64,000 bases of DNA, from positions 32,001 to 96,000 of the forward strand of contig JBCBUK010000010.1 of the NCBI GenBank assembly GCA_039818205.1, in the 5' to 3' direction. Source of the stretch: Verrucomicrobiota bacterium. Its GTDB lineage: Bacteria > Verrucomicrobiota > Verrucomicrobiia > Opitutales > Cerasicoccaceae. The translations under genes were made by a program, and so were the position numbers. Positions within the stretch are counted from its first letter, which is position 1. Each line of letters begins with the position of its first letter. The notes beneath the pieces are model-generated. The model saw only the letters and a list, made by a program, of their open reading frames with translations. It was not told the DNA's origin and ran no database searches. Of the stretch, positions 1 through 64,000 are shown piece after piece.

Positions 1-2
1 GC

Positions 3-1328
3 CTGAAGACGGGAACTCCGCCCCGCATCCTTGGTTCGAGTATCGATCTGTCGAAGTGTGAGCGGCAGGCCGGGGATGAAAAGCCAACCTTGTTTGCGTT
101 TTACGATACGCGGTTCGGCAAATCATTGTTCCACGTGGAACAATCGGATTTGGCGGAAGAGGAGCGGGCGGCATTGTTCCACGTGGAACATGAGGGTCAG
201 GAGAAGCTGGGCTGGTGGCCAGGAACGGATCAGGTGTGCTGCTGGACGAGCCAGACGACTGTGGCGACGGGTCAAGTCGTGCGCGACAATCTTCATCGGT
301 CCGCTCTCTATGGGGGTGAGATCGAGGGAGTGGGGCCGCGGTATTGTCCGAGTATCGAAGATAAATACGTGAAGTTTGCCGATAAGCCGACGCACAAGGT
401 GTTTCTTGAGCCGGAGGGCCGGAACACCGATGAGTGGTATGTCAACGGCATCAGCACGAGTTTGCCGTTCGATGTGCAGCTGGATATGCTGCGCAGTATT
501 GAAGGTTTGGAGAATGTGGCGATGCTGCGACCGGCCTACGCGGTGGAGTATGACTTTGCACCGCCAACGCAGCTATTCCCGTCGTTGGAATCGAAACGGG
601 TGGAGAATCTATTTTTTGCGGGGCAGATTAATGGGACGTCTGGCTACGAAGAGGCCGCCGCTCAAGGACTCATCGCTGGCGTAAATGCGGTGGCAAAGGT
701 CCGAGAGGAGGAGCCGTTGGTGATCGGTCGGGACGAAGCTTATGCTGGGGTTCTGGTGGATGACCTGGTGACGAAGGGAACCAGTGAGCCGTATCGGATG
801 TTTACCAGCCGAGCTGAGCACCGCTTGATCTTTAATCACGGCAGTGCGGAGATTCGTTTGTTTGAGCACGTTGAGCGGTTTGGCTTGGTGGATGATCAGC
901 GGATGGCGCGCATGCGTGAGAAGGTGAGGGCGGTTAAGCATTGGACGGCTGAGTTGGAGCGGATTCGTATCCGCGGAGGATTGGCGGGAGATGTAATCCG
1001 TAAGGCGAAGGATTTGGCTGAGGTTGAGTTGGTGCCCAACTTCGAAGCACAGGCGGAGGCGGTTCGCGCTGAGGTGCTTTATCGCGTCCGCTACAAAGGC
1101 TATCTTGACCGGGAGGAGAAGCATATCGCGCGATTGCGGAATTTGGAGAAAGTTAAGATCCCGCAAGGCTTGGATTTCCTTAACATGCGAGGGCTACGGA
1201 AGGAGAGTGCGGTAAAGTTGAATGAGATCCAACCGCGAACACTCGCGCAGGCGAGCCGGATTAGTGGCGTGAATCCAGCGGATATTAGTTTGCTTCTGGT
1301 GGCTCTGCAGACGCGTGAGGGCTCCTAG
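3..1328 (+). CDS. mnmG: tRNA uridine-5-carboxymethylaminomethyl(34) synthesis enzyme MnmG/GidA (5' end outside window)
   Basis: Frame is open from position 3: LKTGTPPRI..., then [45 protein letters not shown]-terminal [13 protein letters not shown]. All are MnmG signatures. The track start at 90 is internal. Confidence 0.97.
127..142. promoter_or_regulatory. parS site (ParB-binding palindrome), copy 1
   Basis: TGTTCCACGTGGAACA, a perfect palindrome matching the parS consensus; extends to 20 bp (125-144). Confidence 0.88.
175..190. promoter_or_regulatory. parS site, copy 2
   Basis: Identical TGTTCCACGTGGAACA, 48 bp after copy 1. Confidence 0.88.
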
Positions 1329-1364
1329 GCGATCACTCGTTTGCACTTTGAGGTGCCTCCCGTT

Positions 1365-1390
1365 AGCCAGCAATCTGGCTTCGATTTTTG
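1365..1390 (+). terminator. possible weak intrinsic terminator after mnmG
   Basis: AGCCAG-caat-CTGGCT hairpin followed by tcgatttttg. Confidence 0.3.
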
Positions 1391-1482
1391 ATATTGAAGA
1401 GGCGATTTGGCTTTGATGGCGGTGCGCAGTTTCGGATTCGCTAGTCGATTTTAGCTTCCGAAACGGTGGGTCGGATCGTGCT

Positions 1483-1510
1483 TGTTACAGAAGTGAAACG
1501 CTTGTGTTAC
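1483..1510 (+). promoter_or_regulatory. Pho-box-like 11-bp-period direct repeats
   Basis: TGTTAC (1483), TGAAAC (1494), TGTTAC (1505): exact 11-bp spacing, upstream of an OmpR/PhoB-family gene. Confidence 0.5.
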
Positions 1511-1659
1511 GTAGATTTTTCCTGGCGAGAATAGGGACATAAGTTACTGAATGATAGCATCTTAACTAAATTTTGATAAGGGAATATGTCAAAATTGATG
1601 GCAATCGTAACTTTCATGATTGGCGTGCGTGAAGAATTTGGCGTAGTTCTTGGCATGCT

Positions 1660-2364
1660 ATGACTCAAGATGGTGGAAAACGGATTCTCGTAGTTGATGA
1701 CGAACCAGATGTTACCGAGCTGGTTGAATACAAACTTCGCCAAGCAGGCTATCAAGTCGCTACGATTAACGATCCCCTGTTGATTATGGGCACGGCGCGG
1801 GAGTTCCAACCCGATCTGGTAATCTTGGATATCATGATGCCCGAGCTGAGTGGGATTCAAATTTGCCGGATGTTGCGGGCGGACCCGAGTATGTGTAAGA
1901 TCCCTATCGTTTTCTTAACCGCACGCGGTGAAGCTGAGGATCGAGTCAAAGGATTGGAGACTGGTGCCGACGATTACATCAGTAAGCCATTTGATTCCCG
2001 AGAGCTTCTCCTCCGGGTCACCGCAGTGCTTCGTCGTTTGGACCGTCCTAGCGGGGAGGAAGGTGGTAGCACCTTGACGATTTCTAATGTGGTTCTCGAT
2101 GTTGAGAAGCACCGTCTGACTTTGGCGGGAAGCCCGGTCGAACTCACCGCGACTGAATTCAAGCTCCTTCGATTGCTGATGGAGCGCAAAGGCCGAGTGC
2201 AGAGCCGCGAACACCTTCTCGTTAACGTCTGGAACTATGAAGCGGACATCGAAACGCGGACCGTCGATACTCATATTCGTCGTTTGCGCGAAAAGTTGGG
2301 TGAGGAGTCCAATATTATTGAGACGGTTCGTGGCGTTGGTTACCGGGCAGTCGATGCTAATTAA
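1660..2364 (+). CDS. phoB: OmpR/PhoB-family response regulator (PhoB-like)
   Basis: REC domain (ILVVDDE, LVILDIMMP, ADDYISKPF) plus winged helix (TRTVDTHIRRLREKL, IETVRGVGY). Confidence 0.85.
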   Translation: MTQDGGKRILVVDDEPDVTELVEYKLRQAGYQVATINDPLLIMGTAREFQPDLVILDIMMPELSGIQICRMLRADPSMCKIPIVFLTARGEAEDRVKGLETGADDYISKPFDSRELLLRVTAVLRRLDRPSGEEGGSTLTISNVVLDVEKHRLTLAGSPVELTATEFKLLRLLMERKGRVQSREHLLVNVWNYEADIETRTVDTHIRRLREKLGEESNIIETVRGVGYRAVDAN

Positions 2365-2452
2365 TTTGCGTGTGGCTTGATTTTTCGAGCCATTCCCTGT
2401 CGACTATGCGTGATTGCCCAGACGTGTTGGTGCGCGGGACAAAGCCGTAGGA

Positions 2453-3736
2453 ATGACTCTGCTCTGTATCACATTTGCCCTGATTGCCGTGTTCTTTTAT
2501 ATTCGGCTGCGGCGAGTGCGTACTTTGCTCCGTGGTATGGCGAGCAGTCTCGAGGAGCGTCGCCAGTATTTATTTGAGGAAGAGGCTAACTGGGCCAAGG
2601 ACTTGGCCATCGACCGCTTGTCTACTGGAATCAATGGTCTAGTGGCGGAGAACGAGCGTGCCTCGCGGCAGGGCATGGGTTACCTGCGGCAGATTGAAAC
2701 CACGCTGAGTAATCTGACCGAGGCGGTGTTAATTGTCGACGATCGGAGCGCATTGGTTCTTGCCAATGATGCTGCCCGGGAGCTCTTAGATCTGGCGCCT
2801 GATTGTGTGGGTAGACGATTGGATAGTCTGTTGCATAGTGCTGGCTTCCTGGAGTTTATGGAATTGGCTGAGGCTGGTTCGGCTCCCGCTTGGCAGGAGA
2901 TTGAGATCATCAATGATCGTGATAGTTTGTTTGTCGAAGTTGCCGGAGCGAACATCCCAGAAAGCGACGCTGAGGGGCGCCCGCTAACCTTGTTTGTGTT
3001 ACACGATATTACCCGCCTCAAACGTTTGGAAGGCGTGCGGCGGGAGTTCGTCGCCAACGTGTCTCACGAACTGCGAACACCGGTAACCGTGATCAAAGGC
3101 TTTACGGATACCTTGATTGAAGACCACGAGCACCTGAGCAAAGACGAGCAGATTCGCTTTCTGTCGAAGATCGCCAAGAACGTTGAGCGATTGCATTTGC
3201 TCCTGGAAGATCTGCTGACTCTGTCCCGGCTGGAAGGCGATGTCGTGAACCTGAATCGGCAAACGTGTTCTGTACGTAAATTGATCCACGATGTGGCCGA
3301 GAATTTCCTGGCACGCTTGAACCTCGAGATTCAAACCTTGGTGTGCGACCTGGATCCGTCGCTGGACGAAGTTGTCATTGATCCGATTAAGTTCACGCAG
3401 GTCCTACAGAATACTTTGGACAATGCCTTGCGCTACGCGAAGGGATTTTCCCAGATCACGGTGAGAACCCGGCGTGATGGAGCCGCCTTTCTATTAGAGG
3501 TGGAGGACGATGGTTGCGGTATTCCTGAAAAAGACCTACCGCACATCTTCGAGCGCTTTTACCGAGTGGACAAAGGGCGCTCCCGCGAGCTCGGTGGAAC
3601 CGGGTTGGGATTGAGTATCGTGAAGCACGTGGTGCAGCTCCATGGCGGAACGATTGCGGCCCAGAATTTGCCCGACAATGGCTTACGAATTACCTGCCGC
3701 CTGCCGCTTAGACCGGTGGAAGAGTCAGTCGGGTAG
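2453..3736 (+). CDS. phoR: PhoR-like sensor histidine kinase (TM-PAS-HisKA-HATPase)
   Basis: N-terminal TM, PAS-like region, RREFVANVSHELRTP, IFERFYRVDKGRSRELGGTGLGLSIVKH. ATG 2453 preferred over TTG 2414. Confidence 0.85.
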   Translation: MTLLCITFALIAVFFYIRLRRVRTLLRGMASSLEERRQYLFEEEANWAKDLAIDRLSTGINGLVAENERASRQGMGYLRQIETTLSNLTEAVLIVDDRSALVLANDAARELLDLAPDCVGRRLDSLLHSAGFLEFMELAEAGSAPAWQEIEIINDRDSLFVEVAGANIPESDAEGRPLTLFVLHDITRLKRLEGVRREFVANVSHELRTPVTVIKGFTDTLIEDHEHLSKDEQIRFLSKIAKNVERLHLLLEDLLTLSRLEGDVVNLNRQTCSVRKLIHDVAENFLARLNLEIQTLVCDLDPSLDEVVIDPIKFTQVLQNTLDNALRYAKGFSQITVRTRRDGAAFLLEVEDDGCGIPEKDLPHIFERFYRVDKGRSRELGGTGLGLSIVKHVVQLHGGTIAAQNLPDNGLRITCRLPLRPVEESVG

Positions 3737-3802
3737 GGCGGTTCGATTTTTCTGGCCGAATGATCAAGGTCCGACTACTGTTATTATGTAATTTGACGTA
3801 GC

Positions 3803-3949
3803 ATGAAATTGACGAAACGAGAGGCTTGGAACCGCCGCCGCGAGCGCATCAGAACCTATTTTGGCCTGACGCTTGGGCTTGCGGTTCTTTTCTGGTTTGG
3901 CTCTGCTCCGATTGGCTTCTTCATCGGCCTTCTGTTAGGCTTCGGGTAA
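3803..3949 (+). CDS. small 48-aa membrane protein (not in ORF track)
   Basis: MKLTKREAWNRRRERIRTYFGLTLGLAVLFWFGSAPIGFFIGLLLGFG*: basic N-terminus, hydrophobic C-terminus; fills the phoR-trmB gap. Confidence 0.55.
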   Translation: MKLTKREAWNRRRERIRTYFGLTLGLAVLFWFGSAPIGFFIGLLLGFG

Positions 3950-3990
3950 ATTTCGTTGCGCGTCGTGAAAAACTTCGCTGGCTTCCTGTG

Positions 3991-4593
3991 ATGGTAGCAG
4001 AGGGTTACGCCAAAGCATTAGAAGATCGGTCCAAGCGCATTGAGCAGCTCGGCGAATGGTGCGCCGCACATTTAGTGCCCGCGGAGAAGCGGGTGTTGGA
4101 GATTGGCTGTGGGCATGGTCATTTCCTAACCGCCTACGCGCAGGCGAACCCAACTCAAACGTGCGTCGGCATCGACTTGGTGACCAAGCGGATTGAGAAA
4201 GGAAAGAGTAAGGCCGAAAAACGAGGTTTGGAGCACCTACTTTTTTTGAAGGCAGAGCTCAGTGAGTTCTTGGAGGCATTGCCAACGGGTTTGCAGTTCG
4301 ATCGCGTGTTCATGCTGTTTCCTGATCCGTGGCCGAAAAAGCGTCATCACAAAAACCGCATGATCCAAACGGCGTTTCTTGAACGCTTGGACGAGATTAC
4401 CTTACCGAACGCCGATTTCTGTTTTCGCACTGATCACGAAGGTCTTTTTGAATGGACCGTTGAGCATATCAATGACAGCGAGCACTGGGCCATCGATTCG
4501 GAGGCCGCTTGGCCGCTTGAGGAGCGATCCTACTTTCAAGATCTCATGGATTCGTGGCAGTCACTGGTCGCGCGCAAGCAGGGTAAGGCCTAA
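3991..4593 (+). CDS. trmB: tRNA (guanine-N7)-methyltransferase
   Basis: LEIGCGHGHF SAM motif, FPDPWPKKRHHKNR, RTD. Likely start is ATG 3991. Confidence 0.93.
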   Translation: MVAEGYAKALEDRSKRIEQLGEWCAAHLVPAEKRVLEIGCGHGHFLTAYAQANPTQTCVGIDLVTKRIEKGKSKAEKRGLEHLLFLKAELSEFLEALPTGLQFDRVFMLFPDPWPKKRHHKNRMIQTAFLERLDEITLPNADFCFRTDHEGLFEWTVEHINDSEHWAIDSEAAWPLEERSYFQDLMDSWQSLVARKQGKA

Positions 4594-6200
4594 CCGGGCA
4601 ATTGGAACGGGACTGACTTGGTCGCGTCGGCATGGGGCGCTGGCATATCCTTGAGCTTGGCGCGGATCTCGAACAAATCGGTTCGCCGGTCCTGTCTTGG
4701 TCGGACAGCACCGGAGTTGCGGGCTCGGTGCAAGTCATCAATATCGAGATCGGTGATGAGCAGGGTTTCGACGTTTGAGTCTGCTATCGCCTGAATTCCG
4801 TCGCGGGTAAATTCGAAATCGCTGGGTGTGTAGACCGCAGCTTGCCCGTAGTGGATATCCATTGCTGGAACACTTGGGAGATTGCCAACGATGCCCGCTG
4901 TGACCACGTAAATCTGGTTCTCGATGGCCCGCGCTTGCGCGCAATATTTGACTCGCAGATGCCCCTGGCGATTGTCGGTGCAGTAGGGGACAAAAATAAT
5001 CTCGCAGCCAAGATCCGCCAGGTAGCGGGTGGCTTCGGGAAACTCGATGTCATAACAGATCTGCACGCCGATTTTGGCTTTGGGCGTATCAACAACGTAG
5101 AGTTCGCTGCCGCCAGAGATGCCCCAATATTTTCGTTCGGCTGGCGTGATGTGCAACTTGGGCTGCGCGATGTGTTCACCATCGGGGGAAAATACGAGGC
5201 TTTTGTTGTAGAGTTTGCTGGGCTCATCGTCGTCGGGAATCGGGTGGCTGCCGGCGATCAGGTAGCACCCATACTTTCGGGCCAGACCCGACATCAGTTC
5301 GATGAATGGTTTGCGCAGATCGGCCAGGCGCCGGATGCCCTCCAGCGACGCGAGCTTTGGCATGGTCGAAAGGAGTTGCACCGAAAAGAACTCGGGGAAC
5401 ACGACGAACTCGCTCGAGTAGTCGGCGGCGGTTTCGACAAAGTATTCGGTTTGCGCGGCAAAGTCTTCGAACGAATCAATGCCGCGAACTTGATACTGGA
5501 CGCAAGCTACGCGCACTTTGCTCGACTGGCCGTCTTCTGGTGCCTCGTAGTCAGGGTTCAGCCATTCAATCAAGCTTGCATTGTTGAGGCTGTTGGGGTC
5601 TGGCAAGTAATTGTTTAAGATATCGCGGAGCACGAAGCCTTCCCGCAATTGGAAGCTGAGCACAAGGTCCTGGATCTCGCCGGCCTCAACCCGGCGCGCA
5701 TATTCATCCGGCGACATGTTTTCCGCGTGCTCGCGATAATTCCAAAGACGTCCTCCCGCGAGGATGCGCCGGAGGTTCAGCTCCTGGCAAAGCCGACGTC
5801 GTGCTTCATAGAGTGCGGCGCCCACTCCGCCTCCGCGGTAGTCGGGGTCGACATAGACATCGGCTCCGTAAAGGGTGTCGCCCCGTGGATCATGGTTGTG
5901 GAAGTAGCCGCCATCGGTGATGCCGGTGTAGGTGTGCGGGCGAAGAGGCTCGGATCCTAAGTCGACAATCAAACTGCAAACCGCACCCACGATGGTGCCT
6001 TCCACTTCGGCGAGTAACTGGCCTTGAGGAAAGTAATGCAGGTGGCTGAGCAGGTGTCCCTCCTGCCAGACGACATTCTCTTCGGCGAGCAGGGGGTATG
6101 CTTTCTTGTTCAGGCGAACGAGTGCCGGGATATCCGCGCGAGTTACCTGGCGAATGAGGATGGCTTTGCCGTTTTTACTGGTGACCGTGAAGGGCTGCAT
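4590..6200 (-). CDS. GNAT acetyltransferase / carbon-nitrogen hydrolase fusion
   Basis: N-terminal GNAT (VYVDPDYRGGGVGAAL); C-terminal nitrilase triad motifs FPE, KLH, ICYDIEFPE. Confidence 0.9.
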   Translation of the reverse strand: MQPFTVTSKNGKAILIRQVTRADIPALVRLNKKAYPLLAEENVVWQEGHLLSHLHYFPQGQLLAEVEGTIVGAVCSLIVDLGSEPLRPHTYTGITDGGYFHNHDPRGDTLYGADVYVDPDYRGGGVGAALYEARRRLCQELNLRRILAGGRLWNYREHAENMSPDEYARRVEAGEIQDLVLSFQLREGFVLRDILNNYLPDPNSLNNASLIEWLNPDYEAPEDGQSSKVRVACVQYQVRGIDSFEDFAAQTEYFVETAADYSSEFVVFPEFFSVQLLSTMPKLASLEGIRRLADLRKPFIELMSGLARKYGCYLIAGSHPIPDDDEPSKLYNKSLVFSPDGEHIAQPKLHITPAERKYWGISGGSELYVVDTPKAKIGVQICYDIEFPEATRYLADLGCEIIFVPYCTDNRQGHLRVKYCAQARAIENQIYVVTAGIVGNLPSVPAMDIHYGQAAVYTPSDFEFTRDGIQAIADSNVETLLITDLDIDDLHRARNSGAVRPRQDRRTDLFEIRAKLKDMPAPHADATKSVPFQLPG

Positions 6201-6339
6201 ACTTGCGGAAAATCACCGAAAGTCCGTGAAAATGCAAGCGAGCTTCACTGGGAAGTCGCTGCGGAATTGTAATTGCTTTGTCCGGTAGCGGAACATCGCT
6301 GAGTGACGTCAGTCCAGATGTGCAGGAGCTATTTACTCT

Positions 6340-7221
6340 ATGATTGTCTGGGCCATTATCATTGTCGCGATACTAATACTGGCGATACCGCCAACGATTC
6401 GTGCGCGCACGTGGTCGGTGTTTTTCGTTAGTGCTTTTTTTGCGACTGTCGGAGTCGTTCTACCGCTGCTCGTGTTTTTCTTTAGTAGCATGCTGGTTCC
6501 AGAATGGAAGGGTGGGGCACGATACGGGTGGCTGGATAGTTTCCATCTCGGCAAACTCGCGCTGCTACCGTTGGTGCTGTGGGCAACCGCGGCCTTCTAT
6601 TCGGTTCAGATGTTGAAGCTCGACGCGATTCCTCGCCGATGGGAAACACTCGGGCTATTTATTGGAGCGGTTGTCAGCACCGTGTGTTTCGTCTTTGGTA
6701 TTTTTGTCCATGGAGGCGATCGCATCGCATGGTGGTTAGCGGTTCCTGGCTACGTGGCGATCGGGTATGGACTGCTGAGTTGGCAATCGATTCGCATGTC
6801 GGACCTGAAACCATTTGCCTATGTCCTAACGCTTGCAGGATCCGTCCCGTTTTGGATTGTGAGCATCTACTGGAGTCGAAAGCACCACTGGTCATTGCCG
6901 GACGAACCGCCCGATTGCTTCATCGTTAGTGCATCGATGCAGGGCCACCCGTTGGTTGTTGGAGAGCAATCGAAGATTGAGCGGCGCGGTGTTCTTCGAT
7001 TTGCAAACTCGCAGCTCCGGACGTTCTGGCAATTCGAAGCACTTTGGCAGGACCGTTCACCGAGAACGCATCGAAGCTTTCGGCACCTCTATAACTACAT
7101 TGGACCTCGGATTGCCGCTCAAATTCGGACCCCGGTCGTTGCCGATATCGTCTACTTTTTGCTCAAGCCGTTTGAGGTTTTCGCCGCGCTGGCGATCGCA
7201 CTCGTTAGGCGATCAAAATAG
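6340..7221 (+). CDS. multi-pass membrane protein, DUF6688-like
   Basis: About 6 hydrophobic segments, then PPDCFIVSASMQGHP...NSQL...FE...YNYIGP...ADIVYFLLKP. Confidence 0.7.
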   Translation: MIVWAIIIVAILILAIPPTIRARTWSVFFVSAFFATVGVVLPLLVFFFSSMLVPEWKGGARYGWLDSFHLGKLALLPLVLWATAAFYSVQMLKLDAIPRRWETLGLFIGAVVSTVCFVFGIFVHGGDRIAWWLAVPGYVAIGYGLLSWQSIRMSDLKPFAYVLTLAGSVPFWIVSIYWSRKHHWSLPDEPPDCFIVSASMQGHPLVVGEQSKIERRGVLRFANSQLRTFWQFEALWQDRSPRTHRSFRHLYNYIGPRIAAQIRTPVVADIVYFLLKPFEVFAALAIALVRRSK

Positions 7222-7239
7222 ATCGGGTTCACGGAAAAT

Positions 7240-7476
7240 CTATTCCGCTTTCTGGATCGCCTTCGCACCAACGGAAATGCCGCTGATCGCACCCGCGACG
7301 GGCACAATAAATAGGAGCGCGAGTAGGATGATCGCGTGAATGAAACCAGGTACCGCCAACTGCGCGCTCAACGGGATCAGGAAGACGACCGAAAAGGTAA
7401 AAGCAAGACAGGCGATAGCAAAAGAAATGCCGCACACGGTGAGTTTATCTTTCGCAGATTCTGGTAATTCGATCAT
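7240..7476 (-). CDS. small two-TM hypothetical protein
   Basis: 78-aa ORF with two hydrophobic helices, downstream of the ABC operon on the same strand. Confidence 0.55.
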   Translation of the reverse strand: MIELPESAKDKLTVCGISFAIACLAFTFSVVFLIPLSAQLAVPGFIHAIILLALLFIVPVAGAISGISVGAKAIQKAE

Positions 7477-7524
7477 GGATACAGTTTAGGACCGAATGCT
7501 GAACCTGTCAATGCCTGAACTAGT

Positions 7525-8367
7525 TTACCCTTTTCCGCCAGTCGTCGCGATTCCTTCGATGAAGTAACGTTGAGCAAAGAAGAAGAGTGCGATTACCGGA
7601 AGGATGACCAGCGTTGAGGCCGCCATGAGATAGTGCCAGGAGGTGCCCCCGGATTGGCTTTGGTAGGATTGTAGCCCCAGCGAGAGCGTAAAGTCCTGCT
7701 GATTGGTTAGGTAAATCAGCGGACCAAGAAAGTCATTCCAAGTGGCCATGAATTGGAACAGGGCCACAACAATAATTGCGGGTTTTGCCAATGGCAGGAT
7801 AATGCGGAAACAGATCTGGAGTTCCGAAGCGCCGTCAATGCGTGCCGATTCCGAGAGCTCTTTAGGAAGGGTTAGCATAAACTGCCGCAGGAGGAAAATG
7901 TTGAAGGCCCCCGCAAAGAAGGTTGGTACCCACAGGGGCTTGAAGCTGCCAATCCAACCGAGATCGCGAAAGACCAGGAAGATGGGAACCATAATGATGG
8001 GGAAGGGGATCATCATAGTGGCAAGGACAAGCATGAACGTCTTGTCGCGCCCGGGCCATTCGATACGAGAAAACCCGTAAGCGGCCAGGGTACTGCTGAT
8101 CACCGTTCCAATCACGGTCATCAAGCAGAGGTAAAGCGTGTTCCAGGTGTAGCGCCAAAACTCCCCCATCTCATCGATGGCCTGGGGATAGTTTTCCCAT
8201 TGCAGATCACTGGGTAGCCATTGTGGTGGCATCGCCATGGTTTCCTTGAGTGGCTTGAGGGAGGTGCTGACCATCCAGGCGAAGGGAGAAATAAAGACAA
8301 TGGCACCCGCGATCAGCATCAGGTAGATGCAGACGGTCTGAACACGTTGTGCGGTTTTGGCGGTCAT
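7525..8367 (-). CDS. carbohydrate ABC transporter permease (MalG-like)
   Basis: EAA motif ESARIDGAS; WNDFLGPLIYL; FFFAQRYFIEG. Confidence 0.95.
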   Translation of the reverse strand: MTAKTAQRVQTVCIYLMLIAGAIVFISPFAWMVSTSLKPLKETMAMPPQWLPSDLQWENYPQAIDEMGEFWRYTWNTLYLCLMTVIGTVISSTLAAYGFSRIEWPGRDKTFMLVLATMMIPFPIIMVPIFLVFRDLGWIGSFKPLWVPTFFAGAFNIFLLRQFMLTLPKELSESARIDGASELQICFRIILPLAKPAIIVVALFQFMATWNDFLGPLIYLTNQQDFTLSLGLQSYQSQSGGTSWHYLMAASTLVILPVIALFFFAQRYFIEGIATTGGKG

Positions 8368-9281
8368 TTGCCTGCGTAGTAGATGTGCCGCTCGGAGACC
8401 TTCGTTGCGAGCAAGGTTAAGGCAAGGATGATGAGGAACAGGATCAGCCCGATCGCGCAGGCATAGCCCATGCGCCAGTTTTCAAATGCGTTAAAGAAAA
8501 TGTAGGTCGCGGTGAAGAGCAGAGAGCGTCCAGGACCTTCTTGACCATCGGTCATGACATAGGGAACGGCGAAAACCTGGAACGACATGATTAGCGACAT
8601 GATGCCGTTGAAGTAGATGACTGGAGATATGATTGGCAGGGTGACGTGCCAGGTTTTTTGCCAGAAATTACAGCCATCGAGATCGGCGGCTTCATAGAGT
8701 GTTCGCGGAACATCTTGTAAGCCCGCGAGGAAAATCACCACCGCATTGCCCACTCCCCAGGCACTGGCAAATATCAACCCGAGCTTGGCAAACTCGGGAT
8801 CGACGAGCCAGTTGGGCGGCGCGACATCGGAGCCAAACAGGGCGTTTGCCGTATCCGTAATCGGACGCAGCACGGTGTTGACCAGGCCGAGCTGGCCATT
8901 GAGTAGCCATCGCCAAAGCACGCCAAGGCATACGAGTGGAACCAGGGAGGGGAGAAAGTATATCGTGCGGAAGATCTTTTTGCCGGGAAGGTCGAAGTTT
9001 AGCAGGATGGCCAAAAATAGGGCGATGATGAGATTGAGCGGAATCGAGATCGCGGCAAAGTAGATGGTGTTCCAAATGGATTTCCAAAACAGCTCGTCGG
9101 CCAACATATCGGAGTAGTTTTCCGTGCCGATAAAAACGGGTTTCGAAAGAACCGCGTAATCATGGAATGACAGATAGGCCGAACTCAAAAATGGGTAGAG
9201 GTTCAGCACCAGGAAGCCAACAATCCAGGGGCTGATAAACATGAGCCCCGTGCGCAGCCGTTGTCGTTCCTGTCGCGTCAT
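8364..9281 (-). CDS. carbohydrate ABC transporter permease (MalF-like)
   Basis: FLAGLQDVPRTLYEAADLDG; 4-bp overlaps with both neighbours. Confidence 0.95.
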   Translation of the reverse strand: MTRQERQRLRTGLMFISPWIVGFLVLNLYPFLSSAYLSFHDYAVLSKPVFIGTENYSDMLADELFWKSIWNTIYFAAISIPLNLIIALFLAILLNFDLPGKKIFRTIYFLPSLVPLVCLGVLWRWLLNGQLGLVNTVLRPITDTANALFGSDVAPPNWLVDPEFAKLGLIFASAWGVGNAVVIFLAGLQDVPRTLYEAADLDGCNFWQKTWHVTLPIISPVIYFNGIMSLIMSFQVFAVPYVMTDGQEGPGRSLLFTATYIFFNAFENWRMGYACAIGLILFLIILALTLLATKVSERHIYYAGK

Positions 9282-10678
9282 GGTTGTGTTTTATCCTCGA
9301 GCCGGGCATCTCTTACTTTGAGCCAGCGACGGTACGATTGATCAAAGAGTTTGCCTTGGCGACGTTGGACCGCCGCCGCTGCCTCTTCTGGGGTTAGGTT
9401 CTGGAGCGCTACTTGATCAAAGGCGTTCACCATGTCTCGATTGAAGTCCATGATGTTGGTTAGGCGTGACCGTCCCGAAGCGTAGGGACTCTCTGCGAGC
9501 TCACGGTAGATTTTGATCTTTGGGTTGGGATGGTTTTCGTAGAAGGATTCGCTGGTCTCCACGAGCGGGCTGAACTTCAGCTGTTTGGCGCAGAGCTTTT
9601 CGAGGTTTTCAGGTCGTTGCAACCACGACAGAAACTTAAACGCTTCCTGCGGGTGCTTGGCCCCGCGCGGGATCACAATCACATCGGTTTCGACGATGGC
9701 GACACCGTAGCGATCTGGGTCGGTTGACGGGAAAGGCGCGACTCCCCAATCGAAACTCTTGGGGGCGAATTTCTCGATGAAGTTATGCATCCAAGGGCCT
9801 TGGTGGACCATTGCGATACGGCCGTTGAAGAAAGGGTTTTCCGCGGAAGCAAAATTGCCGCTCGCCTGGCGAAAGCGCAGGAGTTCATCGGCGCCAAATC
9901 GTTCCGGGTAGCTCGCCATCCATTCCAGGGCCGCAATACTGGCATCGCTTTCGACGGTGATGGCGTCCTTGCGATTCCAAACATCGCCTCCGAACCAGTA
10001 GGCCCAATTGGGAAGCCACCAGCCGGGCTCTTGTGGGAGGTGTCCCAGCACCTCGATGTCTCCATCGTCGTCGAATCGAGTGATATGTTCGTTAAAGGCT
10101 TCGAGTTCGGCGATCGTTCTGGGTGGCTTCTCTGGGTCGAGCCCCGCTTCGCGAAACAAGTCTTTGTTCCAATGTAGGCCCGTTGCCCCGGGCGTTGATG
10201 GCAGGCCCCAGAGGCGGTCAAACTCGGTAAGCTCGCTCCAGATTGCGGGTAGGTAATCGCTTTCGTGGATATCGTGGGATGCTGCCAAGTCATCGAGCTG
10301 GGTGAGGGCTCCGTTGGCGGCAAAGATGGGGACGTTCATCGACCAGAGTCCGGCAAGGTCGGGCGGGTTCCCGCCAGCGGCGGCAAGCATGAGCTTTCGG
10401 CTAATGAAACTGATCGACAAGAACTCAACATAGATCTCGTTTTGAGACGCATTGAAGTCATCGACTAGGTCTTGCATCGCTTGATGCTCGGAGCCAGTCC
10501 ACTTATCCCAATACTGGATCACCACGCGGCCGTCTTCACGTGGATTCTCGCCGCAACCACTTAGCAGCACGAGCAAAGCGACCAATATAACTGGTACGCG
10601 GAACGAGATGGCTGAAAAACGTTTGCTCACAAGTAGATCGGTTGAGCTTGAAGACGGGAGCGTTGAGGGGCAATCCAA
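9278..10678 (-). CDS. sugar ABC transporter substrate-binding lipoprotein (start uncertain)
   Basis: Lipobox LLSGC, AGGNPPDL, WNKDLFREAGLDPEKPPRT, FFNGRIAM. Confidence 0.92.
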   Translation of the reverse strand: MDCPSTLPSSSSTDLLVSKRFSAISFRVPVILVALLVLLSGCGENPREDGRVVIQYWDKWTGSEHQAMQDLVDDFNASQNEIYVEFLSISFISRKLMLAAAGGNPPDLAGLWSMNVPIFAANGALTQLDDLAASHDIHESDYLPAIWSELTEFDRLWGLPSTPGATGLHWNKDLFREAGLDPEKPPRTIAELEAFNEHITRFDDDGDIEVLGHLPQEPGWWLPNWAYWFGGDVWNRKDAITVESDASIAALEWMASYPERFGADELLRFRQASGNFASAENPFFNGRIAMVHQGPWMHNFIEKFAPKSFDWGVAPFPSTDPDRYGVAIVETDVIVIPRGAKHPQEAFKFLSWLQRPENLEKLCAKQLKFSPLVETSESFYENHPNPKIKIYRELAESPYASGRSRLTNIMDFNRDMVNAFDQVALQNLTPEEAAAAVQRRQGKLFDQSYRRWLKVRDARLEDKTQP

Positions 10679-10684
10679 TAGCGT

Positions 10685-11080
10685 CTAATCCCAGAGCTTC
10701 CAGGGGGCCAGTTCGAGACTGTTCCCCGCCGGGTCGCGGAAGTAGATCGAACGGGCGCCATTGGGCCATTGGTGGTCGTGCTCGATTTCGACGCCGCGCT
10801 CAGTCAATCGTTGAGACCAGGCATCGAGTTGCTCCTGCTCCATACGAAAGGCAAAGTGGCAGACGCCCTCGGCTCCGTGAGTAGGGATCTCGTGCCCTTC
10901 TTCTTCGGCGTAGGCGGGATCAAAGATAAGCAGCATGCAATTGTCGAGTTTGTAAAACAGGAAGTGCTTTTCTACTTTGTTATGCAAAGTTAGATCCAGC
11001 ACCTTACTGTAGAATTGCTCTGCAGCATCCAAATCATCGACGTAGATTGCCGTTTCCAATATTCGCGTTATGGGCGTCAT
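10685..11080 (-). CDS. VOC/glyoxalase family protein
   Basis: MTPITRILETAIYVDDLDAAEQFY...HFAF...RSIYFRDPAGNSLEL. True start is ATG 11080; the track extension overlaps glpK. Confidence 0.9.
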   Translation of the reverse strand: MTPITRILETAIYVDDLDAAEQFYSKVLDLTLHNKVEKHFLFYKLDNCMLLIFDPAYAEEEGHEIPTHGAEGVCHFAFRMEQEQLDAWSQRLTERGVEIEHDHQWPNGARSIYFRDPAGNSLELAPWKLWD

Positions 11081-11105
11081 AGTATGATAGGAAAATATTG
11101 AACGC

Positions 11106-12593
11106 CTATCGATGCCAGTTCTTTGCGCGAGTGACGGCTTCCTGCCAGCGTTCCATTCGCTCGGCGGCTTCCGCCTTCTCCATCGTGGGCTCAAAGACGC
11201 GATCGACTTTCCATTGTTCCGCGATGGCTTTCTCGTTCGCAAATACGCCCGTTGAAAGGCCTGCCAGATACGCGGCGCCAAGAGCGGTGGTCTCGGTGTT
11301 TTGGGGCCGAATGACTGGAACGCCCAGGAGGTCAGCTTGAAACTGCATCAAGAGGTTGTTGTTTGCGGCGCCACCATCAACCCGCAGTTCCTTTAGGGCA
11401 ATTCCGCTATCGGCGTTCATCGCTTGGAGTAGTTCTGCGCTTTGGTAGGCAATGGACTCGAGCGCGGCCCGGGTGATGTGCGCGGCTGAGGTTGCTCGGG
11501 TCAAGCCAACGATGGTGCCCCGGGCATCAGGGTCCCAATGGGGGGCGCCCAATCCAGTAAACGCTGGAACGAGCATGACGCCTCCAGAGTCCGGCACACT
11601 GGCCGCAAGGGGTTCGCTCTCGGCCGCCGTATGGATCATGCGGAGCCCATCCCGGAGCCATTGAATCACCGCACCGCCAACAAAGACGCTGCCCTCGAGT
11701 GCGTATTTGCGTTTTTGGCCTTTATTCTGCCAGGCGATTGTTGTTAGCAAATTGTTCTTCGACTCGACGGGCTTGTCCCCGGTTTGTTGGAGCAGGAAAC
11801 AGCCGGTGCCATAAGTGTTTTTGGCCATGCCTTTTTTGAAGCAGGCTTGACCATAGAGGGCTGCGTGTTGGTCCCCAGCAACGCCGGCGATCGGAGCTCC
11901 GCCGAAGTCGGCACATTGGCCAAAGTCGCCCGCGGAGCTTCGAACTTCGGGTAGGATCTCCCGTGGGATGCCTAAGATCTTTAGCAACTCGTCGTCCCAC
12001 TTGCCCGTGTGTATATTAAATAGTAGGGTGCGGCTGGCGTTTGAGGGATCTGTTGCGTGGACTTCGCCACCGGTCAGGTTGTAGATCAGCCAAGTGTCGA
12101 CCGTGCCAAAGCAGAGTTCGCCTTTCTGGGCGGCCTTCTTGGCGCCATCGACATTCTCCAATATCCAATGAATCTTTGTTCCCGAGAAGTAGGGGTCGAG
12201 AACCAGTCCGGTTTTTTCCAGGACAACTTTGGCTTTGCCGCCCTTACGTAATTTCTCACAGAACTTTGCGGTGCGCCGGTCTTGCCAAACGATTGCGGGA
12301 TGAATCGGCTTACCGGTCTTGCGATCCCAGACCAAGGTGGTTTCGCGCTGGTTGGTGATGCCGACCCCAGCGAGGTCGCGCCCCCGGATACCAGCTTGGG
12401 CTAGGGCTTCAGCGGCGACCGAGCTCTGGCTTGACCAGATTTCGCTTGGGTCATGCTCCACCCATCCCGATTCAGGGAAGTATTGCTTGAACTCTTTTTG
12501 AGAATTGGCGACGGCTTCGCCATCGGGGTTGAAGACAATGGCACGCGAGCTGGTCGTGCCTTGATCGAGGGCAAGGAGGTAGTCTTTGGGCAT
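11106..12593 (-). CDS. glpK: glycerol kinase
   Basis: [46 protein letters not shown]. Confidence 0.98.
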
Positions 12594-12672
12594 GGTTTAA
12601 TTGAGATAAAATGGGCTCCGTGAATTGTATGGGAATCCACGGAGATTGATGATGACATAATTGCAGCTAAGG

Positions 12673-14160
12673 TCAATCCGTAGTGCGCCGACCGATCCAC
12701 CATATCAGGCCGAAATTCAGAATGACGCCCCACAGCCCGGCGTGGACGCCAAAGGGTTTGTGGGCAATTGAGTCTGGGGCAAAGTAGTTTCCAACCAAGA
12801 AGAATAGCGTGAAGGCGGTGCCTACTAGAAAACCAGTGAGCACGGCCCGTGCATTCAATTGCCTAAAGTAGAGACCGCATAGAAGCGCCGGTGCGGTTTG
12901 GGCAAGGAGTTCCGTTTTTATTTGGATCAGCTGCCAGATGCTTGCTGGCAGGTTAGAGGCAAAGATTACGGCAATGGCCATGACACTCGTCGAAATTACT
13001 TTGCCAAGCAAAGTTAGTCGATGCTGGTCATCGATGTTGGTTAGCGGTCGTAGTAAGTCTTGGGTGGCCGAGGAGGCGATTGCGAGCAGGGCACTGTCGG
13101 CCGTGGACATGATTGCGGCGAACACGGCTGCGACGAACACGATCGTCACCCAGCCGGCAGCGGGATGCGTCATCGCAAAATCTTTGAGAACCAGTAGCGT
13201 AATGCCTTCGCTGGAATCATTGCTCAAACCAGGATAAGCGATGTTGCCGAGTACGCCGATCGTCACCATGAGCAGGGTCGTAATCAGCGGGAAGAACACC
13301 ATCACCTGCAGGGATCTCTTGAGGGTTCGTGGGCTCCTCGCTGCGTATATTCGTTGGATCGCATGAGGGTAGAGCGCCAAGCCAATTGAGACGATCATCG
13401 CAGTCGATACCCAGCCGAGGCATTGCTTAAAACCTGGTGCCTCCCAAAAATCCGGGCGGACTTCATGGAGCTGTTCGGCAGCACCTGAGATGCCACCGAG
13501 GTTCACGAGCGTCGCCACAAAAATGATCGTGCAGCCAACGACCAACAACACGCCTTGGAGGACATCCGTCCAGGCAACACTACGGAGACCACCGAGAGTC
13601 TCGTAGATCAAAATGACAATGGCGAGCAACACGATACCTTGGCCCTCGGACAACAACCCGCCAGTTACAAGGAATGCCATTTCCCCCATTGCCTTGAGAT
13701 TCGTTACCAGGAAATTGCAGAGCGCAATGATACCGGACACCGCAATCAAAGTCGTCAGGCCCCGATGGTTGAATCGGTGCTGTACGTAGTCGCCCAGGGT
13801 TATAAAATTATACTTCCGCGATAGTCTTTGCAGGCGAGGGGCAAAGATTAGATACATGCCAATGATCCCCATCATGAAGGGGAGGGCGACGAGGAAGGTG
13901 AATCCCGAGCGGTAAGCTTTCGCCGCAAAGCCGATCAATGTATTACCGCTATACTGAGTCGCATAGAGCGTGAGCAAGAGGACAATGAATCCGAGATTGC
14001 GACCGCCTAGAAAGAAGTCGCTCATCGAGTTCTCTTGCCGGGCCATTCGCCCAACCAGACCGATTCCAATCAACGCAAGCAGGTAGAATCCGATCACCCA
14101 CATGCCTGCGGTGCCCAGCAGAGGCTCCTCGCCGGCTGTTGCGCCAATAATTGGCATCAT
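12673..14160 (-). CDS. sodium:solute symporter (SSS, PanF/PutP-like)
   Basis: DFFLGGRNLG, YETLGGLRSVAWTDVLQG, AAIMSTADSALL. ATG 14160 overlaps the stop of the upstream small gene. Confidence 0.9.
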   Translation of the reverse strand: MMPIIGATAGEEPLLGTAGMWVIGFYLLALIGIGLVGRMARQENSMSDFFLGGRNLGFIVLLLTLYATQYSGNTLIGFAAKAYRSGFTFLVALPFMMGIIGMYLIFAPRLQRLSRKYNFITLGDYVQHRFNHRGLTTLIAVSGIIALCNFLVTNLKAMGEMAFLVTGGLLSEGQGIVLLAIVILIYETLGGLRSVAWTDVLQGVLLVVGCTIIFVATLVNLGGISGAAEQLHEVRPDFWEAPGFKQCLGWVSTAMIVSIGLALYPHAIQRIYAARSPRTLKRSLQVMVFFPLITTLLMVTIGVLGNIAYPGLSNDSSEGITLLVLKDFAMTHPAAGWVTIVFVAAVFAAIMSTADSALLAIASSATQDLLRPLTNIDDQHRLTLLGKVISTSVMAIAVIFASNLPASIWQLIQIKTELLAQTAPALLCGLYFRQLNARAVLTGFLVGTAFTLFFLVGNYFAPDSIAHKPFGVHAGLWGVILNFGLIWWIGRRTTD

Positions 14161-14360
14161 AACTCCGCGTCCTCCGCGTTTGAGTCCCAGAGTTTGGCGA
14201 TGCTGTAGGCCACGAATGCCGCATAAACCGTTGATGCCGCAATTGTGTAGACCGCCCAGAGTGGAAGTCCAGCGACCGTGAGATCTTGCCCGACCAGGAT
14301 GAAAATCCATGGAGCGGTCAAGGTTAGGAGTCTCAAGTGGGCGATGACGTAGCGACGCAT
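14157..14360 (-). CDS. small membrane protein co-encoded with the SSS transporter (YhdT/DUF3311-like)
   Basis: 67 aa, two hydrophobic segments with PW...GLPLW; ATGA overlap with the symporter, the usual arrangement. Confidence 0.7.
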   Translation of the reverse strand: MRRYVIAHLRLLTLTAPWIFILVGQDLTVAGLPLWAVYTIAASTVYAAFVAYSIAKLWDSNAEDAEL

Positions 14361-14430
14361 GATATTCGGCCAATCAGATTCAAGAAAACTTCTGACTGGA
14401 TTATAAGGGTGTAGGCATCATCGTGGTTTC

Positions 14431-16161
14431 GTGCAAAGTGAAAGTTCATCGAAACAGAAGCTACTCTACTCGGCTGATGAAACGCCGCCACACGCCTTGT
14501 CTGCCTTCCTCGGCTTTCAGGCCATCGCCTTAATGATATCCGGCATCGCGCTGACACCGGTGGTGGTTCTGCGTATTGCCGGGCAAGATGGCTCGGCCAA
14601 CAACTGGGTGATTTTTGCCGCTTTCATGATTAGCGGCCTGACGACTTGTCTTCAGGCGCGTCCTCTCTTTGGACGTTGGGGCTCGGGCTATCCATTATTC
14701 ATGGGAACGAGTGGCGCGTTTATCGCCGTGGGGGCCGCAGCGGTCGAGCAAGGTGGATTGGCGCTCCTTGGAACGCTTGCCGCGTGCTCGGCCTTGGTGC
14801 AGCTCGCACTGGCGGCTCGCCTTTCCTGGTTCCGGCATGTTATCACACCCGCTGTCGGGGGGGTAATTGTCATGCTCATTGTGGTGACCGTGTTTCCCGT
14901 ATGCACGGATCTGCTCACGAAAGTGCCCGAGGGGAAACAGGACATCGAAGCGTTTTGGACGGCGACCGCGACCTTCGTGACGATTATTTTGATCGCGATT
15001 TTTGGTGCGCCGAAATGGCGCCTTTGGGGGCCACTCATCGGGGTGGTCTTAGGAACGCTGGTATCGGTGCCCTTTGGCCTTTTCGATACCACGGTGATTA
15101 GCCAAGCCGCGTGGTTCGGGTTTCCGGATGTTGCCTGGCCAGGATTGGACCTCTCCTTCGATTCGAAGTTTTGGGCCTTGTTCCCCGCCTTTGCGATCGT
15201 GACGGTTGTGGGTGCGATTGAAACCTTTGGCGACGCGGTCAGTATCCAGCGTTGCGGTCACCGCGGAAGCCGACCGATTGACTTTCGCTCAGTTCAGGGA
15301 GCCCTCCGGGCCGACGGCATCGGCAACCTGCTTTCCGGTTTGATGGGGACACTGCCCAACACCACTTATTCCACGAGCATCAGTTTGGTGGAGTTTACTG
15401 GGATCGCCGCTCGTCGGGTGGGGTTCTATGGTGGCGCGATTCTGTTGCTGCTTGCCTTCTTTCCAAAAGTTTCGGCCTTGCTGCAGGCAATCCCAAATCC
15501 GGTTATCGGCGCCTACCTGATCATCCTGTTGGCGGTGTTGTTTTCGGCTGGTGGCATTCGGTTGATCTCCAATGGCGGGCTAAGCCCGGAGAATGGATTG
15601 CTCGTTGGGATTTCCTTTTGGATGGGAACCGCTTTCCAAGGCCGGATGATTTTCCCAGAAATGATGCCAAACTGGCTCCATACAATTATGGACAACGGGA
15701 TGACCGCCGGTGGCTTCACGGCACTCATTATCAGCGGGCTCTTCTATTTACGTCGGCGCAAGCCTGGTCGGCTCGACCTTCCGGCAAAGACTGCGCTGGT
15801 TGGCCCCGTCCAGCAGTTCCTAAGTGCCCGTGCGGGTGCCCAACGTTGGGATGAGGCGGCGATCCGCCGATTGGAGTTGGTCGGTGAGGAAGCCTTGATG
15901 TTCTTGTCGGCGGGTGAAAACGAATCGGAGCAACCGATCCGTCTCAACTTGCACTTTGAGGACGAGGCCGCGACGGTCGAGTTTGCCGTGGGCAGCTCAG
16001 CGATGAATCTCGAAAGCGCTCTGAACGCGGTGCCCGAGCAAGATAAAGGCGAAGAAAACGTTGGATTACATTTGCTTCGCCAGTTGGCTCAAAGCGTCGA
16101 GCATCATCAGTTTGACGATGGCAGCTTCCTTGCGCTCAAGATCGAAAGCCGTCCGCTGTGA
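14431..16161 (+). CDS. NCS2 (xanthine/uracil) permease with C-terminal RsbW/HATPase-like extension
   Basis: YPLFMGTSGAF, ETFGD, GALRADGIGNLLSGLMGTLPNTTYSTS, IPNPVIG; extra ~130-aa soluble C-terminus. Confidence 0.88.
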   Translation: MQSESSSKQKLLYSADETPPHALSAFLGFQAIALMISGIALTPVVVLRIAGQDGSANNWVIFAAFMISGLTTCLQARPLFGRWGSGYPLFMGTSGAFIAVGAAAVEQGGLALLGTLAACSALVQLALAARLSWFRHVITPAVGGVIVMLIVVTVFPVCTDLLTKVPEGKQDIEAFWTATATFVTIILIAIFGAPKWRLWGPLIGVVLGTLVSVPFGLFDTTVISQAAWFGFPDVAWPGLDLSFDSKFWALFPAFAIVTVVGAIETFGDAVSIQRCGHRGSRPIDFRSVQGALRADGIGNLLSGLMGTLPNTTYSTSISLVEFTGIAARRVGFYGGAILLLLAFFPKVSALLQAIPNPVIGAYLIILLAVLFSAGGIRLISNGGLSPENGLLVGISFWMGTAFQGRMIFPEMMPNWLHTIMDNGMTAGGFTALIISGLFYLRRRKPGRLDLPAKTALVGPVQQFLSARAGAQRWDEAAIRRLELVGEEALMFLSAGENESEQPIRLNLHFEDEAATVEFAVGSSAMNLESALNAVPEQDKGEENVGLHLLRQLAQSVEHHQFDDGSFLALKIESRPL

Positions 16162-16170
16162 TGAGATCCG

Positions 16171-16857
16171 TTAGTCGCGTGAGCCCATGAGGAAGCTCGC
16201 GTAGTAAAGCAAGTTGGCTAGGCTGGCAATGAACGCAGCTACATAGGTGAATCCGGCTGCATTCAAGGTGGATACCACGCCGGGAATTTCATCTTGTCCA
16301 ACAATGCCCAAACCAACCAGCTCATTTTTCGCACGTTTGCTGGCGTCAAATTCAACCGGCAAGGTCACAAACTGAAAGAAGGTGATCACGGCCATACACA
16401 TCACGACGATCTTGATACCGATCATGTTGGCAGCGAGAAACGGTAAGAAGAAGCTACCGATGAGGATGAACGGCAGGATCTTGGAAGAAAAGGTGGTGAT
16501 CCCCACCAAGCCCATGCGCATCTCCAGCGCCTTATAGCCGACCTTGTGCTGAATCGCATGACCAGCCTCGTGGGCGGCAACGCCAACAGCGGCCAAGCTG
16601 GAACCACTAAAGTTCTCCCGCGAGAGAGCCAGGCGCTTGTTCACAGGATCATAGTGGTCGGTCAGGTGGCCGCCAATCTGGACGATTTCCACGTCAGTAA
16701 TGCCAGCGCGACGCATCACGGCGTCAGCTGCTTCCGCGCCAGTAATTCGGCTGCGGGTGGGTACCTTTCGCCAGCGATTGTAGGCGCTGGATACTCGATG
16801 TTGGGCCCAAAGGCCGAGGATGATCGTTGGAACGATGATGATTATGAAAAGTGTCAT
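16171..16857 (-). CDS. neutral zinc metallopeptidase (YugP/Zn_peptidase_2 family)
   Basis: LTDHYDP, AAHEAGHAIQH, TLPVEFDASKRA, AAGFTYVAA. Confidence 0.93.
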   Translation of the reverse strand: MTLFIIIIVPTIILGLWAQHRVSSAYNRWRKVPTRSRITGAEAADAVMRRAGITDVEIVQIGGHLTDHYDPVNKRLALSRENFSGSSLAAVGVAAHEAGHAIQHKVGYKALEMRMGLVGITTFSSKILPFILIGSFFLPFLAANMIGIKIVVMCMAVITFFQFVTLPVEFDASKRAKNELVGLGIVGQDEIPGVVSTLNAAGFTYVAAFIASLANLLYYASFLMGSRD

Positions 16858-16890
16858 GTCTAATGTCTATTTGGATTTTGGAAATGTAAG

Positions 16891-16907
16891 AGCAAGCAAA
16901 GTTCCAA
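16891..16907 (-). promoter_or_regulatory. candidate sigma-54 -24/-12 promoter
   Basis: Minus strand reads TTGGAACTTTGCTTGCT (GG-N10-GC), about 35 bp upstream of the peptidase ATG. Confidence 0.45.
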
Positions 16908-17041
16908 TGCTTCCATTTGAAAACGAATGCGCGTAGCGGCAGGAATCAAGCGGCATGCGTCGATTCTTTAGTTTGGCAACGTGTTGGTTTCTCCGTGCCA
17001 ATAGGTCTCAGAGGGTTGAAGGATTGAGTCAAGGTGTCACG

Positions 17042-17632
17042 TTAGTCCGCGAGAACGATATCGCCGTTATCCATGCTGGCAATGGCGACGAGTGATTCGA
17101 CCGGGACCTCGGGGAAACCGTGGTCCCGGAGAAAAGCGCGTCCGCCTTCGAAGGATTTTTCCATGACGCATCCTAGGCCAACGGGAATGGCAGCTGCCTC
17201 ATGTACCAGTTGGAAGAGGGCGCTGGAAGTTTCACCGCGGGCAAGAAAATCATCAACGACGAGTACGCGGTCTCCGGCTTTCAGAAACTCAGCCGCGACA
17301 ACGAGCTCATTGGTTCCCCCCTTGGTCCGACTCGCGGCTTCCGCCAAATAGACAGGGCCGGACATCGTTGCTGGGCGGCTCTTGCGGGCGTAGACCACCG
17401 GCACCTTGAGCGCGAGGCCGGTCATGATCGCTGGGGCGATGCCCGAGATCTCAGCAGTTAGAATTCGGGTGACTCCCTGTTCGGCGAAGCGCCGGGCAAA
17501 TTCCTGGCCGATTGCTTCCATGACCTCGGGCAGTAACTGATGGTTGAGCAGGGCATCGACCTTAAGGATGCCGTGGCCCAGGTTGCGTCCCTGGTTCGAT
17601 ACATAATCCCTGAGGTAGGAAACAATGTCCAT
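17042..17632 (-). CDS. xpt: xanthine phosphoribosyltransferase
   Basis: ILKVDALLNHQL, ILTAEISGIAPA, VLVVDDFLARG, EKSFEGG. Confidence 0.93.
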   Translation of the reverse strand: MDIVSYLRDYVSNQGRNLGHGILKVDALLNHQLLPEVMEAIGQEFARRFAEQGVTRILTAEISGIAPAIMTGLALKVPVVYARKSRPATMSGPVYLAEAASRTKGGTNELVVAAEFLKAGDRVLVVDDFLARGETSSALFQLVHEAAAIPVGLGCVMEKSFEGGRAFLRDHGFPEVPVESLVAIASMDNGDIVLAD

Positions 17633-17652
17633 TGCCGGAGATTTCTTTCTGG

Positions 17653-19779
17653 TTACAGGAGCCCTGCGCGGCGTAGCAGTGCGTCTGAGTCCGGATCCCG
17701 TCCCATAAAGTCATGAAACAGTTTTTCGGGGGGCTCGCTATTGCCTTTCTCGAGGATGGTCTTGCGGTAGGCAAAGCCGGTGTCACGGCTCAGGATCCCT
17801 TCAGCCTTAAAGCGGGTAAATGCATCGGCTTCGAGGGCTTCGGCCCACTTGTAAGAGTAATAGCCACAGGCGTAACCGACTGGGCCAGAAAACAGATGGC
17901 TAAACTGGCGAATGATCGAACGCGGTTTCGTTTTGTACGGGGCGACATAGCCTTGAAGGATCTTGTCGATCAGCTCATCCAGATCTTGATCGCTTGCGTC
18001 GTTCACATGGTTGATATGGAGCTCCAGATCCATCTTGCCCAGGGAGAGCTGGCGCATCGTGGCGCAACCTTGCATGTAGTTGCGGGCATCGATCATCTTC
18101 TTGAACAGGTCGTCAGGAATGGTTGCGTCGGTCTCGTAATGGCGGGCGAAAAGGTCCAGCGCTTCGCGTTCCCAGCACCAATTTTCCATGATCTGAGAGG
18201 GAAGCTCCACGAAATCCCACGCCACGTTGGTCCCGTTAAGTGAGCGAACGTCGACGTGGCCGAGCAGGTGGTGGATTAGATGGCCGAACTCGTGGAAGAT
18301 CGTTTCGACGTCGCGGTGCGTCATGAGTGCGGGTTTCTCCTTGGTTGGTTTGGAGAGGTTGCCTGCCATCAAACCAAGGTGAGGCGTGAAGCCGCCGGAG
18401 CCATCGGGGCCACCCGTGCGGAGTGAGTTCATCCATGCGCCGGAACGCTTGCTTTCGCGTGGAAACCAATCGGCATAGAAGGAGCCCAAATGGGTGTCAT
18501 CGGCGTCGAGGAGGTCATAGAAGCGGACCTCTGGGTGCCAGACCTCAACGGGATCATTGTCGCCGGGTTCTTCGGTCCGGGTAGATTCGCCACTCTCGGG
18601 ATCGATGTAGATCGTGCTGCGATTGGTAATCTTAATACCGAAGAGGCGCTCGGTGAGAGAGAAGAGACCGTCGATCACGTGGTGGATCGGGAAGTAGGGG
18701 CGCAGTTCCTCTTCGTCGAAAGCAAACGCTTCCTGGCGGCGTTTCTCGGCCCAGAAGCCAAACTCCCAAGGCTCCAGGAGTTCATTGGCATCGCCACCGG
18801 TTTTCGAGGCCTTGAATGCACGCAAGGTTTGGTGCTCTTCCTGGAAGGCTTTCTCAACCTTGTCGTGTAGGCTGCCCACGAAACCCAAGGCGTTTGCGCC
18901 ACTTTTTGCCATGCGGCGGGCGAGAGTCAGGTCGGCGAAGTCCTTACGGCCCAGCAGTTCAGCCTTCTTCTGGCGAAGTTGCAAAATCTTGGCAATCAAC
19001 GGGCTATTGTCGTGGGGCTCTTGGCTGGCTGTCTTGGAAGAGGCGATCCAGACATCGCGGCGAAGCGCATCACTCTCAGCATAGCGGAGAACGGGCATCA
19101 TCGATGGCGCATGCAAGTTGAACCGCCACTTCGGGGCCTCGTCGGTGCCGTGGCCTTTGGCATGTGCATCCTCGTGAGCCATGGTCAAGGCACTCTCGGG
19201 CAGACCAGCGAGCTTGGATTCGTCTTCAATGATCAATTCCCAGGCGTTGGTCGAATCCAGGACGTTCTCAGAAAATTTTTGAGTAATCTGCGAGAGCTCC
19301 CGATTGATGGCTTCGAGTTCCTTTTTGGGCTCAGGGGGAAGGTCGGCACCGCTCTCTTCAAAGTCCTGCTTGGTTTCCTCGACCAAGCGCGCGTAAGTGC
19401 CCTCCAGTGTGAGCGTCTCTGGCTTTTCGGCGACAGCTTTCAGGACCGACCACAGTTTCTCATTGAGAGGAATCCGGGTGTAGAACTCACTGACTTTGGG
19501 AAGCATGGCGTTGTAGGCCTCCCGCAGGGTGGTGTTTTCACACACGCTCGTGAGGTGATCGGCGTAGCTCCAGGCGCGGCCGAGATCTTCGGTTGCATTT
19601 TCCAGCGCGAGAAAGGTGGATTCGAAGGTGGCTTGATCTGGATTCTGCTCCGAAATCGCATCGATTCTGGCTTGAGCCTCGTCGATGGCCTGAGAAATGT
19701 CCCGATCGATGTGCTGCGGGCGCAGTCGACTCCAAGGAACGTGAAAAGCGGGGTCTAAGAAAGGGTTGGTGTCACTCAT
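17653..19779 (-). CDS. prlC: oligopeptidase A (M3A metallopeptidase)
   Basis: KRSGAWM, FHEFGH, WDFVELPSQIMENW, GYYSYKWAE, FMGRDPD. Confidence 0.93.
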   Translation of the reverse strand: MSDTNPFLDPAFHVPWSRLRPQHIDRDISQAIDEAQARIDAISEQNPDQATFESTFLALENATEDLGRAWSYADHLTSVCENTTLREAYNAMLPKVSEFYTRIPLNEKLWSVLKAVAEKPETLTLEGTYARLVEETKQDFEESGADLPPEPKKELEAINRELSQITQKFSENVLDSTNAWELIIEDESKLAGLPESALTMAHEDAHAKGHGTDEAPKWRFNLHAPSMMPVLRYAESDALRRDVWIASSKTASQEPHDNSPLIAKILQLRQKKAELLGRKDFADLTLARRMAKSGANALGFVGSLHDKVEKAFQEEHQTLRAFKASKTGGDANELLEPWEFGFWAEKRRQEAFAFDEEELRPYFPIHHVIDGLFSLTERLFGIKITNRSTIYIDPESGESTRTEEPGDNDPVEVWHPEVRFYDLLDADDTHLGSFYADWFPRESKRSGAWMNSLRTGGPDGSGGFTPHLGLMAGNLSKPTKEKPALMTHRDVETIFHEFGHLIHHLLGHVDVRSLNGTNVAWDFVELPSQIMENWCWEREALDLFARHYETDATIPDDLFKKMIDARNYMQGCATMRQLSLGKMDLELHINHVNDASDQDLDELIDKILQGYVAPYKTKPRSIIRQFSHLFSGPVGYACGYYSYKWAEALEADAFTRFKAEGILSRDTGFAYRKTILEKGNSEPPEKLFHDFMGRDPDSDALLRRAGLL

Positions 19780-19914
19780 CGGCTTAAAGACATCACGCCT
19801 CATCGCTAAGTCAACCGCCTATCCCGCTTTGGTTTGTTGGGTCGTTAATAAACGGAACATTATGTGTGAAATTGTCTTTGCTTTCTTTGGCGGGATGCTT
19901 TGGCATGATCGGTG

Positions 19915-20910
19915 ATGGAGATCAACGCTTTGCGTTACCACGAGCACGGCAAACCCGCCGACGTGCTGAGGCTCGAATCCCTGGACTTGGCTGCGCCCGG
20001 TCCGGGTGAGGCTGTCGTTGCCCTGCGAGCAGCGGTGCTGCACCCGTCTGACCTGGGCATGATTGGGGGCGTGTATGGACGTCTGCGCGAACTACCAGCG
20101 GTCGCTGGCCGAGAAGGCGTTGGCGAGGTCCTGGCGATCGGTCCCGGCGTCTCGGGCCTGCGGGTGGGAGATCGAGTCCGCATGCCCGAAGATTCAGTTT
20201 TAGTTGATGCCTGCTTGGCCTCTGCTGAGGATCTGGATTTGGTTCCGGCGGAGTTGCCGATTGATCAGGCCGCGATGGCATTTATTAACCCGCCGACGGC
20301 CTATCGGTTACTCGAAGATTTTGTTGCCCTGGAATCGGGTGACTGGCTGATCCAAAATGCCGCTAATAGTGCCGTTGGCCAGTGCGTTATTTCGCTGGCG
20401 CGAGAACGTGGCGTAAGGACCATTAACCTGGTTCGGGATGTCACCAAGTGGAGTGATCGCCTCAAGGGCTTGGGGGCAGACCTGGTCCTGGCCGATAGCT
20501 CAGATTTCTTTAAGGAGATTCCTGAGCTCACTGGTGGGGCGAAAGCCAAGCTCGGGCTGAACTCGATTGGTGGAGACAGTGTCATCAAGATTATCCGCTG
20601 CATGGCGGAAAGCGGTGTCGTCGTGACCTTTGGCGGTATGGTGGGGGATAAGGTGCGGTTTCCAACGCGCAATCTCATATTTGATGACGTGAGCCTGCGG
20701 GGCTTTTGGATGGATCGATGGTCGCGAGTTCATGACCGCGCTGAGCGCCAGCAAATGCAGCAAGCCGTGTTTGAACTTCTTGCCCGAGGCGTTGTCGAAA
20801 TGGATGTCGCCGCCCGATTCCCGTTGTCGGAAGGTATTAATGCTTTTGCTGTAGCGAGCGAGTCTTCCCGCGATGGGAAGATAATCGTGACAGGAGACTA
20901 TTGTGGATAA
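19915..20910 (+). CDS. MDR-family 2-enoyl thioester reductase (Etr1/MECR-like)
   Basis: HPSDLGMIGGVY, INPPTAYRLL, IQNAANSAVGQ, LRGFW. Confidence 0.85.
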   Translation: MEINALRYHEHGKPADVLRLESLDLAAPGPGEAVVALRAAVLHPSDLGMIGGVYGRLRELPAVAGREGVGEVLAIGPGVSGLRVGDRVRMPEDSVLVDACLASAEDLDLVPAELPIDQAAMAFINPPTAYRLLEDFVALESGDWLIQNAANSAVGQCVISLARERGVRTINLVRDVTKWSDRLKGLGADLVLADSSDFFKEIPELTGGAKAKLGLNSIGGDSVIKIIRCMAESGVVVTFGGMVGDKVRFPTRNLIFDDVSLRGFWMDRWSRVHDRAERQQMQQAVFELLARGVVEMDVAARFPLSEGINAFAVASESSRDGKIIVTGDYCG

Positions 20911-20926
20911 CTTTGTAATGCAGAGT
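20910..20926. promoter_or_regulatory. ACTTTG-N5-CAAAGT operator-like palindrome, copy A (1 mismatch)
   Basis: ACTTTG-taatg-CAGAGT, 12 bp before the SNF2 ATG. Confidence 0.5.
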
Positions 20927-20938
20927 AATGTTTGAGAT

Positions 20939-23443
20939 ATGAGCGCCGGTCCCGCTTTACAGACATTTGTGATAGATCCAGACGCAACGCCGTTGCGCCT
21001 ACGCCTGTTGCTGCCTCCAAATCTGCCGCAGTGCGCGCCGCGGGATCGCATCCCGGTCAAGGTGGAGGCCTGGGTCGATGGCGAAGTGCTTGCGCCGGAC
21101 CGACTGAAGGGCGGCACCTATTGGGCTGAACCGCCCTATTTGTTCGCGGCGCTGCTCCTGGAAACCTGGAATGGTGGACGGCTTCCCGCGATGATGCAAT
21201 TGAGCCGGGACCAGATGAGTCAGTTGCTCCAACCCTTGACGGGCGAAAAAGCGGTATTCTCCTATCGTTCCCCGAAGCAGGCAATGGAGTGGGTTGATGG
21301 AAAACTGCCCGAGGTGCATCCGCATTTGACGATCACCAAAGAGCCCGAACCGAAGGAGGAAGAAGAGATACCGAAACCGCGCAAGGGCAAGGCACCGCCA
21401 CGACCCGAGGACCTGGGGTTGGCCCGAATGGTCGTGGATGGTTCGACTCATTTTTTAGCGATTACCCTGCCGTCGCGGGAGAGCTCGGTTTACGCGGAAG
21501 CGCTTGAGCTGGTGCAGGCCCATGGCTTTAGCCTCGAACCCTCGAACCGAAAGTGGTGGCTGCGTGATCGGCACAAGGCGCTCCAGTTTCTAGCGGAGCA
21601 TTGGTTGCGGTTGCGGAACCATTTTCGGGCGAAGTTTACCCCAAGTTTTCGCAAGCGGACCAAGAAGCTTCGCGAGCTGGAAGCCCGGGCCATTATTCAG
21701 GCTGATGGCGAAGACTTTTATACCGAAGTTGAGCTCTACGCTCCGGGCATTGATGCGCAGCAAATTGCGCAGGCCTTGAACAAAGGTCAGCCTTACTTGG
21801 AAACCCACCGCGGCGTTTTTCTCTTTGATAGCTCGAAGTTGAAGACGGTTGAGGAGGCGCAGCGACGGTTGACTGGGCAGGCCGATCGTATGCTCACCCC
21901 GCGGGCACGCCGGCGCGTCTCCAAAGAAGAAGCCATGGCGGTGGGGTCTGACCTGGAAGCCCTTGATGTCAAGATTGAGGCGCCGGAGGTTTGGCAACGC
22001 CGTAGCAATGCGCTCAAGGATTTGTCACTGCTGGAGGTCCCCCCCGTTGGTGAAGAGATCATCAAGCAACTTCGCCCCTACCAGGTGCTCGGAGCCGCGT
22101 GGCTTTGGCACCTCTACCGCAACAAGCTTGGGGGGATTTTGGCTGACGAAATGGGTCTGGGTAAAACACTGCAGGCCTTGATCTTATTGACCGCCGTGCA
22201 TGAGCAGACCAAGCAGCCTTGCCTCGTTGTTTGCCCGGCGGGTCTGGTTGAAAACTGGCGGCGGGAGTGTGCCAAGTTTACTCCAGACTTGAAAGTCTTT
22301 GCGCACCATCGCGAGAAGCGCCTGGAGGAAGGAGATCAAATAAATGACTACGGGATTATCATCACCTCGTATTCGACCCTGACCCGAGACGCCGAGATGT
22401 TTGAGACTGCGGAGTTTGCAATGGTCGTTGGTGATGAGGCGCAGCACGTGAAGAATCGCCAGACCCAAAATGCCAAGACTCTACGCAGCCTATATGCCGA
22501 GCGACGTTTTCTGCTGACCGGTACGCCGGTCGAGAATTCGCTGGAAGACCTACACTCGTTGTTCGATTTCATTATGCCGGGCTACTTAATTGATGCACCG
22601 GGCGGACTGACTTTGCAGCAGCGAGAATGGCACTCGAAGCGACTCCGTGAACGAGCAGCCCCCTATATTCTCCGCCGCTCCAAGCAAGAAGTTGCGCCAG
22701 AGTTGCCGGAGAAAATCGAACAGGTTCTTTACTGTGAGTTCGATGATGACCAGGAAGCACTCTACAAAAAGTATGAGGAGGATGCCCGCCGCGAGGTCTT
22801 TGAGCTCGAGATGTCGAATGCCTCCGAGGGTAAGTTACGTATGGCAGCATTCCAGCAGTTGTTGAAATTGCGTCAGTTGTGTATCGATCCCCGGCTTGCG
22901 GATAAGGAGGGCAAGGATCCCGTTTCGTCGGCCAAACTCGAAGCCTTCCTGGAGCTACTCGAGGAATCGCTGGATGGCGGACACCGCTTGCTCGTGTTCT
23001 CGCAGTTTACCTCGGCGCTCGCCTTGCTGAAGCAGGAGCTCGACGCACGTGCGGTTAAGTATTTTTACCTCGATGGCCAAACTCCGAAGCGAGCCACATT
23101 GTGTGAGAAGTTTAACAATGATGAGTCGGTTCCGGTTTTCCTGATCTCGCTGAAAGCCGGTGGCACGGGCTTGAACCTGACCGGGGCCGATACCGTGGTG
23201 CACTACGACCCATGGTGGAACCCGGCGGTGGAAGCGCAGGCAACAGACCGGGCGCACCGGATTGGCCAGGAGCGCAAGGTCACAAGCTACAAGCTGATCG
23301 TGAGCAACTCTGTCGAGGAGCGAGTGCTTTCGATGCAGCGTCAGAAGGCTGCATTGCTCAAGGATTTGTTTGAGGCCAGTGAGGCGGCTAATGCGAAGAT
23401 AAAGTTTGCCGACCTTAAAGCACTGCTGGAAGAACCGGAATAA
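20939..23443 (+). CDS. SNF2-family helicase/ATPase
   Basis: [56 protein letters not shown]. Confidence 0.95.
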
Positions 23444-23460
23444 ACTTTGCTAAACAAAGT
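23444..23460. promoter_or_regulatory. ACTTTG-N5-CAAAGT operator-like palindrome, copy B
   Basis: ACTTTG-ctaaa-CAAAGT; arms extend to 10 bp (23440-23464). Confidence 0.65.
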
Positions 23461-23492
23461 TTATCGGGAACATTGCGAATTAATTGGTGTTT

Positions 23493-23509
23493 ACTTTGTG
23501 AAGCAAAGT
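23493..23509. promoter_or_regulatory. ACTTTG-N5-CAAAGT operator-like palindrome, copy C
   Basis: ttACTTTG-tgaag-CAAAGTaa, 22 bp before the VIT gene ATG. Confidence 0.65.
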
Positions 23510-23531
23510 AATTCTGAACCACCGACTGATT

Positions 23532-25892
23532 ATGAACAAAGGCGATAAGGGACTGGGATCCCGCTCTGTAGTTTTCTCGCGTTTTGCCTCCGGCACGATG
23601 CTGCTATTTGGGGTCATTCTACCCGTTATCACGCTGGGATTTGAGCTGGCGACTCAAGGCTGTGCCGATCTGCTGTTTGATCCGATCCCGACCTATATAC
23701 ATGTCTTGCTTGTCGCGTTGGTCCCGATATCAAACCTGCTCATCCTGTGGGTAACTTGGTCGGTCGGGCAAGGCACTCAGAAGCGATGGATGCGGGCATT
23801 GAGCGGTGCTTCAATTTTCGTAAGCGGGCTCTATACCGTGGCATTTTTGCCAGTTACTCACGTTGCGGCGATCGGAGTCCTTTATTTTGGGTTCGGGTTA
23901 ATTCCGTTAACTCCGTTGATTTCCTTCGTGGTGTGCCTGTTCCTTTGGCGGCGATTGCGCCGGTGGCGAGCGTTGAATGATGAGGAGGAGCAACCGAATC
24001 GATTCTTCTCGTCGGGGATTGTGGGGGCGATTGGCGCATTCGCTTTGCTGGGGCTGCTTGAGATGCCTCGGGTTGCGACGATTTACGGTGTTCGGCAGGC
24101 AACATCTAACAGCGAGAGTGCGGGCGAACGGGGAATATGGCTGCTTCGGTTGATGGGTGACCGCGAGATGCTGTTGGACGATGCGATGGGCCAGAGTCAA
24201 CGCATTTGGTTCCGTTGGGGTGATACCTGGGGAGGTCGCGAGCAGGCGAGGCGACTCTATTACCGAGTCACTGGTGAGCCCTTCAATAGTCGACCGCTGC
24301 AAGAGCGTGGTTTATTTGATCCGTTCAGTGCGCGCTCTTGGGACCAGGATTTGGGTGGTACCCAGGTCGGCCAACGATTGGACGATGTCTACCTCATCGA
24401 GTCCCGCCTCGGCGGCGTTCTCTATCCAGAAGAAGGATCAGGCTATGTGGAGTGGACAATGGTTTTTCGTAACGACAACAGCGGCCTCGACCGTGAGGCG
24501 CGCTTCGTGTTGCGCCCGCCAAAAGATGGAGTGGTTTCGCGGGTTACGCTTTGGGTAAACGGCGAGCCACGCGAAGCCGCATTCGACAATACCTTCAAGG
24601 TTCGCGAGGCCTATCAAGAGGTCGCAGTCAGGCAACGCCTCGATCCCTTGTTGGTAACGTCTCTGGGACCAGATCTGGTCCTCGTTCAATGCTTTCCGAT
24701 CCCACCTGCCAGCGGTGAGATGAAGATTCGCATCGGGATGAGTTTTCCGTTGAACCCGGCCGAGCCCGAATGGCAAAGCGCTCCGCTACCCATGATCGCG
24801 GACCAGAACTTTCGGTTGGAACCCGGGTTGCAGCACTCACTTTGGTATGAATCCGAGGGGACGATGAAAATGAAGCACCCATGGCTCGCGCGCGCCAAGG
24901 GTCTTCAATCGGAATCGGATCTACGTTTGCTGCTGGACGACGATGAATATCGGGATTCGGCGGGAATTGCTGTTTTGGGGGAGCACATTCGCCCGCTCCT
25001 GGGATACTCGCCAGTCAATGAGCAGTACTATCTAGTCGAACGCACGCCTCAGGAGCAATCTAGCGATTCGGCCGTGTTTGCAGTCGTTGATGGATCCGCT
25101 GATATGGCGGAGCATGCTGAGCGCATTGGCAAATGGTTGTCGAGATTTCCCGAGGCAACGGTTTGGTTTGCGGGAGATCGTGTTGAAAAGATTACCGGGG
25201 CGGGTGCGGACGTTGCCGAGCAGCTTGCAAGGAGCAGTTTTAAGGGGGGGCAGGATAGCGTCCCGGCACTTAGTCAGGCCTTGAGTGAAACCATCCGGCG
25301 TGGAGACGAGAGCAATACAGTGCTTCATTGGTTCTACGGTGACCAGCCGGTATTGCTTTCGAGTCCCGATCAGATCAGCCAATACTATGAGCGTGGGAAT
25401 CCCGGGGTTACGATTGTTGCCTGTCCGATGTGGGTCGTGGTCAATCGCCTGCGCGAGCGACCACCCTTGGAGTACGCAGCAACTGGGTATGGTTCTAACT
25501 TTGCTTGGCAAAGTTGGACTGCTACACCGATCGGGCTCGAGCAGCAGGGCACTAAGATCGGTCAAGCCCATCTATTTCGAGCGGCTTTTGCGAGAGAGCT
25601 ACGACAGGATCTCCTGACCATGCTGGAAAACCAAGGGCGATTCAATCGGGGGGATTACCAAGAGCAGATGAAAGCATTTGCCAAGGAGGCCTCTGAGCTA
25701 CAGTTGGTGACCCTAGTGACGGGAGCGGTCGTGCTTGAGACAGCGCAACAGTACGAGGACAATGACTTGGAGCCGGTGGATCCTGATACGGTTCCGAGCG
25801 TGCCGGAACCGGCGCAAGCAGCTTTGATCATGGGGCTCGTTATGTTTGGTGCCCTGGCCGTTTTAAAAATACGTCGTCGCCGTGCGCGCTAA
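23532..25892 (+). CDS. integral membrane VIT-domain protein with PEP-CTERM sorting signal
   Basis: About 5 N-terminal TMs, VIT-like EWTMVFRN...EARF...VSRVTLWVNGEPREAAF...RLDPLLV, vWA-like VVDGS, C-terminal VPEP-hydrophobic-RRRRAR. Confidence 0.85.
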   Translation: MNKGDKGLGSRSVVFSRFASGTMLLFGVILPVITLGFELATQGCADLLFDPIPTYIHVLLVALVPISNLLILWVTWSVGQGTQKRWMRALSGASIFVSGLYTVAFLPVTHVAAIGVLYFGFGLIPLTPLISFVVCLFLWRRLRRWRALNDEEEQPNRFFSSGIVGAIGAFALLGLLEMPRVATIYGVRQATSNSESAGERGIWLLRLMGDREMLLDDAMGQSQRIWFRWGDTWGGREQARRLYYRVTGEPFNSRPLQERGLFDPFSARSWDQDLGGTQVGQRLDDVYLIESRLGGVLYPEEGSGYVEWTMVFRNDNSGLDREARFVLRPPKDGVVSRVTLWVNGEPREAAFDNTFKVREAYQEVAVRQRLDPLLVTSLGPDLVLVQCFPIPPASGEMKIRIGMSFPLNPAEPEWQSAPLPMIADQNFRLEPGLQHSLWYESEGTMKMKHPWLARAKGLQSESDLRLLLDDDEYRDSAGIAVLGEHIRPLLGYSPVNEQYYLVERTPQEQSSDSAVFAVVDGSADMAEHAERIGKWLSRFPEATVWFAGDRVEKITGAGADVAEQLARSSFKGGQDSVPALSQALSETIRRGDESNTVLHWFYGDQPVLLSSPDQISQYYERGNPGVTIVACPMWVVVNRLRERPPLEYAATGYGSNFAWQSWTATPIGLEQQGTKIGQAHLFRAAFARELRQDLLTMLENQGRFNRGDYQEQMKAFAKEASELQLVTLVTGAVVLETAQQYEDNDLEPVDPDTVPSVPEPAQAALIMGLVMFGALAVLKIRRRRAR

Positions 25893-27376
25893 AGCAGGGG
25901 GCTGGCTAGGCGGACGATGTTCTCCAGGACGCGATTTCCGATCGGGCGCCGCGACCATTCGTCAAGAAACAACTCCTTAGCCTGGGAGATGTAGTGAAAC
26001 TGAGTGTAGCGTAGGTGCTCGGTAAAATCCCGGTTATAAACAAACAAGGTTACCTCGTGGTTGAGCCAAACGCTGCGCATGTCGAAATTAACGGACCCGA
26101 CTAAGCAGAACTCCTGATCGATCGTGATGGTCTTCGCGTGGAGTAATCCACCGGTAAACCGCATGATGCGCACTCCAACCTCGAGCAATGAATCATAGTG
26201 CGAACGTGAGGCATGGCGCACCAGCCACGAATCATTCTCCGCCGGAACGACCACAGTTACCTTCACCCCGCGTTTAGCCGCGGTGCGGAGTGCGGAATGC
26301 AGGGCGTCGTCGGGAACGAAATACGGGGTCGTGATGATTAACTCCTGGCGCGCACTGTAGATGGTTGAGAGTAGCAACTGATAAATGGCGTCCGGATAGA
26401 AGCCCGGCCCCGATGGAACCACCTGCACGTTTGCGTTACCATCGGCGGGTTGACGTTTCACGCCATTGTCTTCGTTAAGGTCGACCTGCCGCCCGCCGGT
26501 CTCCACATCCCAGTCTGCGAGAAAGGTGGTCGCGAGAACTTCGACGGCGGGGCCTTTGACTCGGACCATGAGATCGACCCATTGCCCGACACCGGCATCC
26601 TGCTTGAAATAGCGGGCATCAACCAGATTCAGGCTCCCCGTATAGGCGACGTTACCATCAATGACGACAATCTTGCGGTGCAGCCGTAAATCTTGCCGAC
26701 GAAAAACGGCCCGGAATACACCGGCCGGCAGCGCTTCAACAATGCGCAACCCGTCCTTGCGGGCACGCTCGCAGTTTTCGGATTTCAAGAAGGCGGCGCT
26801 ACCAACCGAGTCTAGAAGGATGCGGGTGCTGACTCCGCGTTTATGCGCTCGGATGACTGCTTCGAGCACCTCGTCGGCTAGGCCGCCGTTGTGCCAGATG
26901 TAGAACTCCATGTAGAGAGTTTCCTGGGCGCGGTCGATGTCTTCGATAAAGGCTTTGAGAACGCTGTCGCAATCGTCGAGGAGGTCCAGGTTGTTGCCGG
27001 GCAGGGTAGGGGTGCCTTCCGTTTGAGAGGCTAGCCGGTCCAAATACTTCGCGGCTTCCGGAGCGGTGTTCCAATCAACGGAAAAGCCATCGGCGAGTGA
27101 CGCGATCCAGGTTTTGTATGGGCCGATGAGCTCACGAATGCGTTTTTCGCGCCGAGTGCCAAGGCGCAGTTCGCCAAGCAGCAGGTAGAGGCCAACACCG
27201 AGGCAGGGGACGAGCAGCATCACGCTGACCCAGGCCAGCGTAGCACCCACGCTCTTGCGCGACATGATCACCCGGATACTGAAGGTAAGCGAGAGCACCC
27301 AATGGAAAAACAATGGGGTGAAGAACCAGAAACTGGTCTCCGATTCCAGTGCGGTCAGAGTGATGTAGGCGATCAC
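25889..27376 (-). CDS. cls: cardiolipin synthase
   Basis: Two HKD motifs (HRKIVVID, HAKTITID), N-terminal TMs, TPYFVPD, GSVNFDMRS. Confidence 0.95.
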   Translation of the reverse strand: MIAYITLTALESETSFWFFTPLFFHWVLSLTFSIRVIMSRKSVGATLAWVSVMLLVPCLGVGLYLLLGELRLGTRREKRIRELIGPYKTWIASLADGFSVDWNTAPEAAKYLDRLASQTEGTPTLPGNNLDLLDDCDSVLKAFIEDIDRAQETLYMEFYIWHNGGLADEVLEAVIRAHKRGVSTRILLDSVGSAAFLKSENCERARKDGLRIVEALPAGVFRAVFRRQDLRLHRKIVVIDGNVAYTGSLNLVDARYFKQDAGVGQWVDLMVRVKGPAVEVLATTFLADWDVETGGRQVDLNEDNGVKRQPADGNANVQVVPSGPGFYPDAIYQLLLSTIYSARQELIITTPYFVPDDALHSALRTAAKRGVKVTVVVPAENDSWLVRHASRSHYDSLLEVGVRIMRFTGGLLHAKTITIDQEFCLVGSVNFDMRSVWLNHEVTLFVYNRDFTEHLRYTQFHYISQAKELFLDEWSRRPIGNRVLENIVRLASPLL

Positions 27377-27440
27377 CAGAAAATACTAAGCGCGCCAACC
27401 GCATAGTGGAAAGTTAATTCGGTAGATCCGCTAGCGCTCG

Positions 27441-28157
27441 TCAATACACGCCAATCGTCATTTCCATGGGCAGGCCGACGGCGTCGTATACGGGAGCGGC
27501 TGGAATGGCTTTCAGTTCCTTGGCTGACTTGGCCATGACGGCGAGAGCCATCGCATCAACAATATCATCGAGCGCGGCATCCTTGCGGTAGGTACTCGTC
27601 TTCGCGTAGGCAAAGAGATCGCGACTGTGTTCGTAATGGCGCTGTAGAACTTGCAGGCGGCCTTGAATGCCCGCCTTCTGTTTCTTGGAGACTCGAAGTG
27701 CCTTGCGGTTGTTCATGCAGGCAAAGGCGAGCTCGGGGTGAGCTTCGCGCGTGCGGTCGACGTAATTGCGGTTGTTGCGCAATACAATATCCAGCTCATG
27801 TATCTTGGGCGCTATGTTATAGCTCTGGAGGGAAATCTTCTTGCCGAGGATGAGCTTGCTGATTCGGCAGGCTTCCTCGTGGTTGGGCGCGGTGAGGGTG
27901 CGCCGCGGCGGTGGATCAAATACGCGGGATGTCATTCCCTTGCCGAGGAGTTTTCGGGCAATCGTGTCGCACTCGCGTACCGGATGCATGGTGTCGGGCA
28001 GGCCGATTGGCATATCGATCAAGAAAAGATCAGCTGATTCATGGGCAATCAGTGCCTCATAGACGGTGCCAAACAAACCGACAGAGCCATCTCCGTTGTC
28101 GCCGATGGCTACGGCGAGCCAACCAGCTTTACATCCATCTATTCCAATAACTTGCAT
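27441..28157 (-). CDS. DUF429 family protein (predicted RNase H-like nuclease)
   Basis: MQVIGIDGCKAGW, IDMPIGL, EAHPELAF, DDIVDA, GLPM. Confidence 0.85.
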   Translation of the reverse strand: MQVIGIDGCKAGWLAVAIGDNGDGSVGLFGTVYEALIAHESADLFLIDMPIGLPDTMHPVRECDTIARKLLGKGMTSRVFDPPPRRTLTAPNHEEACRISKLILGKKISLQSYNIAPKIHELDIVLRNNRNYVDRTREAHPELAFACMNNRKALRVSKKQKAGIQGRLQVLQRHYEHSRDLFAYAKTSTYRKDAALDDIVDAMALAVMAKSAKELKAIPAAPVYDAVGLPMEMTIGVY

Positions 28158-28218
28158 CCTGCATTGACGTGGCACGCCACCACGAATTGGATTATAGCAT
28201 ATCAAGTACATTTTCCAG

Positions 28219-28725
28219 ATGATGGCAACAACAACAAGTCAATCTCCCGCAGTCGGGGTAATCATGGGAAGTCAATCAGACTGGGAAACCATGAGTCACA
28301 CCGCGGAAACGCTAGCCGAATTGGCGATTCCTTTTGAAAAACTGATCGTTAGTGCTCACCGCACACCCGACCGGATGGTCGACTATGCGCGCTCGGCCGA
28401 AGAGCGCGGCATTAAGGTCATCATCGCAGGTGCTGGTGGAGCGGCCCACCTGCCCGGGATGACGGCGGCTTTGACGCATCTTCCCGTGTTCGGTGTGCCA
28501 GTACAGAGCAAGGCGCTCAACGGAATGGACTCGCTTTTGTCGATCGTGCAAATGCCCGCGGGTATCCCGACTCCGACTTTGGCGATCGGTCGGGCGGGCG
28601 CAATCAACGCCGCTTTGTCCGCCGCATCGGTCCTGTCACTTTCTGATCCAGAGCTTCGGGATCGTCTTGTCGCCTACCGCGATGGGTTGAAAGCAACAGT
28701 CGAGGCGATGAGCTTGCCAGAGTAG
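28219..28725 (+). CDS. purE: N5-CAIR mutase
   Basis: [39 protein letters not shown]. Confidence 0.98.
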
Positions 28726-28734
28726 TCCGGCGAT

Positions 28735-29697
28735 CTATTCGTTGTTTTCGACCAAGCTGAATACATCGGATTTGACGAGGCCCACGAGTTCACCTTCGTG
28801 ATACACGGCAAACTCTCGGCCCGACTCAGCCGCAATATAATAGGCGAAGGAATCGAGTGGCCAATCAGCCTGGAGCTTGTGCTTGGTGGCGCGGAGCTCG
28901 GCTTCTTGTGACGGCAGGAATCCTTGCATGATGTCGGCAACCGTTTGCCCGGACAGATGCTGAAGCCGTTTGACACTCTTGTATTCTTCCTCACCAGCAA
29001 TCCATATCGTCACCAGCAGAATAACCAGCAGGTAGTTCTGGGAGTAAAGCAGGGCATAGCCAATGCCAGCTGCAGCCAGGATCTTTGAAAGCGTCGCGGC
29101 GACGAATGTCGCTCGCGGGTAGGAGATCCTCGTTGCGAGGATGGCACGAAAGATTCGCCCGCCATCCATCGGGAAAATGGGTAGCAGATTGAACAGCCCC
29201 ATGAGGATGTTCCAACTCAGCAGGATCCACACGAAGCTTTCCCATTGGAATGAGCGGAGGTGGTTGTAGAAGCTCCAGCCAGGGTTCTTCACCGCTCGCT
29301 CAATCCCATCAATGACAAACCCTACATTCTGGTAGCGCCAGACAAGGATTCCAAAAAAGAGAATAGCCAAGGCGAAATTGACCAGCGGTCCATTGATGGT
29401 AATGATAAATTCCTTCCGCGGCTCTTTTGGGATCGCTGCAATTTGGGCCATCCCGCCAATCGGCAATAAGACAATGCGCGGCACGGGGATCCCATAATAC
29501 ATCGCCGTCAAACTATGGCCCAGCTCGTGGAGAACCACTGAGGCGAATACCAGAATGATCGTTGCCATCCCGATCAGCGCTCCGGTGGTGCCCGCGTACT
29601 GGTTGCCAATGTAGGCATAATAACCAAGCAGTAGCAGGAAGGTGAAATGAACCTCCAGCCGGATTCCAAAAAGGCGGCATATTTTCAAAGAATACAT
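28735..29697 (-). CDS. site-2 protease (M50 family)
   Basis: LHELGH, GPLVN, FNLLPIFPMDGGR. Confidence 0.92.
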   Translation of the reverse strand: MYSLKICRLFGIRLEVHFTFLLLLGYYAYIGNQYAGTTGALIGMATIILVFASVVLHELGHSLTAMYYGIPVPRIVLLPIGGMAQIAAIPKEPRKEFIITINGPLVNFALAILFFGILVWRYQNVGFVIDGIERAVKNPGWSFYNHLRSFQWESFVWILLSWNILMGLFNLLPIFPMDGGRIFRAILATRISYPRATFVAATLSKILAAAGIGYALLYSQNYLLVILLVTIWIAGEEEYKSVKRLQHLSGQTVADIMQGFLPSQEAELRATKHKLQADWPLDSFAYYIAAESGREFAVYHEGELVGLVKSDVFSLVENNE

Positions 29698-29796
29698 CGA
29701 TACTTGCGCTTATACAAAACCCCTTTACCTTAGTTCCAATATTAATCCGCGCAATTCTTTGAGCAATTGGCGGTCGTTGAGTTAGAAATCGAAAAT

Positions 29797-31332
29797 ATGG
29801 CTGGTGCACAAAATATCTTGGTAATCGATGACGACGAGGGCTTGCGTTACTCGCTTGAGCGGGTGCTGTCCGCGCGCGGCTATATGATTTTGCAGGCATC
29901 ATCGGGCGAAGAAGGTTTGAAAGTCGCTGAAAACGAGAATCCATCGGTTATCCTGCTGGACAATCGTATGGGTGGTATTACCGGGATCGAAACCTTGCAG
30001 CACCTGCGGTCAGTCAGTCCAGATTCCATGGTAATCCTGATGACTGCCTTTGGGACGACCCAGACGGCGATTGAAGCCATGAAGTTCGGTGCGTTCGATT
30101 ACATCATCAAGCCATTTGATGTGGCCAAGATTCTTGGCCTGATCGAGAAAGCCCTCGCCGCGTATGCTGACTTGCACCAGTCCAAGGACACTTACGAGCC
30201 GACTGTTAATCACGAAGACTACCGCGAAGGCATCGTTGGTTCCTCGGAGTCCATGCAGGATGTCTTCAAGACGATTGGCCAAGTAGCCGCGAGTGATGTC
30301 ACCGTGATGATTACCGGTGAGAGTGGAACGGGTAAAGAACTCGTTGCGCGCTGCATCTATCAGCACAGCTTGCGCAGCGGTCGTCCGTTTATTGCGGTAA
30401 ACTGTGCGGCGATACCTGAGAATCTTATTGAGAGTGAGCTTTTTGGCCATGAGAAGGGCTCCTTTACGGGCGCCACTAATCAGCGCCGGGGAAAGTTTGA
30501 ACTTTGCGACGGTGGAACGATCTTTCTGGACGAAATCGGGGACATGTCCCTGACCACTCAAACGAAGATTTTGCGGGCAACCCAAGAAGGAGAAATTCAG
30601 CGGGTTGGTGGCAATGAAACCATCAAGGTCGACGTTCGGCTGATTGCTGCGACTAACAAGGATCTCGAGAAACTGGTCGAGGAGGGCGAGTTTCGTGAAG
30701 ACCTATATTACCGGCTCAACGTGGTTCGCCTGCGCTTGCCGTCCCTCCGTGAGCGCAAGGATGACATTCCGGCTTTGGTCGATTACATGCTCCAGAAACT
30801 CGGCCGAGACCGTAAAACCCACGCAAAGCGGTTTTCCGCTGATGCGATGGGTATCCTGACCGTCTACGATTGGCCCGGCAATGTGCGTGAGCTTGAGAAC
30901 CTAGTCTACCGCAGCGGTGTGGTGGCCGGGGGCGAAGCCATCCTAAGGAAAGACCTGCCGGAGGAGCTATTGGCCCGGTTTGGCGATGGCGTCTCACCGG
31001 TTGCCGGGAGTTCCGCGCCCTTTAGTGAGTCGAGCGAGGCCGCACCATCGGAAGCGGCAGAGGAGGTACCCGCTGCTGTGAAAGCGGCACCAACAGATGC
31101 GGCTCAACCTGTCTCCACGGCGGGGGTTGTTGGGCTCGAAGCTGCGTGCAATCAACTCTATCGCGTTCTGCGAGAGTCGACTGATGAGAATATTTTGGGC
31201 GAAATCGAGCGTGAGATGATCATTCGCGCCCTGAAGGAGTTCGACGGCAACCAGGTCAAAACCGCGAAACTGCTTGGGATCACCCGAGCCACTCTGCGGA
31301 AGCGAATTGAGCAGTTTGATTTGAAGGTCTAG
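29797..31332 (+). CDS. sigma-54-dependent response regulator (NtrC family)
   Basis: REC domain, [33 protein letters not shown], Fis-type HTH at the C-terminus. Confidence 0.95.
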
Positions 31333-31402
31333 GGCCACCATAGCCTGGAAAAAAGCGTTGAGTCTCCAGATTGGGTTTGCCAATCTCTCTCGCTTTTCAC
31401 CC

Positions 31403-32549
31403 ATGCAAATCGAACCCGAAGTCCGCTCCCAGATCGAAGAAATCACCCGCCGCGCCGGTCATTTGTGGAGGTATCTTTGACGTCCCAGCGAGGCAAAAAC
31501 GCATCGCTGAGCTCGAGGAGCAGATGAGCGCGGCTAGCTTTTGGGATGACCAGAAGGCCGCGCAGGTCGTCATTGGCGAAAGCAACCAATGTAAACGAGC
31601 GATCGAGCCAATCATGCGCTTCCAGCCCAAGGTTGACGATCTGAACGCTTTGGTGGAGTTGGTTGAAGAGTCTGACGAAGCCGATGGCGCCGAATTTGTC
31701 GGCGAAATAACGGCTAGTACGAAGGAGCTCCTCTCCCAGATTGATGATCTCGAGATCCAATCCTTCCTCAGCGATCCGATGGATGGCAACAACGCCATTT
31801 TGTCCATCCAGGCTGGTGCTGGTGGGACCGAGAGCTGCGACTGGGCTGACATGCTATACCGCATGTATACGCGCTGGGCCGAGCGCCGGGGTTTCAAAAT
31901 TGAGGTCCTCGACCTTCAACAGGGCGAAGAGGCCGGGATATCCAGCGCGAGTTTGAAACTCGAAGGTCCCAACGCCTTTGGTTACGCGAAGGCTGAGCGG
32001 GGTGTCCACCGCCTTGTGCGAATTAGCCCGTTCGATTCAAATAGTCGCCGCCATACCTCGTTTTCCGCGGTCGATGTGGTTGCGGAGGTTGATGATGACG
32101 TGGATATCGAGATCCCGCCGGACGAAATCCGTATCGATACCCAGCGCGCCAGTGGTGCAGGCGGTCAGCACGTCAACAAGACCGAGTCCGCGATTCGTAT
32201 CACCCACTTGCCAACAAACATCGTTGTCTACTGCCAAACCCAGCGTTCTCAGCACAAGAACAAGGATCAGGCCATGCGTCAGCTCAAGTCGCGCCTCTAC
32301 GAAAAGGCCCTCGATGAGAAACGCTCCGAGATGGAGAAGTTCTACAGTGAGAAGGGCGAGATCGGTTGGGGAAACCAGATTCGCAGCTATGTCTTTCAAC
32401 CTTACCAGATGGTCAAGGATCTACGCACCGGCGTAGAAACGGGCAACGTCCAGGCGGTCATGGATGGCGACCTCGATGCCTTTGTAAACGGTTGGCTTCG
32501 CGCCGGGTGCCCTCGCCACCGCAATAAGGACGTCCAGCTCGACGACTAG
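31403..32549 (+). CDS. prfB: peptide chain release factor 2 with programmed +1 frameshift
   Basis: ATG 31403 gives [25 protein letters not shown], then CTT TGA C (31475-31481); the +1 frame carries SPF and GGQ. Confidence 0.97.
31467..31481 (+). promoter_or_regulatory. prfB +1 frameshift cassette
   Basis: GGAGG-tat-CTT-TGA-C: internal SD plus slippery site. Confidence 0.95.
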
Positions 32550-33139
32550 ACCGCGCGGAATCGCGTTTCGACGAAGTGTTGCAATTCGGGGAAAAAGGCG
32601 AGGAAGTCTTCCTCGATTTGCCCGTGTTTGGCGACGAGTGCCGGCAAGTATTGCTGCGTGGATTCGCGTTGGCGAACGCGCTCGGAGAGCCGGGCGTCAA
32701 CGCGCTCCATCGCGCTTTCCACCCCACTGATGGGCTCATAGCGGCCCAGGCGATTAGACTTGATGATACCTGCGACGAATTGGCCTGCCTCGGTTGGCAT
32801 CTTATCGATATGAGGCTGCGCCTGGTCATAAAACTGGTTGAGGAAACTCGCCAAGCTTTGCTGTGAATAGCGCTGTCAGTTGCGGGAGAGCATGTGGTCG
32901 TAAGCCAAGTCGACCACCACACCTCGCAAATGTCCGACATCACCCAAGCTGCGAACACTGTTCTTCCAGCAAGGGTGGCTATCGGTAAAGGAATCAATGG
33001 CTTGATGAAGCTGAATGCCAGCGCGCATGCCCTCGCTCATGTCATCCCACGTGCGGCCTTTTAACAAGTCCGCGAGCAGGTTGCCCAACTGATTCTCAAT
33101 GTTGGGTGGAGAAAGAAAAATGTGCGCCAGCCAATTCAT
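32546..33139 (-). pseudogene. acpH: ACP phosphodiesterase (AcpH/DUF479) interrupted by one in-frame TGA
   Basis: MNWLAHIFLS...GNLLADLLKG...GIQLHQAIDSFTDSHP...DLAYDHMLSRN*QRYSQQSL...IEEDFLAFFPEL. Both track ORFs are in the same frame; TGA at 32876-32878. Confidence 0.8.
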
Positions 33140-33834
33140 TATCCTGCGGTGTGCTGGAAGTAGAGCTCTTCATAGGGCTGAACCACCACGAATCCGGTAC
33201 CGGCAAATTCCATTTGGAAGGACTCGCCGCTGCCTCGGCCGATGAAGGTTTTAAACGAGACATCCTTGCGGAAGGTGGGCTCCAGATTGGCCGACCACGC
33301 CACCGTGGCATTCGGATCGGTTATCACTGGATTATTGGGGGTGACCTGCAGTGTGAGTGGTTCAAAATGCGTCGCAAACGCAATCATTCCCTGACCTTGA
33401 AGGCGGACATTGAAGAGACCGCCCGATAGCATGGCGCTGACTTTCCGCATCATTTTGATCTTGTTGTCGATCTGCATCTCAAACGCCAGGATGTCGTTTC
33501 CGTTCACGCAGATGGCTTCGTTTTGGAGATTCAGGACTTTGACCTTCTTGCCGCTGTCGGCGAGATAGAGCTGGCCGGTGCCTTCCGCTTTCGTCAGCTG
33601 AGCACCCTCGCCGCTAACGGCCTTTTTGAGTAGGTTTCCCACGCCTTGGGCCAGGATGCCTTCTCGGGTGAACTTTATCTGTCCGTTGTAGGCGACCATG
33701 GCACCCTTCTTCATCCAGATGGAGCCATTGAGGTTTACCTCAAGAAAACGATCGGTTTCCAATTCGAAGATGCCTTGGCCGCGATCGCGTTGTTGTGTTT
33801 TGTCGAGAAACTCTGTGAGTGAATAGCTTTGCAT
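33139..33834 (-). CDS. AIM24 (DUF124) family protein
   Basis: KKGAMVAYNG, GEGAQLTKAEGTGQLYLAD, GRGSGESFQMEFAGTGFVVVQPYE. Confidence 0.85.
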   Translation of the reverse strand: MQSYSLTEFLDKTQQRDRGQGIFELETDRFLEVNLNGSIWMKKGAMVAYNGQIKFTREGILAQGVGNLLKKAVSGEGAQLTKAEGTGQLYLADSGKKVKVLNLQNEAICVNGNDILAFEMQIDNKIKMMRKVSAMLSGGLFNVRLQGQGMIAFATHFEPLTLQVTPNNPVITDPNATVAWSANLEPTFRKDVSFKTFIGRGSGESFQMEFAGTGFVVVQPYEELYFQHTAG

Positions 33835-33914
33835 AATGTTTCGGTGGTTGGAGATTTTGACGAGTGGTTCGGGTTGTTTGGCCAGCACGCTTGTGGTCCA
33901 GCCAGTGTATGGAT

Positions 33915-34031
33915 TTACAGGAATAGATTGAGTTTGGGGATTGCGACGCCCGCTCCGCCCAGGAGGTTAAGAACGATGCCAGCACAAACAATCATCGCGC
34001 ACATCCCAATGATGCCGTCAGCGGATTCCAT
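33915..34031 (-). CDS. possible 38-aa hydrophobic small protein (not in track)
   Basis: MESADGIIGMCAMIVCAGIVLNLLGGAGVAIPKLNLFL*, co-directional with its neighbours. Confidence 0.3.
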   Translation of the reverse strand: MESADGIIGMCAMIVCAGIVLNLLGGAGVAIPKLNLFL

Positions 34032-34173
34032 AGCTTAGTTGAGGTTGTTTTTGGCCGGGCCCTAGTGTCTTGTGATGGGCGGTATCACTTGAGGCATCGA
34101 TCATCACAAGACATTGTGAAAGCTCAACGCCATTTTGGTAAAATTTCCGCCGCAATCGCCGGAAGCGCCTTAT

Positions 34174-34569
34174 CTAACCGCCTACTCGCACAACTCGGTA
34201 GCCCTTGGCCGTCAGCTCCGGTTCTACCGCGTCGCGCACATCACCTTGCAATTCCACGGTCTTGCCTTGGACTTTTCCCCCACAGCCGAGGCGGGTTTTG
34301 AAGTGCTTGAGCATCGCATCGAGCTCCTGCGGCCCGGTGTGGTTCATGCCTTCACCGGAAAGAATGGTCACGACTTTGCCGCCACGGCCACCCTTCTGCC
34401 GCATCAGGTCAACCCGCCCGCGCTTCTTAGGCTTCGCGGCCTTGCCTTGGGCTTGGGCTTTGGGTTTGGGTGCTGGCGTGGATTGTTGGGGAAGCCCTTC
34501 GCCAGTGAGGCTGGCAAAGGGATTGGCAGCGAGGTCGTCGCCACCTTCGGTCGAAATGCGCTTTTTCAT
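34174..34569 (-). CDS. yciH: SUI1/YciH translation initiation factor
   Basis: KGGRGGKVVT, KTRLGCGGKV, VELQGDVRD. Confidence 0.9.
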   Translation of the reverse strand: MKKRISTEGGDDLAANPFASLTGEGLPQQSTPAPKPKAQAQGKAAKPKKRGRVDLMRQKGGRGGKVVTILSGEGMNHTGPQELDAMLKHFKTRLGCGGKVQGKTVELQGDVRDAVEPELTAKGYRVVRVGG

Positions 34570-34578
34570 GGCCAGATC

Positions 34579-34806
34579 CTATGATTTGCCCGAACAGCCG
34601 CCTGGCGGAATGCTCTCGGCCTCTCCCTTGAGAAATGCGAGTGCCTTGCCGTAACTGCGCCGCTCCAAAAAGTGCGCCAAACGCGCCGGAAGCTCCGAGG
34701 CGTGCGCTTCGTGAAAGGCATCAAGCTCCCGAATCACCTCGCCCAAGGGACGATCTCGGCTCTCCAAGGATTCGAGATTCTTACGTAGTTGATTAAAATC
34801 GCTCAT
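34579..34806 (-). CDS. small hypothetical protein
   Basis: 75-aa helical ORF ending 9 bp before yciH, same strand. Confidence 0.65.
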   Translation of the reverse strand: MSDFNQLRKNLESLESRDRPLGEVIRELDAFHEAHASELPARLAHFLERRSYGKALAFLKGEAESIPPGGCSGKS

Positions 34807-34970
34807 GTCGTTGGTCGTCTAAGCTTGCGGAAAATCACTAAGAAGTCTATTTCAAGACGTTACAAAATAAAAATTTGTCGCGAAGCTCGAGTTTAATTTT
34901 TCGATTTTAGCAATTTTTGAACGGGCCGACATTTTTTGCGCACTTTGATTTTAGACAGATTCCCAAAGCC

Positions 34971-37730
34971 ATGAAGAACCTCGGCATCGCGAACCGTTGG
35001 AACGCAGACTTGATCGACCAGAATTACGAGCAGTGGCTCGATAATCCGGATGCATTGGATGATCATTGGCGCGCCTTTTTTGAAGGATTTGAGCTCGCCC
35101 AGCAGCTGGCGGACGATGGTGACGGCGCGGCTCCGAGCAGACCAAGCGCGGCGGGCGCAGGTACCGATGCCATTGTGCAGTCCCGCGTGATTGGGGCCAT
35201 TTACGCCTACCGTTCAATTGGTCACACCCAGGCGGCCTACAACCCGCTGCAGCCCAGACCCGTCCCCAACCCGCGAATGACGCTGGAGCGCCTTGGTTTG
35301 GATTCGGTTGGGTCCGATGATCAATATCATACTGGCAATTATTTGGGCGGTGTATTTATGGATGTACCGACGCTCTTGCAGCGCCTGGACGATACCTACT
35401 GCGGACACATCGGCTGTGAGTATATCCACATTCAAGAGACGCCCAAGCGCCGGTGGATCCAGGCCGCGATTGAGCCTGAATGCTTTGTTCCACGATTCAA
35501 TCGTAACGAGAAACTGCGGATTTTGAACAAGATCATGCAGGCGGAATCGTTTGAGCGCTTCCTGCACACCCGCTATGTGGGTCAAAAGCGTTTCTCGCTC
35601 GAAGGCGGTGAAACGTTTATCGCGGCGCTTGACCTGCTGATCGAGGATTGCCCGTCCAATGGCGTCGAAGAGATTGTCATGGGTATGGCCCATCGCGGTC
35701 GCCTCAACGTGCTGGCGAACATCCTGGGTAAGTCCTATCGGTTCCTCTTTCGCGAGTTTTCCGAGAACTATATTCCCGAATCGATCCACGGTGATGGCGA
35801 TGTGAAATACCACCTTGGTTACGAGTCGACCGTAAAGACCTCTTCTGGGGCGGAGATCGAGTTGCGCTTGGCTGCAAATCCAAGCCACCTGGAAGCTGTG
35901 GACCCAGTCGTGCAGGGAAAAGCCCGGGCCCGCCAACGTATCCGGGGTGACCTGGAGCGTCGCCGAGTGTTGCCGCTATTAATTCACGGTGACGCTGCTT
36001 TCGCAGGCCAAGGGGTGGTAGCGGAGACTCTCAATCTCGCCAAGTTGAAGGGATATCGCACAGGCGGGACGATTCATGTGGTGATCAACAACCAGATCGG
36101 ATTCACCACCGATCCGCGGGACTCACGTTCGAGCCGCTACTGCACCGACATCGCGAAGATGATCGATGTGCCGATTTTCCATGTCAATGGGGACGACCCG
36201 TTGGCCGTTTGCGAGGTCATGCGCCTTGCTGCCCGCTATCGCCAAGAGTTCGGAGACGACGTCGTTATCGACATGTATTGTTACCGCCGCCATGGGCACA
36301 ACGAGAGCGATGAGCCGGGCTTTACCCAGCCGGATCTCTATCAGCGCCTGTCGAAGCATCCCGCGATCAGTGAGACGCTTAAGCAGCGCCTGATTCAGGA
36401 GAATGAAATCACAGAGAAGGATGCGGACCAACTCACCGAGGCCTATCAGAATGTTCTGAACGATGCCTTCCTCGACGTAAAAAAGGAGGAGGAGAAAAAC
36501 AAGGGTAATGGCTTGGCTTGCAAGCTGGAAGGCTCCGCTGCGGTCATCCAACCACCCTACAATTTTGATCCGGTAGCGACGGGCGTGGATGTTGATCCGT
36601 TGACGCATGTTGCTCGCCGCCTCACGGAGATCCCGGGCAACTTCACCGCAAATTCAAAGATTGCGCGTCAGCTCAAGCAGAAGTGGAAGAATTTCCAGAA
36701 GGGTTCGGGCATTGATTGGGCTTTTGCGGAGTCGATGGCTTTTGGGACGCTTTTGCTCGACGGTACGCCGGTTCGCTTGTCCGGTCAGGATTCCGAGCGC
36801 GGAACCTTCAGCCAGCGCCATACTGCATGGTATGACACGGACACCCGCGCGCGCTACGTTCCGCTGGTCAACCTGGATGCTAACCAGGCGACGTTCTGCG
36901 TTCATAACTCCAGTTTATCGGAGGCAGCGATCCTGGGTTTCGACTACGGTTACTCCATCGATTACCCGGACATGTTGGCGATTTGGGAAGCGCAGTTCGG
37001 CGACTTTGCCAATGGTGCGCAGGTACATTTCGACCAGTTCCTGGCTAGCAGCGAATCAAAGTGGGGTCGCGTCAGCGGCCTCGTCATGCTCTTGCCACAC
37101 GGATACGAAGGGCAGGGGCCTGAGCACTCAAGCGCTCGGCTGGAGCGATACTTGCAGGCCTGCGCGGAGAACAATATCCAGGTCGCGAACCTTACGACGC
37201 CCGCGCAGTATTTCCATATCTTGCGCCGCCAGAAGATGCGCCCATTTCAAAAGCCATTGGTGATTATGGCACCGAAGAGTCTACTGCGCCATAAGCAATG
37301 TGTCTCCGACACCGAGGAGCTCATTAGTGGCCGCTTCCACGAAATTTTGGACGATACCGCAGCGCCGAAGAAGGCAAAGCGCGTTATCTTGTGCACTGGT
37401 AAAGTCTACTATGACCTCCTTGCCTACCGCAATGATAACGACATTAAGGACGCCGCGATTGTGCGCGTCGAGCAGTTGTATCCAGTCAATGAAACCGTGC
37501 TTGCGGATACGCTCAAGCAATATGGCAGCGCCGAAACATTCGTCTGGTGCCAGGAAGAACCACAAAACATGGGCTCTTGGAATTTCATCTATCATTACCT
37601 GAAGGCGGCGACTGGAGTGGATCCAATTTTCGCCGGCCGTTACGCAGCTGCCAGCCCGGCACCGGGCTCATTGGCAATTCACAAGATCGAGCAACAAGCG
37701 CTTGTTGAGGAGGCGTTCAACAAAGCGTAG
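34971..37730 (+). CDS. sucA: 2-oxoglutarate dehydrogenase E1
   Basis: [58 protein letters not shown]. Confidence 0.98.
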
Positions 37731-37755
37731 CCGATTCTAGTGGAAGGAAATCCTT

Positions 37756-37783
37756 TGAGCGAAAGTGAGAGATCCTTCGCTCA
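37756..37783. repeat. intergenic stem-loop between sucA and sucB
   Basis: TGAGCGAA (37756-63) / TTCGCTCA (37776-83), 8-bp inverted repeat. Confidence 0.45.
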
Positions 37784-37849
37784 GAACGACTCCATTTTTA
37801 TCCCTGATTCACGTCACCATTTTAATACCTAGAATTTCGCATATATATC

Positions 37850-39067
37850 ATGGCTGTTGATGTAAAAATCCCCGCGCTTGGTGAGTCGATCACCACCGGT
37901 ATCTTGGCCGCCTGGCACGTTAAGGAAGGCGACTACGTTAAGAAAGAGCAGGTGCTGTTTGAACTGGAGACCGACAAGATCACGTCGGAGGGCTTGGCCG
38001 AGGCCGAAGGTGCGGTCAGTTTGAAAGTCGAGGAAGGAGACGAAGTCGAGATCGGGCAGGTAGTCGCCGTGATCGATGATTCTGCGGCACCCGCTGCGCC
38101 CGCATCGGCACCTGAGCCTGCTGCCGCCGAAGCCGCCACGCCCGCTCCGGCTGCGCCAGTGGCATCCGAGAAGCCAGCTCCAGCTGATGCTCAATCGCCG
38201 GCGGTTCGCCGCCTCGCCTCGGAGTCCGGCATCGACCCAACCACGGTTGACGGTTCTGGTAAAGGCGGCCGTGTAACCAAGGGTGACATGCTTTCCGCGA
38301 TCGAGAAGGGCACGACTCCGGCACCCGCTCCGGTGGCAACGGCTGCTGCGGCTCAACCAGCCGCTGTCGACCGCACCACCCGTCGCAAGATGACTCCGCT
38401 CCGTCGCAAGATTGCCGAGCGTTTGGTTGCGGCAGCTAATGAGGCTGCGCTGCTCACGACTTTTAACGAGGTCGACATGAGTGCCATCATGAAGTTGCGT
38501 AAGCAGCACCAGGAAAAGTTTGTTGATAAGCATGGAGTGAAGCTCGGCTTCATGTCCTTCTTCGTAAAAGCGGTCGTCGATGCGCTCGAAGCCGTCCCCG
38601 AGCTCAACACGCAGCTGGACGGTGACCATATCATCCAAAATCACTTTTATGATGTCGGTGTTGCTGTAGGAACGGACAAGGGTCTGATGGTCCCCGTTGT
38701 GCGGGATTGCGATACTAAGGGATTCGCGGAGATCGAGAACGACATCATTGGCTACGCCAAGGCGGCCCGCGCGGGTAAAATCAAATTGGATGATCTGCAA
38801 GGCGGTGTCTTTACGATATCGAACGGCGGTATCTATGGCAGCATGCTCTCCACCCCGTTGCTGAACATGCCGCAAACGGGTATCCTTGGACTGCACAATA
38901 TCACCCAACGTGCGGTGGTGGTGAATGGCGAAATCGTCGCTCGCCCGATGATGTATCTGGCTCTTAGCTATGACCACCGCGTCGTCGATGGTAAAGAAGC
39001 AGTGACCTTCCTCGTCAAAGTTAAGGAGTCAATCGAAGATCCAACCAAACTGATGTTTGGAATCTAG
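37850..39067 (+). CDS. sucB: dihydrolipoyllysine succinyltransferase E2
   Basis: Lipoyl ETDK, Ala/Pro linker, E3-binding [21 protein letters not shown]. Confidence 0.98.
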
Positions 39068-39107
39068 AAGCTTCACGAGAAACACAATTTCAAACCCTCT
39101 TTTTGTT

Positions 39108-40505
39108 ATGGCAGATTACGATTTACTGGTGATTGGATCGGGACCGGGTGGCTATGTTGCTGCGATCCGTGGTGCGCAACTTGGGATGAAAACCGCCTTG
39201 GTTGAAAAGGATTCCTACCTCGGCGGAACCTGTTTGAACGTTGGCTGCATTCCCAGCAAAGCGCTGTTGCACTCCACCGAAGTCTTCCACTTCCTCCACG
39301 AACGTGGTGAGGATCATGGCATCAAGACCGGGAAGTTGACGAGCGATATTCCAGCACTGATGAAGCGTAAAGACGGCGTTGTGCAGCAGCTGCGCAATGG
39401 TGTTACCCAGTTGATCAAGGCGCGCAAAATTGAAGTCCTTGAAGGGCTTGGCTCGCTGGCAGGTGAGGGCAAGGTCAACGTTGAGGGGCCCAAGGGAGGT
39501 CAAACCGTCACGGCCACAAATATCATTATTGCAACGGGTTCAGTTCCGATTGAGCTGCCGTTCATGAAGTTTGACGGTAAGGTTGTTGTTTCCAGCGACG
39601 AAGCCATCGCTTTTGAGAAAATTCCCAAGAAGTTGGTCGTCGTTGGTGGTGGCGCGATTGGCCTCGAGCTTGGCAGCGTATGGTCACGGCTCGGAAGCGA
39701 AGTCACCGTGGTGGAGATGCTGACGCAAATCGCTCCTACTTACGACAAGGATGTTTCCAAAATGGCTGAGCGCTTGTTCAAGAAGCAGGGTATTCAGTTT
39801 GAGTTGGGCACCCGCGTCACGGGCGTAGCAAAGGAGGGGCGTAAGTCATTCCTTACCGCTGAGAAAGGCGAAAAAGATCTGAAGTTTGAAGCAGATAAAA
39901 TCTTGGTGGCCGTTGGGCGCAAACCAACCACCGACGGCCTTAACGCGGCCGCTGCGGGCGTCGAGCTCGACGAGAAGGGACGCGTAAAGACGGACGAGCA
40001 TTTCCGTACATCAGCCCCAGGTATCTATGCGATTGGCGACGTTGTTGCCGGCCCAATGCTCGCACACAAGGCCGAGGAAGAGGGGGTTGCGTGCGTCGAG
40101 TTGATCGCTGGCAAAGGTGGTCATGTGAACTACGACGTCATTCCCAATGTTGTCTACACAGAACCAGAAATCGCCTCGGTCGGAATTGGCGAAGACATGG
40201 CCAAGGAACAAAAGATTGCGGTATCGGTTGGCAAGTTTCCGCTTGCTGCGAATGGCCGCGCGATCGCAGTGGATTCAACCGATGGCTTTGTAAAAGTTAT
40301 TTCGGACAAGACAACCGATCGTCTCTTGGGCGTGCAAATTATTGCTAAGGGGGCCAGCGAGCTTATTGCTTCAGCGGTAACGCACATGGAGTATGGTGGC
40401 AGTGCTGAAGACCTGGGCCGCACAATTCATGCTCACCCAACCATGAGCGAGTCCATGAAGGAAGCAGGTCTTGCCGCGAACAAATCGGCAATCCACGCCC
40501 TCTAG
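39108..40505 (+). CDS. lpdA: dihydrolipoyl dehydrogenase
   Basis: [32 protein letters not shown]. Confidence 0.98.
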
Positions 40506-40506
40506 T

Positions 40507-41457
40507 TTATCTGCCTGCCTTCAGGCGTCGCAGACCAATTAATATCCAGTTCAGCGCCTCCGCACTCGTGGATGCGTTGAATAGGCGTTGATTCTCCTCG
40601 AGGCTGAGTCGATTCGACTCGCAAAGGCGCTTGATTACTGCGTTTGATTCTGATCCTAGCCTTCCGGCTGCTCGATGGAAATTATCCCAAATGCTTTCCA
40701 AATCAAGTGGTCTAAGATCAGAAGCTGGATCACGTAGCTCTTCGACATGGGTTACCGGATCTTGATAGCACTTAGCTAAATCCCCGTTCAGCTGAAAGTT
40801 GATTTGGCGGGGAATGCCTTCCAGTCTGTCGATCGCATACTCGGTAACGCCTCCAAACAGGCGAGAAAGATAGAGCGGTTTTTTAAGAGCGAGGCTCAAT
40901 AGAATCTCTTCTAGAACGCCCGGGGTCCGTCCCCATGGTGCCGATTGCAGGTTTCCCTCTATCATGTCCCGTCCGCCAAAAGCGATTCGGGCTGTAGATT
41001 CTTCAGTCATCTCGCGACGCATTACGCTAAGCGATACCGCCCGCTGGTAGGTTCCAAGGGCACCATCAGGAAGGTTGGGCGCGCTGGTATCAACGAGGTT
41101 CAGCACGCCCCTAATTTGGCGTTCGCGCCATTCCTCCAAGGGGTTCGCTGACCCATGGTATCGAAAGTTGTGAATTAGAGGATTCTTTCGTGCGTCCTCG
41201 TGGGCAAGAACGGCATCGTGAGCTTCAGCCATCTCATAGAGGGCTAGCATTACGCCATCGGCCCGCCAGTCATGACCGAAACAAACGGCGGCACCATGTG
41301 AGATTAATGTACGAGCGATCTCGAGGACCACCTCGTTCACTTGGTCTGCGCCGTAGCTCCATTTCGAAGGCTCGAGTGGGTTCGAAATGCCAACCGATAC
41401 GATCAGTCCGCCGAGGAGCGGGTCGGTATCGAAGTTTGATATCTGATCGAGACTCAT
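40507..41457 (-). CDS. SLOG-superfamily protein (LD_cluster2/3-like)
   Basis: VGIS...EIARTLISHGAAVCFGHDWR, SLSVMRREMTEESTARIAFGG, GRTPGVLEE, KKPLYL..FGG, LSLEENQRLF: pattern of TIR-associated SLOG domains. Confidence 0.75.
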   Translation of the reverse strand: MSLDQISNFDTDPLLGGLIVSVGISNPLEPSKWSYGADQVNEVVLEIARTLISHGAAVCFGHDWRADGVMLALYEMAEAHDAVLAHEDARKNPLIHNFRYHGSANPLEEWRERQIRGVLNLVDTSAPNLPDGALGTYQRAVSLSVMRREMTEESTARIAFGGRDMIEGNLQSAPWGRTPGVLEEILLSLALKKPLYLSRLFGGVTEYAIDRLEGIPRQINFQLNGDLAKCYQDPVTHVEELRDPASDLRPLDLESIWDNFHRAAGRLGSESNAVIKRLCESNRLSLEENQRLFNASTSAEALNWILIGLRRLKAGR

Positions 41458-42683
41458 GGCTGCAGCGAGGTTTGCATCACAATTTTCTGTGGAGTCGTGA
41501 GTATAATCGATCCTTGAAACGTATCAATCAAGCCTTTGACTGCTGGTGCAAAGACTCCGGTCAGTGGGGGATCTTGGTGGAGGATCATGTACCGATTGCC
41601 GCTGCCTGGTTGTAGGTCGCGAATCGCATAGGCAATCTGGCTCATTGAAGGTGGGTAAGGAATTACACTGCTCTGATTGAACTTCAGATTTGTTTGTTGC
41701 TGGTAGGCGTGAAAGAACCGTTCAAGTGCTAATCGCTTGATGTTTTCTCGGAACGCCGAAAACAATGCTCGAAACAAGTTGCCATCAGCCAGAGATACAG
41801 TGGGTGCACCGTCGTGGGTTAATCGGTCGGCGCCGCGCTCAAGTTGTTGCCGTATCTCAACGTTAACAAGGGGAACGCCATTGTCTCGAGCCCAGACAAA
41901 CTCTTGCCGACACCATGGGCGGGTGTCGTAGCCGTCAGTCCGAAGAACAACTATTGTTGAATCAGAAATGCCGCGTTTAATCTCGCTTCTCCAATCGTTG
42001 ACGCCCGCAAGATCTTTTGCGTCATACCAGGATGAGAATTCGGTTTGCCGATCGATCAATTGCTGCATTGCCCAAGCCAAGGGAAGTCCATCTTGTTTGG
42101 CATGGCTAAGAAATATCTGCAGCTTTCGACTCCGTCCAGAAGGTCCAGCGATCCCATGAAGCAATAGTCGTCGGGCTTGGCAGAGAGTGTATAGAGCAAA
42201 CCAGACTGTCCGTTCCTCGTTCTCCCCCCAGATGCAACTTCCTTGGCCATTGCTTCGTTTTTCGTCGAGATCTTCGCAACGGATATGTCCATCAATGACA
42301 TTGATGTATCGGGAGTTCAAATCACTCCGGATTTGTTTACCCATGGTCACGATGATTAGACCGTTGTCGGGATCTTTGAGGTTGGCAGCTAGCGGGTCCA
42401 ACCAATCTCGCTTCATCTGTTTGTTCGAATCCTCAGTTACAAAAACAACGAACAGCGAATGCATGGCCTTGTCGAGCAACGCTTGCTGGTCACATAGCGA
42501 GAGTGCTTGTGAGAGCTCCTGAACAGGAACGTCAAGTTTTTCTCCGCTGCGGAGGTAGGCATTTTCGGCAGAACGGTTTCCCTGGATGACATCTTTGATG
42601 CCGTCGAGAAACGGAGCGGCAGACAGGTCGCCGCTATCGCGCACCAGGAAAATTTGTAACGGTGGCCGGGCCAGTGGGTTCAT
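41454..42683 (-). CDS. TIR-domain protein (divergent N-terminal alpha/beta domain plus active-type TIR)
   Basis: IFLSHAKQDG...WYDAKDL...DWRSEI...VVLRTDGYDTRPWCRQE (catalytic Glu). ATG 42683 lies 5 bp after the upstream stop; ATGA overlap with the SLOG gene. Confidence 0.85.
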   Translation of the reverse strand: MNPLARPPLQIFLVRDSGDLSAAPFLDGIKDVIQGNRSAENAYLRSGEKLDVPVQELSQALSLCDQQALLDKAMHSLFVVFVTEDSNKQMKRDWLDPLAANLKDPDNGLIIVTMGKQIRSDLNSRYINVIDGHIRCEDLDEKRSNGQGSCIWGENEERTVWFALYTLCQARRLLLHGIAGPSGRSRKLQIFLSHAKQDGLPLAWAMQQLIDRQTEFSSWYDAKDLAGVNDWRSEIKRGISDSTIVVLRTDGYDTRPWCRQEFVWARDNGVPLVNVEIRQQLERGADRLTHDGAPTVSLADGNLFRALFSAFRENIKRLALERFFHAYQQQTNLKFNQSSVIPYPPSMSQIAYAIRDLQPGSGNRYMILHQDPPLTGVFAPAVKGLIDTFQGSIILTTPQKIVMQTSLQP

Positions 42684-42688
42684 TAGAC

Positions 42689-43843
42689 TTATTTTGCTTC
42701 GTCGATTGAGGTTCCACCAGTTGCCTCTCGGGCAATCTTCTCGAATGCTTTCGAATGCTTGTCGAGGCATGTTGCCAGATCAGTTAGTGCTGTTGGCGCC
42801 GCATTGACGAGACGTCCATGGATTTCTTCGAGTTCATCGATAGCCAATAGTCCGGCTTCGTCGGCGTCAGTAGCCCCGGGCGTTGGTAACAAGCCTCCGA
42901 TTCGCCAAGTGATGTTTCGAATGAGTTCCTGAAGACGTTTTGTGATTGGATCAAAGATCAGGGTATTTGTCTGCCAGCTTGAGCATTGGGCTGAGAACCC
43001 GGCCATTTCAACCGAGAGCAACCAACAGGTCTGGCGATGCTCAAGAGAAGGAGCACCTTTTATGGCAGCATCCCAGCGTTCGAATTCGCCTAGATCTTCT
43101 TCTGAAATATCTGGCTGGGTTCCAGCGAGACTCGCTGATTCGGAAACCATGTTTTCGTAGCCCGGAATGTTTGCGGCATTACCGAGGTTCTTTGCATATT
43201 CAGCTGCGATTGCGCGCATCTTCTCGAGATCCCTGCGGCATATGGCATTGAGCGGCCAGTCGGCTTCACCGAGATTTGTGCCCTCCCAATCCTGCAATCT
43301 CGGGTGCCAACGACTGAGATAGGGGCGAACGGCGTGGTTCAGCATTCGATGACAGATCGATTCCAAGGTAATTGCGGTTTTCTGCGTGTTCGACGGAGTC
43401 GGAGGCATTTCCTTGAGCTCATCACGAACAATTTGGAAAAACTGATACAGAGAATTAAGCGCTTCGCGGATGTTCCCATCTTCATTGTTAAGGGGTTGGA
43501 TAACCGTCCGGGTTGTCATCTCATGGAAAATCCGCCGAGCAGCCGCCCGCTGCGGATTGCCGAGTTGAACCTTGGTGGCACCAAGAATCGGGATATTCAT
43601 CTCAACTTCGCTGACACCAAGAGGCGAGAGCATTTGTCGATAACCCGCTATCAATGGGCCTGCGATAAACGGTAAACTGCCCGCCAACGCGCCTAGAATT
43701 AGTATCATAAATCCGGTACTAACCCACCATTCTGTTTCGGATAGGTCGCCAGACGCAGTGTCGATTACCTTTGTGATTGCGATGAAGAGGGCGACGCCGC
43801 CTCCCAGGGCAAATCCAACAAGAAAACGTTGTATCTTTGACAT
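42689..43843 (-). CDS. two-TM protein with an uncharacterised, internally duplicated helical domain
   Basis: 384 aa; two N-terminal hydrophobic helices, then EMTTR..QPL...NIREALNSLY...LNHAVRPYLSRWHPRL; first gene of the left operon. Confidence 0.75.
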   Translation of the reverse strand: MSKIQRFLVGFALGGGVALFIAITKVIDTASGDLSETEWWVSTGFMILILGALAGSLPFIAGPLIAGYRQMLSPLGVSEVEMNIPILGATKVQLGNPQRAAARRIFHEMTTRTVIQPLNNEDGNIREALNSLYQFFQIVRDELKEMPPTPSNTQKTAITLESICHRMLNHAVRPYLSRWHPRLQDWEGTNLGEADWPLNAICRRDLEKMRAIAAEYAKNLGNAANIPGYENMVSESASLAGTQPDISEEDLGEFERWDAAIKGAPSLEHRQTCWLLSVEMAGFSAQCSSWQTNTLIFDPITKRLQELIRNITWRIGGLLPTPGATDADEAGLLAIDELEEIHGRLVNAAPTALTDLATCLDKHSKAFEKIAREATGGTSIDEAK

Positions 43844-44244
43844 CTTAACAAATCTTGGTACCTAGAAGGTGCAATAATGTCACGATCAAAGGTGTTACAA
43901 TAATAAAACGCTAGGACCTAATTCCTAACTATTTGAATTATTAAGCTCAGGTAATTGACATCGATTTGCCTCTGGAAAACATTTAAGTGACTTCGTATTT
44001 CTTGGTAAGAATTGGTCTAATTTTTGCTAAATTATCCCTTACCTCCAAATGCGTGGTCTAGGTGCCGTTGGATGATTTCTAATTTTTAAGGTTAGGCCTT
44101 CTCTGGGCATTTTTCACCAGAATGGGTTTGCTGAGAGCGCCTAGTTTTATCGATCCGGCAAAAATTACCCAAGCCAATCGGAAAAACTTGAATATTTCTT
44201 TACAAATTATACTTACTATCAATTAACCTACTAATACTCCTGCG

Positions 44245-44412
44245 ATGATCTTGGACTCCAGCCATTGTTTAATGCTGATGCCGCCACCACGACTCCCGTT
44301 GGAGTACGGACTCTGTTGGGTGTCGGTTATCCTTGTTCTGGTGGCGTTCATAATGCGCCCGGTGGAATTTCTGGCATCTTTAGAAGCGGAGGACGGGTTA
44401 TCTTTTCGTTAG
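44245..44412 (+). CDS. possible 55-aa single-TM peptide (not in track)
   Basis: MILDSSHCLMLMPPPRLPLEYGLCWVSVILVLVAFIMRPVEFLASLEAEDGLSFR*, bracketed by a 10-bp inverted repeat. Confidence 0.3.
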   Translation: MILDSSHCLMLMPPPRLPLEYGLCWVSVILVLVAFIMRPVEFLASLEAEDGLSFR

Positions 44413-44455
44413 GAGTATTAAAGGAACAGCCTTCACATATTGATCGAATCTAGCA

Positions 44456-45958
44456 ATGTCCGGGGACACTCCATATAGCGGTGAATCATTCAGGAATGAC
44501 GTTTTCGTTAGTTATTCGCACGGCAAAGAATTGGCTGAAAGCGGCCAATCTCATTTGAAACTGTGGTCGGATGTTCTTATTTCCAATTTAAAGGAATACA
44601 TCAGCGTGCCGCTTAGAAGTGCTGATGTTAAGATATGGAATGATGGTAAACTTCCTCCGAATTCGCCAATAACTGATACGATAAAAGAGGCGGTTGAAGG
44701 CTCAGCGATCCTCGTGGTAATCCTGACTGATTCTTACTTGCGCTCGGATTGGTGTAAGGCTGAGCGGGAATGGTTTGCATCAGAGGTAAGTCGTCGAGGA
44801 GGTGGTTCTGGTTTAGAAAGCGTGTTTGTCATTCGAGCCACAAATATCGAGCATGAGAAGTGGCCTGATTTTTTAAAAGACGAATCAGGCGAGCCGTCGC
44901 TTGGTATCAACTTTTGCGACCGGAAATCAAACTTTCCTTATGGATTTCCCGATCCGAATAAGGCCAAGGATCAGGGAGACTTTTATGCGTCACTGTCCAA
45001 TTTAGGTCCCAGTGTTGCCCGCGCGCTAGAGAAAGTAAAAAGCGAGTTTGAGAAAGCCCGCTCGGCCGCGAAACCAGCTGTCGCCAATAGGCCAATCGTA
45101 CGTACTGTCTATGTCGCGCCGGGTACTGAGGATGTCCGAGGCGCATTGAAGTCGATTCGTGAAAAGTTGACTCAGCGCGGCATCAAGGTAGCGCCTTCTG
45201 AAATGGTCGCGATTGATCAGATTCACGGACAGGTGACCAATGAAGTATTTGGGCAGGCTCGGGCATTTGTGCAATGCTTCGGTTATATGGCTGCGCGGAC
45301 ACCAGAAATGATCAGCCGTGTAGAGCGTCTACACAAGCTTGCTTGTGAACAGAATCTTCCTCGCTTTCTCTGGCGTGATTCGAAGATTGATATTGATCTG
45401 CTCAGTTACGATCTCGAGTACAAAAACTTTATCCAGCGATTAGTTCCGGACATTCAAATGGACATAGATGTTCTGGTAGAAGAGCTTTGCAGTAAACTAC
45501 AAGAAATTCAGCTCCCCGAAGATGGGGGTTTCTCCTCGACGGCTTATATGGAGATACCTTCCGAGGTTTATCATGAGTTTGATCGTTGGCGTAAAGATAT
45601 CCAGGTTCCGGATTGCGTTGTCTTTCCTCTTACACCTCCTCAGAAAGGCGGCATGAGTGAGATCTCCAAAGAGCGGCGCGCCAAGCAGTTGATTTATGAG
45701 GAGTGTAATGTGATCTTGCACCTCTACTGTGTTAAAGGCCAGTTGAAGTGGATGAGGGATTCGATCATAAATTCGGAAAAAGTAAAGACCAGGATTGACT
45801 GCCCTCAGAGTGCGCACCCGACAAATCTTATCGTCGATTATACGGATGAGACCGATACTGAATTGGTCGCTCAAACAATAGGCGTTCCGTTTTGTCGCCG
45901 AAGGGAAGGGGAGGATAGTGCTGCCCTTTTGTCCGCAATCAAGAAAGCGATTCGATGA
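44456..45958 (+). CDS. TIR-domain protein with additional divergent alpha/beta domains
   Basis: DVFVSYSH...IWND...AILVVILTDSYLRSDWCKAE (catalytic Glu); second unit begins RTVYVAPGTEDVR; ATGA overlap with the STAND gene. Confidence 0.88.
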   Translation: MSGDTPYSGESFRNDVFVSYSHGKELAESGQSHLKLWSDVLISNLKEYISVPLRSADVKIWNDGKLPPNSPITDTIKEAVEGSAILVVILTDSYLRSDWCKAEREWFASEVSRRGGGSGLESVFVIRATNIEHEKWPDFLKDESGEPSLGINFCDRKSNFPYGFPDPNKAKDQGDFYASLSNLGPSVARALEKVKSEFEKARSAAKPAVANRPIVRTVYVAPGTEDVRGALKSIREKLTQRGIKVAPSEMVAIDQIHGQVTNEVFGQARAFVQCFGYMAARTPEMISRVERLHKLACEQNLPRFLWRDSKIDIDLLSYDLEYKNFIQRLVPDIQMDIDVLVEELCSKLQEIQLPEDGGFSSTAYMEIPSEVYHEFDRWRKDIQVPDCVVFPLTPPQKGGMSEISKERRAKQLIYEECNVILHLYCVKGQLKWMRDSIINSEKVKTRIDCPQSAHPTNLIVDYTDETDTELVAQTIGVPFCRRREGEDSAALLSAIKKAIR

Positions 45959-48900
45959 GTGGTGCGAGCAGCAAGTCTGATGGCGTGCAAGCGTCCGCTG
46001 TAATCCGCCGGAATCCGTATCCAGGGTTGCGACCGTTTCAAGTTGACGAGTGGTCGATATTTTTTGGCCGCGAGCGTATGATTGATGACGTTATCGAGCG
46101 CATGGGTGAATCTCAATATGTGGTCATTCATGGGGCCTCTGGCAGTGGTAAGTCTTCTCTTATTCGTGCTGGCGTGATTGCCCAGTTGCAGCGGGAGCAC
46201 CAGAGCCGAGGTCTTGATTGGCGACCAGCGGTGATGATGCCTGGCAGTTCGCCGATGTGGCATTTTGCCACAGCACTCTTAACCGCGCTTTCTTCTGACG
46301 ATCATGATGAACCTTGGAAGATCGCGCAGACGCGAGTTCGCCTCAGTATGGGTTCTGATGGAGTTGCGGACCTTCTACAGGAAGCGGGCTTTGGTCCGGA
46401 CCAGCGCTTGTTCATTCTCGTTGATCAGTTTGAGGAAATTTTTCGATTCGCCGATGAAGGTGGCGTTGAAGAGGCGACGGAGTTTATTGAGCTTTTGGTT
46501 GACCTTCACCGACATCCTTTGTCCGGGGTCTATCTGGCAATGACCATGCGCTCAGACCATATTGGCGAGTGTTCCCGTTTCTCTGGTCTCTCGGAAGTGG
46601 TCAACAACTGCCAATATTTGGTTCCACCAATGGAGGAACGCGAGTTGATCGAGGCCATATGCCGACCAGCATCAATCGAGTGTGGTCACGTTTCGGAAGG
46701 GCTGGCCCTAAGGCTGATCAAAGACACGCGGCATACTCCGGATCAACTGCCATTGATCCAACACGCACTGTGCTACATGTGGGCTTTGGAAGTGGATGAA
46801 GCGCCAGATCAGAACCCGACTCTTAACCTTGACGACTATGCAAGAGATCAAATCGGCTCAGTTACACATGCTCTTTCGAACCACGCCGATGAGGCATTGA
46901 AGGAGTTGGCTTCAGATGGTCGTCCAACCTTGGACGCGGCGGAGCATGTTTTTCGAGCATTGACGCAGGTAGATAGTTCTGGGCGAACCATTCGGCGGCG
47001 ACTGGGAAGAAAGAAGCTACTTGGTGAAGTTAGTTGTTCTGAGGCAGTTCTAGATCGAGTCATCAAGGTTTTTGCGGCATCCAATCGTACGTTTCTGTTT
47101 CAGGAAAAAGAAAATCCGGAGATGGATCCGAAGGTCGATATTTCCCATGAATCCTTAATTCGCCACTGGGAAAAACTAGAGGACGATTCTATTGATCCCA
47201 AGACTGGACGACCTGGCGGATGGGTGAGTCGGGAAGCTTATGATGGCGCTGTTTGGCACGGGCTGGTTGCGACGGTTACCAGTGCCCCTCGACCATCGGA
47301 AGCCCAGCTTCCAAAGATTGTTTATGAGCGTCGGCAGGAATGGTGGCATTCGCGAAATCCTAATGCCAAATGGGCGCAGCGCCATGGTGGTCATTTCGAT
47401 GAAGTTAAGGAACTACTCAGCCGAAGCCGAAAGAAAATCGAAGATGATGAGCGCCGCCAGCGAGAGACGGAGGAAGCCAAAGAAGCTGCACGCCGGAAAG
47501 CCAAGTTTTTGGCCTGGATCGCGTCGGTTTTCGCAGTAATTGCGATTGGGATGGCGATTTTTGCCGCTAAAAAGAATTTTCAATTGCGGGAGTCGCTTGT
47601 GAACGCTGAGCGCCTCGTAGTAAGTGAGCGAGCGGCGTTGGACGAAGCGAATAGAGCCAAGAATGCCGCGTATGCATCAAAGGACAAAGCGATTAAATCT
47701 GAGGAGATGGCGATCAATGCGTTGCGGAGGCAATGGCAGTTGACATTGGACAAAGCAGACGCGTTTAAGGACGATCCAGTGGTCCGTTCGCTAATCGCGC
47801 TTGAGTTCCTTCCTGACGCCAGTGTCGAGGACGATGATCGTAAGAATTATCCTAGTATTCCTAGAGTAGAACAGGAGTTGAGAGAGGCGCTGAGCGCCGA
47901 AGCTCGGGTAGCGGTGGTCTACGAGGACCAGGAATTTGCTCAGACGATCGAGTCATTGGATTTCAATTATGATGGCAGTCAGATCGCGATGGTGTCCGAT
48001 CGTGGAGAAACCGTGCGAGTTATTGATGCATCGTCCAAGGATACCATCTCGAAAATTGAGGGAGAGTTCCGCGAGTTCGAACAGGTGAAATTTGGGCCGT
48101 TTGGATCCCGCATTGCTGTTACTCGCGATTTGTCTGGGAAATGGAGTATATTCGATGCGAAATCCGGAGTTGAGGAGCAAATGCTAGATTTTGGCCCCGA
48201 TATCGATGCTCTTGCCTGGTCGCCTGATGGTGGCCAAATCGTGACCGGGTCCATCGATGGATCGCTCCGCATTTGGGATGTTGGTAAAGACGTTCCGACA
48301 TTGGATGTTAATGTTTCCAGTATTCCAATTAGTTGGGTCGAGTTTGATTCGACGGGATCCAAGATCGTCGGTGGCCTCTATGACGGAGAATTGTTTTTTT
48401 GGGATATCGAAAAATCTGAGCGACCACAGATAATTGTGTCTGGATCAAGTCGGTTAGTGGCCGGAGCCTTGCTCCCGGATGGAAATTCTATAGTAAGGTT
48501 GTCCGATAAGGGTCAGGTGGATTTGGTCGACCTGGCATCTTCCGAGGTGAAATTGGTTACCAAAATCGATTCGGTTGGTCGCTCACTTGCGGTTGCTCCC
48601 TTTGGGCGTTGGATTGCAATTGGCTGCTCGGATGGTCGGGTTAAGATCGTCGATCTTGATAATACGAATCCAGTCGAAACGACCGATACTCTAGGGCGAG
48701 AAGTTGATGCACTTTCATGGTCTGTGAAGGGAAATTCGATGGCAGCAGGGACCTACGATGGTTCGCTTGCGATAATAAGTTTTTATACTCCAGAAGAGGA
48801 AGTGAAGGGAAAGAACCTGGAGAGCATGACAACCCAAGAACTTGTTGAGTTCGCCCAGGCGTCTCTTCCTTATTGCTTTAGCGAGAATGAACGAAAGCGA

Positions 48901-51900
48901 CTAGGGCTTAGTGAAGCGGTTCCTGATTGGTGCCGTGAAGAGCGTGCCTACCCGTTTGATGCATCCGGTCGAATGGCTCGTGCATTGGGGTTGCTCCCGG
49001 GTTTCCCAAAAAAATCTCACGATCAATTCAATGATGCGCTATTCCTTGCCGGCGATGGACAAAGCCTGGACATGATTCATGCGATTAAGAAAGGGGCCAT
49101 GCTGAGGGCCCTGACTCAGCTTTCGGATGGAGCGAAAAGCCCCTCAGAATTTAACTCGAGAAAGAAGCGCCTTGATGAATTCATTCAGCTGGCAACAGAA
49201 TTGGAGTTAGCCCCGGAATCTCAACTTAAGGACGCTGAGGTCGCTTTTCTGGTTGAATCGTCTCGGAATGTCATGCGGCATGACCGAACGAACGAACCTT
49301 TGAGTAGTAAGTGGTTGGCAGATGCGCGGGCAATTGATCATTCGGGCTCCTTAGAGGCGCGTTGGCGCTTAACGCTTGATGATGCCCGAAATTTAGCGAT
49401 AGAGGAGGAGACGGACGAAGACGCCGAAGCTGGGGTGGATCCGATCGTAGAAATTCTCATTGCTCTTGAGTTCCTACCAGCTGAAAATGCAGACATTGAT
49501 TCAGTGCCCGAGATTGTAGAATCTCTCCAAAGATCACTGCTCAACCTAAGGAACCAGCCAAGCATTGAGCGAAACATTGTCCACTCATTTGATGATGAAA
49601 TTGAAATGCTCGATATTGACGCCGATGGTCGAGCTGTTGTGCATTTTCAAGACCATGATGTCTTGTATGGGAAATCGATTGATAGTGGCCAAAGCGGGGA
49701 ATACTTTAAGCTATCAGTTGGGAATTTGAGTGCGATAGAGTTTAGTCCGAATAATTCACGGCTGCTCGTCTCTTCTTATGATGGCTTTATCGAAGTGCTG
49801 GATCCGAATAGTGGCGATCGACAGATAGATCCGATTGAAGCCCATGCGAAGGTCGTTGATGCTGTTTGGCTTTCTGACACGGAGATCGTCTACGCAACTG
49901 ATGAGGCCGTTTTCATCCGAAACCTTGATGACGTTAACCGTGTCGAAAAGCTTGAGGTTTTTGAAGAGCCAGTTTTCTTAAACGTACACCCGGAATCGAA
50001 AAAGTTACTAGTTGCTTCATCTGGCATGGCAACTGTCTGGGAATTGGATGGCGCCCCGTTTTACTCAAATTTTTCCCCTGAAGGATACTTAGGCTTTCTA
50101 CATGCTGAGTGGGCTGATGATGGAAATTTCCTTATTACGGTCGACGATGGTGACAGATTTGACATATGGCAGAAGCCAGACAACAAGCGCAGAGACTCGG
50201 GCTATGTATTAAGAGAAGTTCCGTTTGAACAGAGATTTTGGGAAGTCAACGCGATCGATGTGTCACGGGATGGACGCTGGTTGGTTATTGGAAGCGAAGA
50301 TTATTATCTCGATTTCTATGATCTGAAAGAACAACGGTTTGTCGCTGAGGCGAAAGTGGATGACGCTATAGTTTTTTTAGAATGGTCAGACTCCGGTGAA
50401 AGTGTGAACTGTTCTACCAGCGATGGAAGTATCATTCGATTTGACTTCTTCACGGTTGGGCAAAACTACCAACATCAGATTGAAGAACTTGTCGCTGGTC
50501 AAAACGTAGCGTCGGATCGCTCAGGCAAGAAAGGTCCGGGTTCAAGCCTTGTCGATCTGGCACGTAATGTCGTTCCTTACTGTTTCGGAGAGTGGGACCG
50601 AGAAAGCTTGCTTCTCGATGAGGAAATTCCTGATTGGTGTATTACTTGGAAGAAGCCACCGTTTGACTTTAGGGGTAGAGTGGATAGGGCATCCGAACTT
50701 ATGAATGGAGGAGAATCGGAAGTGGCCGATGCCTTCCGAATTTTCAAGGAATTGGAGATGTCACATCCCGAATCATTTGAAGCGATTCAGAAAGAGCGAC
50801 TCGCCTCTGTGCAGAGTCGATTGTCACAGTTGTCCGGGGATGCAGATAGCTATATTCGTTTCCAAGAGAAACTTTCAAAATTGGAGGGTTTCACTGAGCA
50901 GGTTAATGCCGTGCATCCTGAAATGGAGCTCGATTTTGATTACTATCGCTTCGAGCTCGCCGAAGGTGCGGCAAAGCAGTTACTGGAATACGATCAGATC
51001 GAGGGGGCTCGACAAGCCTTTGCAATAGCACTTGGCTATCGGCCGGAGCTAAAGGATCGGATCGTGTTATCTCACGCCGAAGCGGCCCTATCTCGAGGTG
51101 AGCTTGGCGTTGCGTTGTTACTCGCGCTTGAGGTTGCTGATTCAAATCCGGATGCGAAAGAATTCCTGGCGCGTTACCTATCATTGGACGGGCCGACTCA
51201 GCGTTGGCCTATCTCAGAATCTCCAATCATTGGTATCAGCGTTGATCCTGAGAATGGAGCTTACCTTGCGTCTGGTGGTTCTGAGGTTTATCGTTGGAAC
51301 CCAGAGAGTGAAGATTCCGAATTGTTACTAGGGGACGTTTCTGACGCTGGTCGAATCGCGTTGAGCCCCGATGGTAGTCGATTTATCGTGGGGAGTAGCC
51401 TCCTTCTTCCGCGTATCTGGGATTTCCCATCGGGTGATACCTCGGCGGTGCTGGAAACAAACGCTGGAGATAGTATCGGCGCTGCTTGGTCAAGTAATGG
51501 TGAACTCATTGCGCTGTCGGACGGTTTTGATGGCGGAACGTATATCTTTAACTCGGAGTCGGGAATTGCCGAAGCAACCCTCAAGGGGGCGAATACGAGC
51601 GACTACGGTGTTTGCTTTTCGCCAGTTGATGAGAAACTCGTTTTGACCGGAGGTAGCGGGTTGCTTCAGATTTGGGACATTTCAAGTGCTAGTCCGATAT
51701 TCACGTTAGAAGTCGACGAAAACATAGAGATTTACGACGTGGACTGGTCCGTTGATGGTGATCGAATTGTATATTGCGGTGAAAATGGCACTGCCGGTCT
51801 TCTAATTAGAGACGAAAACGGCAATTGGAAGAACACCCACGAGTTCGATCATAACTCTGAAGTCGTTTTTTCAGTAGCTTTTGATTCGACTGGCGAGCTT

Positions 51901-52215
51901 TTCGCTACTGGTAGTGAGAATGGAATTATGGTTTGGGATACAACGAGCGGAGATTTGATTCGGCGATTGGTCGATACTCAGCTTGATCCGGATGATGAAG
52001 AAGCGGTTCCGATTGTCGTAAAATGGGCGTCGGATGGTAACATCTATGCGGGAATGGCCAGTGGAAATCTGTTAGTGTTTAATGGGCACGGACTGGATTC
52101 TACTGATGAGGCAGAAAGTGTTGTTGAACGTGCTCGCGATCGTGTTGAACGGGAACTGACAGAAGAGGAGCGTTGGCTCTACAACCTTACCGAAAAACAG
52201 CCAGGTAAGTCTTGA
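45955..52215 (+). CDS. nSTAND1-type NTPase-TM-triple WD40 beta-propeller protein (2086 aa)
   Basis: NPYPGLRPF...FFGRE, Walker A GASGSGKSS, Walker B ILVDQFEE, QLPLIQHAL, ISHESLIRHW, TM FLAWIASVFAVIAIGMAIFAA, many WD-like repeats (e.g. LAWSPDGGQIVTGSIDGSLRIWD). Confidence 0.92.
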   Translation: MSGASSKSDGVQASAVIRRNPYPGLRPFQVDEWSIFFGRERMIDDVIERMGESQYVVIHGASGSGKSSLIRAGVIAQLQREHQSRGLDWRPAVMMPGSSPMWHFATALLTALSSDDHDEPWKIAQTRVRLSMGSDGVADLLQEAGFGPDQRLFILVDQFEEIFRFADEGGVEEATEFIELLVDLHRHPLSGVYLAMTMRSDHIGECSRFSGLSEVVNNCQYLVPPMEERELIEAICRPASIECGHVSEGLALRLIKDTRHTPDQLPLIQHALCYMWALEVDEAPDQNPTLNLDDYARDQIGSVTHALSNHADEALKELASDGRPTLDAAEHVFRALTQVDSSGRTIRRRLGRKKLLGEVSCSEAVLDRVIKVFAASNRTFLFQEKENPEMDPKVDISHESLIRHWEKLEDDSIDPKTGRPGGWVSREAYDGAVWHGLVATVTSAPRPSEAQLPKIVYERRQEWWHSRNPNAKWAQRHGGHFDEVKELLSRSRKKIEDDERRQRETEEAKEAARRKAKFLAWIASVFAVIAIGMAIFAAKKNFQLRESLVNAERLVVSERAALDEANRAKNAAYASKDKAIKSEEMAINALRRQWQLTLDKADAFKDDPVVRSLIALEFLPDASVEDDDRKNYPSIPRVEQELREALSAEARVAVVYEDQEFAQTIESLDFNYDGSQIAMVSDRGETVRVIDASSKDTISKIEGEFREFEQVKFGPFGSRIAVTRDLSGKWSIFDAKSGVEEQMLDFGPDIDALAWSPDGGQIVTGSIDGSLRIWDVGKDVPTLDVNVSSIPISWVEFDSTGSKIVGGLYDGELFFWDIEKSERPQIIVSGSSRLVAGALLPDGNSIVRLSDKGQVDLVDLASSEVKLVTKIDSVGRSLAVAPFGRWIAIGCSDGRVKIVDLDNTNPVETTDTLGREVDALSWSVKGNSMAAGTYDGSLAIISFYTPEEEVKGKNLESMTTQELVEFAQASLPYCFSENERKRLGLSEAVPDWCREERAYPFDASGRMARALGLLPGFPKKSHDQFNDALFLAGDGQSLDMIHAIKKGAMLRALTQLSDGAKSPSEFNSRKKRLDEFIQLATELELAPESQLKDAEVAFLVESSRNVMRHDRTNEPLSSKWLADARAIDHSGSLEARWRLTLDDARNLAIEEETDEDAEAGVDPIVEILIALEFLPAENADIDSVPEIVESLQRSLLNLRNQPSIERNIVHSFDDEIEMLDIDADGRAVVHFQDHDVLYGKSIDSGQSGEYFKLSVGNLSAIEFSPNNSRLLVSSYDGFIEVLDPNSGDRQIDPIEAHAKVVDAVWLSDTEIVYATDEAVFIRNLDDVNRVEKLEVFEEPVFLNVHPESKKLLVASSGMATVWELDGAPFYSNFSPEGYLGFLHAEWADDGNFLITVDDGDRFDIWQKPDNKRRDSGYVLREVPFEQRFWEVNAIDVSRDGRWLVIGSEDYYLDFYDLKEQRFVAEAKVDDAIVFLEWSDSGESVNCSTSDGSIIRFDFFTVGQNYQHQIEELVAGQNVASDRSGKKGPGSSLVDLARNVVPYCFGEWDRESLLLDEEIPDWCITWKKPPFDFRGRVDRASELMNGGESEVADAFRIFKELEMSHPESFEAIQKERLASVQSRLSQLSGDADSYIRFQEKLSKLEGFTEQVNAVHPEMELDFDYYRFELAEGAAKQLLEYDQIEGARQAFAIALGYRPELKDRIVLSHAEAALSRGELGVALLLALEVADSNPDAKEFLARYLSLDGPTQRWPISESPIIGISVDPENGAYLASGGSEVYRWNPESEDSELLLGDVSDAGRIALSPDGSRFIVGSSLLLPRIWDFPSGDTSAVLETNAGDSIGAAWSSNGELIALSDGFDGGTYIFNSESGIAEATLKGANTSDYGVCFSPVDEKLVLTGGSGLLQIWDISSASPIFTLEVDENIEIYDVDWSVDGDRIVYCGENGTAGLLIRDENGNWKNTHEFDHNSEVVFSVAFDSTGELFATGSENGIMVWDTTSGDLIRRLVDTQLDPDDEEAVPIVVKWASDGNIYAGMASGNLLVFNGHGLDSTDEAESVVERARDRVERELTEEERWLYNLTEKQPGKS

Positions 52216-52257
52216 AGACTTTTAGCCTGGCTGTCTAAAGGGATCTGATCGGGCTGG

Positions 52258-53658
52258 TTACCCGAAAGTCGTGATCTTTTGCGATGAACGAAGATTTCCA
52301 GTGCCAACCTTCTGTTCCTTTTTGAGCTCCCGTCCGGTTGTGGTTAGAATATTGCGCATCTGGTCGGGGTCGACTGGCTTTGAGATGTAATAATTCATAC
52401 CGGCTTTGATGAAGCGCTCGCGGTCACCAGCGTTGGCAAAAGCGGTTGTGGCGACAATGGGAATGCTTTTGTTCTCATCACCACAAGCACCCTTTCGGAT
52501 CGCCGCGGTTGCTTCCAACCCGTCGACGTTCGGCATCATGATGTCCATGAAGATGAGATTGTAATTGTCTTTCTTGAGCTGCTCTTGCGCCTTTAGACCG
52601 TCGGTAGCGAAATCGGCGCGATGGCCCATCTTCTCCAGCATAGCCTTCATGGTCAGGCAGTTGAGAGCGTTGTCGTCGACGACCAAGACATTGAGCTCGA
52701 AAATATTTTGCGAAAGCGAAGTCTTGAGTAGCGAAGCGGCACTCAGGTTCTGGCCAACCTTGTTTTTCGAAGTGACGAACGCTTCGGCCACAAACTGAAT
52801 GTTGAATCGCGATCCGCCGACCTCACTCGGTTCATAGTGGATGCTTCCGCCAAGGCCAGATTCAACCATAAACTTGGAGATCGATAGGCCAAGACCAGTG
52901 CCTTCGTATTTGCGGGTCTTCGATTCGACCAGTTGATGAAATGGTTTGAAGAGTTGATCCGCCTTCTCTGGGTCAATCCCAATCCCTGTATCGGCAACTT
53001 GGAGGGCGATCTCAAACATCTGTTTTGAGCCCTTGTTGGAATGGTGTTGGAAAAACACCTCCATCTGGATGTGGCCTTTGTCGGTGTATTTGATCGCGTT
53101 GGAAACCAGATTCAAGAGTGCTTGGCGCAGACAGTTACGGTCACAGAAAACCTGGAGCTCCTTATCGGAATCCTGGTTAAACTCGAAAATGATGTCTTTG
53201 CGGGAGGCTTCTTCTTTGAACAACGAATGAATTTCTTCCGTTACCTCAGACAGGCTAAACCGCATTGGGTTGATCTCGAATTGGCCCGCATTGATCTTGG
53301 TATAGTCGAGAACGTTGGTCAAAATGGTCAACAAGGCTTCGGTGCTCTTGCTGATCGTCTTGAGGTACTCTTCTTGGTCGGGGCGAGGATCGGATGAAAG
53401 CAGAACTTCGGACAAGCCATTCAGACAGTTCAGGGGCGTCCGGATTTCATGACTCATGGTCGCCAAAAAGAGCTCCTTGGTTTGAGCGGTTTCTTCGGCG
53501 GATACCGCTTTGTCGCGGGCGTCGTCAATTTGTTCGTTCAACCGTTCATTCTTGTACCGTAAATCCGATTTGCCGCGGTTGCCCGCGCGGAATGCTAACA
53601 GTGTTAGGATGAGACCGGCGATGACGAAGACGACTTCCTTACTATTGAGGAATTCCAT
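52258..53658 (-). CDS. hybrid sensor histidine kinase (TM-HisKA-HATPase-REC)
   Basis: FLATMSHEIRTPL, NLVSNAIKYT, DTGIG, GTGLGLSI, REC VLVVDD..MDIMMP..KP. Confidence 0.93.
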   Translation of the reverse strand: MEFLNSKEVVFVIAGLILTLLAFRAGNRGKSDLRYKNERLNEQIDDARDKAVSAEETAQTKELFLATMSHEIRTPLNCLNGLSEVLLSSDPRPDQEEYLKTISKSTEALLTILTNVLDYTKINAGQFEINPMRFSLSEVTEEIHSLFKEEASRKDIIFEFNQDSDKELQVFCDRNCLRQALLNLVSNAIKYTDKGHIQMEVFFQHHSNKGSKQMFEIALQVADTGIGIDPEKADQLFKPFHQLVESKTRKYEGTGLGLSISKFMVESGLGGSIHYEPSEVGGSRFNIQFVAEAFVTSKNKVGQNLSAASLLKTSLSQNIFELNVLVVDDNALNCLTMKAMLEKMGHRADFATDGLKAQEQLKKDNYNLIFMDIMMPNVDGLEATAAIRKGACGDENKSIPIVATTAFANAGDRERFIKAGMNYYISKPVDPDQMRNILTTTGRELKKEQKVGTGNLRSSQKITTFG

Positions 53659-53944
53659 ACCTAATTATTTGGGGGTTATTCTTCGATTTCCAGGAAATTT
53701 TATAGAAATTTTATAAGTGACTTGCCCTAGCTTATCGGAGCTGATTAAACTAAGTTAAGTTCGAATTGATTAAAGTTTATCGTCTCCACCTAGTCTGCTG
53801 GGGGTTAGGGCCTATTTCTTCATGGATTTGCCCTGAATTCTGGCATCCATCTATCCGTTTCAAGCCGGCTTAACGTTGTTTAGCGAGCTTTAGAGATTGC
53901 GGAGGCAGCGGGAATAGATTGTGATTTGGTAGCTCTTTTCCACT

Positions 53945-54718
53945 ATGAATATACCAAGCTACTCTTTGGCCGTTCTCGGCCTGTTCTTTTGGGCGCTCGT
54001 TGGTGCTGCCCAGGACAAACCCGCTGAAAATGCAGCACCAAAAGATCCGTATGCAATCGGATTGATTCAACGTGCTGCTTCGTATCTTGCTGGGCAAGAA
54101 CACTTTAGTGTCCAATCTGAGATTTGGGACGATATGTTCGTCGAAGGGAGTCTCTTACAGTTTGACCGCACGGTAGAAGTGGTGGTGCGTCGTCCGGACC
54201 GCATCCGCATGGATATTTCAACGACGATTCCGACCCGGAGCATCTTTTACGATGGGGACACGGTTACCATGGTCGACCAGCGCACCAACCAATATGGGGT
54301 CACGAAGGGCGCAGGAAGCATCGACGAAACGATCACGATGATTGACTCAAAGTATGACGTCGAGTTTCCCATGGAGGATTTGTTGTTCAGCAAGCCGTTT
54401 GGAAATGCTGCCGAGACGGCACTTGGGGCTCAATATCTGGGTAAAACCGTGATTCTTGGCGTCGAGTGCGACCACGTGGCGTTTCAGCACCAAGTTCTCG
54501 ACTGGCAGGCTTGGATTGCCACGGGCCCGGTTCCCACACTGCGGAAAGTGGTAATTGATTACAAGCGGCCAACCAACAACCCACGCACGACGGCTATTTT
54601 TTCCGACTGGGATTTTACGACGCCCATGCCGGATTTCGTTTTTGAATTCACTCCAATGGCCTACCAGGACGAGATCGAGGTGTTGCCTCAAACCTCTCCG
54701 ATGGCTCCAAGGAAATAA
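53945..54718 (+). CDS. DUF2092-like exported (LolA-like) protein
   Basis: Signal peptide, VRRPDRIR, YDG.TVT, CDHVAF...DWQAWI..GP.P. Confidence 0.8.
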   Translation: MNIPSYSLAVLGLFFWALVGAAQDKPAENAAPKDPYAIGLIQRAASYLAGQEHFSVQSEIWDDMFVEGSLLQFDRTVEVVVRRPDRIRMDISTTIPTRSIFYDGDTVTMVDQRTNQYGVTKGAGSIDETITMIDSKYDVEFPMEDLLFSKPFGNAAETALGAQYLGKTVILGVECDHVAFQHQVLDWQAWIATGPVPTLRKVVIDYKRPTNNPRTTAIFSDWDFTTPMPDFVFEFTPMAYQDEIEVLPQTSPMAPRK

Positions 54719-54748
54719 AACCGACCGCTAACCCTCTATTATTAAGTC

Positions 54749-55468
54749 ATGAATATGTCTCTATTTAAGATCACGATATTGGCTGCGATGGTGGCCTTGG
54801 TTCCTGTTGCCGAAATGCAAGCCCGGGGGGTTGGCCGAAGTGTCGGTGGCCTCGGCGGCGGCGGCGGCGGTGGTGGTGGATTTGGCGGTGGCGGTGGTCT
54901 CCGCGGTGGCGGAGGAGGCGGAGGCGCCTTTGAACGAAGCGGTGGCGGCATCGGCGGTGGCGGAGAGGCCAATCGCGATTTCAACCGCAATAACAACAAC
55001 AACAACGCCAACATCAACCGCAACAACATTAACACGAACGTTAATCGCAACAATGCGAACATTAACGTGAACGGTGGCGACACCCGGGTCAACGTGAACA
55101 AGAACGTGGACGTCAACGTAAACGGTCGTTACTATCACAACGGCTGGCACGATGACAATTGGGGCGCGTTTGCGGCCGGTGCGGTAACGGGTTTGGCTAT
55201 TGGTGCCATCGTTTCGCGACCTCCGGCTGGATACGTACCGGTTTATGTCGGGCCGACTCCATACTACTATTACGGTGGCGTTTACTATCAGTCGGGATCG
55301 AGTGGCTATGTCGTTGTTGCGCCTCCGGTAGGTGTGATTGTTCCGACTCTCCCTCCGGGTTCCACGACCACCAACGTCAACGGTGTGACTTATTTCGTTT
55401 TCAACAACACGTATTATCTGCCGGTTATGGTGAATGGCGTGACTCAGTACAAGGTCGTGACCGTTTAG
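54749..55468 (+). CDS. exported Gly/Asn-rich low-complexity protein (DUF6515-like C-terminus)
   Basis: Signal peptide, poly-Gly, Asn-rich NVN repeats, YYYYGGVYY...YVVVAPPVG. Confidence 0.8.
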   Translation: MNMSLFKITILAAMVALVPVAEMQARGVGRSVGGLGGGGGGGGGFGGGGGLRGGGGGGGAFERSGGGIGGGGEANRDFNRNNNNNNANINRNNINTNVNRNNANINVNGGDTRVNVNKNVDVNVNGRYYHNGWHDDNWGAFAAGAVTGLAIGAIVSRPPAGYVPVYVGPTPYYYYGGVYYQSGSSGYVVVAPPVGVIVPTLPPGSTTTNVNGVTYFVFNNTYYLPVMVNGVTQYKVVTV

Positions 55469-55522
55469 CCATCAGAATACGTTGATCAATTGGTCACTGC
55501 GCTTAGACGCCGCCGAAACGAA

Positions 55523-56413
55523 CTACGGGACGAAGTTGAACGTCTTCGTGCAATCGAGGAAGGCCAGCTGAGTCGTCGATGGAATGTGGCGGTTCATCCA
55601 GACCAAACGTACTTCTCGAATGTAGGGGTCGGGGGAGACCGAATGGAACTTCACCCGACGACCCGAGTGGCGGGAGACCGCCATTTTGGGGGTGAAAGTA
55701 AAGCCAAGTCCGAGCTCAACAAGGCCGATCAGCGTATCGATCTGCGTACTTTTGAAGCTGATCTCGGGAGCCAGGTTAGACGATCGACAGAAGACTTTGC
55801 TTTGTTCGGATAGGCAATGGGCTTCTTTCAAGAGCAACAGCTTCTCGTTCTTTAGCTCGTTCACGCTAAACTTTGACTCCTTGTTCAATGGATGATCCAG
55901 GGGCAATGTTAGCAGTAACTCGTCTTCGCTCAGGGTAATGTAATCGACATCCTGATCGATCTTCGTCGGTGGACTGATCAACGCGAAATCGATGTCTCCC
56001 TGGCGCAGCTTACTGATCAAAACATCCGTGGTATCCTCCACCAACTCGTATTGGATATCGGGGAAGCTGCTGCGCACATGCTGGATCATGTGGGGCATCA
56101 GATAGGGTGCGATTGTCGGTATGCCGCCGATTTTGACGCGTCCTGTAACGCGTTGGCTGGACTCGTCGATGAAGCTGCGGGCAGAGTCTACGGAGTCGAT
56201 GATGCTCCGTGCATAAGGCAGAAAACGGCCTCCAAGTTCCGACAGGCGAGTGCCGTCCCGTGATCTAAGGATCAGCTGCCCGCCGACTTCGTCTTCGAGC
56301 TTTTTTATCTGCTGGCTCAGCGATGGCTGGGAAATGTGGCAGACCTGGGCGGCTTTGGAGAAGCTCGACCAGCGAGCGACTTCAAGGAAATACTTTACAC
56401 GATGGATCTCCAT
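55523..56413 (-). CDS. oxyR: OxyR-type LysR regulator
   Basis: LysR HTH (FSKAAQVCHISQPSLSQQIKKLE), IPTIAPYL, redox pair HCLSEQSKVFC (C-X8-C); divergent from katG. Likely start is ATG 56413. Confidence 0.88.
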   Translation of the reverse strand: MEIHRVKYFLEVARWSSFSKAAQVCHISQPSLSQQIKKLEDEVGGQLILRSRDGTRLSELGGRFLPYARSIIDSVDSARSFIDESSQRVTGRVKIGGIPTIAPYLMPHMIQHVRSSFPDIQYELVEDTTDVLISKLRQGDIDFALISPPTKIDQDVDYITLSEDELLLTLPLDHPLNKESKFSVNELKNEKLLLLKEAHCLSEQSKVFCRSSNLAPEISFKSTQIDTLIGLVELGLGFTFTPKMAVSRHSGRRVKFHSVSPDPYIREVRLVWMNRHIPSTTQLAFLDCTKTFNFVP

Positions 56414-56416
56414 TGG

Positions 56417-56466
56417 CCATAGGCTATGCCAATACCACACATATTTCAAATATATTATGCCTATGG
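56417..56466. promoter_or_regulatory. OxyR-box-like site
   Basis: ATAG-N7-CAAT-N7-ATAT-N7-ATAT (56419-56455) versus consensus ATAG-N7-CTAT-N7-ATAG-N7-CTAT; also a CCATAGGC/GCCTATGG inverted repeat. Confidence 0.7.
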
Positions 56467-56490
56467 GTAGGTTAATGATATCTTGTGGTC

Positions 56491-56988
56491 ATGGAAACCG
56501 AGAACCCCGCTAACCAAGCTGACGAGCAAAGCACTCAACAGCAACCGCTGGACCTTGCAAGGGCCGGCCAGACCGAGGCACTTCACGCCTTGCTCGAGAA
56601 AGGATTCAACCCAAACTTCCGCGACGAGAAGGGCCAGAGCCTTCTGATGTTGGCCTCCTACAACGGCCACTATGAAACCACAAAGCTCCTCCTCGAGTAC
56701 GGGAGCATTGTTGATCTCCGCAACTTGCGGGGGCAAACCTCGTTGGGCGGCGCCGCTTTCAAGGGGTATCTTGATGTGGTCCAGTTATTGGTCGAGCACG
56801 GTGCCGATGTGAATGGGGACAATGGCTACGGCCTCACTCCGCTAGCATTGGCCAAGATGTTCGCCCAAGAGTCGGTCGAAGCTTACCTGCTCTCAAAAGG
56901 AGGGCGGCAATCCGTAGGCACTGCAATGGCGTCAATCCCTGGCCAGGTCTTGAAGACGATTCGCAACGCACGCGTTCGTCAGGCTTGA
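56491..56988 (+). CDS. ankyrin-repeat protein (catalase-associated type)
   Basis: GQSLLMLASYNGH, GQTSLGGAAFKG, GLTPLALAKMF. Confidence 0.9.
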   Translation: METENPANQADEQSTQQQPLDLARAGQTEALHALLEKGFNPNFRDEKGQSLLMLASYNGHYETTKLLLEYGSIVDLRNLRGQTSLGGAAFKGYLDVVQLLVEHGADVNGDNGYGLTPLALAKMFAQESVEAYLLSKGGRQSVGTAMASIPGQVLKTIRNARVRQA

Positions 56989-57021
56989 GACTCTTTTCCC
57001 CGTATTCCTTTAATCCAATAA

Positions 57022-59262
<2,241 letters not shown>

Positions 59263-59308
59263 TTATTTGATCGTCGGCTGAAGTCGACAATTTGTAGTGA
59301 GCAAGTTT

Positions 59309-59344
59309 CACCACGGTCTCATCAAGGCCGTGGTGTTTACTTTT
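59309..59344 (+). terminator. intrinsic terminator after katG
   Basis: CACCACGG/CCGTGGTG stem followed by TTTACTTTT. Confidence 0.7.
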
Positions 59345-59569
59345 ATGATTTCGGAAAACTGCGGGTCAGTATTCTAGCTGAACCCACCGGTTCTTCTGCC
59401 GAAAGACTCTTGTCAGACTGTTTCCTAGTTACCTATTAAACAACTTTTTAGCTGAACTCGGGAGAATACTATGAAACAGCTGTCAAAGATCCATGAATCG
59501 GGATGAATGACTAGCATGAGATGAAACAACGGGGTATATAGGTGTCAGATAACTGGCATACATCGAACC

Positions 59570-60073
59570 ATGAGACAACGTTCGCTCATCTTATTCACGA
59601 CCACACTATTAGTCCTTGCTGTAATTAGCTTGCGCGTGGAGTGGTCGGCGTTTGATGCCCAGCTTGTACCCAAAGAAAACAACGAACCCAAGACTCAACA
59701 TGATCATACGCCCCCGTCTGAAGAAGTTTCCGATAACATTTCGCCCGAGCTCGTTCTGCCCGAGTCCAGTGCGCGCGAGCAGCTGGCAGCCGACTCCTCG
59801 GATCAGTTGCGAACCATTGACCCCACGGACCCCTCCTTGCCCAAGGAACTAAGGGAAGCGCTCGCTCGAATGAATTGGTCCCATGAGGGCTTGGAGCTGG
59901 TCGAACATTCCGATGGTCGGCTTTCCGTGGATACCTCTCAGCACTTTCAGCACATGGCAGTTATCAAGACAAATGCCAGAGGCGAAACGATTGTCGTTTG
60001 TGCGGCTCATCCCGGCGAAGTGCTTGCCGGGCCCTATTCATCCGTACATTCGGAAGACTACGCCGAACGGTAG
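59570..60073 (+). CDS. exported protein with a post-PEP-CTERM-1-like domain
   Basis: Signal/anchor helix; SHEGLELVEHSDGRLSVDTSQHFQHMAVIKTNARGETIVVC. Confidence 0.65.
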   Translation: MRQRSLILFTTTLLVLAVISLRVEWSAFDAQLVPKENNEPKTQHDHTPPSEEVSDNISPELVLPESSAREQLAADSSDQLRTIDPTDPSLPKELREALARMNWSHEGLELVEHSDGRLSVDTSQHFQHMAVIKTNARGETIVVCAAHPGEVLAGPYSSVHSEDYAER

Positions 60074-60127
60074 TTAAGGTGAGTCGCAGCGAAGTTACTC
60101 GAGTTTGTTTATCGCGCCAATCATCTC

Positions 60128-61921
60128 ATGAAGGTTACCACACTCTCAGTCCTTTGCCTGTTCGGGAGCCTGCTGGCTTCGTATTCCGTTCGGGCTGCAG
60201 ACTTTGTTTTTGTTAATCAGGATGCCGCTGGTGTTGGTCTTAATGACACGACTCCAGTTTCTCCGGTTGGCGGTAACCCAGGCACAACCCTGGGGCAACA
60301 ACGGCTCTTTGCACTTGAAGAGGTTGGTCGAATTTGGGGACAGTTTTTGCAGAGCGATGTACCGATTCGGGTCGGTGTGCGCTTTGGTGATCTTGGTAGT
60401 GGAGGAGCCTTAGCGCAAGCGGGGCCAGATAGCTTTGAGGTTAACTTCACAGGCGCTCCAGAGCGTGATGTCTTTTACCCGATTGCGTTGGCGAACAGTC
60501 TCGCGGGTTTCGACTTAGAGCCGACGCGTAATGACTTGTCCACGACGATCAATATCAACCTCGACAGCACGGTGCCTCGTCGTTGGTACTATGGCTTCGA
60601 TGGTCAGCCTTCTGGTTCCCAGGTCGACTTTATCGATGTCGTGTTGCATGAAGTAGGGCATGGTCTGGGATTTTCCGCTGTCACTAGCTTTACTTCTGGC
60701 AATTTCCTTTTTGGCCGACCGGCCGTCTACGCAACCTTTCTGGAGGACCTGACACTGGGGCTTCGTTGGACCGAGATGACGAGTGCTCAACGTCTGGCTT
60801 CAGTGAACAATGATCCGAATGTGGTTTGGAATGGACCCAGTACCATTGCCGGTGCGCCGAGTATCCTGCAGGCTGGCAATATTAGCTTTGAAGCTACGAG
60901 CCCTGCGTCATTCGCTCGCAGCTTCAGTTTTGCTGAGGCTGGTTTTGGTCCAGCGATCACGGGGAATCCGATCACGGCGGAGATCGTCGAAATCATTGAT
61001 GGCGCCGAGCCAACCAATGATGCCTGCAGCGACATTTTGAACGGCTTCGAACTAGCCGGTAAGATCGCTTTCCTATCACGGGGCACCTGTAATTTTGATG
61101 ACAAAATATTTCGTGCACAGCAAGCCGGCGCGATCGCTGTGGTCGTTGGCAACAATGTAGGTGGGGCTCCGATTGTCATGGGCGGCGATTCGGTGGTAAA
61201 TGGCCAGCCAGTCACCATCTCGATTCCGAGCATCATGATTTCGCAAACGGATGCCAGTGCGATTCGAGCACAGCTCGATGCCGCGACAACCGTGATTGTC
61301 CGTCTCGGAGCTAGCGGCGAACTGTTTGGTGCAAACCAAGGGAAGGTCCGGGTTCATGCGCCTTCAAGTACCGCTTCCGGTTCGTCCATCTCGCATTGGA
61401 GTACGGCAACGTTCCCCAACCTGCTCATGGAGCCTTCGATCAATCGGAACTTACGCGATGACCTTGATCTCTCCCTGACCGCCTTGCGGGACATGGGTTG
61501 GGTAGTCCTTGATATCCCATACCCACACCTGACCCTTGAGCTGTGGCAGGAGGAAAATTTTCCTTCGGCAGGTAGTAGTGCCCTCGCAAATGCTGATCCT
61601 GATTTTGACGGGCTGACCAACCTTGAGGAATATGCCTTCGGCGAGAATCCTAATTCTTCCACCTCTAATGCGTTCCCGGTCTTCCAAAGTATGGGTGACA
61701 CGCAGTCCATCGCCTACAGCCGTAGCGTTACGGCCACGGACATCAACTACTCGTACGAATATAGCACAGACCTTACGAACTGGCTTCCTGCCGAGGTTGG
61801 TGTGGACATCGGTGCTGAGGTCACAACGCCGCTCGGGAGCGAAGCGGAGCGAGTTTCCGTTGAAATTATTCGGAATGATCCTCGGGTGTTCCTGCGTCTG
61901 CGGCTAGAGCAGGTGATGTGA
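60128..61921 (+). CDS. secreted zinc metallopeptidase with PA domain and Verrucomicrobia-type C-terminal domain
   Basis: Signal peptide, HEVGHGLG, PA domain (GKIAFLSRGTCNF..K..AQQAGAIAVVVGNN), SSISHW, LMEP, DPDFDGLTNLEEYAFG.NP...FLRLRL. Confidence 0.88.
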   Translation: MKVTTLSVLCLFGSLLASYSVRAADFVFVNQDAAGVGLNDTTPVSPVGGNPGTTLGQQRLFALEEVGRIWGQFLQSDVPIRVGVRFGDLGSGGALAQAGPDSFEVNFTGAPERDVFYPIALANSLAGFDLEPTRNDLSTTININLDSTVPRRWYYGFDGQPSGSQVDFIDVVLHEVGHGLGFSAVTSFTSGNFLFGRPAVYATFLEDLTLGLRWTEMTSAQRLASVNNDPNVVWNGPSTIAGAPSILQAGNISFEATSPASFARSFSFAEAGFGPAITGNPITAEIVEIIDGAEPTNDACSDILNGFELAGKIAFLSRGTCNFDDKIFRAQQAGAIAVVVGNNVGGAPIVMGGDSVVNGQPVTISIPSIMISQTDASAIRAQLDAATTVIVRLGASGELFGANQGKVRVHAPSSTASGSSISHWSTATFPNLLMEPSINRNLRDDLDLSLTALRDMGWVVLDIPYPHLTLELWQEENFPSAGSSALANADPDFDGLTNLEEYAFGENPNSSTSNAFPVFQSMGDTQSIAYSRSVTATDINYSYEYSTDLTNWLPAEVGVDIGAEVTTPLGSEAERVSVEIIRNDPRVFLRLRLEQVM

Positions 61922-62044
61922 GCTCGGGATCGTGCTGTAGACCGAGTCGATTTCGTTTGCCTGATCATCGCTGGGAAGTCGCCGCTTTCGATAAATCAGC
62001 ATCTGTTTCTTGATTTTCGCCGTTAGCTGAATTCAAGAGAGACT

Positions 62045-62428
62045 ATGACATTGCAATTTTTAGGCCGTTGGTTTCTTGGGTTTGGCGCATTTTTGATCGT
62101 GTGTGGAGTTCTTGGATTTCTATCGAACCCAGAGAAAGCGAAGACTGCCTTGATGAGCGGTGGCACCTTCGGCCTGCTCTCAATTGGGTGGGGATTTTGG
62201 ATTCTTAAGGGAGGGCGAAAGGTTGCTTGGATTGCTGCAGCTGGGACCACGCTTTTGTTGATCGCCGCGTTTACCTGGCGATCGATTGCGAGCTGGCAGG
62301 CGTATTTTGCCGGGGAGCCCAAGCTTATTGCGGCTGTCTTGATTACTGCAATGTGGATTGGATCAGCGGCAAGCCTCGTCGTTCTCATGAAGACACGCTC
62401 GCTGTCCTTTGGGGCGGCTACGAGCTAA
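62045..62428 (+). CDS. TMEM14-family small membrane protein
   Basis: Four short TMs; G.FLIVCGVLGF...KTALMSGGTFG. Confidence 0.7.
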   Translation: MTLQFLGRWFLGFGAFLIVCGVLGFLSNPEKAKTALMSGGTFGLLSIGWGFWILKGGRKVAWIAAAGTTLLLIAAFTWRSIASWQAYFAGEPKLIAAVLITAMWIGSAASLVVLMKTRSLSFGAATS

Positions 62429-62640
62429 GCTTCCCGAGTTTGACCGATTCCCAATAGTGGTGCGACGTGGTTTCAGTCATGAACATTGGTGTTTTGTGTG
62501 TGCCAACTCGACCATTGAGATAAGAGGAACTGGCCTGCGCGACACCGTCGGAGGTTTTCAGGGGCCTTGATTTCTGGAGCCGAACGATGGTTACTGTTAT
62601 CGTTGCTCCTGGCATATAATTCTGTTCACAATCGCTATCT

Positions 62641-63705
62641 ATGGAACTGTTGATCGTATATGTTCTGATTGCCTTGGTGTTCTCGTTCTTGTGCTCCTTG
62701 CTCGAGGCGACTCTCTTGACCATTAGTCCGTCGAAGGTTGAATCGGCGAAGTCCGGAGGGCTTCCCTGGGGAAAGCGGATGGAAAGATTGAAGGATGACA
62801 TTGATCGTCCGCTGTCGGCAATTTTGACACTCAATACGATTGCACATACTATGGGTGCCGCTGGTGCTGGTGCGCAGTATGCGCGGGTCTTTGGGAATGT
62901 TGGAGAGTCGATTTTCGCTGCTATTTTGACGCTGCTTATTTTGATCTGCACAGAGATTATCCCAAAGACATTAGGCGCTAGATATGCTCAGTTTTTTGCA
63001 CCCTTTGTTTCGTGGTTCTTGCCGGGCTTGATAGGCCTCCTGAGCCCTCTGGTTTGGTTCAGCAAGAAGATCACGCGCCTTATTACCCGCGGTGATGCTA
63101 CAGTAGCGCATACTGATCGCGATGAGCTCATGGCGATGGCCAACCTGGGTGAGGAAGAAGGGGTGATTGATCAGCACCAGAAAAGCGTTTTTCAGAACAT
63201 CCTGATGCTCGATTCAGTCAAAGTTCAGGACATCATGACGCCCCGGCCAGTCGTGTTTATGCTCTCTGAAGACACCACCGGATCTGAGTTTGTCCAGCTC
63301 ACCCAAGACAAGCCGTTTACCCGCATACCGATCTATGGAAAGACCAGAGATGAGGTGGCGGGATTTGTCGTGCGAGCGGAGGTGTTGAACAAGAAATTGG
63401 TTTCGCCGGACGAGTTTACGATCAAGGAGCTCAGTCGTCCGATTAATGTAACGCCCGAAACCGAAGCCGTTGACTCATTGTTTCGTCGGCTTTCCAAGGA
63501 GAAGACCCACATCAATTTGGTTACTGATGACTTTGGTTCTGTTTCGGGAGTAGTCACCTTTGAAGATGTTATCGAAACGGTGCTTGGGTTTGAGATCGTG
63601 GACGAAACCGATCTTCACCAGGACCTGCAAGCACTGGCACGGAAGCTGTGGCAGGCACGCGCAGAGCGCATGGGAATCTCGACCGAGAACGAGCCGAATG
63701 ATTAG
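62641..63705 (+). CDS. CNNM (DUF21)-CBS domain protein
   Basis: SFLCSLLEATLL, SAILTLNTIAHT, EIIPKTLG, IMTPR, GVVTFEDVIE. Confidence 0.93.
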   Translation: MELLIVYVLIALVFSFLCSLLEATLLTISPSKVESAKSGGLPWGKRMERLKDDIDRPLSAILTLNTIAHTMGAAGAGAQYARVFGNVGESIFAAILTLLILICTEIIPKTLGARYAQFFAPFVSWFLPGLIGLLSPLVWFSKKITRLITRGDATVAHTDRDELMAMANLGEEEGVIDQHQKSVFQNILMLDSVKVQDIMTPRPVVFMLSEDTTGSEFVQLTQDKPFTRIPIYGKTRDEVAGFVVRAEVLNKKLVSPDEFTIKELSRPINVTPETEAVDSLFRRLSKEKTHINLVTDDFGSVSGVVTFEDVIETVLGFEIVDETDLHQDLQALARKLWQARAERMGISTENEPND

Positions 63706-64000
63706 ATCGGACTTTCTCGGAACTGTGTTCTGAGGCGATCGTGGAACGCGCAAATATGCCTTGGATACATCTGGACAATTTCGAAGTGAGACGACGGTGA
63801 ATTGATAGCTTTGAATCACAAGCGCGTAACCACCTATATCGGTTCTGCGCAATTGGAGATAAAATTTACGCCATTGACCATTGGCTGAGTCCCGGAAATT
63901 TGTTAAGCTATAAGTCTCCCCTGTTCGTCAGTCGATGGCATCCGTTTGCCTGACGAATTTTGACTCCCCCATCTCATTATTACTGAATTTATCATGTAAA

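What the first reader, a model, noticed from the sequence alone, without database searches (positions are those of the whole stretch)
40507..52215. Candidate new immune/conflict locus: divergent 2TM-TIR-SLOG and TIR-nSTAND1(WD40x3) operons
Seen: five non-housekeeping genes in two tightly coupled operons (ATGA overlaps at 41454-41457 and 45955-45958, a 5-bp gap at 42684-42688) diverge from a ~610-bp AT-rich spacer. They encode two TIR domains that both keep the catalytic Glu (WCRQE, WCKAE), a stand-alone SLOG, a 2TM protein and a giant STAND NTPase. Established: TIR domains cleave NAD+ and make ADPR-derived signals; in Thoeris a SLOG domain binds that signal; STAND NTPases (Avs, NLR-like) oligomerise on ligand recognition; TM effectors are common in such systems. 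Inference: a STAND sensor activates the TIR(s), SLOG reads or modulates the nucleotide signal, and the 2TM protein is the effector. I do not recognise this combination as a named system. It has neither the SIR2-SLOG nor the TM-Macro effector of Thoeris types I/II.
Basis: partly seen in the sequence, partly recalled or inferred. Interest (0 to 1): 0.9.

Follow-up and report, generated by a model that had tools for sequence, protein, structure and literature searches.

The report
Thoeris-like TIR locus with new effector domain
Five neighbouring genes in a marine bacterium look like an untested antiviral alarm system, in which a membrane-spanning sensor and NAD-cleaving TIR enzymes probably signal to a membrane protein that carries a conserved but unnamed domain.

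Summary
In detail: all five ORFs, both ATGA overlaps, the 5-bp gap and the 612-bp AT-rich spacer are real, and every domain call holds.

- **Left arm.** The "stand-alone SLOG" and its upstream TIR gene are the two halves of a protein that is usually fused (N-domain, TIR, SLOG cluster2, about 670-740 aa).
- **2TM protein.** It carries an unnamed domain, which I call P3. A profile finds 995 clusters, and no Pfam model covers P3 in 149 members tested. P3 genes lie within 5 kb of TIR genes in 8 of 11 loci. P3 is fused to 2TM segments, patatin, Tle1-like lipase, calcineurin-like phosphoesterase, TIR, or TIR-NTPase.
- **Right arm.** This is a split TIR-nSTAND1. Relatives carry the TIR fused to the NTPase. 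The NTPase is followed by a predicted transmembrane helix, so the three WD40 propellers are probably outside the cytoplasm.

No model of Thoeris types I, II, III or VII is met. This exact five-gene set was found nowhere else. A Phycisphaerales locus does join TIR-TM-WD40, 2TM-P3 and TIR-SLOG, and 8 of 10 SLOG cluster2 genes have extra TIR genes nearby.

Verdict: a Thoeris-like TIR signalling system, a new variant of a known kind. Whether the two arms work together is plausible but unproven. Earlier scan notes describe similar membrane TIR receptor and SLOG loci on other DNA, but none holds P3.

The parts
40507..41457 (-). P0001, 316 aa: SLOG cluster2 domain (aa 19-219, window 40801-41403) plus a conserved C-terminal helical tail. 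It is the split-off C-terminal half of a protein that is usually fused (N-domain, TIR, SLOG).
   Evidence: PF18163 scores 80.9 bits against a cut-off of 25.3. The protein is collinear with the C-terminal halves of fused proteins. Invariant residues in A5 are N97, M146, R147, R157, G162, P179, G180, E183, E184, G202 and G203.
41454..42683 (-). P0002, 409 aa from M30 (the longest ORF reaches 42770): an N-terminal alpha/beta domain, a TIR domain (window about 41853-42116) and a linker. Its stop overlaps the SLOG start as ATGA.
   Evidence: TIR_2 scores 38 bits. A4 has invariant F191, S193, H194, K196, D221, D224, Y252, R255, C258 and E261 in 409-aa numbering, which includes the catalytic Glu of WCRQE. 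The N- and C-terminal parts match the fused L017 protein.
42689..43843 (-). P0003, 384 aa: two TM helices (aa 9-27 and 47-65), a beta-hairpin (78-94), the helical P3 domain (aa about 76-238, window 43130-43618), and a degenerate second copy (about 250-384).
   Evidence: TM prediction. AF2 model with pLDDT 68. A one-copy P3 profile matches aa 10-238 at E 2.8e-62, and the second copy leaves only a trace. The family has 995 clusters. No Pfam, PADLOC or NCBIfam hit.
43844..44455 (.). Divergent 612-bp spacer, GC 0.405. It holds an unverified 55-aa ORF with one hydrophobic helix at 44245-44412(+).
   Evidence: No Rfam match and no repeats. Promoter-like hits are not above the shuffled expectation.
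44456..45958 (+). P0004, 500 aa: a TIR domain (aa about 12-135, window 44489-44860) followed by two further alpha/beta domains (about 217-350 and 363-499) of unknown family.
   Evidence: TIR_2 at 37 bits and TIR at 26.3 bits. A3 has invariant S97, W99, C100 and E103. The AF2 secondary structure shows three alpha/beta units, pLDDT 62. Only 2 full-length homologues were found.
45955..52215 (+). P0005, 2086 aa: nSTAND1 NTPase (aa 21-410, window 46015-47184; Walker A GASGSGKS with K66; Walker B-like LFILVDQFEE), a predicted TM helix (aa 518-536, window 47506-47562), then three WD40 propeller regions at about aa 661-968, 1215-1495 and 1750-2045.
   Evidence: PF20703 scores 272.8 bits and the propeller models match. 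The TM helix has hydropathy 2.49. Three of four other nSTAND1 proteins also have a TM helix after the NTPase. The start overlaps the P0004 stop as ATGA.

Best explanation
The locus is a Thoeris-like conflict system, probably antiviral, that signals with NAD-derived molecules made by TIR domains. It is built from two modules.

**Module R (P0004 + P0005).** This is a split TIR-nSTAND1 receptor. The NTPase sits in the cytoplasm. A single TM helix places the three WD40 propellers outside the cytoplasm, where they would sense an envelope-level cue. NTP-dependent oligomerisation would then bring together and activate the separately encoded TIR protein.

**Module L (P0003 + P0002 + P0001).** This is a conserved trio. 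P0002 and P0001 together are a split N-domain/TIR/SLOG cluster2 protein, which I read as a ThsA-like receiver. In that reading the SLOG binds a TIR-made nucleotide and switches on its own TIR, either as an NADase or as the maker of a second signal. P0003 is the membrane executor, and its P3 domain receives the signal and drives its 2TM segment to damage the membrane.

**What is shown:** gene structure, domain identities, conservation of catalytic and ligand-type residues, the split-versus-fused relationships, and the recurrent P3-TIR and SLOG-TIR neighbourhoods.

**What is inferred:** every biochemical step, the topology of P0005, that P3 binds a small molecule, and that module R feeds module L. 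I give that last link about even odds.
For: 1. **Split and fused forms, left arm.** P0002's N-domain and linker and P0001's tail match the fused 739-aa protein of L017 in order. A4 and A5 align both halves with 6 relatives each, four fused and two split.
2. **SLOG cluster2 goes with TIR.** Of 10 SLOG cluster2 genes examined (window, L002, L006, L017, L021, L034, L030, L031, L032, L033), 9 are fused to or adjacent to a TIR. Eight have further TIR-family genes in the DNA held, up to 10 kb away; the exceptions are L006 and L033. This mirrors ThsA-SLOG with ThsB. In the window the only further TIR nearby is P0004. The genome has 4 TIR_2 genes, 1 SLOG cluster2, 1 P3 and 1 nSTAND1.
3. **P3 goes with TIR.** Of 11 P3 loci with usable flanks, 8 have a TIR gene within 5 kb. 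These include minimal pairs: ThsB_TIR + P3 in L019, and P3 + DUF4062-TIR in L018.
4. **P3 is swapped between effector modules.** It is found with 2TM (105 of 153 members have a TM segment before P3), patatin (L017, L021), Tle1-like lipase (L017), Metallophos-4TM with or without SLOG cluster2 (P0125, P0142, P0129), TIR (P0089) and TIR-NTPase-2TM (P0091). Known second-messenger sensor domains are distributed in the same way.
5. **P3 keeps polar and aromatic residues.** S131 and R140 are invariant. E108, R112, N169, R173, W179, H180, E193, W196 and R203 are conserved in at least 90% of 70 sequences.
6. **Right arm.** Other nSTAND1 proteins are TIR-nSTAND1-TPR (L053), TIR-nSTAND1-TM-HEAT (L054) and DUF4062-nSTAND1-TM (L052). 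P0005 lacks any N-terminal effector. PMC8195603 (passages read) describes nSTAND1 with N-terminal effectors such as TIR.
7. **Links between the arms.** In L002, TIR-TM-WD40 lies 28 bp upstream of 2TM-P3, which is followed by TIR-SLOG. In L005, TIR-TM-WD40 is divergent from P3. In L021, the order is TIR, SLOG, P3-patatin, TIR-AAA_16. P0091 is a single fused protein.
8. **Context.** The locus is not found in 40 relatives, its GC is lower than that of the flanks, and synteny breaks after lpd in 4 same-genus genomes.
Against: - No experiment exists and no expression data were found.
- The exact five-gene combination was found in no other locus.
- nSTAND1 genes occur without P3 or SLOG cluster2 nearby (L052-L055). 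In G118 they lie on other contigs than its P3/SLOG island.
- P3 with TIR-SLOG occurs without any STAND or WD40 gene (L006, L017). The arms may therefore be separate systems.
- Several P3 proteins are soluble and stand alone, with no effector domain (L006, L018, L019, L005). That fits poorly with "sensor domain plus effector".
- P3 also occurs in one polypeptide with SLOG cluster2 (P0129, P0142), which would put two sensors in one protein.
- The P3 fold search gave only generic helical-bundle matches.
- HEAT repeats follow the TM helix in L054, which is unusual for a periplasmic domain, so the topology is uncertain.
- The comparative set is small (11 P3 loci, 10 SLOG genes) and was not sampled blind.
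Confidence: 0.55

Rival explanations
1. The arms are two independent systems that happen to be neighbours. The right arm is a self-contained TIR-STAND abortive-infection receptor whose TIR simply depletes NAD+. The left arm is a self-contained Thoeris-like trio that senses infection through its own TIR protein.
For: nSTAND1 proteins with fused TIR stand without P3 or SLOG cluster2 nearby (L052-L055). P3 + TIR + SLOG stands without a STAND gene in L006, and TIR-SLOG with P3-lipases does so in L017. The exact pair was not found again. Defence genes are known to cluster. bioRxiv 10.64898/2025.12.03.692087 (passages read) treats TIRs in Avs-type proteins as NAD-depleting effectors.
Against: Eight of 10 SLOG cluster2 genes have extra TIR genes nearby. 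TIR-TM-WD40 or TIR-NTPase genes abut P3 genes in L002, L005 and L021. P0091 fuses TIR, NTPase, 2TM and P3. Both arms are single-copy in this genome and share one divergent spacer.
Confidence: 0.35
2. P3 is not a small-molecule sensor. It is either a protein-protein adaptor or oligomerisation module, or it is itself a membrane-inserting helical bundle with a beta-hairpin. P0003, P0002 and P0001 would form one membrane-bound complex.
For: The three genes are tightly coupled (5-bp gap and ATGA overlap). Stand-alone soluble P3 proteins exist. P3 occurs in the same polypeptide as TIR or SLOG cluster2. The fold is a beta-hairpin plus a helical bundle.
Against: No second P3 copy sits on P0001, P0002, P0004 or P0005, as the effector-associated-domain pattern would require. 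The conserved Arg, Trp, His and Asn residues suit a ligand pocket better than a plain adaptor. Matches to pore-forming toxins lie within the noise expected for helical bundles.
Confidence: 0.2
3. The locus is not antiviral. It would be a signalling or programmed-death circuit that answers an extracellular or envelope cue, such as kin recognition, predators or stress, through the outward-facing WD40 receptor.
For: The predicted TM helix lies between the NTPase and the propellers, and the same layout is seen in TIR-TM-WD40 neighbours. No phage or mobile-element genes lie in the window flanks. PMC8195603 links such systems to multicellular habits (passages read).
Against: Relatives of the parts lie in evident defence islands. 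L019 sits with a DUF1156 methylase and an SNF2 helicase. L030 sits next to a Gabija-like OLD/UvrD pair. L018 lies by an integrase. The patchy distribution and lower GC suit a defence gene.
Confidence: 0.12

Closest known systems
Type I Thoeris (ThsB TIR + ThsA SIR2-SLOG)
   Same: A TIR enzyme is paired with a protein that joins a SLOG domain to an NAD-consuming domain. Extra TIR genes are often present in the locus. The logic is signal followed by effector activation.
   Different: The SLOG belongs to the cluster2 family and is joined to a TIR, not to SIR2. That protein is split into two genes here. A third, membrane component (2TM-P3) is present. PADLOC ThsB models hit only weakly, at 21.5 bits.
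Thoeris types II and VII (TIR + TM-Macro; TIR + SLATT) as described in bioRxiv 10.64898/2025.12.03.692087
   Same: A TIR gene lies next to a small membrane protein whose cytoplasmic domain is thought to bind the TIR product and trigger membrane damage. Minimal TIR + P3 pairs (L019) have the same two-gene shape.
   Different: The cytoplasmic domain is neither Macro nor SLATT by sequence: no Pfam hit even at E<=10. The same P3 domain also sits on lipases and phosphoesterases.
Type III Thoeris (several TIR proteins + small SLOG protein ThcA)
   Same: Arrays of TIR genes occur together with a SLOG-domain protein. L032 has 4 TIR-family genes plus TIR-SLOG cluster2.
   Different: The ThcA model NF058525 finds nothing in this genome. 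ThcB4 scores 27.7 bits against a cut-off of 220. None of the 19 related proteins scanned reaches a type III cut-off.
TIR-STAND conflict systems centred on nSTAND1 (Kaur et al. 2021, PMC8195603)
   Same: The NTPase family is the same (272.8 bits), the C-terminal part is built of superstructure-forming repeats, and a TIR serves as the associated effector.
   Different: The TIR is a separate, ATGA-coupled gene with two extra alpha/beta domains. A TM helix after the NTPase implies a receptor-like topology. The gene sits beside a TIR-SLOG/P3 module.
Toll-like receptors (functional analogy only)
   Same: The layout is a repeat-domain sensor, one TM helix and a cytoplasmic TIR signalling part.
   Different: The orientation is opposite, with the cytoplasmic part N-terminal. 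The sensor is WD40, not LRR. The TIR is enzymatic. An NTPase is interposed. No homology beyond the TIR is implied.

Membership tests
Thoeris type I | Effector ThsA with a SIR2 domain fused to a SLOG (STALD-type) domain | tested here: not met
   No SIR2 hit on any of the five proteins. The SLOG belongs to PF18163 cluster2 and is partnered with a TIR.
Thoeris type I | ThsB-type TIR protein | tested here: inconclusive
   PADLOC ThsB models hit P0002 at 21.5 bits and P0004 at 14-15 bits only. Pfam TIR_2 is above its cut-off for both.
Thoeris type II | TM effector with a Macro domain | tested here: not met
   P0003 has two TM helices but no Macro hit at E<=10.
Thoeris type III | ThcA SLOG protein (NCBIfam NF058525) | tested here: not met
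   No match in the whole genome at E<=0.01. P0001 has no NCBIfam hit at E<=0.1.
Thoeris type III | ThcB4-type TIR protein (NF058526, cut-off 220 bits) | tested here: not met
   P0002 scores 27.7 bits and P0004 11.9 bits.
Thoeris type VII | SLATT-domain membrane effector | tested here: inconclusive
   No SLATT family hit by sequence at E<=10. The fold comparison is uninformative, giving only generic helical matches.
Thoeris (general) | Phage-triggered TIR product that activates the effector and protects the cell | not testable with these tools
   This needs phage challenge and LC-MS.
nSTAND1 STAND NTPases | nSTAND1 NTPase module with Walker A and Walker B | tested here: met
   PF20703 at 272.8 bits against 27.1, aa 21-410. 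GASGSGKS and LFILVDQFEE are read in the sequence.
nSTAND1 STAND NTPases | N-terminal effector domain on the same polypeptide | tested here: not met
   The NTPase starts at aa 21. The TIR is the separate upstream gene. Two of the 4 relatives examined carry a fused TIR and one a fused DUF4062.
nSTAND1 STAND NTPases | C-terminal superstructure-forming repeats | tested here: met
   WD40 propeller models match aa 661-968, 1430-1487 and 1820-2044.
SLOG cluster2 (PF18163) | Match above the curated cut-off, with the glycine-rich and PGxxEE motifs kept | tested here: met
   80.9 bits against 25.3. G162, P179, G180, E183, E184, G202 and G203 are invariant in A5.
Enzymatic TIR domains | Conserved catalytic glutamate | tested here: met
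   E261 (409-aa numbering) is invariant in 7 of 7. E103 of P0004 is invariant in 11 of 11. Activity itself was not tested.

The most novel reading that the evidence does not exclude
This is an undescribed TIR immune pathway with two tiers. A receptor built like an inverted Toll-like receptor has WD40 propellers outside the cell, one TM helix, and an nSTAND1 NTPase plus a detachable TIR inside. It detects an event at the envelope and makes a first NAD-derived messenger. A TIR-SLOG cluster2 pair reads that messenger and relays or amplifies it. The result is read by P3, a new and widespread second-messenger sensor domain that arms membrane, lipase and phosphoesterase effectors.
Probability: 0.25. 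Interest if true: 0.85.

Novelty: new variant of a known kind. Interest (0 to 1): 0.62.

Why it matters
- **P3.** If P3 is a receiver of TIR-made signals, it adds a new sensor domain to the short list of SLOG/STALD, Macro, SLATT and a few others. It would give about a thousand uncharacterised protein clusters a testable role. It would also point to a TIR product that may not be one of the known cADPR isomers.
- **TIR-SLOG cluster2.** This protein is a candidate for a TIR that is itself switched on by a nucleotide, that is, a relay step in TIR signalling.
- **Sensor layout.** An NTPase or TIR inside the cell and WD40 propellers outside would mean that some bacterial NLR-like and TIR sensors watch the envelope rather than the cytoplasm. 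That is a direct structural parallel to animal Toll-like receptors and can be tested with simple topology reporters.

Tried and rejected
- **Fold of P3.** Foldseek against the PDB gave no match at E<=0.001. VIA-align wide gave only four-helix-bundle matches, best Z 12.6, within the noise stated for helical models. The ESM Atlas gave only unnamed clusters, mostly actinobacterial.
- **Complex prediction.** P0002 + P0001 + P3 (aa 76-245) returned "no answer", score 0.00. This is neither for nor against binding.
- **Expression.** No RNA holder was listed. One marine-metagenome DNA run holds the stretch and may be its source.
- **Wider loci.** The metagenome scan gave one weak 2.2-kb locus and the viral contigs gave none. 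The actinobacterial class sample gave 1 of 301, the centre genome itself.
- **P0004 relatives.**
  - No fused longer form was found; the tool itself rates this as weak evidence.
  - The C-terminal part was found in 1 of 401 phylum genomes, the window's own.
  - One weak hit was found in 351 Planctomycetota genomes.
  - hhalign of the P0004 family against SLOG cluster2 gave probability 0.45%, so its extra domains are not SLOG cluster2.
- **Island borders.** The kinase on the right lies on other contigs than sucB in relatives. No simple insertion site could be drawn.
- **Spacer.** No Rfam family, no repeats, and promoter and terminator counts at the shuffle level.
- **Literature.**
  - Burroughs et al. 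2015 (NAR), which defined the SLOG clusters, is not held. What I say of it is recalled.
  - Burroughs & Aravind 2020 (J Bacteriol) is not held.
  - van den Berg et al. 2024 was seen only as cited by others.
  - A search for 'TPALS' led nowhere useful.
  - The supplements of bioRxiv 10.64898/2025.12.03.692087 were not seen; I did not request them, because the task notes state that bioRxiv supplements are closed. One of that paper's unnamed TM-effector classes may therefore already contain P3.
- **In print.** I found no name for P3 in searches.

Full report
**1. What is in the sequence**

The two ATGA overlaps and the 5-bp gap are real. The gap fixes the likely start of the TIR gene at 42683, giving 409 aa.

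The divergent spacer is 612 bp with GC 0.405. The locus as a whole has GC 0.494, against 0.550 for the left flank and 0.522 for the right flank.

The left flank is the sucA-sucB-lpd operon and the right flank is a hybrid histidine kinase. No integrase, transposase or phage gene lies in the window flanks that I scanned.

In four same-genus genomes sucA-sucB-lpd is conserved at 76-84% identity. None of the window's right-flank genes follows within about 14 kb in any of them. The kinase orthologues lie on other contigs. The locus therefore sits at a point where synteny breaks. I could not draw insertion borders.

**2. Domain calls**

- Pfam gives SLOG cluster2 for P0001, TIR_2 for P0002 and P0004, and nSTAND1 plus WD40 propellers for P0005. 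It gives nothing for P0003, even at E<=10.
- PADLOC gives only weak ThsB-like TIR hits.
- NCBIfam gives only Thoeris type III ThcB4, at 27.7 bits against a cut-off of 220. The ThcA model finds nothing in the genome.
- The locus therefore matches no model of a described system in these libraries.

**3. The left arm is a conserved module, and its TIR and SLOG genes are one split protein**

SLOG cluster2 was present in 6 of 401 genomes sampled from the phylum. I examined ten SLOG cluster2 genes: the window, L002, L006, L017, L021, L034, L030, L031, L032 and L033.

- Nine are fused to or adjacent to a TIR.
- Most are single proteins of 668-856 aa with the order N-domain, TIR, SLOG. One (L034) has an added CHAT domain.
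- L033 is only a partial match and has no TIR.

P0002's N-domain and linker and P0001's tail match the fused L017 protein in order. Both halves align along their length with four fused and two split relatives (A4 and A5).

Eight of the ten SLOG genes have additional TIR-family genes in the DNA held around them.

**4. The 2TM protein carries an unnamed, widespread domain**

Word-based search found only 3 homologues of P0003. A profile of these four sequences found 995 representative clusters at E<=1e-3, of which 392 are at E<=1e-10 and 66 at E<=1e-30.

I scanned 149 of the best 150 hits against Pfam. No model covers the shared region. I call this region P3.

- **Shape.** In the AF2 model (pLDDT 68) P3 is a beta-hairpin followed by a helical bundle. 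It spans aa about 76-238 of P0003.
- **Copies.** P0003 has one good copy and a degenerate second one. Relatives have one to four copies.
- **Conserved residues.** Seventy sequences keep S131 and R140 without exception. E108, R112, N169, R173, W179, H180, E193, W196 and R203 are kept in at least 90% of them.
- **TM segments.** Of 153 members, 105 have a predicted TM segment before P3.
- **Other partners.**
  - TIR-P3 (P0089).
  - TIR, P-loop NTPase, 2TM and P3 (P0091).
  - P3-Metallophos-4TM (P0125).
  - The same with a C-terminal SLOG cluster2 (P0142, P0129).
  - Tle1-like lipase-P3 and P3-patatin (L017, L021).
- **Stand-alone forms.** Some P3 proteins are soluble and have no partner domain: L006, L018, L019 and L005.
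- **Rarity.** P3 was found in 6 of 401 phylum genomes, in 0 of 40 relatives, and in only the centre genome of 301 sampled from an actinobacterial class.

**5. P3 neighbourhoods**

Eleven loci had usable flanks: the window, L002, L004, L005, L006, L016, L017, L018, L019, L020 and L021. L003 (3.5 kb) and L007 (2.2 kb) were too short and were left out.

Eight of the eleven have a TIR-family gene within 5 kb of P3:

| Locus | Genes near P3 |
|---|---|
| Window | TIR (P0002) adjacent; TIR (P0004) across the spacer |
| L002 | ThsB_TIR, Nmad2 and 2TM-P3; further on, TIR-TM-WD40, 2TM-P3 and TIR-SLOG |
| L005 | TIR-TM-WD40, divergent from P3 |
| L006 | P3, TIR, SLOG: the window's order, in a myxobacterial MAG |
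| L017 | TIR, Tle1-P3, TIR-SLOG, P3-patatin |
| L018 | P3, DUF4062-TIR |
| L019 | ThsB_TIR, P3, inside a methylase/helicase island |
| L021 | TIR, SLOG, P3-patatin, TIR-AAA_16 |

Of the other three, L004 has only a sub-threshold TIR 5.2 kb away, beside a ParA-TPR protein. L016 and L020 have none.

The module P3 + TIR + SLOG cluster2 is therefore found in Pseudomonadota, Planctomycetota and Myxococcota.

**6. The right arm is a split TIR-nSTAND1 with a receptor-like layout**

nSTAND1 occurred in 5 of 85 class genomes. The four other proteins I examined are:

- TIR-nSTAND1-TPR (L053);
- TIR-nSTAND1-TM-HEAT (L054);
- DUF4062-nSTAND1-TM plus 1413 aa of unknown sequence (L052);
- an nSTAND1-TM protein with an unassigned N-terminus (L055).

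P0005 begins with the NTPase at aa 21 and is ATGA-coupled to P0004. P0004 is a TIR followed by two further alpha/beta domains. It has only two full-length homologues, at 35-37% identity, and NCBI names one of them as coming from a Planctomycetes MAG.

P0005 has one strong hydrophobic helix at aa 518-536. Three of the four relatives have a comparable helix after the NTPase.

The TIR-WD40 proteins that abut P3 genes in L002 and L005 also have a helix between the TIR and the propellers. So does a third one beside an nSTAND1 gene in L053.

If these helices span the membrane, the propellers face outward. A Cys-bearing motif (PYCF...PDWC) recurs after the first two propellers of P0005. The topology is a prediction from hydropathy only.

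**7. Are the arms one system?**

For:
- SLOG cluster2 proteins nearly always keep company with further TIR genes, and here P0004 is the only candidate.
- L002 has the analogous set in one direction.
- In L005 a TIR-TM-WD40 gene lies divergent from a P3 gene, echoing the window's divergent layout.
- L021 places a TIR-NTPase next to P3-patatin.
- P0091 fuses the two kinds of module.
- Each part is single-copy in this genome, apart from two unrelated TIR genes elsewhere.

Against:
- The exact pair was not found again.
- nSTAND1 genes and P3/TIR-SLOG modules each occur alone.
- My sample is small and was not drawn blind.

I put the link at about even odds.

**8. Mechanism proposed**

See Best explanation. 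All the biochemistry is inferred by analogy with Thoeris. In type I Thoeris a SLOG binds 3'cADPR and switches on SIR2. In types II and VII, membrane effectors are switched on by His-ADPR and cADPR respectively (bioRxiv 10.64898/2025.12.03.692087; I read the abstract, passages, section 8 and the reference list). The STAND part rests on descriptions in PMC8195603 and bioRxiv 10.64898/2026.10.19.760177 (passages read).

**9. Comparison with the literature and novelty**

- The parts are catalogued. nSTAND1 is described in PMC8195603. TIR-SLOG antiviral systems are mentioned in PMC9503650 (passages read), citing Burroughs 2015, which I could not read.
- Type III Thoeris is described by others as several TIRs plus a distinct SLOG. 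Its NCBIfam models are not met here.
- I found no name for P3 in my searches.
- The supplement listing about 29 candidate Thoeris effector classes was not available to me, and P3 may be among its unnamed TM effectors.
- Earlier notes of this scan describe Thoeris-like membrane TIR receptors and SLOG membrane proteins in other genomes. A sequence look-up found no P3 look-alike among them.

I rate the locus a new variant of a known kind.

Noticed in passing
window 44245-44412 (+): A 55-aa ORF with one hydrophobic helix lies in the GC-richer end of the spacer, just upstream of the TIR gene P0004. No homologue was sought, so it may be chance.
   Followed up: no
window 47506-47562 and about 48870-48935, 50575-50645 (P0005 aa 518-536, 972-993, 1541-1562): P0005 has a single TM helix after the NTPase. 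A Cys-bearing motif (PYCF...PDWC, cysteines 19 residues apart) is repeated after propellers 1 and 2. The motif may form disulfides if this part lies outside the cytoplasm.
   Followed up: partly
L002:39-1848; L016:9799-12857; L030:1467-5918: Genes for Nmad2, the 5-hmdU DNA kinase helical domain and a thymidylate-synthase-like protein are usually seen in phage DNA hypermodification. Here they recur in bacterial genomes next to ThsB-type TIR genes and/or small P3 proteins. In L002 the order is ThsB_TIR, Nmad2, 2TM-P3.
   Followed up: no
L021 and L034 (G118:C5:42400-75999): This is a roughly 30-kb island dense in TIR genes. It holds TIR, SLOG cluster2, P3-patatin, TIR-AAA_16, DUF4062, lipase_3, TIR-SLOG cluster2-CHAT (1196 aa), a WD40 protein, TIR, a MoxR-like AAA protein and another TIR.
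   Followed up: partly
L032:5790-15621 (G175:C15): An array of four TIR-family genes is followed by N-domain-TIR-SLOG cluster2, a HET-domain protein, a NUDIX hydrolase and a DUF3427 helicase. It resembles the published description of type III Thoeris, but no NCBIfam type III cut-off is reached.
   Followed up: partly
L053:4576-11838 (G118:C35): A TIR-nSTAND1-TPR gene lies divergent from a TIR-TM-WD40 gene. This is another pairing of a STAND protein with a membrane TIR-propeller receptor.
   Followed up: no
L030:14663-18234: An OLD-family ATPase/TOPRIM gene followed by a UvrD-like helicase (a Gabija-like pair) lies next to the TIR-SLOG cluster2 genes. This marks the region as a defence island.
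   Followed up: no
window 40506 / L042-L045: Synteny with four same-genus genomes ends right after lpd. What follows lpd in those genomes was not annotated, so this could be a variable hot spot.
   Followed up: partly
P0156 (212 aa): One P3 family representative carries a glutamine synthetase C-terminal fragment before P3. This is probably a gene-call or assembly artefact.
   Followed up: no

Follow-up and report, generated by a model that had tools for sequence, protein, structure and literature searches.

TIR and SLOG were tightly paired across genomes, whether fused or split, and a membrane gene beside them carried a further domain, here called D, whose genes were linked to TIR genes. The window is the whole stretch of 64,000 nucleotides that was analysed, and its region 40507-52215 was best read as a five-gene accessory island of the TIR-signalling defence kind. 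Judged from sequence, the TIR-SLOG pair is a widespread, anti-phage-like signalling module, and separate genes are its usual form. The new element is the membrane gene carrying D, not the split SLOG. The features are as follows.

40507..41457, minus strand: stand-alone SLOG protein, LD_cluster2, 316 aa (PF18163, E 1.4e-22)
41454..42683, minus strand: TIR protein, 409 aa, with a flavodoxin-like domain, TIR and a small C-terminal alpha/beta domain (TIR_2, AF2)
42689..43843, minus strand: 2TM-D-D' protein, 384 aa, candidate membrane effector (no Pfam, PADLOC or NCBIfam match; AF2)
43844..44455, no strand: AT-rich (40% GC) divergent intergenic region separating both arms (base composition)
44456..45958, plus strand: candidate signal producer for the divergent arm, 500 aa, TIR at the N-terminus (TIR_2, E 5.5e-9)
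45955..52215, plus strand: candidate pattern sensor, 2086 aa: nSTAND1 NTPase, membrane segment, WD40 propellers (nSTAND1, E 9.5e-81)

The 2TM, TIR and SLOG reading frames were all confirmed on the minus strand. The longest TIR frame held 438 aa and opened at 42770. Its homologues begin at Met 42683, which gave the 409-aa protein and a gap of 5 nt after the 2TM stop. This start agreed with the N-terminal region of about 190 aa described in the first-pass annotation. The same annotation had described an unfused SLOG whose start overlaps the TIR stop, and this was borne out by a 4-nt overlap (ATGA). The nSTAND1 gene start overlapped the stop of the 500-aa TIR gene by 4 nt. The lpdA stop faced the SLOG stop, 1 nt apart, and the genes following lpdA differed among relatives. 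GC3 was 0.47-0.53 in the island, compared to 0.59-0.67 in the flanking genes. No DNA matches within the island were found in the 20 relatives compared. A common insertion site was not found: lpdA and the kinase gene were on separate contigs in two relatives. Promoter-like matches in the intergenic region showed no excess (3 versus a shuffle mean of 4.2), and promoter and terminator scans of the locus were at chance level.

The TIR-SLOG pair and the divergent arm

The 316-aa protein matched LD_cluster2 (PF18163) with 80.9 bits against a Pfam cut-off of 25.3, and the SLOG fold that had been proposed for it was upheld. No other Pfam family, including STALD, TPALS and LD_cluster3, matched it at E<=0.1. 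The family positions G-D-R, R, GG, PG-EE and FGG were kept when 119 homologues were compared. PADLOC models matched neither the SLOG nor the 2TM protein. The distribution of PF18163 was patchy, with 6/301 genomes of the phylum.

TIR_2 was matched in the 409-aa protein with 38 bits (cut-off 28, E 2.7e-9), and the catalytic-type Glu261 was invariant in 17 aligned sequences. The AF2 model showed a pLDDT of 83.7, and the best structural match of its TIR was the SARM1 TIR (Z 13.7, rmsd 2.5, 123 aligned). The N-terminal region was modelled by AF2 as a five-stranded flavodoxin-like fold. In structural comparison it came closest to receiver/flavodoxin-type chains (Z up to 9.9); its profile gave only 0.6-3% against three TIR alignments. 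This domain is possibly an inactive TIR. The tail was modelled as a small alpha/beta domain. Motifs of this tail had been pointed out in the first-pass annotation, and they were conserved, with P345 and P373 nearly invariant in the 17 sequences. Foldseek with the full TIR model gave multi-domain matches and was uninformative.

The locus search was performed with an alignment, and the best 80 of 112 and the best 80 of 188 were kept; a single TIR sequence gave no matches. The 160 TIR-anchored loci comprised 147 that could be classified and 13 that could not, nearly all of the latter being truncated at a contig end. SLOG accompanied TIR in 147/147 classifiable loci (fused in 44, as the next gene in 103), which are mutually related, partly redundant and all seeded via one short motif. 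Fused homologues such as P0013 thus exist, as the first-pass annotation had expected. However, its idea that the split was a special derived state was not sustained. The split state is ordinary, since 103 of the 147 were split; the same 4-nt overlap was present in 36 of these 103, and a midpoint-rooted tree of 140 sequences placed the window's clade amid mostly split neighbours. The catalytic Glu was found in 132/147 module TIRs. The motif was unmatched in 15, and another residue at the site was found in none.

We then considered the 77 well-flanked loci, which have at least 3 kb of sequence on each side of the module. A further TIR gene was located within 3 kb in 60 of them, and 13/77 had neither a partner TIR nor D. 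Sampled extra-TIR neighbours were ThsB_TIR, TIR-WD40, TIR-TPR and TIR-nSTAND1, and the neighbours of the module also included Nmad2 and STAND genes. In many Bacteroidota loci, two or three small TIRs stood immediately ahead of the pair and the D gene was absent, which suggested that the TIR-SLOG pair is probably an output.

The 500-aa TIR carried a catalytic-type Glu103 in a WCxxE motif. Homologues of both divergent genes followed a fused TIR-SLOG module in one locus only (L084), where D was absent. Homologues of the nSTAND1-WD40 gene were near the module there and in L030 and L034, and an nSTAND1 gene adjoined the module in L035. In this island, the role of the further TIR probably falls to the divergent TIR gene together with the nSTAND1-WD40 gene. 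The three-gene arm, once suggested to be self-contained, is probably not so, because an extra TIR was usual (60/77) and its role here is likely on the divergent arm; the order in L084 spoke against the suggestion as well.

The membrane protein and its domain D

Hydropathy indicated two N-terminal hydrophobic helices in the 2TM protein, which corresponded to H3-29 and H36-75 in the AF2 model (pLDDT 88). Next came a beta-hairpin at 78-94 and an intact four-helix domain D (about 95-230), and then a second helical bundle, D', in degenerate form (about 265-377). The second copy was intact in P0006, and in the window protein it was missed by the D profile. No match to the 2TM protein was found in Pfam, PADLOC or NCBIfam at E<=0.1, or by Foldseek with its model at E<=0.001. 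The fold search with this model returned generic four-helix bundles, so no fold was assigned to D. The best match was a designed protein with Z 12.4, which is within the expectation for helical bundles, and the matched rows were mostly over the second bundle. A HEPN identity was considered for D because of an R-x6-H spacing like that of HEPN domains, and it was supported by no search.

The cytoplasmic part of the 2TM protein is a distinct mobile domain that was overlooked in the first-pass annotation. The D family comprised 995 cluster representatives. D has an invariant motif of its own, N-x3-RP-x4-WH, and tandem copies were present in 36 of the 150 representatives listed. Fusion partners of D were patatin, Tle1-like lipase, metallophosphoesterase, TIR, SLOG and membrane helices. 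TIR-D and TIR-AAA-D fusions were found, and D was fused to LD_cluster2 in P0148 and P0161. The genome of the window held a single D gene. Our literature search, with Burroughs et al. 2015 outside its scope, found no paper describing D, or LD_cluster2/PF18163 with TIR; the accessible parts of PMC13069673 and PMC13092281 held nothing bearing on the locus.

The linkage was assessed in 23 loci found through D alone. A TIR gene was beside D in 18 of these 23, compared to 36 in 5000 randomly placed 12-kb windows from the genome under study, a single and TIR-poor genome. Pfam ThsB_TIR accounted for six of these TIR neighbours. The matches reached via the module (L191, L201, L213, G080:C8 and those in G081) were left out of this set, as were two near-duplicate Streptomyces plasmids and the weak N-terminal-only matches L176, L177 and L183. 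Conversely, a D gene was present in 13/77 well-flanked module loci. The family of the 2TM gene is therefore linked to TIR/SLOG genes, in agreement with the first-pass annotation. The coupling of D to SLOG was loose, since D was absent in 64/77 module loci and the TIR-SLOG module was present in only 4/23 D-first loci. D often directly adjoined the module, whichever its fusion partner; in L145, a fused TIR-SLOG gene was followed by 2TM-Dx4 after 62 nt. ThsB+D pairs were found without SLOG. SLOG was missing from L186, where a 2TM-D gene came right ahead of TIR-WD40, and from L187, where one was near a TIR gene.

Structure prediction pointed to a head-to-tail self-association of D, with 0.57 against 0.26 for the best control; the oligomer mark, reached by 20/30 solved homodimers and 1/23 monomers, is rough here, and the job used four copies, unlike the calibration. 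At least 85% of the contacts agreed between runs, with pLDDT of at least 79. F136, R140, L143, N169, R173, P174, H180 and G123 were located at the modelled interface, and all were nearly invariant. D is thus predicted to self-associate head-to-tail through conserved residues. As a separate observation, this interface alone would account for the conserved D residues, with no ligand needed.

Comparison with Thoeris and LD_cluster2 systems

The first-pass annotation regarded the gene order as non-Thoeris. This was not supported, because several TIR proteins with a SLOG and without SIR2 match the descriptions of type III Thoeris in the available parts of secondary sources (bioRxiv 10.64898/2025.12.03.692087, 10.64898/2026.01.22.701046, PMC13276650; citing van den Berg et al. 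2024). The accessible part of one such source describes type III as lacking abortive infection and as presumably acting via a NucS domain. A NucS match (Pfam, E<=0.1) was absent from the four shorter proteins, and NucS was not among the best 25 of 57 families in the 2086-aa protein. Multiple TIR proteins are shared with type III, with two TIR genes on opposite strands here, while many relatives carry an extra two or three. Also shared is a non-STALD SLOG without SIR2, here LD_cluster2, which was compared with type III by description only. However, the window adds the 2TM-D gene and the divergent nSTAND1-WD40 sensor. The ThcB4 equivalog NF058526 reached 27.7 bits (cut-off 220) over the TIR only, and module TIRs of relatives reached at most 52.3 bits with this model.

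In systems said to have been described by Burroughs et al. in 2015, LD_cluster2 reportedly occurs alongside either patatin or a protein in which an active TIR is combined with an inactive one. The Pfam family is the same here, and both the patatin and the two-domain TIR associations were re-found. However, the 2TM-D gene replaces patatin in the window, and D has no Pfam model. Type I Thoeris (ThsA/ThsB) likewise links a SLOG to a domain that cleaves NAD, and the TIR proteins that produce the signal are encoded separately close by. In contrast to ThsA, the domain here was TIR and not SIR2, the SLOG was LD_cluster2 and not STALD, and usually two chains were used. SIR2, STALD and ThsA had no match in the island (Pfam, PADLOC), and neither Macro nor SLATT, the effector domains of types II and VII, was found in the 2TM protein at E<=1.

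ThsG/DUF6650 is described as the 2'cADPR-responsive effector of type VI Thoeris in the accessible part of Yirmiya et al. (bioRxiv 10.64898/2025.12.03.692087). D weakly resembles it in sequence. Both are small helical TIR partners with optional N-terminal TM helices and a predicted homo-oligomer. The two profiles aligned collinearly over 145 columns. With small alignments (27 versus 45 sequences), hhalign gave 0.7%, and one block shuffle scored higher. Larger alignments (223 versus 67 sequences) gave 17% with a pairwise E of 0.0014, which was reached by 0/40 shuffles and is not significant by HH-suite standards. A reciprocal weak link in Atlas (scores 0.81-0.83) was a lead only. PF20355/DUF6650 had no match in the window protein at E<=1, in its own genome or anywhere among 301 genomes of the phylum. 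Unlike ThsG, D has its own motif and many enzyme fusions. For ThsG the homo-oligomer is a predicted hexameric ring; for D, the head-to-tail association was modelled with four copies at most.

Proposed circuit and alternatives

The catalytic glutamates were conserved, the domain content was as listed, and an extra TIR gene was usual. We lean towards a TIR second-messenger circuit of the type III Thoeris or LD_cluster2 kind, with a SLOG-gated TIR and an added D-gated membrane effector. The nSTAND1-WD40 protein would sense infection and activate the 500-aa TIR, which would make an NAD-derived signal. Rather than being free, the SLOG would associate with the 409-aa TIR protein as its subunit. By analogy with SLOG/SIR2 in ThsA, signal binding by the SLOG would switch on the 409-aa TIR, resulting in NAD depletion or signal amplification. 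In parallel or downstream, the head-to-tail interface between D domains of the 2TM protein may be the binding site for an ADPR derivative made by a TIR, and oligomerisation of these domains would let the two helices breach the membrane.

A bolder joint reading, held tentatively and at less than even confidence, is that D is a remote sister of ThsG and acts as an unrecognised, modular receptor whose ligand is an ADPR derivative made by a TIR, combined with a two-step TIR cascade in the island. Ligand-driven head-to-tail assembly would switch on the attached part, as SAVED and STING do with cyclic oligonucleotides, and the attached parts would be patatin, Tle1-like lipase, metallophosphoesterase, TIR or membrane helices. 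The cascade would join an NLR-like sensor to a TIR gated by the SLOG and to a membrane protein with tandem D, and the SLOG would turn one signal, by conversion or amplification, into the signal read by D. The accessible part of Yirmiya et al. (bioRxiv 10.64898/2025.12.03.692087) presents as open questions which signal type III Thoeris uses, what its output is and how ThsG proteins lacking membrane helices kill, and this locus family offers a handle both on type III and on ThsG. The TIR-SLOG pair is widespread and purifiable as one chain or two. D fusions to measurable enzymes (patatin, TIR) could provide a direct ligand reporter, as ThsA does for 3'cADPR.

D might instead be a homotypic adaptor like effector-associated domains (EADs; available part of Kaur et al. 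2020, PMC7159879), acting through D-D links and no small-molecule ligand. The conserved residues along the predicted interface, the TIR-D and TIR-AAA-D fusions, two D genes per locus in L016, L017 and L188, and the tandem copies in 36 of 150 listed representatives are consistent with this. However, we consider it unlikely, as mostly a single D gene stood beside a D-less TIR (L192, L219, L221, L223, L224, L228), the genome under study has one D gene, and the window protein had no Pfam EAD match. In a self-contained three-gene system, the signal would come from the 409-aa TIR and be relayed to the membrane protein by the SLOG or D. Such a system would fit the three genes being packed closely in one direction (5-nt gap, 4-nt overlap), the D-SLOG fusions and the four of 77 loci that had module and D without a partner TIR within 3 kb (L025, L059, L092, L125). 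It seems quite improbable given the partner TIR in 60/77 loci, including 9/13 of those with D, the ThsB+D pairs without SLOG, and a SLOG that tracks TIR and not D.

Two independent TIR systems might also be stacked, with 2TM-D serving the divergent TIR/nSTAND1 arm as its effector, unrelated to TIR-SLOG. Defence genes cluster, 2TM-D was near TIR genes without SLOG in L186 and L187, and multiple effectors per Thoeris island are reported in the accessible part of Yirmiya et al. (bioRxiv 10.64898/2025.12.03.692087). This is a minor possibility, and the frequent direct adjacency of D to the module and the D-LD_cluster2 fusion in at least two proteins argued against it. The SLOG and 2TM proteins were unmatched by PADLOC models, as might be expected of a housekeeping or developmental nucleotide-signalling module that is not anti-phage. 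Such a role is very improbable, given the patchy spread of PF18163, an island absent in 20 relatives, and neighbours that were ThsB_TIR, Nmad2 and STAND genes.

Gene content of the island

The three minus-strand ORFs called in the first-pass annotation (2TM, TIR and SLOG) were present as described. Beyond a 612-nt AT-rich gap, two more genes were found, one for another TIR protein and one for an nSTAND1-WD40 protein.

40507..41457, minus strand: SLOG gene (316 aa)
41454..42683, minus strand: TIR gene (409 aa); flavodoxin-like N-terminal domain, central TIR and small tail domain in the AF2 model
42689..43843, minus strand: 2TM gene (384 aa); two membrane helices, beta-hairpin, helical bundle 1 (the unnamed domain D), helical bundle 2
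44456..45958, plus strand: TIR gene (500 aa)
45955..52215, plus strand: nSTAND1-WD40 gene (2086 aa)

The likeliest start of the minus-strand TIR protein was 42683, giving 409 aa. GC3 of all five genes was below that of the flanking genes. No DNA matches within the island were found in 20 relatives, where the flanking genes were mostly matched. This five-gene stretch is an accessory island. At 40505-40507, the SLOG and lpdA stops stood head to head, 1 nt apart, with no terminator space. The N-terminal start of a prfB-like ORF (31371-32549) looked unrelated; the programmed frameshift usual for this gene, if it occurs here, would account for that.

The TIR-SLOG pair across loci

The 316-aa protein had been called a SLOG, and it matched Pfam LD_cluster2 (E 1.4e-22) with the conserved family positions retained. 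The AF2 model of the 409-aa protein (pLDDT 83.7) showed three alpha/beta units. Its central TIR matched the SARM1 TIR with Z 13.7, and Glu261 was invariant in 17 sequences. The N-terminal unit could be an inactive TIR; neither structure comparison nor profile comparison demonstrated a TIR origin.

Searches with the TIR alignment retrieved 160 loci. At the first sorting, 103 were split, 42 were fused, 14 were cut off and one lacked a SLOG; refined profiles gave 103 split, 44 fused and 13 unclassified. The fused homologues expected from the first-pass annotation were thus found. The 4-nt TIR/SLOG overlap of the window recurred in 36 of the 103 split loci. The split/fused state changed 9 times on a tree built from 140 distinct sequences, compared with at least 31 times in shuffles; the rooting was at midpoint, which does not prove the direction of change. 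The window and L015, both split, were sister to four fused proteins in a mostly split region of the tree. TIR and SLOG commonly occur together as one unit. Therefore, from the counts, the recurrent overlap and the tree pattern, the SLOG is best regarded as part of a complex with the 409-aa TIR protein, namely as its subunit.

A further TIR gene lay within 3 kb in 60 of the 77 loci having at least 3 kb on either side. Sampled examples encoded ThsB-type, TIR-WD40, TIR-TPR and TIR-nSTAND1 proteins. In locus L084, a fused module was followed by homologues of both divergent-arm genes, and in L030 and L034 the module was flanked by TIR-nSTAND1 genes. Thus, the divergent arm is likely the sensor half.

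Domain D and its partners

The 2TM protein matched no Pfam, PADLOC or NCBIfam model, and its profile gathered 995 representatives (clustered at 50%). The first bundle was intact in the window protein; the second was degenerate there and intact in the retrieved protein P0006. Domain D of the 2TM gene is mobile. Among 150 listed representatives, 114 had one copy, 33 two, one three and two four, and 77 had two predicted TM helices ahead of D, counts that are biased since the profile took in the TM part. Fusion partners were patatin, Tle1-like lipase, calcineurin-like phosphoesterase (one of two proteins exceeding the Pfam cut-off), TIR, TIR-AAA and LD_cluster2 SLOG. D was also free-standing, at about 160 aa. 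P0148 and P0161 carried an N-terminal D, a C-terminal LD_cluster2 SLOG and a hydrophobic, metallophosphoesterase-like middle (weak Pfam match, P0161 only), which places two candidate sensors on a single enzyme.

A D gene was present in 13 of the 77 well-flanked module loci, mostly adjoining the module; L145 had a 2TM-tandem-D gene of the window's type. The proposed linkage of the 2TM family was recovered from the other side: of the 23 loci that D by itself retrieved, 18 had a TIR gene nearby and four the full module. As a control, 5000 random windows were drawn from the own genome, and 36 of them had a TIR gene. Of the five loci without TIR, two were bounded by a short contig or a close contig end, and one had a partial SLOG-D fusion slightly below the Pfam cut-off. 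In six loci, a ThsB_TIR gene adjoined D, the classic Thoeris layout.

Other neighbourhoods were also observed. In the lipase-rich variant with two D genes (L016:5119-11787, L017:3283-12823), the neighbours of a fused TIR-SLOG were D-patatin and a Tle1-like lipase that has D at its C-terminus, and L017 had one more Tle1-like gene. A Calothrix plasmid (L188:2314-12272) carried two free-standing D genes amid AAA/STAND genes and three genes with a TIR, of which one is annotated as containing GUN4. On rhizobial plasmids, D-patatin (889 aa, Pfam-confirmed in L226) lay amid four to six TIR genes (L225, L226); L225 also carried uracil-DNA glycosylase and nucleoside triphosphate pyrophosphohydrolase genes.

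Head-to-tail assembly was predicted for four copies of residues 76-232, with a score of 0.57 versus 0.26 for the best of three controls, on a calibration (20 of 30 homodimers, 1 of 23 monomers) that is rough for a four-copy job. Contact agreement was at least 85% and pLDDT at least 79. The predicted interface was made of the family's most conserved residues, including two arginines and one histidine. In the Atlas, DUF6650 came up as a weak lead for D, and a query with DUF6650 led to an unnamed cluster, apparently the one already reached with D, equal in length and size (scores under 0.9 in both). According to the Yirmiya preprint (10.64898/2025.12.03.692087), DUF6650 is ThsG, the type VI Thoeris effector that responds to 2'cADPR; its model there is a hexamer with pockets between the subunits, and N-terminal TM helices may be present or lacking. 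The D and DUF6650 profiles aligned end to end but weakly. With a DUF6650 set from a single narrow clade, small alignments gave 0.7%, with one shuffle above, and larger ones 17%, reached by none of 40 shuffles. Remote homology has an even or slightly better chance. A DUF6650 gene at L196:1480-1978 was seemingly spread over two reading frames. D looks like a candidate second-messenger receptor: it is predicted to self-assemble, has ThsB-like TIRs as neighbours and occurs in fusions with lipases, phosphoesterases, TIR and TM helices. SAVED and STING are the comparison for such a role.

Proposed mechanism and relation to Thoeris

We lean modestly toward a single five-gene system. The nSTAND1-WD40 protein would sense infection, the 500-aa TIR would produce a signal, and the 409-aa TIR would be switched on by its SLOG partner. 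The signal would cause the 2TM-D protein to oligomerise and damage the membrane. D as a ligand-free homotypic adaptor is rather unlikely, and two independent systems standing side by side seem similarly doubtful. The self-contained three-gene circuit raised in the first-pass annotation is less plausible again, and a role outside defence is very improbable. These readings partly overlap, and their likelihoods need not total one.

Type III Thoeris is summarised in secondary sources as several TIRs with a non-STALD SLOG without SIR2 (10.64898/2025.12.03.692087, 10.64898/2026.01.22.701046, PMC13276650). The island shares these features, but it fails the ThcB4 model, and no NucS domain came up at E<=0.1 in the four shorter proteins or among the best 25 of 57 families listed for the 2086-aa protein. 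It appears to work like type III Thoeris, of which it is only a possible member.

The TIR-SLOG part is already known in outline. Burroughs et al. reportedly tied LD_cluster2 in 2015 to patatin and to a protein with active and inactive TIR. A published description of D was not found in a literature search that missed the two most relevant papers. The Yirmiya preprint's supplement gives 29 putative effectors, including phospholipases, TM proteins and unknown domains (10.64898/2025.12.03.692087), and D proteins may be among them. New here are the range of partners fused to D, the model of its oligomer, linkage counts taken from both sides and the connection with the LD_cluster2 module.

In L043, L040, L044, L048, L049, L053 and similar Bacteroidota loci, a run of two or three small TIR genes was followed by the long TIR and then by the LD_cluster2 SLOG, at about 5000-9600, and the D gene was absent. 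These are compact candidate loci for a type III-like Thoeris of Flavobacterium and its relatives. In L046, L057 and L172, the genes flanking the module included Nmad2 and a gene with a 5-hmdU DNA kinase helical domain (Pfam matches from L046), which suggests a connection to modified-nucleotide systems.

What the first reader, a model, noticed from the sequence alone, without database searches (positions are those of the whole stretch)
47791..52190. STAND sensor region is a whole ~555-aa module triplicated
Seen: the motif L(I/L)ALE recurs at 47791, 49456 and 51118 (spacing 555 and 554 codons). Each is followed by a WD40-like propeller and a cap: LVEFAQASLPYCFSENERKRLGL..PDWC..PFD, LVDLARNVVPYCFGEWDRESLLL..PDWC..PFD, and VVERARDRVERELTEEERWLYNL. 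The two helical linkers are also similar (GRMARA..LTQLSDGA vs GRVDRA..LSQLSGDA). The blades have diverged strongly. Inference: the cap that normally ends such proteins was duplicated along with the propeller, giving three different sensors in series for multi-ligand recognition. They follow a TM helix and have paired Cys, so they may face the periplasm, unlike cytoplasmic Avs sensors.
Basis: partly seen in the sequence, partly recalled or inferred. Interest (0 to 1): 0.7.

Follow-up and report, generated by a model that had tools for sequence, protein, structure and literature searches.

The report
Membrane-spanning STAND receptor with three propellers
This bacterial gene joins an immune-type ATPase, through a predicted membrane helix, to three separately capped WD40 propellers (one more than most close relatives carry), and it likely acts as a cell-envelope receptor that would switch on the TIR enzyme encoded just upstream.

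Summary
Partly confirmed. The ORF 45955-52215 (2086 aa) is an nSTAND1 NTPase, one hydrophobic helix, a helical stalk and three 7-blade WD40 propellers, each with its own helical clamp and cap. It is not a whole module triplicated. Modules 1 and 2 are the same 'first' type (26% over 532 aa). Module 3 is a shorter (387 aa) 'last' type with no linker and no Cys pair. Five of the 7 closest relatives carry first + last, so this protein is a two-module form plus one extra first-type module. It was the only three-framed form among 208 proteins examined. The membrane helix is family-wide (117 of 119; control 3 of 119), with positive-inside bias and exported domains behind it in relatives (PPC, CHASE2, murein endopeptidase), so the sensors probably face the periplasm. 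A separate TIR gene with its catalytic Glu overlaps the start; homologues sit by the STAND gene in 44 of 80 related loci. Best reading: a type II single-pass receptor whose outside ligand binding clusters the NTPase and activates the TIR partner. Three different ligands is plausible but untested. No structure could be predicted. A new variant of a known kind.

The parts
44456..45958 (+). Upstream partner gene, 500 aa: N-terminal TIR domain with catalytic Glu103, then a second TIR-like (DUF4062-type in relatives) region; its stop overlaps the STAND start by 4 nt; no hydrophobic helix
   Evidence: Pfam TIR_2 E 5.5e-9; Glu103, Glu at that column in 21 of 25 aligned homologues; DUF4062 in 11 of 25 homologues but not in this one; homologue beside the STAND gene in 44 of 80 loci, always a separate reading frame
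45955..52215 (+). Whole STAND receptor ORF, 2086 aa, no effector domain before the NTPase
46015..47184 (+). nSTAND1 NTPase (aa 21-410); Walker A (aa 60-67) and Walker B (aa 154-161) residues match invariant or near-invariant columns
   Evidence: PF20703 272.8 bits against cut-off 27.1; conserved columns in a 31-sequence alignment
47506..47562 (+). Predicted single transmembrane helix (aa 518-536), N side in, C side out
   Evidence: hydropathy 2.49; 6 K/R before and 3 after; family-wide conservation and charge bias
47572..47760 (+). Helix-rich stalk (aa 540-602) leading to module 1
   Evidence: composition only: 65% helix-forming residues; length varies among relatives
47731..49359 (+). Module 1, first type (aa 593-1135): clamp 593-647, 7-blade propeller 660-943, cap 960-995 with Cys974 and Cys993, helical linker 1005-1135
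49360..51051 (+). Module 2, the extra first-type copy (aa 1136-1699): clamp, most diverged propeller 1211-1498, cap 1530-1563 with Cys1543 and Cys1562, helical linker
51052..52212 (+). Module 3, last type (aa 1700-2086): clamp 1701-1740, propeller 1753-2044, short cap 2055-2083 without Cys
40507..43843 (-). Divergent three-gene operon in the same low-GC3 island: 384-aa protein with two N-terminal hydrophobic helices, 438-aa TIR (Glu290), SLOG cluster 2; probably a separate system
   Evidence: no hit in any of 80 related loci

Best explanation
The protein is an nSTAND1 NTPase followed by one hydrophobic helix and three separately clamped and capped WD40 propellers, and it likely works as a single-pass (N-in, C-out) envelope receptor that would activate the TIR protein encoded directly upstream. 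Shown from sequence: the domain order, intact NTPase motifs, the conserved helix, the TIR gene coupling, and the 2+1 make-up (first, first, last). Inferred: (1) the helix crosses the inner membrane, so the propellers lie in the periplasm and cannot fold back on the NTPase as in Apaf-1; (2) binding of an outside molecule, most likely a sign of envelope attack such as an invader protein or cell-wall product, clusters the receptors or shifts the continuous stalk helix; (3) the NTPases oligomerise and recruit the separate TIR protein, which cleaves NAD+ or makes a signal and halts the cell; (4) each clamp-propeller-cap unit is a self-contained cartridge, so the extra first-type copy (tandem duplication or recombination with a relative, not resolved) adds a binding surface that has since diverged.
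For: Topology: hydrophobic helix within 140 aa after the NTPase match in 117 of 119 relatives against 3 of 119 in an NTPase-internal control; 73 of 80 genome loci have it, and 67 of those 73 have more K/R on the N side, 4 equal, 2 reversed. Exported-type domains behind the helix in relatives: PPC-like repeats in clade member P0007 (Atlas 0.94, PF04151 in 91-93% of cluster members), CHASE2 then three hydrophobic helices and a cyclase in P0105, murein endopeptidase M74 in L041, Sel1 repeats in 4 proteins. Cap Cys residues occur together: both in 15 of 20 modules, neither in 4, one only in 1. Partner: TIR homologue in 44 of 80 loci, catalytic Glu in 21 of 25. Conflict-system signs: island GC3 0.47-0.53 against 0.55-0.69 in flanking genes, none of the five island genes within 17-18 kb downstream of lpdA in 4 of 4 congeners; no match in 15 of 15 same-family genomes; sensor region swapped within one NTPase clade of 8 (3, 2 or 1 propeller modules, or FGE-sulfatase). 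Module history: frame tree splits first-type (with modules 1 and 2) from last-type (with module 3) at 98/97; leave-out HMMs agree.
Against: No experiment, no structure model and no ligand. PADLOC gives only weak P-loop or TIR hits, no Avs model. The stretch before the helix is a charged coiled coil, which inflates the K/R count. Fused CHASE2 or PPC domains in relatives show that the position can be exported, not that it is here. Neighbourhoods of the 7 closest relatives were not obtained, so TIR coupling rests on the wider clade, and 36 of 80 loci gave no tblastn hit to this TIR (7 of them have under 1200 nt upstream). Modules 1 and 2 are not shown to be sisters (p-AU 0.36 and 0.09; 30% frame+linker identity, within the 25-37% range to relatives). 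How a periplasmic signal unlocks a STAND across a membrane has no precedent in what I read.
Confidence: 0.5

Rival explanations
1. Same receptor, but only one propeller senses; the extra module is a spacer or a decaying copy that lengthens the reach across the periplasm.
For: All three propellers have lost every Gly-His dipeptide; match to the subfamily consensus is 38%, 27% and 42% against 31-86% in 17 relative modules; module 2 is the lowest and carries the longest branch. Module 3 keeps part of the subfamily binding-face pattern.
Against: All three keep 7 blades of normal length, and module 2 keeps its clamp, cap and Cys pair in an intact frame. Linkers in relatives already vary in length by adding helical repeats, a cheaper way to gain reach.
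Confidence: 0.25
2. Membrane receptor for non-defence signalling (envelope stress, a nutrient polymer or a host cue), with the TIR making a regulatory signal rather than arresting the cell.
For: A conserved binding-face pattern is shared across species in most subfamily propellers, which suggests a stable ligand; relatives fuse CHASE2-cyclase; Lee et al. [quoted passage not shown]
Against: Patchy distribution, island location next to a second TIR and a SLOG gene, fast sensor swapping and a catalytic TIR partner.
Confidence: 0.15
3. The hydrophobic helix is not membrane-spanning; the protein is a cytoplasmic Apaf-1-like STAND whose propellers bind invader proteins inside the cell.
For: Characterised STAND sensors are intracellular (abstract); the helix sits inside a long coiled-coil region; most bacterial STAND-WD40 descriptions assume a cytoplasmic sensor (recalled).
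Against: Hydropathy 2.49, conservation 117 of 119 against 3 of 119, charge bias 67 of 73, paired Cys and exported-type domains downstream in relatives.
Confidence: 0.08

Closest known systems
nSTAND1 conflict systems (Kaur et al. 2021, PMC8195603; section 7 and passages read; Pfam PF20703)
   Same: Same NTPase clade; variable C-terminal sensors, including FGS as in clade member P0127; TIR effectors.
   Different: The text read describes effector-NTPase-FGS fusions; it does not describe a single membrane helix after the NTPase, framed propeller modules or an unfused upstream TIR gene of this type.
PCTM and receptor-like TIR-ParA systems (bioRxiv 10.64898/2026.10.19.760177; passages read)
   Same: Cytoplasmic NTPase, type II single membrane helix, variable periplasmic sensor, upstream effector gene; proposed to detect envelope breach. 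This is the closest 'works like'.
   Different: Their NTPase is ParA, not a STAND; sensors named are pentapeptide, TPR, SPOR, PASTA and cadherin; the systems are predicted, not tested.
Avs / defence STANDs and bacterial Apaf-1 orthologues (Lee et al. 2026, PMC13581612; abstract, sections 5 and 15, passages)
   Same: STAND NTPase with C-terminal repeat sensor, WD40 propellers among them.
   Different: Sensors detect molecules inside the cell; no passage found on single-pass STANDs ('periplasm' 0 hits, 'transmembrane' 1 hit in an unrelated legend). No Avs PADLOC match.
DGR-target NACHT/nSTAND1-CLec proteins (bioRxiv 10.1101/2023.09.22.558884, passages) and TM-type bNACHTs (10.1101/2022.07.19.500537, passages)
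   Same: Periplasmic or intramembrane sensing by some STANDs has been proposed.
   Different: Multi-TM or CLec sensors; no framed WD40 modules.
Fungal het-d/het-e NWD receptors (Paoletti et al. 2007, PMC1805685; abstract only)
   Same: STAND with WD40 sensor whose repeats are exchanged (concerted evolution); whole propellers are homogenised within some relatives here (P0004, 85%).
   Different: There single repeats are exchanged in a cytoplasmic NACHT; here the unit looks like a whole propeller inside a fixed frame, and this protein's own propellers are not homogenised.
Mycobacterial receptor kinase PknD (search listing only; details recalled)
   Same: Cytoplasmic enzyme, one membrane helix, extracellular beta-propeller sensor.
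   Different: Kinase rather than STAND; one NHL propeller.

Membership tests
nSTAND1 STAND NTPases | PF20703 match above the curated cut-off | tested here: met
   272.8 bits against 27.1, aa 21-410
nSTAND1 STAND NTPases | Intact Walker A and Walker B | tested here: met
   residues at invariant or near-invariant columns of 31 sequences
nSTAND1 STAND NTPases | C-terminal superstructure-forming repeat sensor | tested here: met
   three WD40 blocks
nSTAND1 STAND NTPases | N-terminal effector fused to the NTPase (tripartite plan) | tested here: not met
   only 20 aa precede the domain; the TIR is a separate ORF here and in 44 of 44 loci with a hit
Avs / tested anti-phage STANDs | Match to an Avs profile | tested here: not met
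   PADLOC: only mad3/mad8 P-loop hits at E 2e-4 and 8e-4; NCBIfam none above cut-off
Avs / tested anti-phage STANDs | Sensor in the cytoplasm binding a phage protein | tested here: inconclusive
   sequence evidence points to an exported sensor; ligand unknown
Avs / tested anti-phage STANDs | Phage protection | not testable with these tools
   needs experiment
Bacterial Apaf-1 orthologues | Propellers able to fold back on the NTPase | tested here: inconclusive
   a conserved hydrophobic helix and stalk intervene; no structure model obtained
PCTM / receptor-like ParA systems | ParA-clade NTPase | tested here: not met
   NTPase is nSTAND1
PCTM / receptor-like ParA systems | Type II single membrane helix with variable outside domain | tested here: met
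   predicted from hydropathy, charge bias and swapped C-terminal domains
PCTM / receptor-like ParA systems | Upstream effector gene | tested here: met
   TIR gene overlapping the start
Fungal NWD (het-d/e) receptors | Highly similar WD40 repeats under concerted evolution | tested here: not met
   this protein's propellers are 17-20% identical; homogenisation is seen only in some relatives

The most novel reading that the evidence does not exclude
A widespread, undescribed class of bacterial Toll-like receptors built from a STAND NTPase: the sensor lies outside the inner membrane, the TIR effector is supplied in trans, and in this subfamily the sensor is a chain of swappable clamp-propeller-cap cartridges that are copied, overwritten from a neighbour or added. 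This protein would read three different periplasmic ligands through one NTPase switch.
Probability: 0.25. Interest if true: 0.8.

Novelty: new variant of a known kind. Interest (0 to 1): 0.5.

Why it matters
Tested bacterial STAND receptors sense invaders inside the cell. If this topology holds, a large nSTAND1 group senses outside the inner membrane and must be switched on by clustering or helix movement rather than by release of a folded-back sensor, which is a different activation logic. The framed propeller cartridge gives clean boundaries for deletion and swap tests, so this three-module gene and its two-module relatives make 'one propeller, one ligand' directly testable. The third module by itself is a modest copy-number change.

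Tried and rejected
Whole-module triplication: rejected; all three modules held as one clade gave p-AU 0.045, borderline on its own. In-lineage duplication of module 1: neither shown nor rejected (p-AU 0.36, 0.09; the pair ranks 11th of 55 for private shared residues). TIR-STAND fusion in relatives: suspected from overlapping ORFs, rejected on frame, 0 of 44 fused. Assembly artefact: no sign. Linkers and clamps: no Pfam family, no usable Atlas hit. NTPase part: no solved STAND relative by sequence, best hits were P-loop matches to UvrA at E 0.03 or worse; the module profile hit only generic WD40 structures. Metagenome pattern scan: 2 matches, one chance (L084), one distant relative (L085). The cap/linker homologue search returned only 2 proteins and missed known members, so module counts are lower bounds; proteins over 3651 aa were not searched. 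No RNA holder listed. Promoter scan was at chance level, 2 found against a mean of 2.0. Earlier findings of the scan: nothing returned in 4 look-ups. Literature: ten searches showed no paper describing this architecture; the library lacks most subscription papers, the Gao et al. 2022 Avs paper was not obtained, three large supplements of PMC13581612 could not be read (7 others had no nSTAND or WD40 term), and bioRxiv supplements are closed; any of these may list this clade.
Full report
What is there. The finding lies in the last two thirds of a 2086-aa ORF at 45955-52215 (+). Pfam places an nSTAND1 NTPase at aa 21-410 (272.8 bits, cut-off 27.1) and WD40 families further on. One hydrophobic helix lies at aa 518-536. 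Three WD40 blocks follow at aa 660-943, 1211-1498 and 1753-2044, each with seven blades in register with relatives. A 500-aa TIR gene (44456-45958) overlaps the start by four bases and keeps the catalytic Glu.

The observation. The three clamp motifs and their spacings are exact. Modules 1 and 2 align over 532 aa at 26% (E 3e-25), and their clamps and caps beat all 1000 shuffles; the linker alone is weaker (9 of 1000). Module 3 is only 387 aa, lacks the linker and the Cys pair, and its clamp and cap are not above chance against modules 1 and 2 pairwise. So the repeat is real, but it is not one whole module in three copies.

What relatives show. Searches found a small close group. In a quick NTPase tree of 37 rows chosen from the hits, eight proteins form one clade (support 100): this protein with three modules, five with two (P0002-P0006), one with one module plus PPC-like repeats (P0007) and one with a helical region and FGE-sulfatase instead of WD40 (P0127). 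P0122 (outside the clade) and P0121 (cut at the N end) also have two modules; P0123 and P0124 are fragments with one module and a second clamp. A tree of the frames (clamp + cap, 20 modules) splits first-position from last-position frames at 98/97 support, with modules 1 and 2 on the first side and module 3 on the last (the bootstrap had not settled). HMMs built without this protein give the same assignment. First and last caps are clearly homologous (HHalign probability 98.8), the clamps only faintly (15.5). The history is therefore an old duplication that made the first + last plan, and a later gain of a second first-type module. Whether that came by tandem duplication in this lineage or by recombination with a relative is unresolved. 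Among 208 proteins examined (126 search hits including this one, and 82 locus ORFs), only this one has three separated WD40 blocks; 13 have two, and nine have one continuous block of 880 aa or more, about three propellers' worth. Three propellers are thus not rare; three separately framed ones are. The counts are lower bounds (one search missed known members; proteins over 3651 aa were not searched).

Propellers move within fixed frames. In P0004 the two propellers are 85% identical while their frames are 30% identical. A quick propeller tree also pairs the two propellers of P0005 (97) and P0003 (85), and groups those of P0121 with one other (94); for those three the identity margin over other proteins is small, so only P0004 is unambiguous. 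Nine relative modules (both of P0003, P0004 and P0121, and the first of P0123, P0006 and P0007) share a blade-by-blade pattern at the start of each blade's inner strand, the usual ligand face of WD40 domains (position assignment recalled; pattern). In this protein the propellers are 17-20% identical to each other, have no Gly-His dipeptide left, match the subfamily consensus at 38%, 27% and 42% (relatives 31-86%), and differ from one another at those positions; module 3 keeps part of the pattern. This fits new specificities, but also decay.

Topology. A helix of hydropathy above 1.6 follows the NTPase in 117 of 119 search hits, against 3 of 119 in an internal control, and in 73 of 80 genome loci, 67 of which have more Lys/Arg on the N side. 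Behind it, relatives carry domains typical of exported proteins: PPC-like repeats, CHASE2 followed by three more hydrophobic helices and a cyclase, a murein endopeptidase and Sel1 repeats (29 locus or protein entries of other genomes plus three window segments were scanned, and 14 of the 25 locus C-termini had no Pfam hit). CHASE2 is described as extracellular in PMC5587647 (passage). The two cap Cys are present together in 15 of 20 modules, absent together in 4 and single in 1.

Context. A homologue of the TIR gene is found in 44 of 80 related loci, always as a separate ORF; 21 of 25 aligned homologues have the catalytic Glu, and 11 of 25 have a DUF4062 hit, a family shown to be TIR-like NADases (10.64898/2026.05.01.722283, passages). 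The five genes from 40507 to 52215 have GC3 0.47-0.53 against 0.55-0.69 around them and are not found downstream of lpdA in four congeners. The NTPase query matched none of 15 same-family genomes and only weakly 2 of 60 relatives overall. It is the only nSTAND1 above cut-off in the genome. This is the pattern of an acquired conflict locus. The neighbourhoods of the closest relatives were not obtained.

Mechanism. Most likely (0.5): an N-in, C-out receptor. An outside ligand binds a propeller, clusters the receptors or shifts the stalk helix, the NTPases oligomerise and recruit the separate TIR, which cleaves NAD+ or signals and stops the cell. Domain order, motifs, helix conservation and gene coupling are shown; topology is strongly inferred; ligand, oligomerisation, TIR activation and a defence role are inferred from STAND and TIR biology (and recalled knowledge). 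Rivals: the extra module is a spacer or decaying (0.25), non-defence signalling (0.15), cytoplasmic sensor (0.08).

Comparison and novelty. It is a member of nSTAND1 by profile and motifs but lacks a fused effector. It is not an Avs by profile. It works like the predicted PCTM and receptor-like TIR-ParA systems but has a different NTPase. Periplasmic sensing by some STANDs has been proposed before, and membrane-linked conflict systems with outside domains are described in PMC7159879 (passages). Ten searches showed no description of single-pass nSTAND1-WD40 receptors with an upstream TIR or of framed propeller modules; unread supplements and subscription papers may hold one. Verdict: a new variant of a known kind. 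The third module is a modest change; the outside-facing, cartridge-built STAND receptor is the part worth testing. Interest 0.5.

Noticed in passing
window 40507-43843 (-): Divergent three-gene operon: 384-aa protein with two N-terminal hydrophobic helices and no Pfam hit, a TIR with Glu290 (weak hits to Thoeris ThsB and type III ThcB4, below cut-off) and a SLOG cluster 2 protein. Looks like a separate Thoeris-like system; no hit in 80 STAND loci.
   Followed up: partly
P0004 and other two-module relatives: Whole propellers are homogenised within a protein while the frames stay position-specific (P0004: 85% against 30%), suggesting propeller-scale gene conversion.
   Followed up: partly
P0003, P0004, P0006, P0007, P0121, P0123: A shared blade-by-blade binding-face pattern across species points to one conserved ligand for the ancestral propeller.
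   Followed up: partly
P0127: Same NTPase clade and membrane helix, but a helical region and FGE-sulfatase (C-type lectin fold) replace the propellers.
   Followed up: partly
L025 9941-13376; L015, L019, L029: L025 has two nSTAND ORFs in tandem, the first with a C-terminal TIR; L015, L019 and L029 have short nSTAND ORFs without the hydrophobic helix.
   Followed up: no
L007, L008, L009, L014, L033, L034, L076: A shared short C-terminal domain with no Pfam hit follows the membrane helix in several proteobacterial and other members.
   Followed up: no
L047, L050, L051, L060, L062, L067, L069: In these Bacteroidota loci the upstream gene is a roughly 1050-aa HEAT + cNMP-binding protein instead of a TIR.
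   Followed up: no
window 43805-43825 and 53815-53835: 21-nt inverted repeat with 90% complementarity bracketing the TIR-STAND pair and the kinase gene; may be chance.
   Followed up: no
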